Source: an uncultured archaeon | GTDB taxonomy: Archaea; Iainarchaeota; Iainarchaeia; Iainarchaeales; CSSED10-239 | Direction: 5' to 3' | NCBI GenBank assembly: GCA_964586355.1 | Contig: CAZPGO010000019.1 | Span: forward strand, 1 to 32,000 | DNA: 32,000 nucleotides | In this document: positions 1 to 32,000 of the stretch, one piece after another | Numbering within the stretch: position 1 is the stretch's first letter | Layout of the letters: every line of letters begins with the position of its first letter | The notes under the pieces: generated by a model | The model's database searches: none | The model's input: the letters and a program-made list of their open reading frames with translations, nothing else | Told to the model about the DNA's origin: nothing | Program-made: the position numbers and the translations under genes

Positions 1-633
1 CATTATATTTATCCTAAAACCTTTTCTAATGGTCTAATGCAATTTAATTATTCTCCTCCTGCAAATATTGGCACTAAAGATATTGTGATTAATAAGTATA
101 AGATTTTTTATGATAATAATGAAACTGATGAAATTACATTAACTTCACCATACCCTTTAAAGCAAGGAATTAATTTTTTAAAATTAGATCTCTTTAACAA
201 TCAACACATTTCTTCAAGAAAGTTTACTGTTGTTCTTGAAACTGATGATAATAAGTATATTCTAGTTAAGAATATAACAAATCCTTATCCATATGATGAA
301 ACAGAAGAAGAACCAGAGGCTGTCTTAGAACAAGTTGCAACACCAACATTTGCTCCCGATGAAAATACAATTTATGAAACAATAAGTGTACAATTATTTT
401 GTTCAACACTTGATGCAATAATCTATTATACAATAGATGGAAGTCAACCAACTAGAGATAGTTTAGTTTATTCTAGTGCTATTACACTATCTCCAGACAC
501 AAATACAACTATTAATGGATTTGCTGTAAAAGACGGTTATGCTGATAGTCAAATAATTTTTGGTTGGTTTATATCTCCAATAGGTTCTGGGGGCGTTCCT
601 GTGCCTCCTCCAGGTGGGTTTGTGGGTCAATAA
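1..633 (+). CDS. 3' part of a secreted/surface protein gene (5' end outside the window) with a chitobiase/beta-hexosaminidase C-terminal-like (Fn3-associated) module
   Basis: Frame 1 has no stop from base 1 to the TAA at 631-633, so the listed Met at 37 is probably internal. 'PTFAPDENTIYETISVQLFCSTLDAIIYYTIDGSQPTRDSLVYSSAITLSPDTNTTINGFAVKDGYADSQII' fits the recalled pattern of that domain (P.F.P...V.L......IYYT.DGS.P...S..Y...I.L). The tail is Gly/Pro-rich. Confidence 0.5.
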   Translation, partial: HYIYPKTFSNGLMQFNYSPPANIGTKDIVINKYKIFYDNNETDEITLTSPYPLKQGINFLKLDLFNNQHISSRKFTVVLETDDNKYILVKNITNPYPYDETEEEPEAVLEQVATPTFAPDENTIYETISVQLFCSTLDAIIYYTIDGSQPTRDSLVYSSAITLSPDTNTTINGFAVKDGYADSQIIFGWFISPIGSGGVPVPPPGGFVGQ

Positions 634-709
634 ATTTTAGTTGTTTCTTGAATATTTTTAAATTACAATCTGTTTATAATTGTTTTTTTAAATAATAATA
701 TATATAATT

Positions 710-784
710 GCTCGGATAGTGTAGCCCGGTCAATCACATCAGACTCTCACTCTGATAACGCGGGTCCGAATCCCGCTTCGAGCA
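710..784 (+). tRNA. tRNA-Glu (anticodon CUC)
   Basis: Manual cloverleaf. Acceptor GCTCGGA/TTCGAGC (7 bp, one G-T). D stem GTG(T)/(T)CAC with an 11-nt loop. Anticodon stem TCAGA/TCTGA with loop CT-CTC-AC. 4-nt variable region. T stem GCGGG/CCCGC with loop TCCGAAT. Discriminator A at 784, CCA not encoded, no intron. A T-run follows (791-797). Confidence 0.85.
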
Positions 785-884
785 CATTTCTTTTTTTAAA
801 TAGAATTAAAAACATATATTTCTAATATAAGTATAGACAAACACAAAAACAGATTCAAAAAAAAATTAATAAAAAAGAAAAAAT

Positions 885-2372
885 ATGGCGAAATTTAAGC
901 AAAGCCCAAGACAGCAAAAAAAAGATTATACTTTTTTTCTTTTGGATGGTGTTTTTTGGGCTATTATGTACTATATTAGTATAGTTTTTTTAATTCCATA
1001 TTTATTACATTTTGGAGCAACAAGTTTACAAATCGGGTTATTGCAAACACTACCTATTGTGATTGCTTCTTTTTTTGGTCTGTTTTCATATAGTTTATTA
1101 AAATACTTTAATTCAAAAAAGCAGATGGTTGTGCTCTTTGCTATACTGCAAGCCTTTTTTTGGTTGCCTTTAGCTTTTGCTGGTTATTTATTTAATAATA
1201 CTTTTATTATTTGGTTAGTTATTTTTTTATATGCCCTAATACAAATAATGGAATATGCCCCTTTACCAGTATATAGAGACTGGATAGGAAAGATATTTGC
1301 AAAAAATAAAATTGTAACCTTTGTAGCAAGAAAGCAAACAATAATGAATATTATTTCTATAGTGCCTCTTTTGCTAGCTGGTTTTTATTTAGATTTTTTT
1401 ATAGATAAAAATACAACCTTTGCTTTTACTCTGTTGTTTATTTTTGTTGGTTTTTTTAGATTTGCAAGTGCTATATATTTGAGCAAAATGAGTAAAACCG
1501 AAAGCAGAAAAGAAATAATAACAGAAACAAAAAAAATGACAAAACCAGTTTTTAGTGTTTTTAAAAAACTAGTTTTAAAGAACAAAAAGTTTTTATACTT
1601 TTTATTGGTAGTCTCAGCACTTTATTTAAGCATTAATATTGCAAGCCCCTATTATAGATACTATTTTTTAGAAATACTAAATTTAAGTTACACTAACTAT
1701 ATACTAATAGAGATATCCTCAATTTTAGGTCTTGTTTTTAGTTTTTATTATTGGGGTAGTATTTCGGATATATTTGGAACCACTAAAGTTTTGAAAGCAA
1801 CAGTTATTTTCTTACCAATATACCCATTAGCTGTAATACTTCTTGGCAAAAACATTTTAGCTTTATCTTTATTAGGTTTTTTTGATGGAGTGGTTCTTGC
1901 TGGTTTTACTATTTCAATATATGGTTATTTTTATCAACAGATCAGGTCCGATTTTATTCACCACATATCTTTTTTTGTAATCTTTCAATCAGTTGCTGTT
2001 CTTATAGGTAGTTTAATTGGAGGTGTAATTTCTTCTAATAACTTTTTTTGGTATAGAGGAATTCAGGCCTATGGATTGTTGTTAATTTTTTATATTTCTT
2101 TTTGTCTAAGAACTTTTACAGTAATATACTTTGCAAATCTAAAAGATCAAGACTTTGTAAAAGATAGAAAAAGTATTAGTCTTGCAAGAGGTATTGTTTT
2201 GCAAGCCCCAGTAATTTTTGGAATGAATAGATTAATTAATTATATTTCAAAAACTAGAACTAATATAGACCGAAAAATATTAACAACAAGAAAAAAAATA
2301 GATAAAAATCTTTCAAAAACCAGAAAAAATCTTTCAAAAACTATTAAAAAAAAGAAGTTTTTAAGAAAATAA
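885..2372 (+). CDS. Multi-pass membrane transporter, probably major facilitator superfamily, with a Lys-rich cytoplasmic tail
   Basis: About 12 hydrophobic segments over 495 aa. 'WGSISDIFGTTKVLK' resembles the MFS loop motif G...D(R/K).GR(R/K). The C-terminal ~60 aa are basic and low-complexity. No SD upstream. Confidence 0.55.
   Translation: MAKFKQSPRQQKKDYTFFLLDGVFWAIMYYISIVFLIPYLLHFGATSLQIGLLQTLPIVIASFFGLFSYSLLKYFNSKKQMVVLFAILQAFFWLPLAFAGYLFNNTFIIWLVIFLYALIQIMEYAPLPVYRDWIGKIFAKNKIVTFVARKQTIMNIISIVPLLLAGFYLDFFIDKNTTFAFTLLFIFVGFFRFASAIYLSKMSKTESRKEIITETKKMTKPVFSVFKKLVLKNKKFLYFLLVVSALYLSINIASPYYRYYFLEILNLSYTNYILIEISSILGLVFSFYYWGSISDIFGTTKVLKATVIFLPIYPLAVILLGKNILALSLLGFFDGVVLAGFTISIYGYFYQQIRSDFIHHISFFVIFQSVAVLIGSLIGGVISSNNFFWYRGIQAYGLLLIFYISFCLRTFTVIYFANLKDQDFVKDRKSISLARGIVLQAPVIFGMNRLINYISKTRTNIDRKILTTRKKIDKNLSKTRKNLSKTIKKKKFLRK
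2304..2341 (+). repeat. 17-nt perfect direct repeat (AAAAATCTTTCAAAAAC) at 21-nt period, inside the transporter tail
   Basis: Copies at 2304-2320 and 2325-2341 encode the duplicated heptad KNLSKT(R/I). Confidence 0.7.
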
Positions 2373-2672
2373 CAATACAGGAAGTACCCATATCCTTTTA
2401 TAAATCTTTCTGTGATAATATATTATATGCTCCTATTTATTTCTTATTTATCTGTACCTATAAGACAAAAGATGTCTTTAGTATCTTTATCTGTTTTTTC
2501 CAAAAAAAAGATTTTCTTTAATTTAAATAACAATTTGTTTCTTAGATTCTCTATAGATAATATAAGTAATAAAGCGAGTTTTAAATTTAAAAGGGATTTG
2601 ATCTTAATTAATTAGGGGAATTAATTTCTCATCTTATTAAAAATTATAATATTAATTATTAGAACAAAAAAA

Positions 2673-3089
2673 ATGGTGTTAAATTTGGGAAAAAAAGAAT
2701 CTGACTTTGAAATGGTTGATAATGATTTAGAAATAAAAATAAAAGAAGATGTTGATGATGAAGAACCAACAGAATTTGATTCTATAGAAGAGTCAGAAGA
2801 TCAACCAAAAAAAAGAGGGCGAAAAAAAAGGAAAACAGGTAAAAGAGTAAGAAAAATTAAAGAAGAAATTACTCATTGCTATGTGCCAAAACACGAATTG
2901 CTAACTTCAGAAGAAATTGATAAACTTATTGAAGTAGGAGTTACTTCAGAAAGTCTGCCAAAAATATTTGTGTCTGATCCTGGTATTTGCCATTTAGAGA
3001 TTAAACCAGGAGATGTTATTAGAATAACTAGAAAAAACCCCCAAATTGGAGATACTGTATATTATAGAGTAGTTGTAAGTGCTGATTAA
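2673..3089 (+). CDS. rpoH: DNA-directed RNA polymerase subunit H (Rpb5 homologue) with a ~66-aa N-terminal acidic/basic extension
   Basis: The C-terminal ~70 aa 'HCYVPKHELLTSEEIDKLIEVGVTSESLPKIFVSDPGICHLEIKPGDVIRITRKNPQIGDTVYYRVVV' fit the archaeal RpoH pattern (VPKHE..LPKI..DP...PGDV..I.R.S...G...YR.VV). It is the first gene of the rpo block. Confidence 0.85.
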   Translation: MVLNLGKKESDFEMVDNDLEIKIKEDVDDEEPTEFDSIEESEDQPKKRGRKKRKTGKRVRKIKEEITHCYVPKHELLTSEEIDKLIEVGVTSESLPKIFVSDPGICHLEIKPGDVIRITRKNPQIGDTVYYRVVVSAD

Positions 3090-3116
3090 AAAATAATAAA
3101 AAAGAGAGTTTGATTT

Positions 3117-4574
3117 ATGAAAACAATAGATAAATGGTCCGTAGTAGAATCCTATTTTGAAAAATTTAGTCCTGTTCAACAACAGATTAATTCTTATAAT
3201 CAATTCTTAGAAGAAAAAATACCTGAGATTGTTGAAGAAAATGGATTTTTAAATTCAAGTAATAATGTTGATGTAACATTATCAAATATAGAAATAACAA
3301 ATCCACAAATATCTGAAGCAGATAGAACAGCAAATCCAAAGCTTATGCCAATGGATGCTAGACTAAGAAACTTAACTTATTCAGGATCTCTTTTTTTAGA
3401 TATTAAGTTATATAGAAAAGGAGTTTTGCAAGACGAAAAAAGAGCATATGTTGGAGAACTTCCAATTTTAGTAAAATCAAAAAAATGTAATATTTATGGA
3501 TTAACTCCTCAAGAGTTAATAGAGTGTGGAGAAGATCCTATGGATAGAGGCGGTTACTTAATAGTTAATGGTTCAGAAAAAGCGCTAATTACTCAAGAAG
3601 TATTAGCCTTAGATAGAATTTTGTTAAATGATTCTGAAGAAGTGGTTACTGCACAAGTAATTTCGGTAAAAGGAGCTTTTAAAGGCAAAGTAAAAATATC
3701 TAGAGCACAAGACGGAATTCTTTCTATAGTTTTTCCATCCTCTCCTAAAAAACTAGCAGTTGTAGAATTGCTTAATGCATTAGGTTTAAAGAAAAATCAA
3801 ATTTTAGAAGAGTTTTCTAAAGAGCAAATTATTCAAAATGAAGTCTTATTAAATCTAGACAAAATAGAATGTCTTCCAGAAGAAGAAGCACTAGATAAAA
3901 TAGGAAGAGCTGTTGCACCTAGTCAAACAAGATCATATAGACTAAGGAGAGCAAGAGAAGTAATAGACTCTTTTTTATTACCACATATTGGCCAAGATAG
4001 CCAAGATAGACCAACAAAAGCTTATTATTTAGTTGCAATGTCTACTAAAGTTATTGAAAAAGCATATAACCTAAGAGAGCAAGCAGATAAAGATCACTAT
4101 GCAAACAAAAGATTAGAGCTTTCTGGTAAATTAATGGAACACTTATTTAGATTTGCATTTAAGAATTTTACTAAAGATCTAAAGTTCCAAATAGATAGAA
4201 CAATATCAAGACATAGAAAATTAAATATTAATACAGTAATTAGACCAGATGCTATTACTGAAAAAATAATGTTTTCTGTAAGTACTGGTAACTGGATTGG
4301 ACAATTAACAGGTGTAACCAAATATATTTCTAGAGATAACTTTATTGCACCAGTAACAGATTTAAGAAAAGTAAAATCCACTTTAGATTCCTCTAGAGAA
4401 CTATATGAAGCAAGAGATGTTCATGGAACACATTGGGGTAGACTTTGTCCTATTGAAACACCTGATGGTCCTCATTGTGGGCTAACTAAAAATCTAGCTT
4501 TAATGGCTAAAATTACAACTGACACAGATACTACTCATATTAATAATGTGTTGAAAGAATCTGTAACAATATAA
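3117..4574 (+). CDS. rpoB2: DNA-directed RNA polymerase subunit B'' (N-terminal half of split RpoB)
   Basis: 'DKWSVVESYFEKFSPVQQQINSYNQF' at the N-terminus and 'HWGRLCPIETPDGPHCGLTKNLALMA' at the C-terminus are conserved Rpb2/beta motifs. The ORF ends where split archaeal B'' ends and is followed 20 nt later by B'. Confidence 0.95.
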   Translation: MKTIDKWSVVESYFEKFSPVQQQINSYNQFLEEKIPEIVEENGFLNSSNNVDVTLSNIEITNPQISEADRTANPKLMPMDARLRNLTYSGSLFLDIKLYRKGVLQDEKRAYVGELPILVKSKKCNIYGLTPQELIECGEDPMDRGGYLIVNGSEKALITQEVLALDRILLNDSEEVVTAQVISVKGAFKGKVKISRAQDGILSIVFPSSPKKLAVVELLNALGLKKNQILEEFSKEQIIQNEVLLNLDKIECLPEEEALDKIGRAVAPSQTRSYRLRRAREVIDSFLLPHIGQDSQDRPTKAYYLVAMSTKVIEKAYNLREQADKDHYANKRLELSGKLMEHLFRFAFKNFTKDLKFQIDRTISRHRKLNINTVIRPDAITEKIMFSVSTGNWIGQLTGVTKYISRDNFIAPVTDLRKVKSTLDSSRELYEARDVHGTHWGRLCPIETPDGPHCGLTKNLALMAKITTDTDTTHINNVLKESVTI

Positions 4575-4594
4575 AATTTTAAAGAAGTGAAAAA

Positions 4595-6421
4595 ATGGCA
4601 AAAAACACAATAAAAGCAAAAATTTATGTTAATGGTGGGCTTGTTGGATTTCATGAAGATCCAGAAAAGTTAAGAGCAGATCTTATTAAAAAAAGAAGAA
4701 GTGGTCAAATTAATCCTCAGATTAATATCTATTTTAATGATCTCACAAAAGAGGTTTATATTAATACAGATGCTGGAAGAGTACAAAGGCCTGTAATAGT
4801 TGTAGAAAAAGGAGTTTCAAAATTAACTACTGAGATATTAGAAGAAATAAAAAAAAAGAAACTTTCTTGGGATGATCTAATAAATAAAGGAATTATTGAA
4901 TTTTTAGATGCTGAGGAAGAAGAAAATGCCTATGTCGCACTAAATGAAGAAGAATTAACTGAAGATCATACTCATTTAGAAATATCTAGTACTGGTATAT
5001 TTAGTATTATAACATCTATGGTCCCTTTTGTTGAACACAACATGGCTGGTAAAGCAATCCATGGTGCTAAATTATTTAAACAAGCAATTGGAATTCCTTC
5101 AGCAAATTATAATTTAAGATTTGATACAGAGATGCATGTTTTATATTATCCTCAAAAACCACTAGTATCAACAAGAACAGAAAAACTTTTAGATCTTGAA
5201 AAAAGACCAATGATTCAAAATGCTATTGTTGCTATTATGCCATTTAAGGGTTTTAATATGACAGATGCTTTTGTTTTAAATAAAGCCTCTGTGGATAGAG
5301 CTTTTGGAAGATCTTCCTATTATAGATCATATTCTGCTATTGAAACTAGATATCCTTCTGGTCAAACAGATAAATTTATTGTGCCAAATGAAGAAGCATC
5401 AGGATATAGAGGAGAAAATGCTTATCTAAATTTAGGAGAAGATGGTCTTGCTAATGTAGAGAGCTATGTTAGTGAAGGCGGTGTAGTTATTGGAATGACT
5501 TCCCCTCCAAGATTTGTAGAAGAAGTTTCAGAGTTTGGAGTTGTTACTGAAGAGAGAAGAGATACTTCTGTTTGTTCAAGAAAACATTTAAACGGTTTTG
5601 TGGACAAAGTTTTGATTAGTGAGACTGTAGATGGAACAAAATTAAGTAAAGTAAAAGTAAGAACATATTTAGAACCACAAGTTGGAGATAAATTTACCTC
5701 AAATCATGCACAGAAAGGTGTTGTTGGTGCTGTGGTAAGAGAAGAGGATTTGCCTTTTACTTCTAATGGTGTAAAACCAGATGTTATTTTAAGTCCACAC
5801 TCCATTCCATCAAGAATGACTCTGGGTCATCTTTTTGAGACTATTGGTGGAAAAGCTGTTTCTTTAAGTGGAGAATCAATAGATGGAACTGCTTTTTATA
5901 ATGATAAAGAAAATATTTTTAAGATATTAAAAGAATATGGGTTTAGACCAGATGGAAAAGAAGTATTTTATGATGGTCAAACTGGAGAAAAAATAGAAAT
6001 GCCTATTTTTGTAGGTCCATTATCTTATGAAAGATTGTTAAGTCACATTGTTGTTAATAGAATACAAGCAAGAGATAAAGGTCCAGTGCAATTATTAACA
6101 AGACAACCAACAGAAGGAAAACAAAAAGGTGGCGGAATCAGATTTGGTGAAATGGAAGGCGAAGCATTGGTTGCTCATGGGGCTGCAATGACTCTTCAAG
6201 AGAAACTAATGGACGATGCTGATGAAATGGAAGTTTTGTTTTGTGAAGATTGTGGACTTCCAGCAGTAGATGATAAGATCACAAACAAAAAGTATTGTAA
6301 AGTTTGTGGTGGAAGCAATGTATATCCAATAAAGATAAGCTACGGTTTTAAGTTATTGTTAGATGAGCTTAAAGCAATGGGCGTTTATCCAAAAATAAAT
6401 ATTGGAGATAAGATTGACTAG
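4595..6421 (+). CDS. rpoB1: DNA-directed RNA polymerase subunit B' (C-terminal half of split RpoB)
   Basis: 'GDKFTSNHAQKGVVG', 'RFGEMEGEALVAHGAA', and a C-terminal Zn ribbon 'CEDCG...CKVCGG'. SD-like GAAGTGA lies 6 nt upstream. Confidence 0.95.
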   Translation: MAKNTIKAKIYVNGGLVGFHEDPEKLRADLIKKRRSGQINPQINIYFNDLTKEVYINTDAGRVQRPVIVVEKGVSKLTTEILEEIKKKKLSWDDLINKGIIEFLDAEEEENAYVALNEEELTEDHTHLEISSTGIFSIITSMVPFVEHNMAGKAIHGAKLFKQAIGIPSANYNLRFDTEMHVLYYPQKPLVSTRTEKLLDLEKRPMIQNAIVAIMPFKGFNMTDAFVLNKASVDRAFGRSSYYRSYSAIETRYPSGQTDKFIVPNEEASGYRGENAYLNLGEDGLANVESYVSEGGVVIGMTSPPRFVEEVSEFGVVTEERRDTSVCSRKHLNGFVDKVLISETVDGTKLSKVKVRTYLEPQVGDKFTSNHAQKGVVGAVVREEDLPFTSNGVKPDVILSPHSIPSRMTLGHLFETIGGKAVSLSGESIDGTAFYNDKENIFKILKEYGFRPDGKEVFYDGQTGEKIEMPIFVGPLSYERLLSHIVVNRIQARDKGPVQLLTRQPTEGKQKGGGIRFGEMEGEALVAHGAAMTLQEKLMDDADEMEVLFCEDCGLPAVDDKITNKKYCKVCGGSNVYPIKISYGFKLLLDELKAMGVYPKINIGDKID

Positions 6422-6473
6422 GTTTTTACTAACCTTAAATTTTATAAAAAAGATTAAAAAAGGCTGAAATAAT

Positions 6474-9065
6474 ATGACATCATCAAAGAAAATAAAAAAT
6501 ATTGAATTTGGAGTTTTAAGTCCAGATATGATTAGAAAGCTTTCTGTTGTTGAAATAACAAGAGCAGAAACCTATGATAAAGATGGATATCCTATAGAGA
6601 GAGGACTTATGGATGCACATTTAGGAGTAATCTCCCCAGGGCTTAGATGTAAAACCTGTGGGCAGACTATGAAAAATTGCCCAGGTCATTTTGGATCTTT
6701 AGAGCTTATAAGACCTGTGATTCATCCAAAATTTGGTGATAAGCTTTATCAAGTTTTAGCAGGAACCTGTCATAATTGTGGAAGGATTTTAGTTCCTGAT
6801 GACAGAATAAATGAAGTTATGGCTCATGCAGGAAATACAGAAAAAGCAGTAAAAGAAATATTAAATATTGTTAAAAATCAAAAAGAGTGTCCTCATTGTG
6901 GTGACAAGACGTCTAAAATAACCTTAGATAAGCCAACAAATATTTTTAAAGATCAAGAAAGAATTTATCCTTCTGAAATACTTGATTGGTTAGTAAAAAT
7001 TCCAGAAGACGATTTGTTTTTGTTTGGATATTCTGAAAGAATAAAACCTCAATGGTTTATTTTATCTGTATTGCCTATTTCTCCAGTATCTATAAGACCT
7101 TCTTTGTCTTTAGAAAATGTAATTACTTCAGAGGATGATTTAACTTATAAGTTATTAGATATTGTTAGAATAAATATAAGACTACAAGAAAACATAAATG
7201 CTGGGGCTCCACAAATAATTATTGAAGATTTATGGGATTTGTTACAATATAATATTACAACATATATTGATAATAATACAGCAGGAGTTCCTCCAGCAAA
7301 GCAAAGATCAGGAAGACCACTAAAAACAATTGCTCAAAGACTAAAAGGAAAAAAAGGAAGATTTAGATTTAATCTAATAGGAAAAAGAGTAAATGCTTCT
7401 GCCCGTTCAACTATTACTCCATCAACAGATATTAAAATTAATGAACTTGGTGTTCCTGAATTTATTGCAGAAACATTAACAATTCCAGAAAAAATAACTA
7501 GTTGGAATATGGATAAAATTAAAGAATATATTCTAAAAGGAAAAGTAAATTACATAATAACAGAAAAAGGTCTGCGAAAAATAGTTACAGAAGAAAATAA
7601 AGAAGAAATAGTTACACAATTAGAAGAAGGAATGACCATTAAAAGAAAATTACAAAATGGAGATGTTGTTATCTTTAATAGACAACCAACACTTCATAGA
7701 ACATCAATGATGGGTCATTATGTAAAAGTTTTACCAGGGAGAACATTTAAGCTAAATCCAATTTCTTGTCCTCCATATAATGCGGATTTTGATGGGGATG
7801 ATATGAATCTTCATGTTCCACAAAGTGAGGATGCTTATACTGAGGTAAAAGAATTAATGGGTGTGGAAAAACATGTAATAAGTGTAAGACATGGAGATCC
7901 AACTATTGTTCCAGATCACGATCTAGTATCAGGATCATATCTTCTTACAAGAAATTCTACTGAGTTTAATAAAAAAGAAGCTATGGAGTTACTATATTCA
8001 GTAGGAATAACAGAATTACCAACAGCAGATAGAGGTAGAGGAAGATATTCTGGTAAACTGATTTTTAGTCAAATACTTCCAAAAGATCTAAATCTAGAAT
8101 ATACAAACAAACTTTGTCAAACAATATCAAAATCAAAAGGCTGTAAAATATGTAAGAAAGAAAAGTGTCCTTATGATTGTTATCTAAAAATAGAAAAAGG
8201 CAAATTAGTGTCAGGTGTTTTAGATGATAAGATGAGTAAACATAAAAACTTAATAGAAATTATTTATAGACACTATGGTTCTGAAGCCTTAGTTGATTTT
8301 TATTATAAATTAGGAAAACTAGTCTTCTATAATTTAAACAAAAGAGGATTAACTGTTGCTCTTGATGAGTACAAGGCACCAGAAGAACTTAAAAAAGAGA
8401 TAAGATCAAAAATAAGATCAACAATTACAGAATCCAATAAACTAATAAAACAGTTTGAAGAAAAAACATTAAAATTAATTTCTGGAAAAGATCTTAAAGA
8501 AACATTTGAAGCAGAAACCATAAGAATAACTGCTAATATGAAAGATGAAATTTCAGATAAGATTTTTGATCTAAAATTAAATGATGTTCTTGGAGAAAAT
8601 AAACAAGCAAACAATAACACTGTTATGCTTGCAAGTGTTGGTGGAGCTAGAGGAAGAGTATTAAATGTTGCAAATATGCTTGGACTTTGGGGACAAGTAA
8701 CAGTAAGAAAAGGAAGACCAAAAAACGGATTTTCTGGAAGATTATTAAGCTTAAGTCCAAAAGGTACAAATCAGTTGGTTGACTATGGATTTGTTCAAAC
8801 AAGCTTCTTTGAAGGAATGAATCCAAAAGAATATTTTTGTCACGCTATGGGTGGTAGACAAGGTGAAATTGATACTGGTGTTGCTACAAAAGTTTCAGGT
8901 TATCTTTATAGAAGACTTTCAAATGCTATGAAAGATTTAGTAGTTGATCAGGATTTAAAAGTTATGTCTGCAGATAGACAAATTGTTCAGTTTGTTTATG
9001 GTGATGATGGTTTATCTCCTGACAAGGCTTACTTAGGAAAAAATATAAACTTCTTTAATGAATGA
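6474..9065 (+). CDS. rpoA1: DNA-directed RNA polymerase subunit A'
   Basis: Zn motifs 'CKTCGQTMKNCPGHFG' and 'CHNCG', 'RQPTLHRTSMMGH', and the catalytic 'YNADFDGDDMNLHVPQS'. Confidence 0.95.
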   Translation: MTSSKKIKNIEFGVLSPDMIRKLSVVEITRAETYDKDGYPIERGLMDAHLGVISPGLRCKTCGQTMKNCPGHFGSLELIRPVIHPKFGDKLYQVLAGTCHNCGRILVPDDRINEVMAHAGNTEKAVKEILNIVKNQKECPHCGDKTSKITLDKPTNIFKDQERIYPSEILDWLVKIPEDDLFLFGYSERIKPQWFILSVLPISPVSIRPSLSLENVITSEDDLTYKLLDIVRINIRLQENINAGAPQIIIEDLWDLLQYNITTYIDNNTAGVPPAKQRSGRPLKTIAQRLKGKKGRFRFNLIGKRVNASARSTITPSTDIKINELGVPEFIAETLTIPEKITSWNMDKIKEYILKGKVNYIITEKGLRKIVTEENKEEIVTQLEEGMTIKRKLQNGDVVIFNRQPTLHRTSMMGHYVKVLPGRTFKLNPISCPPYNADFDGDDMNLHVPQSEDAYTEVKELMGVEKHVISVRHGDPTIVPDHDLVSGSYLLTRNSTEFNKKEAMELLYSVGITELPTADRGRGRYSGKLIFSQILPKDLNLEYTNKLCQTISKSKGCKICKKEKCPYDCYLKIEKGKLVSGVLDDKMSKHKNLIEIIYRHYGSEALVDFYYKLGKLVFYNLNKRGLTVALDEYKAPEELKKEIRSKIRSTITESNKLIKQFEEKTLKLISGKDLKETFEAETIRITANMKDEISDKIFDLKLNDVLGENKQANNNTVMLASVGGARGRVLNVANMLGLWGQVTVRKGRPKNGFSGRLLSLSPKGTNQLVDYGFVQTSFFEGMNPKEYFCHAMGGRQGEIDTGVATKVSGYLYRRLSNAMKDLVVDQDLKVMSADRQIVQFVYGDDGLSPDKAYLGKNINFFNE

Positions 9066-9092
9066 AATATTTATGAAAAAAAGGTGTGAAAA

Positions 9093-10259
9093 ATGAAAGA
9101 TTTACCACAAGCAATAATTGATAAAATTAATAAATATGCAGACTCTAAAAAGTTTAGTGCTGATAAAAGAAAGAAACTTTTAGAACTGGTTACTACAAAG
9201 TATAATAAAGGATTAGTTGTCCCTGGAGATGCTGTTGGTCTAATAGCAGCTCAATCTATAGGAGAACCAGGAACTCAGCTAACATTAAGAACTAAACACT
9301 ATGCTGGATCTTTGGAAGTATCTGTTGGTCAGGGAATACAAAGAGTAATTGAAATTGTGGATGGTAGATCTAGTGCTAAATATCCATCTATGGTTATATA
9401 TTTAGATAAAGAATATTTTAAAGGGAAAAAAGAAAAAGATTTTGAAAAATTCTGTAACTCTTTACTAGATGTTAAGATAAAAGATGTAGGTGTTTTTAGT
9501 GAGAACTTTACAGATAGAACGGTCTCTTTTAAACTTGATGAAGAAAAGATGCAGTTAATAAATTATGATGCAGAAGAGCTTATGGAATTAATTTATTCAA
9601 AAATAGAAGACACCTATGCCTCTAAGAGATTTGCATCAAATAAACAACAGATAAATTTCCATTTTGATGATAATACTCAATTATATACAATTAGAAAAAC
9701 AATACTTACTTGGAATAAGATACCTTTATATGGTGTTAAAGGTATAGAAAAAGCAGTTTTATTTAAAGAAGGAGAAGAGTATATAATAAAAACAAAAGGC
9801 TCTAATCTTAAAGAAATTTTAAAAACAGAAGGAATTGATTCTTGTAAAACAACCACAAATGATATATTTGAGATCTATAAACTTTTTGGTGTTGAGGCTG
9901 CAAGAGAGTCTATTGTAAGAGAACTAAGTTATACTTTTTTTACTAATGGAATTAACATTAGTTTAAGACATATTTATATATTAGCAGATATTATGACAGT
10001 AAATGCTAATGTTAGAGGAGTTGTAAGAACAGGAATTACTGGAAAAAAGAAAAGTCCATTTGCAAGAGCTGCATTTGAAGAAACAATAAAACATATAATT
10101 GATGCTTCTTTTAATGGAGATATAGAAAATCTTGTGGGAATAACAGAAAATATAATTGTTGGACAACCAATTTTTGCAGGAACTGGACTTGTAAGACTAA
10201 CTTTAGACTCAAAAGGTCTAAAAAAGATGATCAAAATAAAAGAAAAGGAGTCAGCATAA
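9093..10259 (+). CDS. rpoA2: DNA-directed RNA polymerase subunit A''
   Basis: Trigger-loop region '[16 protein letters not shown]' and '[13 protein letters not shown]'. GGTG SD lies 7 nt upstream. The gene follows rpoA1 by 27 nt. Confidence 0.95.
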
Positions 10260-10267
10260 GTTTTTTT
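10260..10267 (+). terminator. Oligo-T tract after rpoA2 (candidate archaeal terminator)
   Basis: TAA is followed by G and a run of 7 T. Archaeal termination typically uses oligo-T tracts. The following 120-nt gap contains the TATA-like TTTATATA at 10298-10305. Confidence 0.35.
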
Positions 10268-10381
10268 AGTAATTTGATTTCTTTTTAAATTATTTTGTTT
10301 ATATATTATATATTAATAGTTAAAAAATTAACAAAGCAGACAAGCAAAAAATAAAAAACAAAGGAAAAAATGTGATTTTTT

Positions 10382-10894
10382 ATGGTTGATTGGAATAAAT
10401 TTAATCAAGAGTTAAGAAATGTTATAGATACAGGAAAATTAATCTATGGTACAAATACAATAAAAAAAGAGTGTTTTGTAGGAGATCCTAAATTATTGGT
10501 TTTATCAAATACTATTGATAAGAAAAAAAAACAGGAATTTCTATATTATGCTAAATTGTTAGATATAAAAGCAATAGAATATCCAGAAAATTCATTAGAA
10601 TTAGGATCTGTTTGTGCAAAACCTTTTAGTGTGGCTATTGTTGCAGTAGTTGATTTTGGAAAGTCTTCAATAGTGGAAGTAATTGAAGCTAAAGATAGTG
10701 ATACTAAAGAAAATAAAAAAGTAATTGCAAAAAGAGTAAAAAAAGAAGAAAAAGAGATTAAGAAAAAAGCAAAAGCAACAAAAATAGAACACACAAAGAA
10801 AGCAAAAGCAGCTGATGAAATTGTAGAAGATAAGGAAGTGCCAATTACTGAGGATAAATTTTTTAAAGATATAATAAAAATAAAAAAGAAATGA
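10382..10894 (+). CDS. rpl30e: Ribosomal protein L30e (eL30) with a ~70-aa Lys/Glu-rich C-terminal extension
   Basis: The first ~100 aa 'ELRNVIDTGKLIYGTNTIKK...KLLVLSNTI...YYAKLLDIKAIEYPENSLELGSVCAKPFSVAIVAVVDFGKSSI' match the L30e pattern. It sits in the canonical position after rpoA2. Confidence 0.85.
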   Translation: MVDWNKFNQELRNVIDTGKLIYGTNTIKKECFVGDPKLLVLSNTIDKKKKQEFLYYAKLLDIKAIEYPENSLELGSVCAKPFSVAIVAVVDFGKSSIVEVIEAKDSDTKENKKVIAKRVKKEEKEIKKKAKATKIEHTKKAKAADEIVEDKEVPITEDKFFKDIIKIKKK

Positions 10895-10919
10895 ACAATA
10901 AAATTTAAGGTGAAAAATT

Positions 10920-11345
10920 ATGGCAAATGGAGAATTTTCAGCAAGAAAATTAATAAAGGATAGAAAAAAATGGACCAAAAAAGATCCAAGAGAAAAAAGA
11001 AAAATAAAAGTAAGAACTAAAAAAGGTTTGTTAAAAGGAGCACCACAAGCAAAAGGAATTGTTCTTGATAAAAAAGGTGTAACAGCAAGACAGCCAAACT
11101 CTGGTATTAGAAAATGTGTTAGAGTTCAGTTAATTAAAAATGGTAAAGAATTAACAGCATTTGCTCCAAAAGATAAAGCAATCAAATTTATTGATGCTCA
11201 CGATCAAGTAACTGTAGAAGGACTTGGTGGAAGAAAAGGTGGAGCTATTGGTGATCTTTGGGGTGTAAGATATAAGGTTGTAAAAGTAAATGGACAATCT
11301 TTAGAAATGCTTAGAAAAGGTAAAAAAGAGAAATCTAAAAGGTAG
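10920..11345 (+). CDS. rps12: Ribosomal protein S12 (uS12)
   Basis: '[65 protein letters not shown]...[15 protein letters not shown]' is near-canonical archaeal S12. GGTGA SD lies 7 nt upstream. Confidence 0.95.
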
Positions 11346-11403
11346 ATCTTTTTTTAAAGAATACATGGTTTTCTTTAAAGTAAAAATTATAAAGGTGTAA
11401 AAT

Positions 11404-12003
11404 ATGAAATTATTTAATAAATGGGAAACAAATGCAATAAACCATAAAGATTTAGGGCTTTCAAAATATATTAATCTTAATGATAGAATTGTTCCAAACT
11501 CTTTTGGATCAACAAATAATTTAGCAAACAGAAAAACAAAGATTAATGTTATTGAAAGACTTGCAAATAAGATGATGAGATCTGGACAAGGAAAAAAGAA
11601 ACTTTCTGGTAAATATATAAGAAACAGAAACGGTTGTGGAAAAAAGGATCAATCCATTAAAAGTGTAGAAATGGCTTTTGATCACATTCATGCTGTAACA
11701 AAAGAAAATCCTGTTCAGATATTTGTACAAGCAATAGAAAACTCAGCACCAAGAGAAGACATTACCAAGTTACAGAAAGGAGATATTACTTATACTCAAT
11801 CAGTAGATCTTGCTCCAATCAAAAGACTTGATGAATCTTTAAAGAATATTGCTCTTGCTTGTTTTAAGAACACTTTTAAAACAAAAAAAGAGCCACATAT
11901 TGCATTAGCAGAAGAGATCATAGACGCTTCAAAGAATGATCAAAAAAGCTTTGCTGTAAAAAGAAAAGATGAAATTGAAAGAATTGCTCAAGGTTCAAGA
12001 TAA
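11404..12003 (+). CDS. rps7: Ribosomal protein S7 (uS7)
   Basis: 'LFNKWE', 'VIERLANKMMRSG', 'NPVQIFVQAIENSAPRED', 'LAEEIIDASKNDQKSFAVKRKDEIERIAQGSR' fit archaeal S7. GGTG SD upstream. Canonical position after rps12. Confidence 0.9.
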   Translation: MKLFNKWETNAINHKDLGLSKYINLNDRIVPNSFGSTNNLANRKTKINVIERLANKMMRSGQGKKKLSGKYIRNRNGCGKKDQSIKSVEMAFDHIHAVTKENPVQIFVQAIENSAPREDITKLQKGDITYTQSVDLAPIKRLDESLKNIALACFKNTFKTKKEPHIALAEEIIDASKNDQKSFAVKRKDEIERIAQGSR

Positions 12004-12139
12004 ATTTATTATTTATCTTATTTTTTCTATTTCTTATTTTTTATATTCGCTACTATTTTTAAATTAAATGTTTTAAAAACTATATATGAATAATATTAGT
12101 TTTTTCAAAGAAATTTAATAATTTTATGTTTTTTCAAAA

Positions 12140-12598
12140 ATGATTTTTATACCTATGCCTGTAGGAATAAAAAGCCAAAAACGGAAGTTAACGACAACTT
12201 CTCTGACAATAAAAAGACTGACAGAAAAGTCAATACGATTATCTTCTAAAATGCGTGATCTTTTTTCTATTGAAAGATCTGTAAGGGTTAAAACAGGTAT
12301 TCCAAAAAGAAATTATATTAGTGCTTTACAAAAAATATTAATAAATAGAAAAATTATTGATAAAGAAGTATTAGATATTATAATTAATGAAGAACATAAT
12401 CAAAATTCAGCTTTTAGAATTGTCTCTTTTTATTCAAAAAAATTAAAAACCAATGATAAAGATAAAATTATTAATCACATGAGAAAAAAGATAAAATTAT
12501 TATTAACTATAAACCAAGAAATAAATAACTATCTAATCAAAAAACCCAAAAATTATTCTACTTATTTTAGATATAATTTTGATGTTATTTTTTTTTGA
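12140..12598 (+). CDS. Hypothetical basic protein (152 aa), part of the insert between rps7 and fusA
   Basis: An open frame of 152 codons is very unlikely by chance in sequence this AT-rich. No SD and no family recognised. 'VKTGIPKRNYISALQK' is faintly helix-turn-helix-like. Confidence 0.4.
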   Translation: MIFIPMPVGIKSQKRKLTTTSLTIKRLTEKSIRLSSKMRDLFSIERSVRVKTGIPKRNYISALQKILINRKIIDKEVLDIIINEEHNQNSAFRIVSFYSKKLKTNDKDKIINHMRKKIKLLLTINQEINNYLIKKPKNYSTYFRYNFDVIFF

Positions 12599-12890
12599 AA
12601 TTAAATCTTCAATAGAACTAGCTATGTTTTTTTGTGGTTTGGATAAATTTGATTTAAATAAAAAGTGATTTTAATAAAATTTATTATGTTAATAAAAATG
12701 TTATTCAAATGCAAGAATTGCTCTTGTTTTTAGAAAAGAAAGGTTTGATGTTACTAAAAAGTTTAATGATATTTTAAATTCTAAAATTTAAAATTAATTT
12801 TATATTTTTATTTTTTATTTTCCACAGGACAACACCCCCAGAAAGCCTTTTAAACTATTAATTCTAAGGTATATATGTTAGGGATAATTT

Positions 12891-13770
12891 ATGCAAAATA
12901 ATTCAATAGCAATTTTTGAAAATAAAAAAATAAGAAGAATCTGGCATAATGATAAATGGTGGTTTGTTTTAGAAGATGTTGTTTTTATACTTATTGATTC
13001 TTTAGATGTTAAACAATATATAAATAAAATGAAGCAAAGAGATGAATTTCTTTCTAAGGGTACAAATTGTACACACCCTTTCTGTTAAAACAATTGGTGG
13101 ACCACAAAATATGAATTGTGCAAATACAGAAGGATTATTTAGAATTATTCAGTCCATACCTTCTCCAAAAGTAGAACCATTTAAATTATGGCTTGCAAAA
13201 GTTGGTTATCAAAGAATGCAAGAGATTGAAAATCCAGAACTTGCTCAGAAAAGAATAATTGAGATCTATAAACAAAAAGGATATTCTGATGCTTGGATAG
13301 ACAAAAGAATAAGGGGTATTGCAATTAGAGACGAATTAACTTTTGAATGGCAAAAAAGAGGAATGAAAGGAGATAAAGATTTTGTAATATTAACAGCTGA
13401 AATATCAAAAGCCACATTTGAGATGACTCCAAAAGAATACAAAAAATTTAAGGGTCTAAAAAAAGAAAATCTTAGAGATCATATGAATGATCTAGAACTA
13501 ATTTTTACACTGTTGAAAGAATCTGTTACTAAGGAATTAACAGTTAAAGAAGGTCCAGATAATTTTCCAAAAACAAAAACAATTGCAAAACGTGGTGGTG
13601 GCGTTGCTGGTATTGCCAGAAAAGTAACAGAAAAAGAGCTTAAAAGGAAAGTTTCTACTAAAGACAATTATTTAAAAATTCCAGAAAAGCAAAAAAGATT
13701 ACTAAAAAGCCCAACACCAAATAAGAAAATAAAGTATGGTATTTCTAAGAAAAAATTAAATAAAAAGTAA
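12891..13770 (+). pseudogene. Bro-N / phage-antirepressor-like (DinD-like) gene split by a frameshift
   Basis: ORF 12891-13088 encodes 'IAIFENKKIRRIWHNDKWWFVLEDVV', a Bro-N N-terminus. ORF 13042-13770, in the +1 frame, continues with 'NTEGLFRIIQSIPSPKVEPFKLWLAKVG...IRDELTFEWQKRG...KKFKGLKKENLRDHMNDLELIF...AKRGGGVAGIARK'. I recall that run as one contiguous family in bacteria, archaea and phages. The two ORFs overlap by 47 nt. Confidence 0.7.
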
Positions 13771-13953
13771 TATATATAAACTATTCTTTACAATAATATA
13801 TATTAGTATGTTGTCTATTTTTAATGGTTTTTAAGTAAATTAAAAACACTAAACAGAAACAAAAAAGTAACTAATGGGCAATAGGGCAAAAATTTATTTT
13901 TATATAAATAGAAACACAAAGGTGAAAAACAAAAAACAATTTAGGTGAAAAAA

Positions 13954-16152
13954 ATGGGAAGAAAAGAAATAGTTGCAGAACTTGCATCAAAATTAATGGC
14001 AAACACAAAAAATATTAGAAATTTAGCTATAATAGCACACATTGATCATGGTAAATCAACATTAACTGATAATTTAGTTGCTACCGCCGGATTAATCTCA
14101 AAAGAACTTGCAGGACAACAAGTTTTTATGGATTCATATGTTTTAGAACAAGAAAGAGGAATAACAATTAACTCTTCAAATGTTTCTGTTCCTTGTGATT
14201 TTTTAGGAGAAAAATATCTTATTAATATTATTGATACTCCAGGTCACGTTGACTTTGGTGGAGATGTTATAAGAGCTATGAGAGCTGTTGATGGAGCTGT
14301 TTTAGTTGTTGACTGTGTGGAAGGAGTTATGCCACAAACAGAAACTGTTTTAAGACAAGCATTAAAGGAAAGAGTAAAACCTGTTTTATTTATTAATAAA
14401 GTTGATAGACTAATAACAGAAATGAATGTTACTCCTGAGGATATGCAAAAAAGATTTGTAAAAGTAGTAATGGATATTAATAATTTAATCTCTAAAAATG
14501 CACCAGAACAATTTGTAAAAGATTGGCAAGTAAGTATTAAAGATGGATCTGTATGTTTTGGTTCTGGTTTTCATAACTGGGCATTATCTGTTCCTGCTAT
14601 GGGTAGATATGAAATTAAATTTTCAGATGTTATTGATTATTGTAAAAATGATAAACAAAAAGATCTCTCTCAAAAAATACCAATTAGTGAAGTGTTTATA
14701 GAAATGGTTTCTAAGCATTTACCAAATCCTCTAGAAGCACAAAAATACAGAGTGCCAATTATTTGGAGTGGAGATTTAGAAACACCTGAAGGAAAAGCAA
14801 TGACCGAATGTAAAGCTACTGAAGATAATGTTGCTATGATGATTACAGATGTTGTTTTAGATAAACATGCTGGAGATATTGCTTCTGGGAGAGTATATGC
14901 TGGATCTATAAAAAAAGGAATGGATCTAAAAGTACTTGGTTTAGATAAAACTGCAAAAGTTCAACAAGTAGGAATCTATTTAGGTCCTGAAAGAGTAATA
15001 TTAGATGAAGTTGTTGCAGGAAATATTGCTTGTATTGTTGGTATGAAAGAAGTATATGCTGGTCAAACACTATCAAACAAAGAAATGAATCCTTTTGAAG
15101 ACTTTATGTCTGATGTTGAACCAGTAATGACTGTGTCAATTGAAGCAAAGAATAGTAAAGATCTTCCAAAATTAATAGAAGTTGTTCACAATATTACAAA
15201 AGAAGATCCAAATATCCGAGCTGAACTAAATCAAGAAACAGGGGAGCACTTAATTTCTGGTATGGGTGAATTACATCTAGAAATAACACAATATAAAATA
15301 GAAAAAGATAATAATATCCCAATAACCGTAAGTCCACCAATTGTTGTATATTACGAAACTATTCAAAAAGCTTCTGAAGTTATTGAAGGAAAGTCCCCAA
15401 ATAAGCACAATAAGTTTAAGTTTAGAATTGAACCAATATCAGAAGAGATGTTTGCTAAAGTTAAAGCAATTAAATTTGATGGCAAAATAAGACCTAATAA
15501 AGATACAGAAATAATCAAAAAATTCCAAGAAGCTGGTTTTGGTACAGATGAAGCAAAAAATATTTGGGCTGTTCATAATAATTGTATATTGATTAATAGA
15601 ACAAAAGGTATTCAAAATCTATTTGAAACAAGAGAATTAATCATAGACGGTTTTAATGATGCTACAAAAGAAGGACCAGTAGCAAAAGAAAAAGTTTCAG
15701 GAATGATTGTTAATCTAGAAGATGCAACTCTTCACGAAGATGCAATTCATAGAGGTCCAGCACAAGTTTTACCTGCTGTAACTAGACCAATATATGCAGC
15801 TATGCTTTCAAGTGATTATACATTATTAGAACCAAAACAAAATATATCTGTTTCAGTACCACAAGATTTTATGGGTGCTGTTAATAAAGTTCTATCAGGA
15901 AGAAGAACACAAATAGAAAATATTAATATGGAAGGAGACTCTTGTGTTGTTATTGGAAAGATTCCTGTAAAGTCATTGATTGGGTTAAGTCAAGAGATGA
16001 GAGGAGAAACACAAGGAAGAGCTATTTGGACTGCAGAATATGCTGGTTACGAAAAGTTACCAAAATCTTTGCTTATGACTACAATTGCAGAGATAAGGAC
16101 TAGAAAAGGTATGGATCCTGAACCAAAGTCTGCTGAGTTTTTTATGGACTAG
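13954..16152 (+). CDS. fusA: Translation elongation factor 2 (aEF-2)
   Basis: G motifs 'AHIDHGKSTLTD', 'DTPGHVDF', 'NKVDR', and the diphthamide region 'HEDAIHRGPAQ'. I moved the start from GTG 13945 to ATG 13954 because the GTG lies inside a GGTGA SD placed 4 nt before that ATG. Confidence 0.95.
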   Translation: MGRKEIVAELASKLMANTKNIRNLAIIAHIDHGKSTLTDNLVATAGLISKELAGQQVFMDSYVLEQERGITINSSNVSVPCDFLGEKYLINIIDTPGHVDFGGDVIRAMRAVDGAVLVVDCVEGVMPQTETVLRQALKERVKPVLFINKVDRLITEMNVTPEDMQKRFVKVVMDINNLISKNAPEQFVKDWQVSIKDGSVCFGSGFHNWALSVPAMGRYEIKFSDVIDYCKNDKQKDLSQKIPISEVFIEMVSKHLPNPLEAQKYRVPIIWSGDLETPEGKAMTECKATEDNVAMMITDVVLDKHAGDIASGRVYAGSIKKGMDLKVLGLDKTAKVQQVGIYLGPERVILDEVVAGNIACIVGMKEVYAGQTLSNKEMNPFEDFMSDVEPVMTVSIEAKNSKDLPKLIEVVHNITKEDPNIRAELNQETGEHLISGMGELHLEITQYKIEKDNNIPITVSPPIVVYYETIQKASEVIEGKSPNKHNKFKFRIEPISEEMFAKVKAIKFDGKIRPNKDTEIIKKFQEAGFGTDEAKNIWAVHNNCILINRTKGIQNLFETRELIIDGFNDATKEGPVAKEKVSGMIVNLEDATLHEDAIHRGPAQVLPAVTRPIYAAMLSSDYTLLEPKQNISVSVPQDFMGAVNKVLSGRRTQIENINMEGDSCVVIGKIPVKSLIGLSQEMRGETQGRAIWTAEYAGYEKLPKSLLMTTIAEIRTRKGMDPEPKSAEFFMD

Positions 16153-16182
16153 TTTTTTTTTAACTAGTTTTTCTTTTTTTTT
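16153..16182 (+). terminator. Oligo-T tracts after fusA
   Basis: After the TAG stop there are runs of T9, T5 and T9 separated by the palindrome AACTAGTT. Confidence 0.4.
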
Positions 16183-16203
16183 AAAACCTATTTACACAAA
16201 ATG

Positions 16204-16252
16204 TTGGACAGAATTCTTTTATATTTGGACAAAAACACTAAATCTTGGACAA
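16204..16252. promoter_or_regulatory. Three phased direct repeats of TTGGACA (candidate transcription-factor site array)
   Basis: TTGGACA starts at 16204, 16225 and 16245, a spacing of 21 and 20 nt (about two helical turns). The array lies in the fusA-to-16374 intergenic region. The third copy shares the 11-mer ATCTTGGACAA with 26476-26486. Confidence 0.35.
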
Positions 16253-16284
16253 ATCTTCTTTTTTTAATCTTTTTGTAGTAAATG

Positions 16285-16293
16285 TTTATAAAT
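16285..16293 (+). promoter_or_regulatory. TATA-box candidate (TTTATAAAT) upstream of the Lys-rich ORF
   Basis: AT-rich TATA-like element inside a short direct repeat (AAATGTTTAT x2), about 85 nt upstream of ATG 16374. Other TATA-like strings follow at 16306-16318, so the assignment is ambiguous. Confidence 0.25.
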
Positions 16294-16373
16294 GTTTATG
16301 TAATATAATATAAATATTATATGTAATTCTTTTGGGGAAGAATTAAAATAAAAAACTGAAATGGAGGGATACC

Positions 16374-16598
16374 ATGGTTGCAACAAAAAAGAAAGCACCT
16401 ACTAAGAAGGTTGTAAAGAAAGCACCTGCTAAGAAGGTTGTAAAAAAACCTGTAAAGAAGGTTGTAAAGAAAGCACCTGCTAAGAAGGTTGTAAAGAAAC
16501 CTGTAAAGAAGGTTGTAAAGAAAGCACCTGCTAAAAAGGTTGTAAAGAAACCTGTAAAGAAGGTTGTAAAGAAAGCACCTGCTAAAAAGAAAAAGTAG
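16374..16598 (+). CDS. Lys-rich tandem-repeat protein (74 aa; histone H1-tail-like, candidate nucleic-acid-binding protein)
   Basis: Strong GGAGG SD at 16363-16367, 6 nt before the ATG. By my count the composition is K35 V18 A10 P8 T2 M1. The protein is built from KKAPAKKVV-KKPVKKVV units. T-rich tracts follow the stop. Confidence 0.6.
   Translation: MVATKKKAPTKKVVKKAPAKKVVKKPVKKVVKKAPAKKVVKKPVKKVVKKAPAKKVVKKPVKKVVKKAPAKKKK
16416..16568 (+). repeat. Three near-identical 51-nt tandem repeats (17-aa unit KKAPAKKVVKKPVKKVV), with partial copies on both sides (16389-16589)
   Basis: Direct reading: the units differ only at synonymous AAA/AAG positions. Confidence 0.9.
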
Positions 16599-16647
16599 GT
16601 TTTTAATTTTTTTAATTTTTTAATTTTTTCTCTTTTTATTTTTTTAT
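16599..16647 (+). terminator. T-rich tract after the Lys-rich ORF
   Basis: GTTTTTAATTTTTTTAATTTTTTAATTTTTTCTCTTTTTATTTTTTT contains several T5-T7 runs. Confidence 0.35.
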
Positions 16648-16682
16648 AAAAAAATCAAATATTTTTTAGAGATCTTAAAAAT

Positions 16683-17795
16683 ATGTTAAAGAAAATTGTT
16701 ATTTTTGGTTCAGATACTAGTTATGGAAAAATAGCTTTTGATTTTTTTTCAAAGTTTTCTGATTCTTATAAAATTGTTGGTCTTACTTTTTCTAGTGATA
16801 GTTCTTTATTTCTTAAGCAATTAAAAGCTACAAATTCACAATTTGCTATGGTTTCAGATGAAAAGATATGTAAAGAAATTGAATTAAAATTAAACACTCC
16901 AAATTGTTTTTTTTTCTCAAAAGAGAATTCTATTAATTTTGTAAAAAATTCTGATGCAGATATTTATGTGTTTACTGAGTCAAATACTAGTACTTTAAAA
17001 AACATTTTATCTATAATATATGATCAAAAAGATGTTGTTTTAATGTCTGTTGATCTAATTTTATTTTCTGGAAAAATTCTGAAATATGAAGCAAAATTAA
17101 AAGGCATTAATCTATATTCTATTACTTTACAAAACTATTCTTTAAATCAATTTTTAAAAGTTAGAAATATTAAAGAGTTGGACAAAATCATATTACTAAC
17201 ACAAAATAACAAATATACAAAAGAGGATGTAGAAGAATTTAAAAATCAAAAAAAAGATTTCTATAGATTTAAAAAATGTTTTTATAGTTTTACAAAATTT
17301 AATTTAGTACAACAATTATATTTAATAAATTATTTATATGATATTTCTCCAGAAAAATTTGACTATTTTAATCAAAGTAAGAATATTATAAGTCTCATTA
17401 CTGAGTTTTCGGATGGTAGTAATTTAATTAATACCACAAATAACGATATTTATCCAGTTTTATATTATTATTTTTGTAAAGACAAAGAAGGCTTTAAAGA
17501 TAAAAACTCTTTAATTTCAGGAGATAAAATAAATTTGTCCTTATCAAGATTAGATCTTTTAAAAGAGCCTTTTATTAAATTAGGTGTTGATTTTTTAAAA
17601 AAAGGCGGTTCTTTTCCAATTGTTTATTTTTTAGCTTTTGAAATTTTAACTGAAAAATATTGGAATAATAAAATTAAGTATAAGGATATCTTAAAAAAGT
17701 TAGAAACCCTTTATAATGATAAAAAGTATTATGTTACAAAACCAGATCTTAAAACAATAATTGCTCTTAAAAAAAAATTAGAAAATAATCTATAA
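16683..17795 (+). CDS. DXR-like protein (homologue of 1-deoxy-D-xylulose-5-phosphate reductoisomerase) with substituted cofactor and metal-binding motifs; probable pseudoenzyme or neofunctionalised enzyme
   Basis: Collinear over its full length with E. coli Dxr as I recall it. 'KKIVIFGSDTSYGKIAFDFF...YKIVGLTF' matches 'LTILGSTGSIGCSTLDVV...FRVVALVA'. 'LYSITLQNYSLNQFL' matches 'LLPVDSEHNAIFQSL'. 'KIILLTQNNKY' matches 'SILLTGSGGPF'. 'NQSKNIISLITEFSDGSNLINTTNNDIYPV' matches '[30 protein letters not shown]'. The length is similar (370 vs ~398 aa). Confidence 0.6.
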   Translation: MLKKIVIFGSDTSYGKIAFDFFSKFSDSYKIVGLTFSSDSSLFLKQLKATNSQFAMVSDEKICKEIELKLNTPNCFFFSKENSINFVKNSDADIYVFTESNTSTLKNILSIIYDQKDVVLMSVDLILFSGKILKYEAKLKGINLYSITLQNYSLNQFLKVRNIKELDKIILLTQNNKYTKEDVEEFKNQKKDFYRFKKCFYSFTKFNLVQQLYLINYLYDISPEKFDYFNQSKNIISLITEFSDGSNLINTTNNDIYPVLYYYFCKDKEGFKDKNSLISGDKINLSLSRLDLLKEPFIKLGVDFLKKGGSFPIVYFLAFEILTEKYWNNKIKYKDILKKLETLYNDKKYYVTKPDLKTIIALKKKLENNL

Positions 17796-18620
17796 TTTTA
17801 TTTCTTTAAGATCTTCTGTTAAAACTATTTTTGAATTGCTTTTTTCTAAGGCTTGTTCTAGCATTTTTTTTGTTTTTAGAGAATTATTAATCTCTTCTAT
17901 GGCGTATTTAGGAATTACATGACCAAAACAATATTTATTTTTTAAATTTATTTGGTATTTAAAAAATTGCGTACAATAATGAGATCCACCATAACCAACG
18001 GCTTCTGTCCAATTGTTTTCTTTTTTTATTTTTTCTTTATTATAATATTTTAAGATTTCAATAATATTTTCAGCAATAAAGTTGATCCCTCTTAGATCGT
18101 TCCATTCTTCTAAACTAGATCCAATTTCTACAAAGATACTAGAGTATTCTATATAGGGTCCATGGTGTGTGGCTTCTTGTTTTGTTTTATATTTTTTAAA
18201 TTCTTTATTTTTTATATTTATTTTTAGTATTATCTCTCTTAATAAGATTGGATCAGTTTTACATAAAAAACCAGGTTTTCCACCAAAATCCGCAGAGCCC
18301 CAATTACCGATTGCATGAGCTGAAAAAGATTTTTCTTTGTTTTTTGAGGTTGTTGAATGTTTGCTTAAAAAAATTACTTGCTCTATATTTTTTTCTAGAC
18401 ATTCTATCTTTTTATTAACTTCTTCTTCTGTTAGGTATATATGTAATTTCTCAAAATAGATCAAGAATATATCATTTATTGCATAATCTCCTTTTTCTTT
18501 ATTTTCTTTAAGATAATAAACCTTTTCTTCTATCTCTTCAAAATTATATTTATTAATTAAGCAATCAAAGAAATTATTTGAAGCAACATCCTCTTTTGAG
18601 CAAATAATTACAATATTCAT
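17790..18620 (-). CDS. dtdA: D-aminoacyl-tRNA deacylase, archaeal type (DTD2/DtdA)
   Basis: 'FLSKHSTTS', 'ATHHGPY', 'FVEIGSSLEEWND' and 'GYGGSHYCTQF' fit the recalled DTD2 motifs (S(R/K)HSS, THHGP, EIGS.E.EW, GGGHY). I moved the start from TTG 18638 to ATG 18620 ('MNIVIICSKEDVAS', a typical family N-terminus). The 3' end overlaps the convergent DXR-like ORF by 6 nt. Confidence 0.8.
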   Translation of the reverse strand: MNIVIICSKEDVASNNFFDCLINKYNFEEIEEKVYYLKENKEKGDYAINDIFLIYFEKLHIYLTEEEVNKKIECLEKNIEQVIFLSKHSTTSKNKEKSFSAHAIGNWGSADFGGKPGFLCKTDPILLREIILKINIKNKEFKKYKTKQEATHHGPYIEYSSIFVEIGSSLEEWNDLRGINFIAENIIEILKYYNKEKIKKENNWTEAVGYGGSHYCTQFFKYQINLKNKYCFGHVIPKYAIEEINNSLKTKKMLEQALEKSNSKIVLTEDLKEIKL

Positions 18621-18642
18621 AATATATTTTAGGTTCAACAGA

Positions 18643-18651
18643 TTTATAAAA
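18643..18651 (-). promoter_or_regulatory. TATA-box candidate for dtdA (TTTTATAAA on the minus strand)
   Basis: It is centred about 27 nt upstream of ATG 18620, the spacing expected for a leaderless or very short-leader archaeal transcript. No SD precedes that ATG. Confidence 0.35.
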
Positions 18652-18764
18652 TCTAATTTTCTTTAACCTTTATAATCTTTTCTAAAAAACAAATAGATTT
18701 ATAACAATTTATTATAACCATATTTATTAGAAAGTAAATTTAACTTAAAAGAGGTTGATAGAAT

Positions 18765-19118
18765 ATGATAAAGATCTTTACTAAACTTTATCCCTATAGA
18801 CTAAATATAAAATCTAAAGAACCAGTTGATTTGGAAATAAAATTAAAAAACTTAAGTGCTTCTGCTAAACAAATAAGTATAGAACTAATTCCAGATTCTG
18901 ATTTGTCATTTGAAAAAACAGGTTCTAAAAGAAATGAGTATAAAAGACTTGGAGTTATTAAGAGTAATGAATCTATAAATTTACACTATAGTGTTTACCC
19001 ATTTACAGGTATAGTTCCAGGAAAACATTTTATTAAAATAATAGTTGGTGAACATACCGCTGATTATAATGTTGTTAATGAAAGTTATGAGGCTATGGTG
19101 TTAGTAAATACAGTATAA
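18765..19118 (+). CDS. Hypothetical protein (117 aa), possibly a small beta-sandwich
   Basis: GAGGT SD lies 9 nt upstream. The gene ends 11 nt before glyA, so it is probably co-transcribed. 'VDLEIKLKNLSASAKQISIELIP' has alternating beta-strand-like patterns. No family recognised. Confidence 0.45.
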   Translation: MIKIFTKLYPYRLNIKSKEPVDLEIKLKNLSASAKQISIELIPDSDLSFEKTGSKRNEYKRLGVIKSNESINLHYSVYPFTGIVPGKHFIKIIVGEHTADYNVVNESYEAMVLVNTV

Positions 19119-19129
19119 AAGGTTTTTTT

Positions 19130-20347
19130 ATGAATTACAAAGAAGAGATTTTAAGTTTTATAGATCTGGAAAAAAAAAGGCAAGAAAACACCGTAGAATT
19201 AATAGCTTCTGAGAATTTTTGTTCTAAAGATATAAGAAATGTATGCGGTTCTATTCTAACAAACAAATATGCAGAAGGATATCCAAAAAAAAGATATTAT
19301 TCTGGTTGTGAGTTTGTGGATGAAATAGAGCAAAGAGCAATAGATCTTGCAAAAAAGCTATTTAAAAGTGATTTTGCTAATGTTCAACCTCATTCTGGAT
19401 CAAATGCAAACATAATTTCTTTTTTTTCAGTACTTAATCCAAAAGATAAGATATTTGGTATGTCTTTAGATGCTGGGGGACATCTAACTCATGGTTTTAA
19501 ATTAAATGCTTCTGGTATAAATTATGAAGCTTATCAATATGGCTGTGATGAAAATGGTTTTCTGGATTATGATCAAATACTAAAAGAAGCACAAGAGATT
19601 AACCCAAAATTAATAATTTGTGGAGCATCAGCTTACCCTAGAAAAATAGATTTTAAAAAATTTAGAGAGATTGCTGATTCTTGTGATGCCTATTTAATGG
19701 CAGATATGGCCCATATTGCTGGGCTTGTTGCTACTGGTCTTCAGGATTCTCCTGTGCCTTATGCAGATATTGTAACATCTACTACCCACAAAACCTTAAG
19801 AGGTCCAAGAGGTGGGTTTATTCTTGCAAAAGAAGTTCTAGAATCTAATATAAATAGAGGTCTTTTTCCTGGTTTTCAAGGAGGCCCCTTAGAACATATT
19901 ATTGCTGGCAAAGCCATTTGTTTTGCTGAAGCCCTAGAGCCCTCTTTTTTAGAATATCAAAAGCAGGTTTTAAAAAATGCAAAAATATTAGAAGAAGAGC
20001 TGCTTAATTATGGTTTTGATCTAGTTACTGGTGGAACAGATAATCATCTTTTGTTATTAGATCTTAGAAAAAAAGAAATCTCTGGAAAAAAGGCACAAAT
20101 ACTTTTAGAATCTGCTGGAATATCAGTAAACAAGAATGCAATTTCTAATGATCCAAAACCTCCTGCAATAACCAGTGGAATAAGAATAGGCACTCCTGCA
20201 ATTACTACTAGAGGATGTAAAGAGGAAGAAATGAGAGTTATTGCAAAATATATTTGTGATGTTTTATCTAATCCGACTGATGAGAGGCTACATAATAAAA
20301 TAAAAACAGAAATTTCAAATATGTTAATAAATTTTCCTTTACCATAA
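19130..20347 (+). CDS. glyA: Serine hydroxymethyltransferase
   Basis: 'ELIASENF', 'YAEGYPKKRYYSGCE', 'VQPHSGSNAN' and the PLP-lysine motif 'VTSTTHKTLRGPRGG'. Confidence 0.95.
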   Translation: MNYKEEILSFIDLEKKRQENTVELIASENFCSKDIRNVCGSILTNKYAEGYPKKRYYSGCEFVDEIEQRAIDLAKKLFKSDFANVQPHSGSNANIISFFSVLNPKDKIFGMSLDAGGHLTHGFKLNASGINYEAYQYGCDENGFLDYDQILKEAQEINPKLIICGASAYPRKIDFKKFREIADSCDAYLMADMAHIAGLVATGLQDSPVPYADIVTSTTHKTLRGPRGGFILAKEVLESNINRGLFPGFQGGPLEHIIAGKAICFAEALEPSFLEYQKQVLKNAKILEEELLNYGFDLVTGGTDNHLLLLDLRKKEISGKKAQILLESAGISVNKNAISNDPKPPAITSGIRIGTPAITTRGCKEEEMRVIAKYICDVLSNPTDERLHNKIKTEISNMLINFPLP

Positions 20348-20359
20348 AATTGATTTTTA

Positions 20360-21052
20360 ATGAGCATATTTTCTAAAAATAAACAAAAGTATTCTGAAGT
20401 TGTGTTACTTGTTCATCCATTATATAACGTCCTATATAATTTGATTGAAAATAATACGTTTATAGAAAGTGTTTCTTCTGTAGAAGAACTATTTATTACT
20501 CTTAAAAAAGACAAAAAATTAAATGTTCAACTTAAAAAGTCTTTAGCTGCTTATGGAAAAAAGATCTTAGAATATAAAGATAAACCGAACACTGTTTTTA
20601 TTCTTGTTGAAGCTTTGCCTACAAGACCAGTATTATCAACAAATGAATTTGTATATAAGCAAATGTTGGATAAATTTGTTGCTTTTGGTAAAAAACATCT
20701 TAAAGAAAGATTTGTTATAACCTCTTCAAATCCAATAATTGGTGAAATAGATTCCAGATTAAGGAAAAAATTGGTTCCAAGATCTGTTTTAAAAAAATTA
20801 AAACCTAGTGTCTCAATTTCTGCTTTTGGGGAATATGCTGATAAGGGCAACTGTGTTAGAACTTGGAGTGCTTTTTTAGTGTCTATCTTAAGAGCTAATA
20901 AGATTAAGATAAATAATATTGAGATAATTAATGAAATATCTTTATTTAAAAAAAGCTTTTCTGGAAAAAAGCTAAATGATAGACTAGATTTTGGTCATTC
21001 TAGAAGAGCAGCTCAAAAAAGAAAGAAAAAAATAAATATTAGACGAAAATAA
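20360..21052 (+). CDS. Hypothetical protein (230 aa) with a basic C-terminal tail, between glyA and the thyX-like gene
   Basis: Long open frame with 12- and 15-nt gaps to its neighbours, which implies an operon. No motif I can assign. Confidence 0.45.
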   Translation: MSIFSKNKQKYSEVVLLVHPLYNVLYNLIENNTFIESVSSVEELFITLKKDKKLNVQLKKSLAAYGKKILEYKDKPNTVFILVEALPTRPVLSTNEFVYKQMLDKFVAFGKKHLKERFVITSSNPIIGEIDSRLRKKLVPRSVLKKLKPSVSISAFGEYADKGNCVRTWSAFLVSILRANKIKINNIEIINEISLFKKSFSGKKLNDRLDFGHSRRAAQKRKKKINIRRK

Positions 21053-21067
21053 GGGAGATGGAAATAA

Positions 21068-22591
21068 ATGAATGAATTTAAAAGAAAAATAAAGTTGCTA
21101 GATCATATTGTTTTAGAAGTAATAGAAAAAGAAAAAATACCATTAGTAGTATCCAATCAAAACTTTGCAGAAGCACACTCCAGAACTGTTGCAAGACTTA
21201 GTCAGAGTGCAAAATCTTTTGAGCAAATAGTAAAAGAGATATTAACAGATGAGGGATTTGATAAAGAAAAGATTGGCAAATTCCATAAAGGAATAACTTT
21301 AGGAGTAGCACATCATTCTATAGAACAACATGGAAATGTTACTTTGTGTTTTGAAAACACAAGTATGCTTGTAACAAACAAATATTGTGAAAATAAAAGA
21401 CTTGCTGCATACCTAGAAAAGTCTACAAGATATCAGGATTTTTCTAAGCCTTGTTATATTATTCCTAAGGAGTTTGATTTGCATGAAAATAGCGATCTTA
21501 AAAAAGAGTATGTTGAAACAATGGATTTTTTGTTTAGTACCTATGCAATAATTTTGCCAAAAATAATTTCAAGAATAGAAAAGGAGTTAGAAAATAAGAA
21601 TATTACTTTAGATCCAAAAAGTATTAGAAAAAAAGCATTTGATTCTGCAAGATATATATTGCCAGCAAGTGCTTATACCAATTTTGCAATTACTACAAAT
21701 TCTCAGGTATTTAGATCTTTAATAGTAGATCTTTTATCAAATAATATTACTGAATTTAATGAGATCGGAAAAGAAATGCAACAAGAACTAATTAAAGTAT
21801 ATCCAACACTTTTGGAAATGGAGACTTGTGTTATTAATAAAGAAAGAGAGAGGTTTAAAGATTCTTCTAGCAAAATAAATCCAATATCTTTAAATCCAAA
21901 TAATAACAGTAATTTGAAGATAGATGATTTTGTTTTTGAAAATATAGAAAATACAGTAAAAATTATAGAACACACAAGACACTCAGAAAAACTTTTAGTA
22001 TATAATTATCTTTTAGATCTTGGGCATAGTGTTGATTATAGAGAAAATGAGGTCTTTTTAAATAATAATATTTTATCTAAAAAAGATTTAGAAAAATACC
22101 TAAAAGAAGCCTTTAACTTTGATTGTACCGGTTATAGACCACATAGGGCTTTAGAGCTTGCAAACTATACCTTTGAAGGTATTGTTGATTTTGGTGCTTG
22201 GAGAGATCTTCATAGAAATAGAATGCTTACTTGGATAAGTAGTTTTGTTTCTCCAGAATATGGTTTTTCAATACCGGTGTTTTTGGAGGATTGTAGAGAA
22301 GAGTATCTTTTAGGTTTAAAAAAAGCCTATGGTTTTTGGACAAAATTAATTAAAAGAGGATTTTCTAAGGAATTTTGTCAATATGTATGTCCATTAGCAA
22401 CTAATGCTAAGATTTTGTATACCATAAATGCAAGAGAACTTGATCATGTAAGTAAAACCAGAACTACAGAACACGCACATTTTTCATATAGATCTTTTGT
22501 TAATCAGTGTGTGTGTGAGGCTGAAAAAATAAACCCTGAAATTATTAAGCATATTAAAAATTATTATAAAGAACCACATTCTTTTACATAA
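21068..22591 (+). CDS. thyX: Flavin-dependent thymidylate synthase family protein (ThyX-like), long form with two tandem ThyX-like lobes
   Basis: Lobe 1: 'HHSIEQHGNVTLCF...ENKRLAAYLEKSTRY' and 'ARYILPASAYTNFAITTNSQVFRSL'. Lobe 2: 'HRALELANYTFEGIVDFGAWRDLHRNRMLTWISSFVSPEY' and 'CPLATNAKILYTINARELDHVSKTRTTEHAHFSYR'. Both are compared with the recalled ThyX motifs (H..PFEH, RHR..S....S.RY, AR..LP....T....N.R.L..F..LR....AQ.EIR). GGGAGATGG SD upstream. Confidence 0.65.
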   Translation: MNEFKRKIKLLDHIVLEVIEKEKIPLVVSNQNFAEAHSRTVARLSQSAKSFEQIVKEILTDEGFDKEKIGKFHKGITLGVAHHSIEQHGNVTLCFENTSMLVTNKYCENKRLAAYLEKSTRYQDFSKPCYIIPKEFDLHENSDLKKEYVETMDFLFSTYAIILPKIISRIEKELENKNITLDPKSIRKKAFDSARYILPASAYTNFAITTNSQVFRSLIVDLLSNNITEFNEIGKEMQQELIKVYPTLLEMETCVINKERERFKDSSSKINPISLNPNNNSNLKIDDFVFENIENTVKIIEHTRHSEKLLVYNYLLDLGHSVDYRENEVFLNNNILSKKDLEKYLKEAFNFDCTGYRPHRALELANYTFEGIVDFGAWRDLHRNRMLTWISSFVSPEYGFSIPVFLEDCREEYLLGLKKAYGFWTKLIKRGFSKEFCQYVCPLATNAKILYTINARELDHVSKTRTTEHAHFSYRSFVNQCVCEAEKINPEIIKHIKNYYKEPHSFT

Positions 22592-22615
22592 AGATAAAAA
22601 TGGTGTGTTAAAAAA

Positions 22616-23377
22616 TTGAAACCTAAATCATCTCCTATAGTTTTTAGAAAATCTAAGGTACATGCTTTATCTTATACTAGGCCAGCTAGACAAAAAATAA
22701 GAGAACATCCAGAAATACTAAGAGAATTCTTAAAAATGGTTGCAACTCAACAAATTTCTGAGATTAAAACAGAAAAATTTTATATAAAAAGACTTCCTAT
22801 TAAAGAGAATAGATCTGATGCAGGATATCATACTAATCTTTATTCTTTAGATTTTTTTGTAAATGGTAAAGCAGAGAAATATTTTATAAAAGAGCTAGAT
22901 ATTAATGATTTTTTTAGATTGCAAAAAAATAAAAATTTAAGATATGATTTAGATATTAAAGCAAAAATAAAAGAAATGGGTGTTAGAGGATTTGGGGGAT
23001 CAGACGGGTTTTCTGAATCATTAGCTTTAAAAATAATTTCTGAATCTGGAGTAGTTGGTAGAAGGTTAGAGGTTGTTGATTCTGTGTTTTCTTATGTTGA
23101 CGCAATAAATAAAAAGAGTTTTATTTGTTATAAATATATGGATCTTAAAACAGTTAATGAATTGATCTTAGAAAATAAGATCTCATTCACAAAAAAAGAA
23201 TCTATTGAAAGGTTTTTGGCAAAAGTAGCAGCAAGAGTTGAGAGTTATTTGGAAAAAAACTATGCTAAATATGGTTTTAAAAAAGCACCACAGATTCTTG
23301 ATATTTCACCTCACAATGTTTTTTATGATCCTGTTAAAGATAAGCTTTATCTTTTTGATGCTTTGTTATTGTCTTAA
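22616..23377 (+). CDS. Hypothetical protein with a C-terminal kinase-like catalytic-loop/DFG-like motif pair (weak)
   Basis: TTG start; the first in-frame ATG is at codon 41. The C-terminus 'ILDISPHNVFYDPVKDKLYLFDALLLS*' resembles D(L/I).P.N...(10-12 aa)...DFG of RIO/Bud32/APH-type kinases. 'KYFIKEL' could supply the ATP-binding Lys. Confidence 0.4.
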   Translation: MKPKSSPIVFRKSKVHALSYTRPARQKIREHPEILREFLKMVATQQISEIKTEKFYIKRLPIKENRSDAGYHTNLYSLDFFVNGKAEKYFIKELDINDFFRLQKNKNLRYDLDIKAKIKEMGVRGFGGSDGFSESLALKIISESGVVGRRLEVVDSVFSYVDAINKKSFICYKYMDLKTVNELILENKISFTKKESIERFLAKVAARVESYLEKNYAKYGFKKAPQILDISPHNVFYDPVKDKLYLFDALLLS

Positions 23378-23401
23378 ATACTGTTTAAAAAGGAATATAT
23401 T

Positions 23402-24088
23402 ATGCCAAGAAATATAAAACAAAAACTAAAACCAATTACAAAGAGGATAGTTACCGGCATAGCTATAGGCGGGGTTACTTTAGGTAGCGGTATTGGTTAT
23501 AAAAAAATTACAGATAAAAAAGCTTTTTTAAATGCTGAGAAGAAAGCAAATGAACAAAAAACCTATAATCCTTTTTATGATAAGTTTTTATCACTAAAAG
23601 TTGAAGAATTTAATAGATCTGCAAAGCCTAATGAGATATTTTATTCTACTGGAAGAGAAATTTCTGTTTTAAGATTACCAAAAGGATTAACTAGGCCAAA
23701 GCTAGATCAGATCTATAATCTTTTGGCAGAAAAATCTAAAAAAGCTATATCTAAGATAATTGATCAAAAGGTAGAGGCTGTTAATAGGGAATTAAAAACA
23801 AATGCTGTTTTAAGAAAAAAAATTCTTTCCAGAGTAGGTGTTTTAGATTATAGAGTTTATCTTTTGTCTTTGCCTTTAGAAAAAGTAGAGCTAATTTTTA
23901 GAAAAGAGCTTAATTCTAATTTTTCTAAGGAAATAAGAAATATTTCTCCAGAAGTCTTAGATTCTTTAAAAAAAGATCTTAACAAAAGTCTTGAAGGCTC
24001 CATAGTTACAAGCTCTTTAGTTTTGTTTTTAACATCAGCAATTGCTGCACAATTATTTGGCAAAAAAAAAGAACTAGATTTTAGGTAG
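23402..24088 (+). CDS. Hypothetical membrane protein with one hydrophobic segment near each terminus
   Basis: 'IVTGIAIGGVTLGSGIGY' (N-terminal) and 'IVTSSLVLFLTSAIAAQLFG' (C-terminal) flank a charged, helix-rich middle. AGGA SD upstream. Confidence 0.45.
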   Translation: MPRNIKQKLKPITKRIVTGIAIGGVTLGSGIGYKKITDKKAFLNAEKKANEQKTYNPFYDKFLSLKVEEFNRSAKPNEIFYSTGREISVLRLPKGLTRPKLDQIYNLLAEKSKKAISKIIDQKVEAVNRELKTNAVLRKKILSRVGVLDYRVYLLSLPLEKVELIFRKELNSNFSKEIRNISPEVLDSLKKDLNKSLEGSIVTSSLVLFLTSAIAAQLFGKKKELDFR

Positions 24089-24175
24089 TTTTTTTAATTA
24101 AATGTAAGCTTTTTAAAGTTATATTTCTTCTATATTATTATAATTAGATTTGTCTATTTATAAAAGAGAAAAAAT

Positions 24176-24436
24176 ATGAAAAAAACAAAAAAAGAAATTG
24201 AAGAAAAAATACAAAAAATAAAACCATTTTTTGAACAACTAACTTTTTTTTTTATAGGTTTAATTTGGTTTATTGTTGTGGATTCTTTAGTTGTCCTAAA
24301 TACCATATTTAGATACACAGTATTAGTTTTATTTACTGGGTGGGCTTTTAGTTTATTATTACAAGAAGCATATATCTATAATTTATTTAGACCAATTATA
24401 CTAAATAAGAAATGGGACAAATTAGTTAAAAAATAG
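24176..24436 (+). CDS. Small membrane protein (86 aa, two hydrophobic segments)
   Basis: 'LTFFFIGLIWFIVVDSLVVL' and 'VLVLFTGWAFSLLL'. It ends 14 nt before pilin-like gene 1. Confidence 0.4.
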   Translation: MKKTKKEIEEKIQKIKPFFEQLTFFFIGLIWFIVVDSLVVLNTIFRYTVLVLFTGWAFSLLLQEAYIYNLFRPIILNKKWDKLVKK

Positions 24437-24450
24437 TTATGTGATTATTT

Positions 24451-24954
24451 GTGATTAAAAGAGCAGTTTCTCCAATAATTAGTGTGATTTTACTTATTTT
24501 GGTTGCTGTTATTTTAATAACAATGTTTTTGTTATGGGCAAAGGTAGAAATAAAAGAAGATCTTCAAAGCTCTAGTGATGCTTTAAGTCCTGCTAGTGAT
24601 ATTGATTGTCTAAATTATAGCTTATCAGTAGACTCTTGTTTGATTTACTCTTCTTCAAAAAAAGTTGAGGTTCTTTTAACAAATGCAACATCAATAAGAT
24701 ATTTTGATATCATGTTAACAATAGAAGCAGAGAACCTATCAGAAGCAAAAGAAAAATGGGTTGGTGTTTTTTCAAATGCATTATTTCCAGGACATAGCAA
24801 ATTATATAATACTGATACAAATTTCTTATTTACAAAAAAAGAGAATTTTACAAATCTAAATTTTAATGAGATCTCTAATATTATTTTAACTAATGGGGCT
24901 TGTAAAAGAGAGATCATTAATCTAATTAATATGTGTGAGATTATTAATGAATAA
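24451..24954 (+). CDS. Archaeal type IV pilin-like protein (class III signal peptide, Pilin_N/DUF1628 type), paralogue 1
   Basis: The N-terminus 'MIKRAVSPIISVILLILVAVILITMF' fits the recalled (K/R)(G/A)(V/L)SPVI..VL(L/M)(I/V)AITV motif. GTG start with GTGAT 6 nt upstream. Confidence 0.7.
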   Translation: MIKRAVSPIISVILLILVAVILITMFLLWAKVEIKEDLQSSSDALSPASDIDCLNYSLSVDSCLIYSSSKKVEVLLTNATSIRYFDIMLTIEAENLSEAKEKWVGVFSNALFPGHSKLYNTDTNFLFTKKENFTNLNFNEISNIILTNGACKREIINLINMCEIINE

Positions 24955-25444
24955 AAAAGCTTTATCACCAATAATAAGTGTTATTTTAATAATTTTAGTT
25001 GCTGTTATATTAATTACTATGTTTTTAACATGGTCAAAGGAATATTATAATAATCAGTTAACCAACACTACTGAGCAGCTAAAACGAGCATCAAGTATTG
25101 AGTGTGCTAATTCTAAATTAAAAGTTTCTTCTTGTTCTTTTGATTCTTTTACTAAGGAGCTTTCTTTATTTTTAATAAATGATTCACAAATAAGATATTT
25201 TGATTTTACTTTAACTATAGAAGGAGTTGATCAAACATCTCAAGAACCAGTTAGACTTTATGGTGTTTTTAATCATATATTGGAGCCAGGAGCTTCTATC
25301 AATCTTTTAACAGATAGCAACTTTTTGGTTTTAGATTCTTCTGGTAATTATGAAAATTTAGATCTAAATAGTGTTTCTCTAATTAACCTAAGTAACGGTG
25401 CTTGCAAAAACCAGAACTTTGTTTTAGTGTGTTCTGTTGACTAA
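24947..25444 (+). CDS. Archaeal type IV pilin-like protein, paralogue 2
   Basis: 'MNKKALSPIISVILIILVAVILITMF'. I moved the start from 24935 to ATG 24947, which overlaps the upstream stop (ATGAATAA) and gives a typical short, charged signal peptide. It shares 'IRYFD', 'LTIE', 'GVF...PG.S' and 'NGACK' blocks with paralogue 1. Confidence 0.7.
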   Translation: MNKKALSPIISVILIILVAVILITMFLTWSKEYYNNQLTNTTEQLKRASSIECANSKLKVSSCSFDSFTKELSLFLINDSQIRYFDFTLTIEGVDQTSQEPVRLYGVFNHILEPGASINLLTDSNFLVLDSSGNYENLDLNSVSLINLSNGACKNQNFVLVCSVD

Positions 25445-26389
25445 TTATTTTGAAATGTTTGAAATATCATCAATAATAAAACCACTAGCCTTAGGGTGTC
25501 CATTACCACCATATTTTTTAGCAATTATTGAACAGTCTACACTTTTAGATCTTAGGCTTATCTTATCAAAGTATTCTGGTTTTTCTTTGTTTAGGTAATA
25601 TCTATACCAAATAATAACTAGTTCTATATCTTTATAATCTTCAGAATTAAAAATATGTTCAGAGATATATCCAGGTTTTATTTGTGAATTTACTATAAAT
25701 GTCTTAATTCCTTCAAAATGTGTTTTTTTACCACTAGATATATCGTCAAAAACTTTTATTTTTAAATATTTATTTATTATTTTTCCAAAATCAATAAATT
25801 TTTCTGAATTTTTTTTAAAGTAATTATTATCAAAGAAACTTAAGAATTCTTCTATTATATCAAACGACTTTTCTTTATTTTTTTTTAATGACATGTATAA
25901 AAGATCTAAATATTGTAATATCTCTTTAGAATCTGGTAATTGCCATTTCCAGATATCCATATCTTCTACATATTGTGAAAATAAAGGGGGTTCTTTGTTA
26001 AAATATTTCCAAACAAGAACAGCTGCAGAGTTGTTATGATCTCTTAATCCACTAATTTCTTGATCTGTGTATTCTTTTATAACATTTTTGTGATGATCTA
26101 TCCAAATCATATTTTTATTATATATTTCTAAGAATTTTAACATTGTTTTTTTATCAAAACAGTAATCTAGTATTATAACATTTGTAAAAAAAGAAAGATC
26201 TATACTCTGTATTTTTAAGTTAGTAAAGATATTTTCAACACCATAGCTTACTTCATAAAAATAATATTCTTTTCTTAGGGTCTTATAGTCAGGCCTCTTT
26301 AAATGATTTTGCATATAATCATTATAAGCATATCCTAAAGCAGAAATAAGCCCATCTAAATCATTGTGGTAAAAAATAATTGTGTTCAT
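25445..26389 (-). CDS. DHH/DHHA1-family phosphoesterase (NrnA-like nanoRNase/pAp phosphatase type)
   Basis: Motif I 'FYHNDLDGLISA', motif II 'VIILDY', motif III 'IWIDHHKN', and the DHHA1 motif 'SLRSKSVDCSIIAKKYGGNGHPKASGF'. GGAGC SD upstream on the minus strand. Confidence 0.8.
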   Translation of the reverse strand: MNTIIFYHNDLDGLISALGYAYNDYMQNHLKRPDYKTLRKEYYFYEVSYGVENIFTNLKIQSIDLSFFTNVIILDYCFDKKTMLKFLEIYNKNMIWIDHHKNVIKEYTDQEISGLRDHNNSAAVLVWKYFNKEPPLFSQYVEDMDIWKWQLPDSKEILQYLDLLYMSLKKNKEKSFDIIEEFLSFFDNNYFKKNSEKFIDFGKIINKYLKIKVFDDISSGKKTHFEGIKTFIVNSQIKPGYISEHIFNSEDYKDIELVIIWYRYYLNKEKPEYFDKISLRSKSVDCSIIAKKYGGNGHPKASGFIIDDISNISK

Positions 26390-26655
26390 TTTTTGTTCGT
26401 GCTCCTACAAATATATTTATTTTTAGTTGTTTTTATATATGTTTGTTTTTTATTTTAGAGTTGTTTTTGCACAATATCTTGGACAAGCCAACTTTTTTTA
26501 AAACAAAAAATAGGCATTTAAAAATAGATCCCCGTTTTTAACAAAAATTACTGATCTAAAAGATCTTACAATATATTTATATTTGTTTTTTAGAATAAGT
26601 AGTATAATAATGTTAAAAAATTAACTATGCTTATTTATCTTTGGAGATCTTATTT

Positions 26656-29600
26656 ATGAAAAAATTATTTTTGTTGTTTTTTTTAATACTTAACCTATCT
26701 ATGGTATTTAGTCTGACTCCTAATTTCTTTAATAAAGTTAACTATTATGATCAAATTATTGATGTTGGTGTTTTAGATAATAACCTTTCAGGAGATTTCT
26801 TAAAAATAACACTCTCAGATCAATATGAAACTTATTTTGAAGAGGCTTTTTCTATTAAAAATAGTAAAAAAATAGATGTTGTTTTTGATAGCTCTGTTTC
26901 TTCTTATCTTGTTGCAAACTATGAGGTTTTGGATTCTAATTATTCTATATTAGAGACCTATTCTTTTCCTTTATTTTTAGAGAGTATAGATCTTGGCAGA
27001 ATTTTTTTGTGTGATATAAAAGAATGCCATTATTCTGATTCCAAAAAATATTTTGATAATAGTTCTAAAATCTACCTTAATGTTGATAATAATTTAGATG
27101 TTAATTATTCTCTTGATCTTTTTTTAAAAGAAGGAAAAAATTATAAACTTTTATTTTCTGAAAGCACACATGTATTTCCTTATTTCTTAGCTATTGATGA
27201 TTCTGGTTCTTATAAGCTGGTTTTAAGTTATTATTTTGAAGATCTAATTTTTACTAAAAAAACTTTTTTTGAGATTGGGTCTCTAGAGCCAATTTCTTCT
27301 GATAGTTTTTCTGAGAGTAATATTGTATATTCTGATTTTGTGGATAGTAATTTAACAGAACCTGTTATAAATAAAAATACTTCTAATGATTCAAATACAT
27401 TATCAGAGAAAAATTATTTTTTTCAAAATTCAAAAAATATTTTAGCTTTGCTCTTTATATCTATTATTTTAATTTTGATTTTAATAATTTTATTTACAAG
27501 TAAAAATAAAAGATCAAGACATAGAAAAATAGCTTCTTTTTTTGTAGTTTTTTTTATTTTTTTTAATCTAGGATCTGTTTTTGCAGAATCTGAAAACGTT
27601 GTGACTTTGGAAGGTAGTACAAAACTTAATGAGATATTTACTTATTATAGAACCCTAAATGCAGCATCTAAAGACATAGTTTTTTCTTTTGAAATTAATG
27701 AAAGTCTAGAAGCTAATGACACTTTACTAGATAATTACCAGATTATACCTTCTGATGTAGACGACATTTTTAGAGAACCGATATTAGATTTAGAATATTC
27801 TAATAGATTTTTAGATTTTGCTGAAATTTATTCTTTGGAAAACAGATTAGAAACTGTTTATTTTTTTAATATTAATAAAAGTAATTCTACAGAGTATATA
27901 AATAATTCTTGTTTTGAAAATATTAGTAATTATTATAAAAGCATAGATTTTTTTGGTCAAACAAATATAATAAACGAACAAGAAACTATAAGACAGCTTT
28001 TTTTGCCAAGAACTAAACCATATATTGAATCAGAGCTAGAAAAGTTTGGAGATTCTGATTTTATTAATGATTGTTTTAATTTTTTATTAACTGAAAAAAT
28101 ACTTGTTCCCTATGATATTTTATTATATACAAAAGTGGAGCTAAAAAACATACCAAAAAATTTTGAGCTTTATATGTCTATTGAAACAATTAATTTTGAA
28201 CCTCCTTTTTTAACAACAAAAAAACCATTGGATATATTAGTTTCTTTTAAAAGAACCCCAATAGTTATAGAATCTAGTTATTCTATGCCCTATAACTGCG
28301 ATAAAGAAAATCTTAGTTATTGTTATATTAATAATTCTGACTTTGATTCAATTAAATATCTATCAGATACTGGTAGTATAGCAAGTCCAGAGTTTTATAA
28401 AAGAATGGATGATTATGCAAGTTATCTTAATAATTTTGATTTAGTAAAAGATCTATATAGAAAAGAGGTTGATGGAGTTAACATTAAAGATCTGCTCTCC
28501 TTTGCAGCAATTAATAGAGAAAATCTTTGTTTTTCTAATGAAAAAAGAGAATATAATGAATTAATTTTTGATGTAGCAAAGGCCTACAATTTTACAGACG
28601 AGCAAGCTTTACAGTTTTGGGCTTTGATTGCTGAGAGATCTAACTGTGATATTAATTATGATGATGTTGATAATGATTTGCTTGGTCTTGCACAAATAGA
28701 TTTAGAGGCATATTATAATCAGTATATTGATCTACATGCTTCTATGCATCCATTTTTAAAAGAAGAAGAGTATCTTCAGTATTTAGTTTTAGGAGACTTT
28801 AAAGAAATAAATGAAAAAAATATAGCAAAATTTGATGCTGATAAAGTTATTAGATTTGGTGGGCTTTCTAGTAAAATAAGTAATATGTACTGGTATTATG
28901 AATTTCTTATAAAAGCAATAAAAAATAGTAAAGATAAATACGGGTCTTTAGTTTTGTTTGCAGGAACAGATTATTTAAAAGAAATGACTACTCTTGTTAA
29001 TTTTTGTGAGAAGTATTATACAGATAACTATCTTGAAAATATCTATTATGATTATGAATCTTTTGTGACAGATAATTTAAAAAAAAACTTAAGAAGCATT
29101 TTTGTTCTAAGTAGTTTACTGGATAAAAAAGAGTTCTCTTTTACTGAAGAGATATGTAAGTATACTGGGGAGCCTGAGTCTATAGTTATGGAATATCCAA
29201 TAATATATACAAATCTAACTGGCAATTATTGTATAGATAATGGATTTGTGCCATCTGTTAATTATCCTAGATACAAAAAAATAGACGGTGTTACTTATCA
29301 TGGAACTGGTGCTTTACTATATAAATGTGAGGATAATAAGATATATAGCTGTATTCCAGGAACAGAGATCATACAAGAAGTAAGTGGATCTGCAGTAAAT
29401 ATACTTAAAGAAGAGCTTTGTTCTAGAGAGCTAATTCTAAAAGAAAAAAGAGTTAAGATTTCTAAAGAGTTTAAGGTTTTAATAAATTATCTTGCAATAA
29501 AGCACAAATATTTGACTAATAGAGAATATTTTGTTTCTAATGGTTTTTTAGAAGACTCTTCTAATGACTCAAAGAAATTTCTTGAAAATAAAACAAATTA

Positions 29601-30456
29601 TTTTAAATTGAAATATGATTATTTTGATATTAAAAAAGAGAATTTTTTAGAGATCACTGCTGAAAAAAATATTTCTTTGTTAAAAAGAATTGATCCAAAT
29701 TATTATTTTGCAGAGATTTTACAAAATAGAAGAAGTTTAGCCTATGCAAGGTCTGGTAACTGTGCTCAGTTTGTTAGAGAAATTGGAACAAATCTTTTTA
29801 CTTCAGAGCTTTATCCAAGAGCAGGAGTTTCTGCTGCTTGGTTATATGATACTACTCCAACAGTAAAAGAGAGATATAATTTAATTTGGGAATCTCCAAT
29901 TGTTTGTTATAGTAAACCAGGAAACAGAAAATTACCAAGAAGTCGTTGTGTTGAGACCCCAGAAGTACAAAGTCCTACTTTAGATTTAGATCTGTTGCCT
30001 GATGGTGCGATCTTAGGTCTTTATGTTTGTAAACAAAGTCATGGGTCTTTAAGAAATCTAGAGTATACACATGTTGGGACCTATATTGGCAAAGATCAAC
30101 TAGGTCATCATTTGTTTATACATATGGGTAATTCTAGATCTATAGAGATAATAAGTGAATATACCTCTCACATATGTAGTTCTGGGTATAATAGGCAAAT
30201 AATGAGAGTCTATGTCCCAAAATCCACAGGAATAACTAGTATGGATCAATTAAGGGAATTAAAAGAAAAAGATTTATTACAACCAGTTACCTGGATTAAA
30301 GATATTAACGAAGTTATAAATAGATCAAATGGACTAGAATATCCTGAATTTGGTATTCAAGATGAAGAAGAAATGGATTCTTCTGAATATGAATCAGATG
30401 ATTCAGAAAGCGAAGATGCAGATCTTGAAGAAAATGCAGAGCAAGAATCTGAATAA
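26656..30456 (+). CDS. Giant surface protein (~1266 aa): signal peptide, ectodomain 1, internal TM hairpin, ectodomain 2 with an SLT-like lytic-transglycosylase motif set and a C-terminal NlpC/P60-like Cys-His peptidase motif set, then an acidic tail
   Basis: The start is set at ATG 26656 (GGAGAT SD 8 nt upstream; 'MKKLFLLFFLILNLSMVFS' is a signal peptide) rather than TTG 26641. SLT-like: 'LIAERSNCD...DLLGLAQID...ISNMYWYYEFLIKAIK...GSLVLFAGTDYL' against the recalled ES...GLMQ...YL...AYNAG. NlpC/P60-like: 'SGNCAQFVREIG' (Cys) ... 'LPDGAILGLYV' ... 'YTHVGTYIGKDQLGHHLFIHMGNS' against the recalled DCSGFV ... GDLVFF ... HVGIYIG.....IHA. Confidence 0.7.
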   Translation: MKKLFLLFFLILNLSMVFSLTPNFFNKVNYYDQIIDVGVLDNNLSGDFLKITLSDQYETYFEEAFSIKNSKKIDVVFDSSVSSYLVANYEVLDSNYSILETYSFPLFLESIDLGRIFLCDIKECHYSDSKKYFDNSSKIYLNVDNNLDVNYSLDLFLKEGKNYKLLFSESTHVFPYFLAIDDSGSYKLVLSYYFEDLIFTKKTFFEIGSLEPISSDSFSESNIVYSDFVDSNLTEPVINKNTSNDSNTLSEKNYFFQNSKNILALLFISIILILILIILFTSKNKRSRHRKIASFFVVFFIFFNLGSVFAESENVVTLEGSTKLNEIFTYYRTLNAASKDIVFSFEINESLEANDTLLDNYQIIPSDVDDIFREPILDLEYSNRFLDFAEIYSLENRLETVYFFNINKSNSTEYINNSCFENISNYYKSIDFFGQTNIINEQETIRQLFLPRTKPYIESELEKFGDSDFINDCFNFLLTEKILVPYDILLYTKVELKNIPKNFELYMSIETINFEPPFLTTKKPLDILVSFKRTPIVIESSYSMPYNCDKENLSYCYINNSDFDSIKYLSDTGSIASPEFYKRMDDYASYLNNFDLVKDLYRKEVDGVNIKDLLSFAAINRENLCFSNEKREYNELIFDVAKAYNFTDEQALQFWALIAERSNCDINYDDVDNDLLGLAQIDLEAYYNQYIDLHASMHPFLKEEEYLQYLVLGDFKEINEKNIAKFDADKVIRFGGLSSKISNMYWYYEFLIKAIKNSKDKYGSLVLFAGTDYLKEMTTLVNFCEKYYTDNYLENIYYDYESFVTDNLKKNLRSIFVLSSLLDKKEFSFTEEICKYTGEPESIVMEYPIIYTNLTGNYCIDNGFVPSVNYPRYKKIDGVTYHGTGALLYKCEDNKIYSCIPGTEIIQEVSGSAVNILKEELCSRELILKEKRVKISKEFKVLINYLAIKHKYLTNREYFVSNGFLEDSSNDSKKFLENKTNYFKLKYDYFDIKKENFLEITAEKNISLLKRIDPNYYFAEILQNRRSLAYARSGNCAQFVREIGTNLFTSELYPRAGVSAAWLYDTTPTVKERYNLIWESPIVCYSKPGNRKLPRSRCVETPEVQSPTLDLDLLPDGAILGLYVCKQSHGSLRNLEYTHVGTYIGKDQLGHHLFIHMGNSRSIEIISEYTSHICSSGYNRQIMRVYVPKSTGITSMDQLRELKEKDLLQPVTWIKDINEVINRSNGLEYPEFGIQDEEEMDSSEYESDDSESEDADLEENAEQESE

Positions 30457-30471
30457 AAAAAGAAAAAAAAA

Positions 30472-31932
30472 TTAATTTTTTTCCACATTAAAAGCATTTT
30501 CTATTTCTTTTGGTTTTTTTGAGAAAAAGTCTATTGCTTCTTTTAGTTCTATATGCTCTTTTGCATATTCCTCAATTGAGATGCCCTTTTTATAAGCCTC
30601 ACATGCCAAAACTAAAGCCCTTGACCCTGACCGTGTTCCTTTTGGATGAGCATGACACCCTGCACCCATAGTGGTTATAAAATCTATTGACCCCATAACA
30701 TCTATAAACGGTTTTAGTAATGTAGGGTTAAGACCACCAGACACTATTGGTGCACACTTTTTTACTCCTCTCCAAGAGTCGTCTTTTAGGATAATGTGGC
30801 CAATTCTGTCTTCTTGAACCATTTTTAAAGCATCTTTGTCATCTTCAGGTATTTTTGACCAAGATTGATCAAAGAAATGTCCTGTTGCTGAAAAATCTAA
30901 AATACCGTCTGCTGCGGTTATATCTTCTTTAGGTGTTCCTTCCATTTTACCAACACCAGCAGTTCCTGTATGTATTCCGGATGCTCCCGCTAATCTTGCA
31001 AATTTAGATAAAACTAGAACAGAGAAACCAAATGCATTTTCTGGTCTTGTAAATGCTCCATGTGCTGCTCTATGGAAGTGTATAAATACATTTGGATATT
31101 TTCTTCTTAAGGTTTGAACAGCCATCCACCCAGCAGTAATTCCATCAATTAAGAACGCATAAGATCCCTCTTCAAAGCCAGCATTTCTGATCATCTCACA
31201 TCTATTGATCATGGTCTCAAAATCAGAAGCAGAAACATTAAATGAATGAACTTTTTTTTGTCCTGTTTCTTTTACTGCTTTATCCATAGCTTCTTTTACA
31301 TGTTTAACCATCTTTTCATAAGGGCAAAAATCTTGATCTGCTTGTGGCTCATCATTCTTAACGAAATCGCCTCCACCAACCCAAAAATCATAGCACACTT
31401 CTGCATATTCTGCACTTGTTAGTCCCATTTTTGGTTTTACTATTGTTCCTAATATTGGTCTATCATAAACTTGTAAATAATTTCTCATATCGTCAAGAGT
31501 GTAACTAGGTCCATCAAATTGTTCTAACATTGCTGGAGAGAACCAAACATCTAATAGTTTTAGAGCTGATACTTCTTTCATGCCTAGCACATTTCCAACA
31601 ACATAGGTTAAAATGTTTTGAACATTTCCAATCCTGTCAAACAATCTCCATGGAAAAGCTATCCAGACAAGATTTTTTTCTTGATCTAGTTTGTATACTA
31701 AAGCATTCATTTCTCTGGAAAATGCTGTTTCAGTATTTACCTTAAAATTAGTTCCTGTTGATGATTCTGCTGCAACCTCTGCTGCTGCTTGTAAGATGTT
31801 TAATGATCCTCCTGGAACTAAATGGAATATTCCTAACATATATTCTCCATTTTTTTCATTTGGGATCTCAAAATTTACATAAGCTTTTTGTTTATCATTT
31901 AGTGTTTCGTATAATTCTTTTTCTGTTAACAT
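30472..31932 (-). CDS. rbcL: Ribulose-1,5-bisphosphate carboxylase/oxygenase large subunit, form II/III-like
   Basis: 'GTIVKPKMGLT', 'GGGDFVKNDEPQADQDFCP' (the KNDEPQ signature of the form II and II/III lineages), 'HFHRAAHGAFT', 'GIHTGTAGVGKMEG', 'SGGLNP', 'GAGCHAHPKG'. GGAGG SD lies 6 nt upstream on the minus strand. Confidence 0.9.
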   Translation of the reverse strand: MLTEKELYETLNDKQKAYVNFEIPNEKNGEYMLGIFHLVPGGSLNILQAAAEVAAESSTGTNFKVNTETAFSREMNALVYKLDQEKNLVWIAFPWRLFDRIGNVQNILTYVVGNVLGMKEVSALKLLDVWFSPAMLEQFDGPSYTLDDMRNYLQVYDRPILGTIVKPKMGLTSAEYAEVCYDFWVGGGDFVKNDEPQADQDFCPYEKMVKHVKEAMDKAVKETGQKKVHSFNVSASDFETMINRCEMIRNAGFEEGSYAFLIDGITAGWMAVQTLRRKYPNVFIHFHRAAHGAFTRPENAFGFSVLVLSKFARLAGASGIHTGTAGVGKMEGTPKEDITAADGILDFSATGHFFDQSWSKIPEDDKDALKMVQEDRIGHIILKDDSWRGVKKCAPIVSGGLNPTLLKPFIDVMGSIDFITTMGAGCHAHPKGTRSGSRALVLACEAYKKGISIEEYAKEHIELKEAIDFFSKKPKEIENAFNVEKN

Positions 31933-32000
31933 TTCTTTTCCTCCATAAAATAATATAGATAAGAAGTAAGAAGTCTTTATATATTTTTGTTTTTTTTCTA

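Follow-up and report, generated by a model that had tools for sequence, protein, structure and literature searches.

Is a reading frame that encodes hardly anything but lysine, valine, alanine and proline a gene and, if so, what could its product do for the cell? This question is raised by a 74-codon open reading frame (K-ORF) in the 32,000-nt stretch of DNA analysed here (the window), for which an original prediction had proposed a small, independent and highly expressed gene encoding a nucleoid-, RNA- or ribosome-coating polycation. The residue totals on which that proposal was built are exact: the 74-aa product uses only six residue types (K35, V18, A10, P8, T2, M1; 47% Lys), has a calculated pI of 11.5 and a net charge of +34.5, and is devoid of acidic, aromatic or strongly hydrophobic residues, with about one positive charge per two residues and the rest being small A, V, P or T. 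Its layout is MVAT-KKKAPTKKVV-(KKAPAKKVVKKPVKKVV)x3-KKAPAKKKK, the first repeat unit (KKKAPTKKVV, 10 aa) having previously been written one K short. The near-identical 51-nt repeats described before were recovered by Tandem Repeats Finder with 98% match and 0 indels over 3.6 copies, each 51-nt unit consisting of a 27-nt and a 24-nt sub-unit, and the units do differ only at synonymous AAA/AAG positions as far as the three full ones are concerned, their sole differences being two such sites. An antisense reading frame at the same place was considered and rejected, the opposite strand having neither a conserved start nor a Shine-Dalgarno sequence (SD).

Genomic context of the K-ORF

The window (27.7% GC) comes from an archaeon related to Iainarchaeota (DPANN, Nanobdellati) and not from a bacterium. 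Its genes include those for RNA polymerase subunits, L30e/L7Ae, S12, S7 and an EF-2 recognized as aEF-2 (TIGR00490, 978 bits), together with an archaeal-type D-aminoacyl-tRNA deacylase, SHMT, a Thy1-domain (ThyX-type) gene and a RuBisCO that among the NCBIfam models is matched best by NF010002 (625 bits). The RuBisCO gene (30472-31932, minus strand) scores only 346 bits on the type III model, under its cut-off, and an Rfam scan of the window returned one tRNA only. More distant EF-2 homologues carry the label Diapherotrites, which was taken to mean Iainarchaeota, within the DPANN group.

The K-ORF is situated at the end of an L30e-S12-S7-EF-2 translation cluster, before a DXR-like gene with its ATG at 16683. 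The order EF-2, EF-1alpha, S10 is kept in more distant Iainarchaeota (EF-2 62-63% identical), and in the clade of the window the cluster is interrupted after EF-2. The genome being archaeal, the bacterial framing of the locus (fusA/tuf) has to be abandoned; what survives of the expectation that tuf and rps10 would follow fusA is that the K-ORF sits at the cluster break, the archaeal neighbours being EF-1alpha and S10. The DXR-like gene (16683-17795) is divergent; it adjoins the K-ORF in 11 out of 11 loci and matches DXP reductoisomerase domains with 28-41 bits, far under the NCBIfam cut-offs. In an archaeon, the mevalonate pathway would be expected.

Signals for transcription and translation

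The elements found around the K-ORF are compiled in Table 1. At the end of EF-2, the inverted repeat ACTAGTT/AACTAGT (16148-16154/16162-16168) overlaps the TAG stop codon and is part of a probable terminator block conserved in the related locus L001, which a bacterial-type terminator scan misses because it contains only 2 G-C pairs. Oligo-T runs (T9/T5/T9) occupy 16153-16182 upstream of the K-ORF, and further T-tracts follow its stop codon. Of the T-rich terminators proposed on both sides, the oligo-T tracts themselves were confirmed. A promoter and terminator scan of the K-ORF, whose bacterial models are uninformative for an archaeal host, found no hairpin terminator; the flanking tracts would fit archaeal oligo-T termination.

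Table 1. Predicted features of the K-ORF locus (positions in the window)
Feature	Position	Strand	Description
EF-2 end and probable terminator	16148-16182	+	inverted repeat, then T5-C-T9
TTGGACA array	16194-16251	+	three motifs (16204, 16225, 16245)
TATA-box-like element	16285-16293	+	TTTATAAAT, ~81 nt upstream of ATG
5'-leader hairpin	16324-16345	+	TAATTCTTT-TGGG-GAAGAATTA, SD left unpaired
Shine-Dalgarno sequence	16363-16367	+	GGAGG, 6 nt ahead of ATG
K-ORF coding sequence	16374-16598	+	ATG...TAG, 74 aa
Tandem repeat inside K-ORF	16404-16589	+	51-nt (17-aa) unit, 3.6 copies
Six T5-T7 tracts	16600-16647	+	probable terminator of the K-ORF mRNA (archaeal oligo-T type)

The three TTGGACA motifs of the array are spaced by 21 and 20 nt, all in K-ORF orientation, and extend to the consensus nCAYnAWTTnTTGGACA (CAC-N7-TTGGACA). 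The entire window contains 9 matches to this motif, 3 of them within the array. Every K-ORF of the family described below has one copy 124-137 nt ahead of its ATG, and the motif is 47-fold denser in the 3960 nt upstream of K-ORFs (330 nt for each K-ORF; 29 occurrences) than in 199 kb elsewhere (31 occurrences). The array probably represents transcription-factor binding sites upstream of a promoter. An additional extended motif (GCACAATATCTTGGACA) was found at 26469-26485, in an intergenic region ~160 nt upstream of a 1271-aa ORF (26641-30456) that has no match in Pfam or NCBIfam; this ORF and the K-ORF may share a regulator.

The TATA-like element is TTTATAAAT or TTTATATAT in every one of the 12 family members, at a corresponding position, and its location in the window predicts a 5' leader of ~55 nt. 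With transcription starting, as we infer, ~23 nt past this element, the leader hairpin would be 5'-proximal. The stem sequence varies by lineage (TTCTGC-TTTT-GCAGAA in L012 and L013, TCTGCT-GTA-AGCAGA in L017) while the hairpin is constant, and the fold z-score of the leader (-75 to -13) averages -2.0 in 11 members versus -0.35 to -0.8 in 27 control upstream regions (Mann-Whitney p=9e-4). The hairpin could serve to stabilise the mRNA. The whole 5' region is more conserved than the adjacent coding sequence of the DXR-like gene.

GGAGG or GGGGG(G) precedes the start codon by 5-12 nt in 12 of 12 K-ORFs. As had been noticed, the window has just two GGAGG sites acting as SD, those of the K-ORF and the RuBisCO gene, these being the only 2 out of 14 GGAGG occurrences that are followed by a start codon; the K-ORF site is strong but not uniquely the best-matched SD of the window, as S12 and EF-2 show 6-nt AGGTGA matches. 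Past the T-tracts downstream of the K-ORF, the TATA-like sequence TTTTTATAAAAAAA lies ~35 nt upstream of the DXR-like ATG, and in the relatives T-rich tracts are likewise followed by a TATA-like element at the same place. The DXR-like gene has no SD. Its own TATA-like element and the missing SD suggest that it is transcribed separately from the K-ORF, as a leaderless mRNA.

The K-ORF family in related genomes

Relatives were identified by synteny because protein-database searches are blind to this family, the anchors being the DXR-like gene and EF-2 homologues of graded similarity. With the DXR-like gene as anchor, metagenomes and genomes gave only close relatives; EF-2 led further, yielding 12 K-ORFs in 11 loci, all between EF-2 and the DXR-like gene and with EF-2 72-94% identical to that of the window. 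The search of related genomes for KKAPAKK-type repeat ORFs that the original prediction had proposed has produced comparable reading frames. Each of the 12 starts with ATG and is accompanied by a G-rich SD, a TATA box, T-tracts and the motif found upstream of the window K-ORF.

Family members range from 13 to at least 110 aa. In addition to the 74-aa product of the window, K-ORFs of 34 aa (L001), 41 aa (L006), 16 aa (L010; MVAKKKAAAKKPAKKK), 13 aa (L011; MAAKKKKAAKKKK), 79 aa (L012), 70 aa with 8 Arg (L013), 76 aa (L014) and 16 aa (L017) were found; that of L015 has at least 110 aa, with a 100-N scaffold gap within the repeat, and L016 encodes two copies, of 13 and 19 aa, either side of an inserted ZIP transporter gene. 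A further locus, L005, contains only the C-terminus of a K-ORF at a contig end. Acidic residues (D/E) are absent from every member, K+R accounts for 44-62% of the residues and the calculated pI is 10.8-12.0. The only charge-relevant substitutions in the family are K to R, and Asn and Glu are missing from all 12 K-ORFs even though each of them is one mutation away from AAA. No alignment column is conserved except M1 and lysines. When ~182 kb (window plus loci) was screened for SD-preceded ORFs that have 12 aa or more, 40% K+R or more and no D/E, only members of the K-ORF family qualified.

The repeat number differs between relatives, in agreement with the copy-number variation anticipated for the repeat, and so does the unit itself, with periods of 51, 27, 33, 30, 30/63, 33 and 33 nt across lineages, all of them multiples of 3; short members are without any repeat. 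Even L001 and L006, whose flanking DNA is 91-95% identical, have a different repeat structure. In a neighbour-joining EF-2 tree, long forms branch among short ones, and therefore K-ORF length is evolutionarily labile. In L016, two full cassettes (motif, TATA, hairpin, SD and ORF; 13 and 19 aa at 5499-5540 and 6687-6746) lie on either side of the ZIP transporter gene, itself an insertion between EF-2 and the DXR-like gene; the completeness of both indicates that the cassette was apparently duplicated as a unit.

No K-ORF was detected within ±10 kb of EF-2 in distant Iainarchaeota (40-49% GC), the distribution seen being a narrow clade with EF-2 at least 72% identical. The K-ORF is very probably a genuine expressed gene, and its proposed independence is upheld by start and stop signals of its own that are conserved in relatives. 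As far as can be read from these genomes, it is a clade-specific gene of low-GC, Iainarchaeota-related DPANN archaea that is probably transcribed and translated separately.

Codon use and repeat number

AAG makes up 63% of the Lys codons in the window K-ORF versus 17% in the 26 other window genes (Fisher p=3e-9). A general high-expression bias was discarded as the explanation, given that the EF-2, RuBisCO and ribosomal protein genes have only 7-30% AAG, and so was a family-wide enrichment, which is significant in only 3 of 12 members (window, L001, L014). What all 12 K-ORFs have in common is a longest A-run of at most 7 nt despite KKK and KKKK runs; if AAA and AAG are placed randomly the median longest A-run is 9-13 nt, with per-gene P values down to <0.0002. 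Iterated AAA codons have been shown to cause ribosome sliding and to yield less protein (PMC4363877). Together with such sliding, the A-run ceiling makes AAG placement point to selection for faithful full-length expression, whether it is translation, transcription or replication slippage on which this selection acts.

The original prediction had also warned that the assembled copy number might be wrong. Exactly this 74-aa protein is encoded on 8 contigs, and the K-ORF DNA was identical at the three places read, in three separately assembled JGI samples, identity being checked over 3.2 kb for two of the three. The longest exact direct repeat inside the K-ORF is 54 nt, and a unique AAA/AAG combination marks each 51-nt unit. 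In view of the three-sample identity and the length of this longest exact repeat, the copy number of the window is probably correct, with some possibility that short reads collapsed identical units. The warning is thus probably unfounded for the window copy and pertinent for the family: in L015 (GCA_028685115.1, JAQUEP010000002.1; 5518-6006) the 100-N gap lies inside perfect 33-nt repeats, a minimum of 66 aa is encoded ahead of the gap and of 44 aa past it, the post-gap frame being arbitrary, and the existing 66-aa gene call is truncated.

Database searches and comparison with known proteins

AlphaFold predicted no secondary structure for the K-ORF product (pLDDT 63, pTM 0.12), which favours disorder weakly because the run was on single-sequence input. 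Pfam searches at E<=10 returned no family, the lone 7-bit match to APC_basic being meaningless, and revealed neither a linker-histone winged-helix globular domain, the product being all repeat, nor a histone fold. On the other hand, all the NCBIfam matches of the family, every one of them sub-threshold, were to H1-like DNA-binding families. The L012 homologue scored 33.7 bits (E=4e-8) on NF038053, a Burkholderiales-type H1-like family with a cut-off of 80 bits, on which the window protein reached 6.5 bits (E=8.9); the same homologue scored 29.7 bits on NF050153 (Rv3852 family; cut-off 100) and relatives at most 21.7 bits on NF038052 (Chlamydia Hc2, HctB; cut-off 135), the window protein giving no match to these two. 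We read these matches as compositional likeness, which would make the K-ORF product an analogue and not a family member. Therefore, the resemblance to H1 tails and to AlgP/Hc-type proteins put forward earlier stands for composition and for the sub-threshold NCBIfam matches and fails for membership, all scores lying below the cut-offs.

Searches at larger scale gave a similar picture. A phmmer-type search of a 5.8-billion-protein collection produced one irrelevant match, and five family sequences that were looked up in this collection were all absent from it. When 1.84 billion representatives were scanned in full with HMMER, 30 matches were obtained, and the nine inspected were K-rich repeat regions in unrelated, mostly much larger proteins, which argues for convergence and not homology. 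PDB sequence searches with K-ORF products found no meaningful match, nor did a profile of five short forms match any PDB chain at E<=10. Lys-rich low-complexity regions of prokaryotic proteins show a statistical association with DNA binding (PMC6821194).

Among known systems, the bacterial H1-like proteins (NF038053, Hc2) are the best profile matches and share with the K-ORF family a Lys-rich composition, short in-frame repeats, a very high pI and variable length; Hc2, for instance, varies from 165 to 237 aa by repeat gain and loss (PMC2848022). K-ORF proteins differ in being archaeal, much smaller (down to 13 aa), V-rich and without a non-repeat domain. They display the traits of tail-only H1-like proteins, which are small, stand-alone, A/P-rich and acid-free, with ~40-50% K and no folded domain: K+R is 44-62%, D/E are absent, the pI is 10.8-12.0, and no secondary structure was predicted for the window product. 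TgH1-like (91 aa), which acts on Toxoplasma chromatin, is tail-only with no globular domain and has been described as similar to H1-like proteins of trypanosomatids and bacteria (PMC9769792). Such proteins of kinetoplastids and Toxoplasma are small, stand-alone and basic, of a size near that of the long K-ORF forms (70-79 aa); they are eukaryotic and associated with nucleosomal chromatin, whereas the K-ORF is archaeal. The eukaryotic proteins also carry sites for phosphorylation and ubiquitination; S and Y are absent from the window protein, and T occurs in it only twice. The sequences are too low in complexity for a homology test.

The K/A/P repeat composition is also shared by actinobacterial tails (HupB/HU, Ku, Rv3852), PAKKA-type Lys-rich tails being known to enhance DNA binding non-specifically (PMC3553676). 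The tails of HupB/HU and Ku are joined to folded DNA-binding domains and the K-ORF product is the tail alone. Similarly, Asgard HLoB/HMpB and Heimdallarchaeota histone N-tails are disordered, with >30% Lys and a high pI (bioRxiv 10.64898/2026.07.02.735847; PMC6136690). These Asgard tails have 16-32 aa and are fused to a histone fold, whereas the K-ORF is a separate transcription unit without such a fold. Finally, eL41 is an R/K-rich ribosomal micro-protein of 25 aa, tiny and extremely basic like the short K-ORF forms (13-19 aa), and the K-ORF adjoins translation genes. Nonetheless, eL41 is R-rich, of fixed length and with a conserved W, unlike the K-only family of hypervariable length; the missing match to a PDB chain and the range of 13 to at least 110 aa speak against membership.

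Proposed function and alternative explanations

We favour, with a probability of roughly 55%, the reading that the K-ORF product is a disordered, acid-free polycation that binds nucleic acids electrostatically in the manner of an H1 tail, as judged by analogy. DNA as its target is a more tentative proposal, to which we give somewhat less than an even chance, and RNA or ribosomes would serve just as plausibly as electrostatic targets. According to this model, a factor recognizing the CAC-N7-TTGGACA array upstream of the consensus TATA box would control transcription, and the mRNA would combine a 5' hairpin, a strong SD and AAG codons placed against slippery poly-A tracts; the high expression proposed earlier is a prediction from such sequence signals. 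The product would bind nucleic acid independently of sequence, neutralising phosphate charge, and the AT-rich chromosome would be condensed or bridged in the way known for the C-terminal tail of H1 and for the tail-only H1-like proteins of bacteria, kinetoplastids and Toxoplasma. Selection would act on charge density and solubility, on neither sequence nor length, and in-frame repeats would therefore be free to expand and contract between 13 and at least 110 aa. The H1-tail reading is weakened by the 13-19-aa members, which are far shorter than any described H1-like protein, and by the valine content of the window protein (24%), above that of typical K/A/P H1 tails.

The strongest competitor, which we nevertheless consider unlikely, is a polycation associated with RNA or the ribosome, i.e. 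a lineage-specific ribosomal micro-protein or RNA chaperone that would neutralise rRNA and not DNA and whose size and charge would be similar to those of eL41 or of the H1-like tails found on some ribosomal proteins. The place of the K-ORF at the end of the L30e-S12-S7-EF-2 cluster would suit such a role, as would the short forms (13-19 aa, +6.5 to +10.5), which are of micro-ribosomal-protein size. Moreover, mosquito RpS6 and RpL23a bear H1-like Lys-rich extensions (PMC11764897), ribosomal proteins are among those that co-purify with TgH1-like (PMC9769792), and 15% of archaeal ribosomal-protein low-complexity regions have at least 30% Lys (PMC6821194). Yet a length range of ~8-fold, with only M1 and lysines conserved, would be unusual for a structural component of the ribosome; a regulated promoter of its own is predicted for the gene in place of co-transcription with the cluster, the gene is missing at this locus in other Iainarchaeota (±10 kb of EF-2), and the short-form profile found no PDB match, that search being assumed to cover ribosomal chains from 20 residues upwards, the 25-aa eL41 among them. 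The same predicted promoter arrangement bears on a quite different and very improbable alternative, namely that the K-ORF is a Lys-codon-rich uORF controlling read-through into the DXR-like gene in an attenuator-like fashion. It lies directly upstream of this gene in 11/11 loci with T-tracts between, and the second copy of L016 precedes the inserted ZIP transporter gene; however, a TATA-like element 25-35 nt upstream of the DXR-like ATG and the lack of an SD suggest a leaderless transcript of its own, no terminator/antiterminator alternatives were noticed in an unsystematic search, members of 70 to >110 aa far exceed the length of leader peptides, the avoidance of A-runs argues for efficient full-length translation, and the DXR-like gene is unconnected to lysine metabolism.

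A further alternative, which we deem slightly less probable still, is an exported or membrane-active cationic peptide of an episymbiotic DPANN cell, either antimicrobial-like or an effector directed at the host. The KKVVKKPVKKVV pattern is spaced in a loosely amphipathic way, and in the unrelated proteins P0151 and P0132 K-rich tails stand beside hydrophobic, apparently membrane-spanning segments. The K-ORF product, by contrast, lacks both a signal peptide and any hydrophobic segment, hydrophobic residues are nearly absent from the short forms (MAAKKKKAAKKKK), and Pro every 8-9 residues together with 47% Lys makes membrane insertion unlikely. The least probable explanation of all is a spurious ORF, i.e. 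an AT-rich, non-coding tandem repeat in which one frame is free of stops by chance, or an error of assembly: a stop-free repeat with a period that is a multiple of 3 will always yield an ORF, K-ORF sequences are absent from protein databases, and the L015 relative has an assembly gap in its repeat. This is countered by the conservation of start, SD and promoter in 11 loci despite differing repeat units, by short members that are repeat-free and periods that are all multiples of 3, by the constraint on composition and A-runs, and by three samples that assemble identically.

It is tempting to speculate further, at a probability that we place well below that of the ribosomal alternative and above the remaining ones, that the family constitutes an encoded 'protein polyamine', an abundant counter-ion ranging from 13 aa (+7) to >110 aa (+50). 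Such a protein would act as a bulk nucleic-acid condensing agent of a metabolically reduced DPANN lineage, in which repeat slippage would tune valency fast and a dedicated transcription factor would set the dose. If true, it would define a class of archaeal chromatin- or RNA-organising factors without a folded domain.

Returning to the favoured H1-tail-like polycation, the usual chromatin proteins of archaea are histones, Alba, Cren7/Sul7 and MC1. Our literature search found no stand-alone H1-tail-like polycation described in archaea, and to our knowledge forms of 13-16 aa are undescribed for the bacterial or eukaryotic H1-like analogues. The literature consulted on archaeal chromatin deals with folded proteins and with Lys-rich tails on histone folds (PMC6136690; bioRxiv 10.64898/2026.07.02.735847), and Diapherotrites, the phylum assigned to the relatives, have been reported to encode histones (PMC6136690). 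If the K-ORF family binds DNA, archaea would have convergently reached a 'tail-only linker histone' solution. The natural length series of 13 to >110 aa within one clade offers a test of polycation valency in nucleic-acid condensation. In addition, genes of the K-ORF type are missing from large protein collections and break assemblies; similar genes are probably under-counted because composition filters hide them from HMM searches.

Further observations in the window

Two extra ORFs lie between S7 and EF-2 (12140-13770), one of 152 aa and of unknown function and the other a Bro-N-domain gene split across overlapping frames (12891-13088 and 13042-13770). In L010, L011 and L014, EF-2 directly follows S7 without these two ORFs, and the segment resembles an insertion of mobile or viral origin in which the Bro-N gene is frameshifted. 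The L30e/L7Ae-family protein (10382-10894; 170 aa) has a C-terminal extension of ~70 aa rich in K and E, an extension unlike the acid-free K-ORF product in composition. Two neighbouring small ORFs at 24451-25444 show weak matches to the N-terminal domain of archaeal type IV pilins.

Follow-up and report, generated by a model that had tools for sequence, protein, structure and literature searches.

Archaeal host markers, namely split rpoB and rpoA, rpoH, aEF2 and DTD2, are present in the 32-kb stretch of DNA that was analysed here (the window). It also carries, at positions 16683..17795 of the forward strand, an ATG-start ORF encoding a catalytically degenerate homologue, 370 aa long, of the reductoisomerase for 1-deoxy-D-xylulose 5-phosphate (DXR/IspC), identified as such on the basis of homology, fold, family and selection; the frame is intact over 370 codons, as the earlier note had reported. 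Upstream and on the same strand lie the genes for archaeal elongation factor 2 (13945..16152, recognised by EF-2 domains in orthologous loci) and for a 74-aa Lys-rich protein consisting of tandem repeats (16374..16598; KKAPAKKVVKKPV repeats, pI 11.5), which can be likened to a histone tail. On the other side, the gene for the archaeal D-aminoacyl-tRNA deacylase DTD2 (17790..18638, reverse strand; PF04414 at 3.9e-48) is convergent to the DXR-like gene, overlapping it by 6 nt with its 3' end, and beyond it a conserved protein of 117 aa, with no family assigned, is encoded on the forward strand (18765..19118) and found in most loci.

The genes for aEF2, the small Lys-rich repeat protein, the DXR-like protein and convergent DTD2 constitute a conserved block found in all of the independent loci (at least eight), and the flanks outside this block vary between loci. 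A counterpart of the Lys-rich gene is located 80–130 nt upstream of the DXR-like gene at every locus that reaches far enough, with the exception of L005, where a search of the 468 nt upstream revealed no ORF of at least 30 codons. The convergent arrangement of DTD2 is also seen in L005, L007, L009, L010, L012, and L045–L049. Between the Lys-rich gene and the DXR-like ORF there are T-runs and a TATA-like box, which are weak evidence at a GC content of 25%.

The predicted protein aligns with DXR over its whole length, in agreement with the earlier note, and NCBIfam, phmmer, hhalign, and Foldseek all point the same way. The NCBIfam model NF009114 matched with an E-value of 9e-30, residues 1–362 being aligned to positions 1–370 of the 389 in the model, while the Pfam domains PF02670 and PF13288 were detected at 4e-10 and 3.4e-6, respectively, and a phmmer comparison with PDB entry 6mh4 gave 7e-12. 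Alignment of the profile of the DXR-like family described below with the DXR profile by hhalign had a probability of 99.93% and an E-value of 8.8e-36 over 367 columns. The AlphaFold model of the protein (pLDDT 90.1) was matched by Foldseek to the DXR crystal structure 6mh4_A with a TM-score of 0.86 and an E-value of 1e-22, and the best 50 matches listed were all DXR (50/50). The ORF is an end-to-end DXR/IspC homologue, far above chance; both chance similarity and a different fold were rejected, since the profile, phmmer, hhalign, and Foldseek matches are all to DXR and the model falls in the DXR fold. The scores nevertheless fell far short of the equivalog cut-offs, with 103.8 versus 461 bits for NF009114 and 73.4 versus 315.7 bits for TIGR00243. 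No match to PF08436 (DXP_redisom_C, the central catalytic domain) was obtained for the ORF even at E ≤ 10, and in precomputed Pfam assignments this domain is missing from all members of the family and found in all true DXRs. Annotation is split: JGI pipelines label family members as DXR, while NCBI labels them as 'hypothetical protein'.

The N-terminal Rossmann-like domain (residues 1 to ~146, 16683..17120) comprises the PF02670 match at residues 5–120, shows strand–helix alternation in the model, and is the best conserved part of the family, with the lowest column entropy (1.60). The C-terminal helical, PF13288-like domain (17568..17795; PF13288 over residues 284–365, helices at 296–369 in the model) retains the GGSxP motif and has a family-specific PDLKTI motif. 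The three-domain fold, consisting of a Rossmann-like N-terminal domain, a central alpha/beta domain, and a C-terminal helical bundle, is common to this protein and DXR/IspC (DXR-I; EC 1.1.1.267; PF02670, PF08436, and PF13288), as are the similar length, the homology from end to end and the structural motifs G8, G14, G132, D264-G-S, and GGxxP.

Functional sites are numbered here as in E. coli DXR, and the substitutions were concordant in four independent alignments, phmmer, MAFFT, and hhalign among them. A set of 133 true DXRs has 43 columns with a conservation of 90% or more, and the ORF keeps only 10 of these. In the dinucleotide-binding loop (16707..16727; this and the following segments are on the forward strand), the canonical GSTGSIG is degenerated to GSDTSYG, with T10 replaced by Asp and G11 by Thr; position 11, which is Gly in 99% of true DXRs, is T, N, S, or R and never G in 25 family members. 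In the former metal-binding loop (17118..17150), SITLQNYSLNQ stands for PVDSEHNAIFQ in the same register by phmmer, MAFFT, and hhalign, so that D150/S151/E152/H153 correspond to T148/L149/Q150/N151. The earlier note had read both of these loops correctly, including D150T, E152Q, and H153N. The metal triad D150/E152/E231, each ligand of which is 99% conserved in true DXRs, has become T148/Q150/Q211, and K125/E126 are replaced by V/D. The sequence LLTQNNKY for LLTGSGGPF (17193..17216) lacks the phosphate-binding S186 (replaced by Q) and the GG turn. The region of the flap and the third metal ligand (17250..17315) is shortened to 22 residues versus 30 in DXR, the HPNWxMG segment being 8 residues shorter and H209, P210, W212, and M214 absent; the flap H/P/W columns are gaps in 13 aligned family members, and the segment measures 22–29 residues across all 25. 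Of the substrate binders S186, S222, N227, and K228 and the pair K125/E126, only S222 and N227 are kept; K228 is replaced by L208, and the metal ligand E231 by Q211. Within FNQSKNIIS...DGSN (17367..17423), H251 and H257 are replaced by Q231 and S237, while the DGS beta-hairpin motif is kept, D264/G265/S266 being invariant in alignment A1. For three further motifs, the register given in the earlier note was off by one: NKGLE aligns with NLVQQ rather than FNLVQ, where the change of E231 to Q stands, N227 is retained and K228 corresponds to L, not N; HPQS aligns with QSKN rather than NQSK; and TGSGGPF aligns with LTQNNKY rather than TQNNKY.

These losses extend to the relatives of the protein. 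None of the 25 family members in the site table has G11, D150, K125, K228, H209, or H257; position 150 is occupied by Ser or Thr in every case, and in most members S222 is kept and N227 is replaced by Arg. Unlike DXR/IspC, the protein is thus without the NADPH-loop Gly, the metal triad, Lys125/Glu126, Ser186, Lys228, His209/Trp212/Met214, and His257. Judging from these residues, NADPH binding has probably been lost, and we infer that the protein would be unable to reduce or isomerise DXP.

The DXR-like family comprises about 20 clusters, and its members occur only on contigs of Iainarchaeota (DPANN). The orthologues span identities between 84% and 28%, and full length and motifs are conserved across them; similar substitutions and conserved synteny in related Iainarchaeota genomes bear out the expectation of the earlier note. 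Members, at 379 bits or above, are separated by a clear gap in score from true DXRs, at 122 bits or below, and the family was monophyletic in 100/100 neighbour-joining bootstraps. An apparent second paralogue in one MAG (L044) proved to be a contig-end fragment of the gene at L011, downstream of EF2. The dN/dS ratios were 0.14–0.22 at a dS of 0.6–1.0, similar to the value of 0.13 for the neighbouring DTD2; pairs at or above 68% identity gave 0.12–0.23, and higher ratios appeared only in saturated comparisons with L005 (34% identical). The DXR-like gene is therefore under purifying selection. The view put forward earlier that the gene is not simply decaying is upheld by dN/dS values of 0.14–0.22 and by the orthologues in syntenic loci.

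The sequence diversity of the family inside one phylum equals that of DXRs across bacteria. By both profile score and corrected distance, the closest intact DXRs are those of DPANN archaea, which reach up to 149 bits against the family profile, compared with 51 bits for E. coli DXR. Placement of the family as sister to DPANN DXRs was recovered in only 24/100 bootstraps, the best of any placement, and so lacks statistical support; its position among true DXRs is likely to be affected by artefacts of long branches and of composition. Patterns derived from a five-sequence alignment were confined to the N-terminal part, so bacterial matches there are not a phylogenetic signal. A horizontal origin of the gene is plausible.

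The earlier note started from the outdated premise that DXR would not be expected in archaea; intact DXRs of the bacterial type occur in Woesearchaeota, Nanoarchaeota, and Aenigmatarchaeota and have been attributed to transfer from bacteria (PMC8421398, PMC6107057). These DPANN DXRs resemble the family in belonging to archaeal, low-GC hosts but, unlike the dead family, they retain every catalytic residue, and in Woesearchaeota DXR is a part of the MEP pathway. The Aenigmatarchaeota DXRs P0019 and P0191 have only the changes H153P, W212F, and M276T, with H209R in addition in P0019. Iainarchaeota/Diapherotrites are reported to carry genes of the mevalonate (MVA) pathway (PMC10936187, PMC6107057), and the reported use of mevalonate by the phylum (PMC10936187), along with the basic rather than acidic character of the family, sets it apart from DXR/IspC. 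No MEP-pathway families, including dxs and ispD-H, were found among any ORF of the 32-kb window, as had been noted before, and neither MEP nor MVA genes were found in about 15 kb of extensions beyond both window ends.

Another group to be considered is DXR-II/DRL of Brucella and others, whose members are active and fosmidomycin-sensitive and whose similarity to DXR-I is confined to the NADPH domain (PMC13001223, PMC3847144). The window's protein shares with them the 'DXR-like' name and an NAD(P)-type N-terminal domain; unlike them, it is homologous to DXR-I in all three domains, PF13288 included, and lacks the motifs for NADPH and metal. On these grounds it is no DRL, and membership in this group was rejected. 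There is a parallel with pseudoenzymes in general, which also keep the fold, lose catalytic residues, remain under purifying selection and are retained in particular lineages, with the difference that no active paralogue or pathway partner to be regulated is evident here. No report of a dead or pseudo-DXR family was found in the literature searched.

The family also has a changed pattern of conservation and composition. In true DXRs, the active-site columns are far more conserved than the others (entropy 0.50 versus 2.24, p = 7e-13), while in the family the corresponding values are 1.69 and 1.82 (p = 0.31), that is, the old pocket is relaxed and conservation no longer favours the columns of the former active site. 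The median pI of the family is 8.9 versus 6.4–6.9 for true DXRs, and the net charge is +8; for DPANN true DXRs these values are 6.85 and -0.5 (p = 1e-4). It is the central and C-terminal domains that have become more positive, and aromatic residues make up twice the fraction. Residues conserved specifically in the family include, as numbered in the window's protein, Y152, S153, Q231, Y263, K140, and K116-D117. Highly conserved new residues in or near the old cleft are, in E. coli numbering, S/T at 150, Y at 154, S at 155, Q at 251, and N-Y-Y at 281–283.

Taken together, these data make it probable that the ORF encodes a selected pseudoenzyme built on the DXR scaffold and having a new, probably non-redox role. 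Essential catalytic residues are missing, and the gene is under purifying selection and retained in one lineage; the proposal of the earlier note that a DXR scaffold without NADPH motif or metal ligands persists as a pseudoenzyme or in a repurposed form is thus supported by the fold and the lost catalytic inventory. One could hypothesise that the ancestor of Iainarchaeota had a bacterial-type DXR, probably of the lineage that other DPANN archaea still keep intact, and that this enzyme became redundant because the mevalonate route supplies the phylum with isoprenoid precursors, and was then recruited for another role. The new role would most likely be binding via the stable scaffold rather than redox catalysis, and the strongly conserved N-terminal domain and the cleft, whose lining now consists of Ser/Thr, Tyr, Gln, and Asn, could provide the binding surfaces. 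Such a binding or scaffold role is one that we infer from what is absent from the sequence, and the basic, aromatic-rich shift suggests an anionic partner, for example, a nucleic acid, a phospholipid, or an acidic protein.

The new conserved cleft residues could equally form a new catalytic or ligand site, and the protein may then be a neofunctionalised enzyme catalysing another reaction, without metal or NADPH, by means of polar and aromatic residues. We consider this possible but rather unlikely. Ser/Thr148, Tyr152, Ser153, Gln231, and Asn/Tyr261–Tyr263, as numbered in the window's protein, are 83–100% conserved in the family and unlike the DXR consensus; the invariable Ser/Thr at position 150, the mostly kept S222 and the frequent Arg in place of N227 would also fit, as would purifying selection on the gene. 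However, the former active-site columns, taken as a set, are conserved no better than the remaining protein, part of the flap closing the DXR site is missing, and no acid/base or nucleophile pair is invariant in the family. In addition, the window's subclade departs from the family consensus at several of the new cleft sites and differs from the main subclade in the residues at 151, 152, 227, and 231, which argues against one common catalytic constellation.

In another reading, the protein is a nucleic-acid or translation factor, a basic binder of RNA, tRNA, or DNA working with aEF2, DTD2, and the Lys-rich protein; this seems to us improbable. The raised pI, the added positive charge of the central and C-terminal domains and the doubled aromatic fraction speak for it, together with Lys-rich C-terminal tails in some members (P0007, P0014, and P0017) and the constant neighbourhood with translation genes. 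On the other hand, DTD2 is convergent and therefore not co-transcribed with the DXR-like gene, the T-runs and the TATA-like box set the Lys-rich gene apart from the ORF, and the gene order beside the rpo/S12/S7/EF2 cluster is possibly a matter of mere inheritance. Moreover, two family members are near-neutral (pI 6.9 and 7.5), and Pfam and NCBIfam searches of the ORF revealed no known RNA-binding motif. A conversion of the DXR scaffold, in the ancestor of Iainarchaeota, into a basic, aromatic-rich binder of nucleic acid or tRNA that would act with these neighbours as a previously unrecognised translation- or chromatin-associated DPANN factor is improbable to the same degree.

A decaying relic, that is, a functionless pseudogene-like ORF that happens to remain undisrupted, is very improbable and was rejected. 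The catalytic residues are lost and the family evolves fast, its diversity within one phylum matching that of DXRs across bacteria, and DPANN genomes evolve fast. But about 20 clusters, with identities as low as 28%, have intact ORFs of full length, pairs of at least 68% identity show a low dN/dS (0.12–0.23), conservation extends to length and motifs, AlphaFold modelled the protein with confidence, and useless genes are purged from reduced DPANN genomes. Least probable of all, and rejected, is a working, highly divergent DXR serving an MEP-type route in the host archaeon, for which the JGI pipeline label, the end-to-end homology with the DXR fold and the true DXRs of other DPANN archaea (PMC8421398) might be cited, but every family member has lost, by replacement or deletion, the three metal ligands, the NADPH-loop glycine, K125/E126, S186, K228, H209/W212, and H257, the scores lie four-fold under the equivalog cut-offs with 'hypothetical protein' as the NCBI label, MEP genes were not found nearby (the window and about 15 kb beyond), and MVA genes are reported for the phylum (PMC10936187).

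A DXR label of the JGI type could cause metabolic reconstructions to credit Iainarchaeota with an MEP step that they almost certainly lack. MEP genes of DPANN archaea serve as evidence in the 'lipid divide' debate, on which such a mislabel bears. The death and reuse of an enzyme can be seen in the family as in a dated natural experiment: sister DPANN lineages keep an intact DXR, and throughout one phylum selection maintains a dead copy. The fact that such a copy is selected in streamlined genomes implies that its new role is a useful one. Dozens of crystal structures exist for DXR, which is a drug target, and a stable DXR fold without the NADPH, metal, and substrate sites indicates what share of the sequence serves the scaffold alone, while the DXR-like family may reveal a new ligand or partner.

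The DXR-like open reading frame (ORF) at positions 16683–17795 of the forward strand (ATG start, 370 codons) matched the Pfam models of the N-terminal (PF02670, 4e-10) and C-terminal (PF13288, 3.4e-6) domains, while the central catalytic-domain model PF08436 gave no match even at E ≤ 10. Residues 1–362 aligned with positions 1–370 of 389 in the NCBIfam DXR equivalog model NF009114 (E 9e-30), with scores below the equivalog cut-offs (104 bits versus 461, and 73 bits versus 316). Among solved DXR structures, phmmer found 6mh4 at 7e-12. The profile of the family, a group of homologues from Iainarchaeota contigs including the window protein, aligned by hhalign with a profile of 16 true DXRs at 99.93% probability (E 8.8e-36, 367 aligned columns, 15% identity). 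An AlphaFold2 model based on 13 family members (pLDDT 90.1, pTM 0.89) was matched by Foldseek to 6mh4_A with a TM-score of 0.86 (E 1e-22), and all 50 top matches listed were DXRs. Altogether, these data agree with the end-to-end homology claimed in the earlier note; the similarity is real, and the predicted fold is that of DXR.

The register of substitutions was defined by the agreement of four alignment methods (phmmer, MAFFT, L-INS-i with 137 true DXRs, and hhalign). In E. coli numbering, the NADPH loop GSTGSIG (8–14) is replaced by GSDTSYG, K125/E126 by V/D, D150/S151/E152/H153 by T148/L149/Q150/N151, S186 by Q, K228 by L208, E231 by Q211, H251 by Q231, H257 by S237, and M276 by I, and the H209-P-x-W212-x-M214 flap is missing from a segment that comprises 22 residues versus 30. 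The substitutions listed in the earlier note thus stand in substance, but three of its motif registers were shifted by one: the true partner of NKGLE is NLVQQ, with N227 retained and K228 replaced by L, that of HPQS is QSKN, and that of TGSGGPF is LTQNNKY. Only 10 of the 43 columns conserved in at least 90% of 133 true DXRs are retained (G8, G14, G132, Q158, K217, S222, T224, N227, D264, and I356), and none of them is a metal ligand, redox-chemistry residue or cofactor contact; S222 and N227 are phosphate contacts.

Among 5.8 billion proteins searched by a word index, orthologues with 84, 81, 68, and 34% identity to the window protein were found. When 1.84 billion cluster representatives were searched exhaustively with a profile, about ten more full-length family representatives appeared (217–302 bits), and below them true DXRs formed an unbroken series from about 124 bits downward. 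In a second profile search, 19 clusters scored at least 379 bits, followed by a gap down to 122 bits. All 100 neighbour-joining bootstraps recovered the family as monophyletic; its stem is long, and the window subclade is sister to the remaining members in 86 of the 100. The earlier note had proposed a check for orthologues with the same substitutions in related DPANN genomes, and G11, D150, K125, K228, H209, and H257 are missing from all 25 members examined. These proteins are labelled 'hypothetical protein [archaeon]' by NCBI versus DXR by JGI; P0007, P0014, and P0017, three retrieved members, carry Lys-rich C-terminal extensions of 15–30 residues not found in the window protein. The family-bearing genomes of the GTDB collection ('Candidatus ainarchaeum sp.', 'Candidatus Iainarchaeum archaeon', and other archaeal MAGs) are members of the Iainarchaeota, a phylum once called Diapherotrites. 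The window itself, with rpoH, split rpoB and rpoA, L30e, S12, S7, aEF2, DTD2, SHMT, a double ThyX, and RuBisCO at a GC content of 24–33%, comes from a DPANN-type archaeon.

Conservation in true DXRs peaks sharply at the active-site columns (mean entropy 0.50 versus 2.24, p = 7e-13), while in the family these columns are no better conserved than the rest (1.69 versus 1.82, p = 0.31), and the best-conserved domain is the N-terminal, not the central one. The family is basic (median pI 8.9, net charge +8), in contrast to DPANN true DXRs (pI 6.85, net charge -0.5, p = 1e-4; median pI over all true DXRs, 6.4), with the charge rising from -3 to +2 in the central domain and from 0 to +5 in the C-terminal domain. 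This shift is not simply AT bias, since Lys content is alike in both groups. The aromatic fraction is doubled, to 14% versus 7% overall and 19% versus 9% in the central domain. A surface so basic and rich in aromatic residues points to an anionic partner, and we propose, with moderate confidence, that the protein now serves in binding or scaffolding, without redox chemistry. Alternatively, the relined cleft could support a new enzymatic activity: in or near it, a few positions are strongly conserved with new residues, namely Ser/Thr 150, Tyr 154, Ser 155, Gln 251, and Asn-Tyr-Tyr 281–283. At 151, 152, 227, and 231, the window and main subclades carry different residues. We consider such an activity rather unlikely.

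A nucleic-acid or translation-linked role, hinted at by the charge and the gene neighbourhood, seems improbable. The gene order aEF2, small Lys-rich repeat protein, DXR-like gene, and convergent DTD2 is the same at all loci with sufficient flanks (the window, L005–L007, L009, L010, L012, and L045–L049). Co-transcription of the DXR-like ORF with its neighbours is not indicated, since DTD2 is convergent, its 3' end abutting or overlapping that of the ORF by 0–20 nt, and the Lys-rich gene is separated from the ORF by T-runs and a TATA-like TTTATAAAAAAA. The arrangement might have been inherited along with the conserved rpo-S12-S7-EF2 cluster next to it, instead of being kept by shared function. 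The Lys-rich protein (16374–16598, forward strand; 74 aa, pI 11.5) consists almost wholly of KKAPAKKVVKKPV-type repeats (51-nt period, 3.6 copies, 98% identical) and resembles histone-H1-tail-like nucleoid proteins. Counterparts of 34–102 aa with differing repeat numbers lie 80–130 nt upstream of the DXR-like gene at related loci, missing only at L005 among those reaching far enough. A conserved 117-aa protein (18765–19118, forward strand), without Pfam or NCBIfam matches, usually follows DTD2; it is clearly alignable in L010, L012, L045, and L048, and absent at L046/L047. Outside the block, gene content varies among loci.

Several other genes of the window, all but one on the forward strand, deserve mention. 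The aEF2 gene was mechanically called from GTG 13945, but orthologues begin at ATG 13954 (MGRKEIV...), probably the true start. Between S7 and aEF2, an interval of variable content among related loci, lies a BRO-N domain protein (13042–13770); this domain is typical of viruses and mobile elements. The 507-aa ThyX (21068–22591), in a nucleotide-metabolism cluster with SHMT, contains two Thy1 stretches and represents a duplicated or fused thymidylate synthase, called as 122 and 358 aa in L048 and as a single 507-aa gene in L049. Two adjoining small ORFs (24451–25444) carry archaellin/type IV pilin N-terminal signal motifs, one with a weak UpsA-pilin match. A 1271-aa ORF (26641–30456) lacks Pfam/NCBIfam matches and has a 1266-aa counterpart in sister contigs, and a RuBisCO large-subunit homologue (PF00016 and PF02788) occupies 30472–31932 of the reverse strand.

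Between the window gene and orthologues 68–84% identical to it, dN/dS (Nei-Gojobori) was 0.14–0.22 at dS 0.6–1.0, with 0.13 for the neighbouring DTD2 and 0.03–0.06 for aEF2. Together with the full-length ORFs in all clusters and their preserved length and motifs, this excludes a decaying relic, as the earlier note had argued from the intact frame, and makes a relic without function highly improbable. A working, divergent DXR is scarcely conceivable: judged from its residues, the protein would, with high confidence, be unable to bind NADPH and metal canonically or turn DXP into MEP. The window protein thus has a DXR fold from which the set of catalytic residues is missing; it is conserved throughout its lineage and evolves under purifying selection, and its earlier reading as a pseudoenzyme or repurposed scaffold was essentially right.

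That archaea lack DXR can no longer be assumed: Woesearchaeota possess the MEP pathway with a Firmicutes-related dxr (PMC8421398), and MEP enzymes in a few DPANN archaea have been attributed to transfer (PMC6107057), while mevalonate genes have been reported in Iainarchaeota/Diapherotrites (PMC10936187, PMC6107057). No matches to MEP or mevalonate families were found among the window ORFs, confirming that the window holds no other MEP-pathway gene, or among the ORFs of about 15 kb of sequence past its ends. DPANN-type DXRs score highest against the family profile (up to 149 bits versus 51 for E. coli) and are also nearest by corrected distance, similarities that common low-GC composition may inflate. 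In one neighbour-joining tree the sister of the family is P0019, a divergent DXR with catalytic residues; closest to P0019 itself are an Aenigmatarchaeota DXR (57%) and, at 43–45%, many DXRs of Woesearchaeota and Nanoarchaeota, with Clostridia coming next; the position of the family among true DXRs is not supported (bootstrap at most 24/100). The most economical history would be a bacterial-type DXR in a DPANN ancestor of Iainarchaeota, made redundant by a mevalonate route alongside; catalysis would have been lost and the gene retained for another role already acquired. An Aenigmatarchaeota MAG (GCA_046760145.1; L050, 10001–11164) encodes a DXR whose metal triad and NADPH loop are intact but which carries H153P, W212F, and M276T. 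Its gene directly adjoins those of CDP-archaeol synthase (CarS-like) and a CDP-alcohol phosphatidyltransferase, and no other MEP genes lie up to 10 kb away; this DXR, set among archaeal lipid-synthesis genes, may be an orphan or have diverged in part.

By structure and ancestry, the window protein belongs to the DXR-I superfamily, and it lacks every functional hallmark of DXR/IspC that could be tested. Its identity as DXR-II/DRL was rejected, since DRLs are active enzymes that resemble DXR-I solely in the NADPH domain (PMC13001223, PMC3847144). The protein agrees with what is generally understood as a pseudoenzyme, and no description of a dead DXR family was found in the literature searched, the coverage of which was incomplete. 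We regard it as a new, presumably non-catalytic variant within the DXR family, restricted to a single DPANN phylum. Pseudoenzymes and bacterial-derived DPANN genes are unsurprising in themselves; the finding corrects a repeated mis-annotation relevant to debates on archaeal isoprenoid pathways and provides a clean example of enzyme-to-pseudoenzyme conversion under selection.

Follow-up and report, generated by a model that had tools for sequence, protein, structure and literature searches.

Gene and genome context

The window, a stretch of 32,000 nucleotides from an uncultured archaeon, carries on its plus strand an uninterrupted ORF (26641/26656–30456) which an earlier note, made by a model, had singled out as a giant surface protein combining lytic transglycosylase (SLT)-like and NlpC/P60-like motifs. 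The ORF and the motif strings quoted there proved to be real and correctly placed. Since its homologues begin with MKK, the ATG at 26656 is favoured as the start, giving a product of 1266 aa. Five full-length homologues (42–86% identity) were found, and contigs from JGI, NCBI and Logan carry an identical protein. An exhaustive profile search among 1.84 billion clusters returned 13 representatives at E<=1e-3; this is a small family restricted to Iainarchaeota/Diapherotrites, its relatives being confined to DPANN MAGs that bear the name Diapherotrites or Iainarchaeum.

The window is part of an archaeal chromosome, with split RpoA/RpoB, EF-2 and form III RuBisCO genes. Together with the DPANN-only relatives these support a DPANN-type archaeon of the Iainarchaeota/Diapherotrites type as the source, in agreement with the earlier suggestion. 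The gene is flanked by those for a DHH phosphoesterase and RuBisCO, an order conserved in a second MAG. Its surroundings yielded neither T4SS or phage genes nor any PHROG matches, so the link with conjugation systems and phage tails drawn previously is not supported. Nothing in the window points to a partner organism or substrate. Two type-IV-pilin-like genes are situated just upstream, which would fit a cell-contact locus.

Protein architecture

The following features were recognised:

26656–30456, plus strand: whole gene for a 1266-aa multidomain surface protein (predicted), stop codon 30454–30456; from the ORF list and five full-length homologues
26656–26712, plus strand: N-terminal signal peptide, aa 1–19, MKKLFLLFFLILNLSMVFS, presumably cleaved; hydropathy peak, conserved in homologues
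26713–27423, plus strand: ectodomain 1, aa 20–256, of no known family (no Pfam or PHROG match)
27439–27585, plus strand: TM1 (aa 262–282), basic cytoplasmic loop KNKRSRHRK (aa 283–291) and TM2 or internal signal-like segment (aa 292–310, ...GSVFA|ES), all predicted from hydropathy
27598–28377, plus strand: family-specific "N-domain", aa 315–574, from the exhaustive profile search; present in P0007–P0013
28540–29112, plus strand: putative diverged lysozyme-like (GH23/SLT-like) module, aa 629–819; family homology, AF2, Foldseek, hhalign
29155–29421, plus strand: small Cys-rich module, aa 834–922, with seven Cys residues
29443–29697, plus strand: helical linker region, aa 930–1014, conserved across the family (ISKEFKVLINYLAIK...); AF2 secondary structure (helices 8–95 of the model) and family alignment
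29698–30237, plus strand: diverged NlpC/P60-like papain-fold cysteine peptidase module (module B), aa 1015–1194; hhalign, AF2, Foldseek, family pattern
30361–30453, plus strand: poly-acidic C-terminal tail, aa 1236–1266, from composition

No Pfam, NCBIfam or PHROG family was recognised anywhere along the 1266 residues, which bears out the earlier remark that some 600 of them belong to no recognisable family. The signal peptide and the two hydrophobic spans, read with the positive-inside rule, suggest a two-ectodomain topology and predict exposure of the protein at the cell surface, as first proposed. In alignments TM2 coincides with the signal peptide at the N-terminus of shorter relatives; ectodomain 1 is found only in the window clade (P0001–P0006) and is missing from P0007–P0013, which start at the TM2 equivalent.

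The N-domain matches no known family in Pfam. P0012 and P0013 have it joined directly to a bona fide PF00877 NlpC/P60 domain, and it might be a targeting or binding domain. The Cys-rich module shares 34% identity (E 2e-4) with an insert within the SLT-like domain of P0009/P0010 and is missing from P0007, P0008 and P0011. Acidic tails or linkers comparable to that of the window protein occur in P0007, P0008, P0021 and P0009–P0011, and it is at the position of the tail that relatives carry their extra hydrolase domains.

The NlpC/P60-like module

The motifs of module B are GNCAQFV (aa 1034–1040, with Cys1036 at nt 29761–29763), LPDGAILGLYV (aa 1114–1124; strand LLPDGAILGLY, aa 1113–1123) and THVGTYIGK...FIHMGNS (aa 1138–1160, with His1139 at nt 30070–30072 and His1156 at 30121–30123). 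The second His, in FIHMG, is present as claimed but had been misnumbered as H1159, 15 residues on; it is His1156, 17 residues past His1139. An insert of approximately 100 residues, with three conserved Cys, separates the Cys helix from the beta-core.

Two of the HMMs suggested in the earlier note gave no match: PF01464 (SLT) found nothing in the SLT-like module, and PF00877 (NLPC_P60) nothing in the window protein or module B even at E<=10. Nor was there a PDB-sequence match for either module. The PF00877 match in homologue P0006 is to an extra C-terminal domain which the window protein lacks. Hhalign, however, recovered an NlpC/P60 core, while its SLT comparison was not significant. Against a reference set composed of Spr (2K1G), 7CFL, LytE (8I2D) and four PF00877 domains from the family, module B scored 47.6 (probability 93.4%, E 2.5e-7) over a match confined to 38 columns, those of the C-terminal His-His beta-core; shuffled controls scored 11.1 +/- 2.2, and 0/150 reached the real score. 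In this alignment His1139 falls on the catalytic His of Spr and LytE, and His1156 on their third triad residue. Profile methods gave no sequence-level alignment of the Cys helix to NlpC/P60.

In the AF2 model of module B (pLDDT 69, a moderate confidence) Cys1036 opens a helix (107–119) and both His residues are predicted to lie on beta-strands. The accompanying Foldseek matches were not significant; the best was a staphopain (E 0.033), followed by USP25/28 and the papain-like toxin 9L5U (TM 0.47), that is, papain-fold peptidases and not NlpC/P60 structures. Overall the data support module B as a strongly diverged NlpC/P60-like papain-fold domain, with the very Cys and His residues that had been named.

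The triad residues (C/H/H or C/H/E) are conserved in 11 lineages. In four others Cys is replaced by Pro, with the second His also gone in three and the first His lost as well in P0009. Non-conservation of the catalytic Cys, which the earlier note held would count against its proposal, is therefore formally seen in these four lineages, but the loss is always paired with the gain of another hydrolase domain. All Cys-to-Pro members bear an appended canonical NlpC/P60 or second lysozyme-like domain; members with the Cys1036 equivalent never carry one. The pairing holds even inside one 90% cluster (Fisher p = 0.002, uncorrected for phylogeny) and argues for a function of module B. The canonical NlpC/P60 domains of the family look like murein DL-endopeptidases (Spr/LytE: probability 98%, E 1e-13), which suggests that peptides of the murein type are what the shared scaffold is directed at.

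A permuted NlpC/P60 arrangement (PF05708 Peptidase_C92, YaeF/YiiX) was considered and rejected, as the upstream Cys1036 co-varies with architecture and the downstream Cys1174 is missing from P0007–P0011. The stretch of P0006 homologous to module B gives a sub-threshold PF05708 match (E 5e-4, 20.6 bits vs cutoff 27).

The putative lysozyme-like module

Four motif stretches fall in this module: IAERSNCD (aa 658–665, with Glu660 at nt 28633–28635), GLAQID (aa 677–682, 17 residues past Glu660), MYWYYEFLIKAIK (aa 744–756) and LVLFAGTDYL (aa 765–774). Ser662, Gly677 and Gln680 (G677-L-A-Q680) are invariant in 16 sequences, and Glu660, at a helix end beside Ser662, is invariant in 11/11 window-type sequences. 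Ser662 aligns with the motif Ser, and the position of the canonical ES glutamate is occupied by Arg661, the subgroup as a whole having Arg, Lys or Leu there. Glu660 thus lies one residue upstream of it, in gap-free register against both Slt70 and an "ESGC" subgroup (probability 98.8%). The latter, to which the module is homologous (hhalign probability 98.8%, E 5e-17), possesses all four lytic transglycosylase motifs.

LVLFAGTDYL had been offered as AYNAG-like. It aligns with lytic transglycosylase motif III (..G..YL); the stretch GSLVLFAGTDYL (aa 763–774) fits the pattern ..N-I..G..Y-L. At the position of motif IV (A-Y-N-x-G) the window subgroup has FVLSSLL, ESGC relatives keep A-Y-x-Y-x-G, and no AYNAG equivalent was found in the window module.

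Comparison with verified Slt70, PaSlt and g-lysozymes gave hhalign P 0.025–0.5, where g-lysozyme vs Slt70 with equally thin profiles gives E 2e-5. The score against verified GH23 (20.9) was reached by 0/100 column shuffles (10.6 +/- 1.9), a lenient null, and the best profile alignments always land on ES...GLMQ. One relative matches Phage_lysozyme2 at E 0.047. In the AF2 model (pLDDT 65, again a moderate confidence) a predicted helix ends at AERS and is followed by a beta-hairpin which includes GLAQ. Foldseek produced nothing significant (best E 1.2 in PDB, 0.58 in BFVD); the named matches are enriched for g-type lysozymes, MltE, phage SLT/LT_GEWL proteins, an endolysin and a tail lysozyme.

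The SLT-like reading of aa 629–819 is thus plausible, all of the weak signals favouring GH23/lysozyme-like folds. What endures of the original SLT claim are the invariant Ser662, Gly677 and Gln680 and these weak GH23 signals; the glutamate is out of register and no match is significant. P0009 and P0010 have added an ESGC-type copy with canonical ES to proteins already holding a window-type copy, suggesting that the two types are not equivalent.

Relationship to known wall hydrolases

Module B shares with the NlpC/P60 murein DL-endopeptidases (MEROPS C40, PF00877; E. coli MepS/Spr, B. subtilis LytE/CwlO) the order Cys...His...His, an L-x-x-G-D/A-hydrophobic strand, H-V-G-x-Y-I-G, F-I-H, a final R-V strand, a predicted extracellular location and, in the model, the placement of Cys at a helix N-terminus. 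Unlike these enzymes it has no PF00877 match, its Cys helix reads GNCAQFV where theirs reads DCSGF and cannot be profile-aligned to it, and its archaeal host has no murein of its own. The insert between Cys helix and beta-core is ~100 residues long, compared with ~50 in Spr.

With GH23 enzymes, the goose-type lysozymes and family 1 lytic transglycosylases (PF01464; Slt70, MltE, GEWL), the lysozyme-like module would share a helix ending in ...E-x-S, a following beta-hairpin with G-L-x-Q and a later stretch like the G-x-x-Y-L helix (motif III). The window module differs in having Arg661 at the catalytic Glu position with Glu at -1, more residues between motifs II and III, and no AYNAG.

A glycan-cleaving-type module N-terminal to an NlpC/P60-type one, both within a single secreted chain, is also the arrangement of CwlT of ICEBs1, Tn916 Orf14-like proteins (PDB 4FDY/4HPE) and phage tail-associated lysins, with which the window protein would share a presumed role in local wall breaching. 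In contrast to these, its gene is chromosomal with housekeeping neighbours and without T4SS or phage genes, the Glu of its glycosidase-like module is out of register, and the protein is 3–4 times larger, adding an ectodomain, two TM spans, the N-domain, the Cys-rich module and the acidic tail.

DPANN archaea are known to possess large GH23 proteins (Vigneron et al. 2022, PMC9723730), and archaeal peptidoglycan hydrolases kill bacteria (Strock et al. 2025, PMC12352652). Like the window protein, those proteins are secreted or surface murein-hydrolase-like proteins of murein-free archaea, prominent in DPANN, and have been read as antibacterial or predatory. They were found by homology to known peptidoglycan hydrolase domains, whereas searches of that sort do not pick up the window protein. 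Because both kinds have already been published, the window protein is of a known kind, a cryptic version of the archaeal wall-hydrolase-like proteins.

Proposed function and alternatives

It counts against a murein target that archaea have no murein and that most DPANN hosts identified to date are themselves archaea. We tentatively propose, with a probability of roughly 0.45, that the window encodes a membrane-anchored, outward-facing DPANN protein in which module B is the warhead against foreign murein and the lysozyme-like module serves for binding or has altered catalysis. Ectodomain 2 would be a five-part assembly of N-domain, lysozyme-like module, Cys-rich module, module B and acidic tail. 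With its intact Cys1036-His1139-His1156 triad, module B would be catalytic and might cleave, at the archaeal surface, the peptide stems of another cell's murein-type wall, most likely a bacterial one; the N-domain would probably have a targeting role. Given that its glutamate does not sit at the canonical site, binding of glycan strands or a changed catalysis is the likelier role of the lysozyme-like module. The protein would then be a hard-to-detect example of an archaeal weapon type already described, and a probable tool for cutting the wall of another cell.

One might instead suppose, with the earlier note, that both modules are active, a Glu660-using lytic transglycosylase or muramidase acting with the module B endopeptidase upon the glycan and the peptide of foreign murein in the manner of CwlT and Tn916 Orf14. 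The pairing of lysozyme with NlpC/P60 is well established (4FDY and 4HPE are among the PDB NlpC/P60 matches), Glu660 is invariant in the window-type sequences and the GLxQ motif throughout, and the GH23 signal, though weak, is consistent and in the correct register. Full bifunctionality nevertheless seems somewhat unlikely, given Arg, Lys or Leu at the canonical position, the missing AYNAG-like motif, the profile and fold matches short of significance, and the second, canonical copy in P0009/P0010. We consider it unlikely, too, that the target is something other than murein, with module B, as a papain-like protease, amidase or acyltransferase, directed at proteins or glycans in the S-layer of an archaeal host or in the cell's own envelope (in attachment, surface remodelling or nutrient scavenging) and the lysozyme-like module engaged in carbohydrate binding or adhesion. 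The general papain-fold proteases (staphopains, USPs) heading the structure matches, the remoteness of both modules from murein-active families, the mostly archaeal DPANN partners and the pilin-like genes upstream would agree with such a role. Against this, the profile match is specifically to NlpC/P60, and relatives replace or supplement module B with lysozyme-like domains or with canonical NlpC/P60 domains whose nearest counterparts are murein DL-endopeptidases.

That the motifs are coincidental or vestigial, in a surface or adhesion protein that is purely structural and lacks any hydrolase-related fold, is very improbable. The lack of any curated family or significant Foldseek match would be expected of such a protein, but the NlpC/P60 profile-profile score was never reached by shuffles, Cys loss correlates with gain of other hydrolase domains, and the weak structure matches are consistent in fold class across two libraries. 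In composition-preserving shuffles loose regular expressions matched the SLT core in 0.4% and the NlpC pattern in 0/5000, figures whose significance is overstated as the expressions were drawn up post hoc. More importantly, the motifs fall in the most conserved blocks of 6–16 homologues, and their key residues are invariant across distant relatives.

Gene and predicted topology

The open reading frame at 26656–30456 on the forward strand, reported in the earlier note, is real and specifies a protein of 1266 aa. TTG occurs in frame at 26641, upstream of the ATG at 26656; since the homologues start at MKK, the latter is the likely start. All of the strings quoted from the protein were found where the note had placed them: Glu660 is encoded by nt 28633–28635, with GLAQID starting 17 residues downstream, Cys1036 by nt 29761–29763, and His1139 by nt 30070–30072. 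The His of FIHMG, formerly given as H1159, 15 residues after His1139, is His1156, 17 residues past it, and LVLFAGTDYL, formerly taken to be AYNAG-like, aligns instead with motif III of the lytic transglycosylases.

The hydropathy profile of the protein displays a signal peptide (aa 1–19) and hydrophobic spans at aa 262–282 (TM1) and 292–310 (TM2), with KNKRSRHRK between them, in agreement with the predicted topology of two ectodomains. Ectodomain 2 comprises an N-domain (aa 315–574), a lysozyme/SLT-like module (aa 629–819), a Cys-rich module (aa 834–922), an NlpC/P60-like module which we term module B (aa 1015–1194), and an acidic tail (aa 1236–1266). The second hydrophobic span (27529–27585, ending ...NLGSVFA↓ES) is the counterpart of the N-terminal signal peptides of the shorter relatives P0007–P0013. 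Because of this match the window clade looks as though a secreted protein had been fused at its N-terminus to a signal peptide, ectodomain 1 and TM1; should signal peptidase still cleave here, ectodomain 2 would be set free.

Genomic setting

The window contains an archaeal RNA polymerase and ribosomal cluster (split RpoB and RpoA, L7Ae/L30e, S7 and EF-2), together with an archaeal-type D-aminoacyl-tRNA deacylase, ThyX and form III RuBisCO. Identical copies of the protein are encoded on contigs from JGI, NCBI and Logan, reaching 156 kb in length, and its sole match among 185,579 reference genomes lies in a MAG of Candidatus (I)ainarchaeum sp. with the same gene order (DHH phosphoesterase, target gene, RuBisCO). 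Other relatives carry the label "Candidatus Diapherotrites archaeon" or "archaeon"; one distant relative, P0017, is likewise surrounded by housekeeping genes. A PHROG search with the window protein gave no match, and a phage origin was rejected on this ground. Based upon the housekeeping surroundings, the DPANN labels of the relatives and the PHROG result, we assign the gene to the chromosome of a DPANN archaeon and not to a phage or conjugative element. The analogy with phage tails and conjugation systems drawn in the earlier note thus finds no support, the gene order also being conserved.

Protein family and modular architecture

A word-indexed search with the window protein recovered five homologues at 42–86% identity. 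The family is evidently small: HMMER, run exhaustively over 1.84 billion cluster representatives with an ectodomain-2 profile, gave only 13 proteins at E≤1e-3. The N-domain is family-specific and common to all members. In the shorter P0007, P0008 and P0021 a signal peptide equivalent to TM2 is followed by the N-domain, the SLT-like module, module B and the acidic tail. P0012 and P0013 consist of the N-domain and a bona fide PF00877 NlpC/P60 domain, and in P0006 and P0011 such a domain has been added C-terminal to module B. P0009 and P0010 have gained a second lysozyme-like domain of the type which we call ESGC, bearing a canonical ES; this type is found in other contexts in P0014, P0015 and P0017.

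Within the P0011 cluster (90% identity) the N-terminal two thirds are near-identical, and two versions of the C-terminal third occur. P0021 and P0023 (868 aa) end in a Cys-bearing module B and the acidic tail, while P0011 and P0022 (~1070 aa) end in a module B with Pro in place of Cys followed by a canonical NlpC/P60 domain. The presence of two C-terminal forms on so similar an N-terminal portion suggests recent cassette exchange between strains.

The Cys-rich module (29155–29421), which sits between the lysozyme-like and NlpC/P60-like modules, shares 34% identity (E 2e-4) with an insert within the lysozyme-like domain of P0009 and P0010, and is missing from P0007, P0008 and P0011. It looks like a mobile mini-domain.

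NlpC/P60-like module

When the protein was scanned with Pfam and NCBIfam, both entire and in ~300-aa windows, no relevant model matched, and only noise was found among PDB sequences, either by phmmer with the window protein or by profile hmmsearch with the family alignments A3–A7. Module B was compared by hhalign with a reference profile composed of the PDB-verified Spr (2K1G), 7CFL and LytE (8I2D) and the family's own PF00877 domains. The match had a probability of 93% (E 2.5e-7) and a score of 47.6; column shuffles scored 11.1 ± 2.2, and none of 150 reached the real value. His1139 is opposite the catalytic His, His1156 opposite the third triad residue, and IMRV corresponds to the terminal strand; in a relaxed alignment LLPDGAILGLY pairs with LRTGDLVLF. 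Global alignment fails, the alignable part being the C-terminal His-His core only, with the Cys helix left unaligned.

An AlphaFold2 model from a 13-sequence alignment (pLDDT 69, pTM 0.68; 78–89 in the beta-core) places Cys1036 at a helix N-terminus and both His residues on strands. Papain-fold peptidases rank best in a Foldseek search of the PDB, all at non-significant scores; they include staphopain (E 0.033), the catalytic domains of USP25/28 and a papain-like toxin (TM 0.47).

Two annotations in P0006 might appear to bear upon this region. Its PF00877 match was rejected as support, being an extra C-terminal domain in place of the window protein's acidic tail. The stretch homologous to module B gives a sub-threshold match (E 5e-4) to PF05708, the permuted papain-like amidases. 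A permuted enzyme of this kind, with Cys1174 as nucleophile, was also rejected, as this downstream Cys is not conserved outside the window clade.

The proposed triad is retained as C/H/H or C/H/E in P0001–P0005, P0007, P0008, P0017, P0021, P0023 and P0024, and P0006, P0009, P0010 and P0011 have Pro at the Cys position. Formally, then, the catalytic Cys is not conserved, an outcome which the earlier note had named as refuting its claim, but the pattern of its loss argues that it matters: an additional canonical NlpC/P60 domain or strong ESGC lysozyme-like domain is present in every Cys-less protein and in none of the Cys-bearing ones (Fisher's exact p = 0.002, kinship among the sequences being ignored), and the Cys state switches inside one 90% cluster between the 868-aa and 1070-aa variants. 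Taken with the profile match, the modelled Cys and His placement and the non-significant papain-fold matches, this covariation supports the NlpC/P60-like assignment made in the earlier note. We place at roughly 0.8 the probability that module B has this fold, as a strongly diverged NlpC/P60-type domain with a ~100-residue insert between the Cys helix and the beta-core; in the window protein it is predicted to be probably active.

Lysozyme-like module

The SLT-like module matched no curated model and no PDB sequence. Ser662, Gly677 and Gln680 are invariant in 16 of 16 sequences, and homology of the window-type module with the ESGC subgroup is clear (hhalign, 98.8% probability, E 5e-17). Sequences of this subgroup contain all four motifs of the family-1 lytic transglycosylases, successively ES, G[IV]xQ, [ND]P..[ST]A...Y and AY.Y.G. 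In the AlphaFold2 model (pLDDT 65; 71–83 near the motif helices) AERS closes a helix and the beta-hairpin that comes next falls at GLAQI, a predicted arrangement which is lysozyme-like in topology. Foldseek returned no significant match. Its non-significant PDB list holds g-type lysozymes (3MGW, 4G9S, 3WYH) and MltE, and the named BFVD matches, also non-significant, are mostly endolysin, "Transglycosylase SLT domain", LT_GEWL, lysozyme and phage tail lysozyme, with local superpositions of 2.7–6.5 Å across 44–75 residues.

Against a GH23 reference of verified Slt70, PaSlt and three g-lysozymes, hhalign picked the ES...GLMQ segment every time at P 0.025–0.5; equally thin control profiles recover the kinship of g-lysozyme and Slt70 at E 2e-5. 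The score of 20.9 was reached by none of 100 column shuffles (10.6 ± 1.9), a lenient null. Widening the ESGC subgroup toward annotated SLT proteins gave four matches, all unannotated. On balance we lean toward a lysozyme-like fold.

The proposed catalytic Glu is another matter. In ungapped register the window sequence A-E660-R661-S662-N-C stands against A-[AQ]-E-S-G-[CA] of the ESGC subgroup, and the best Slt70 alignment sets the catalytic Glu478 opposite Arg661. Since both alignments place Arg661 at the canonical position, Glu660 is out of register. All members of the window-type subgroup have Arg, Lys or Leu here, immediately preceded by an invariant Glu, and the AYNAG position reads FVLSSLL. 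The SLT-like claim is plausible, with this problem of register, and canonical catalysis is doubtful. That P0009 and P0010 gain an ES-type copy while already holding a window-type copy suggests that the two are functionally non-equivalent.

Proposed function and known systems

The most economical model would be a surface-displayed wall-hydrolase assembly, in which the NlpC/P60-like module would act as catalytic warhead, the lysozyme-like module and N-domain would hold it in place on a glycan-peptide wall, and the slot for the warhead would have been refilled in the course of evolution. The slot's occupants may be an NlpC/P60 domain, diverged or canonical, or a lysozyme-like one. Since the nearest counterparts of the canonical NlpC/P60 domains in this family are murein DL-endopeptidases (98% probability to Spr/LytE), a murein-type wall on another cell is the favoured substrate; a search seeded with such a sub-sequence, and phmmer of the domain against the PDB, each gave no matches. 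An archaeal S-layer or the cell's own envelope is a live rival as target, and nothing within the window names a partner organism. Going further than the favoured murein substrate, we offer as a less probable reading that this DPANN-restricted family, hidden from standard domain searches, is a wall-breaching device of Iainarchaeota-type archaea which attach to or prey upon bacteria, with a swappable warhead slot on a constant targeting scaffold and a displaced-Glu module serving in non-canonical catalysis or dedicated glycan binding. If so, it would represent a cross-domain interaction of archaeon and bacterium.

Enzymes of the CwlT/Tn916-Orf14 type and phage tail lysins share the pairing of lysozyme and NlpC/P60 domains; unlike these, the window gene is chromosomal and archaeal, and its product far larger. 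For DPANN Woesearchaeota, GH23 "lytic murein transglycosylases" of large size are on record (PMC9723730), and archaeal peptidoglycan hydrolases, with homologues in ~5% of archaeal genomes, kill bacteria (PMC12352652), so that the concept of archaeal wall hydrolases is already known. New here is a small family that Pfam does not see and that has so far turned up in Iainarchaeota/Diapherotrites-type MAGs only; both its modules are very diverged, its Glu is displaced, and its catalytic domains show a pattern of loss and replacement.

Surveys of archaeal anti-bacterial weapons need recognisable peptidoglycan-hydrolase domains, and this family would slip past them. Were it murein-active, such weapons would be commoner in DPANN archaea than the reported ~5% of archaeal genomes, there would be a case for direct physical interaction between bacteria and some Iainarchaeota/Diapherotrites, and the warhead swaps on a conserved scaffold would form a natural experiment showing which residues matter. 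Its very divergent NlpC/P60 and GH23-like sequences could also sharpen the sensitivity of profile models.

Other features of the window

24451–24954 and 24935–25444, +, adjacent paralogous ORF pair, ~167 aa each, ~1.2 kb upstream of the target gene
13042–13770, +, BRO-N ORF, 242 aa (PF02498, E 2e-6)
16683–17795, +, DXP reductoisomerase-like ORF, 370 aa (PF02670 and PF13288)
21068–22591, +, ThyX homologue, 507 aa, two Thy1 (PF02511) stretches
37–633, +, ORF with CHB_HEX_C_1 and Fn3-associated domains, 198 aa (E 4e-18), at the window edge

The paralogous pair has no Pfam match; the N-termini resemble archaeal type-IV-pilin (class III) signal peptides (..KRAVSPIISVILLILVAVILI.. and ..KKALSPIISVILIILVAVILI..) and the C-terminal halves are alike and contain Cys. 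These ORFs may be part of a cell-contact locus. The BRO-N domain is typical of phages and viruses, and its ORF lies squeezed between the genes for ribosomal protein S7 and EF-2 within the conserved archaeal cluster. DXP reductoisomerase belongs to the bacterial-type MEP isoprenoid pathway and is unexpected in an archaeon; this ORF may have been acquired horizontally. The ThyX homologue is about twice the usual length, which with its two Thy1 stretches suggests a tandemly duplicated and fused ThyX. The ORF at 37–633 is likely another extracellular carbohydrate-related protein.
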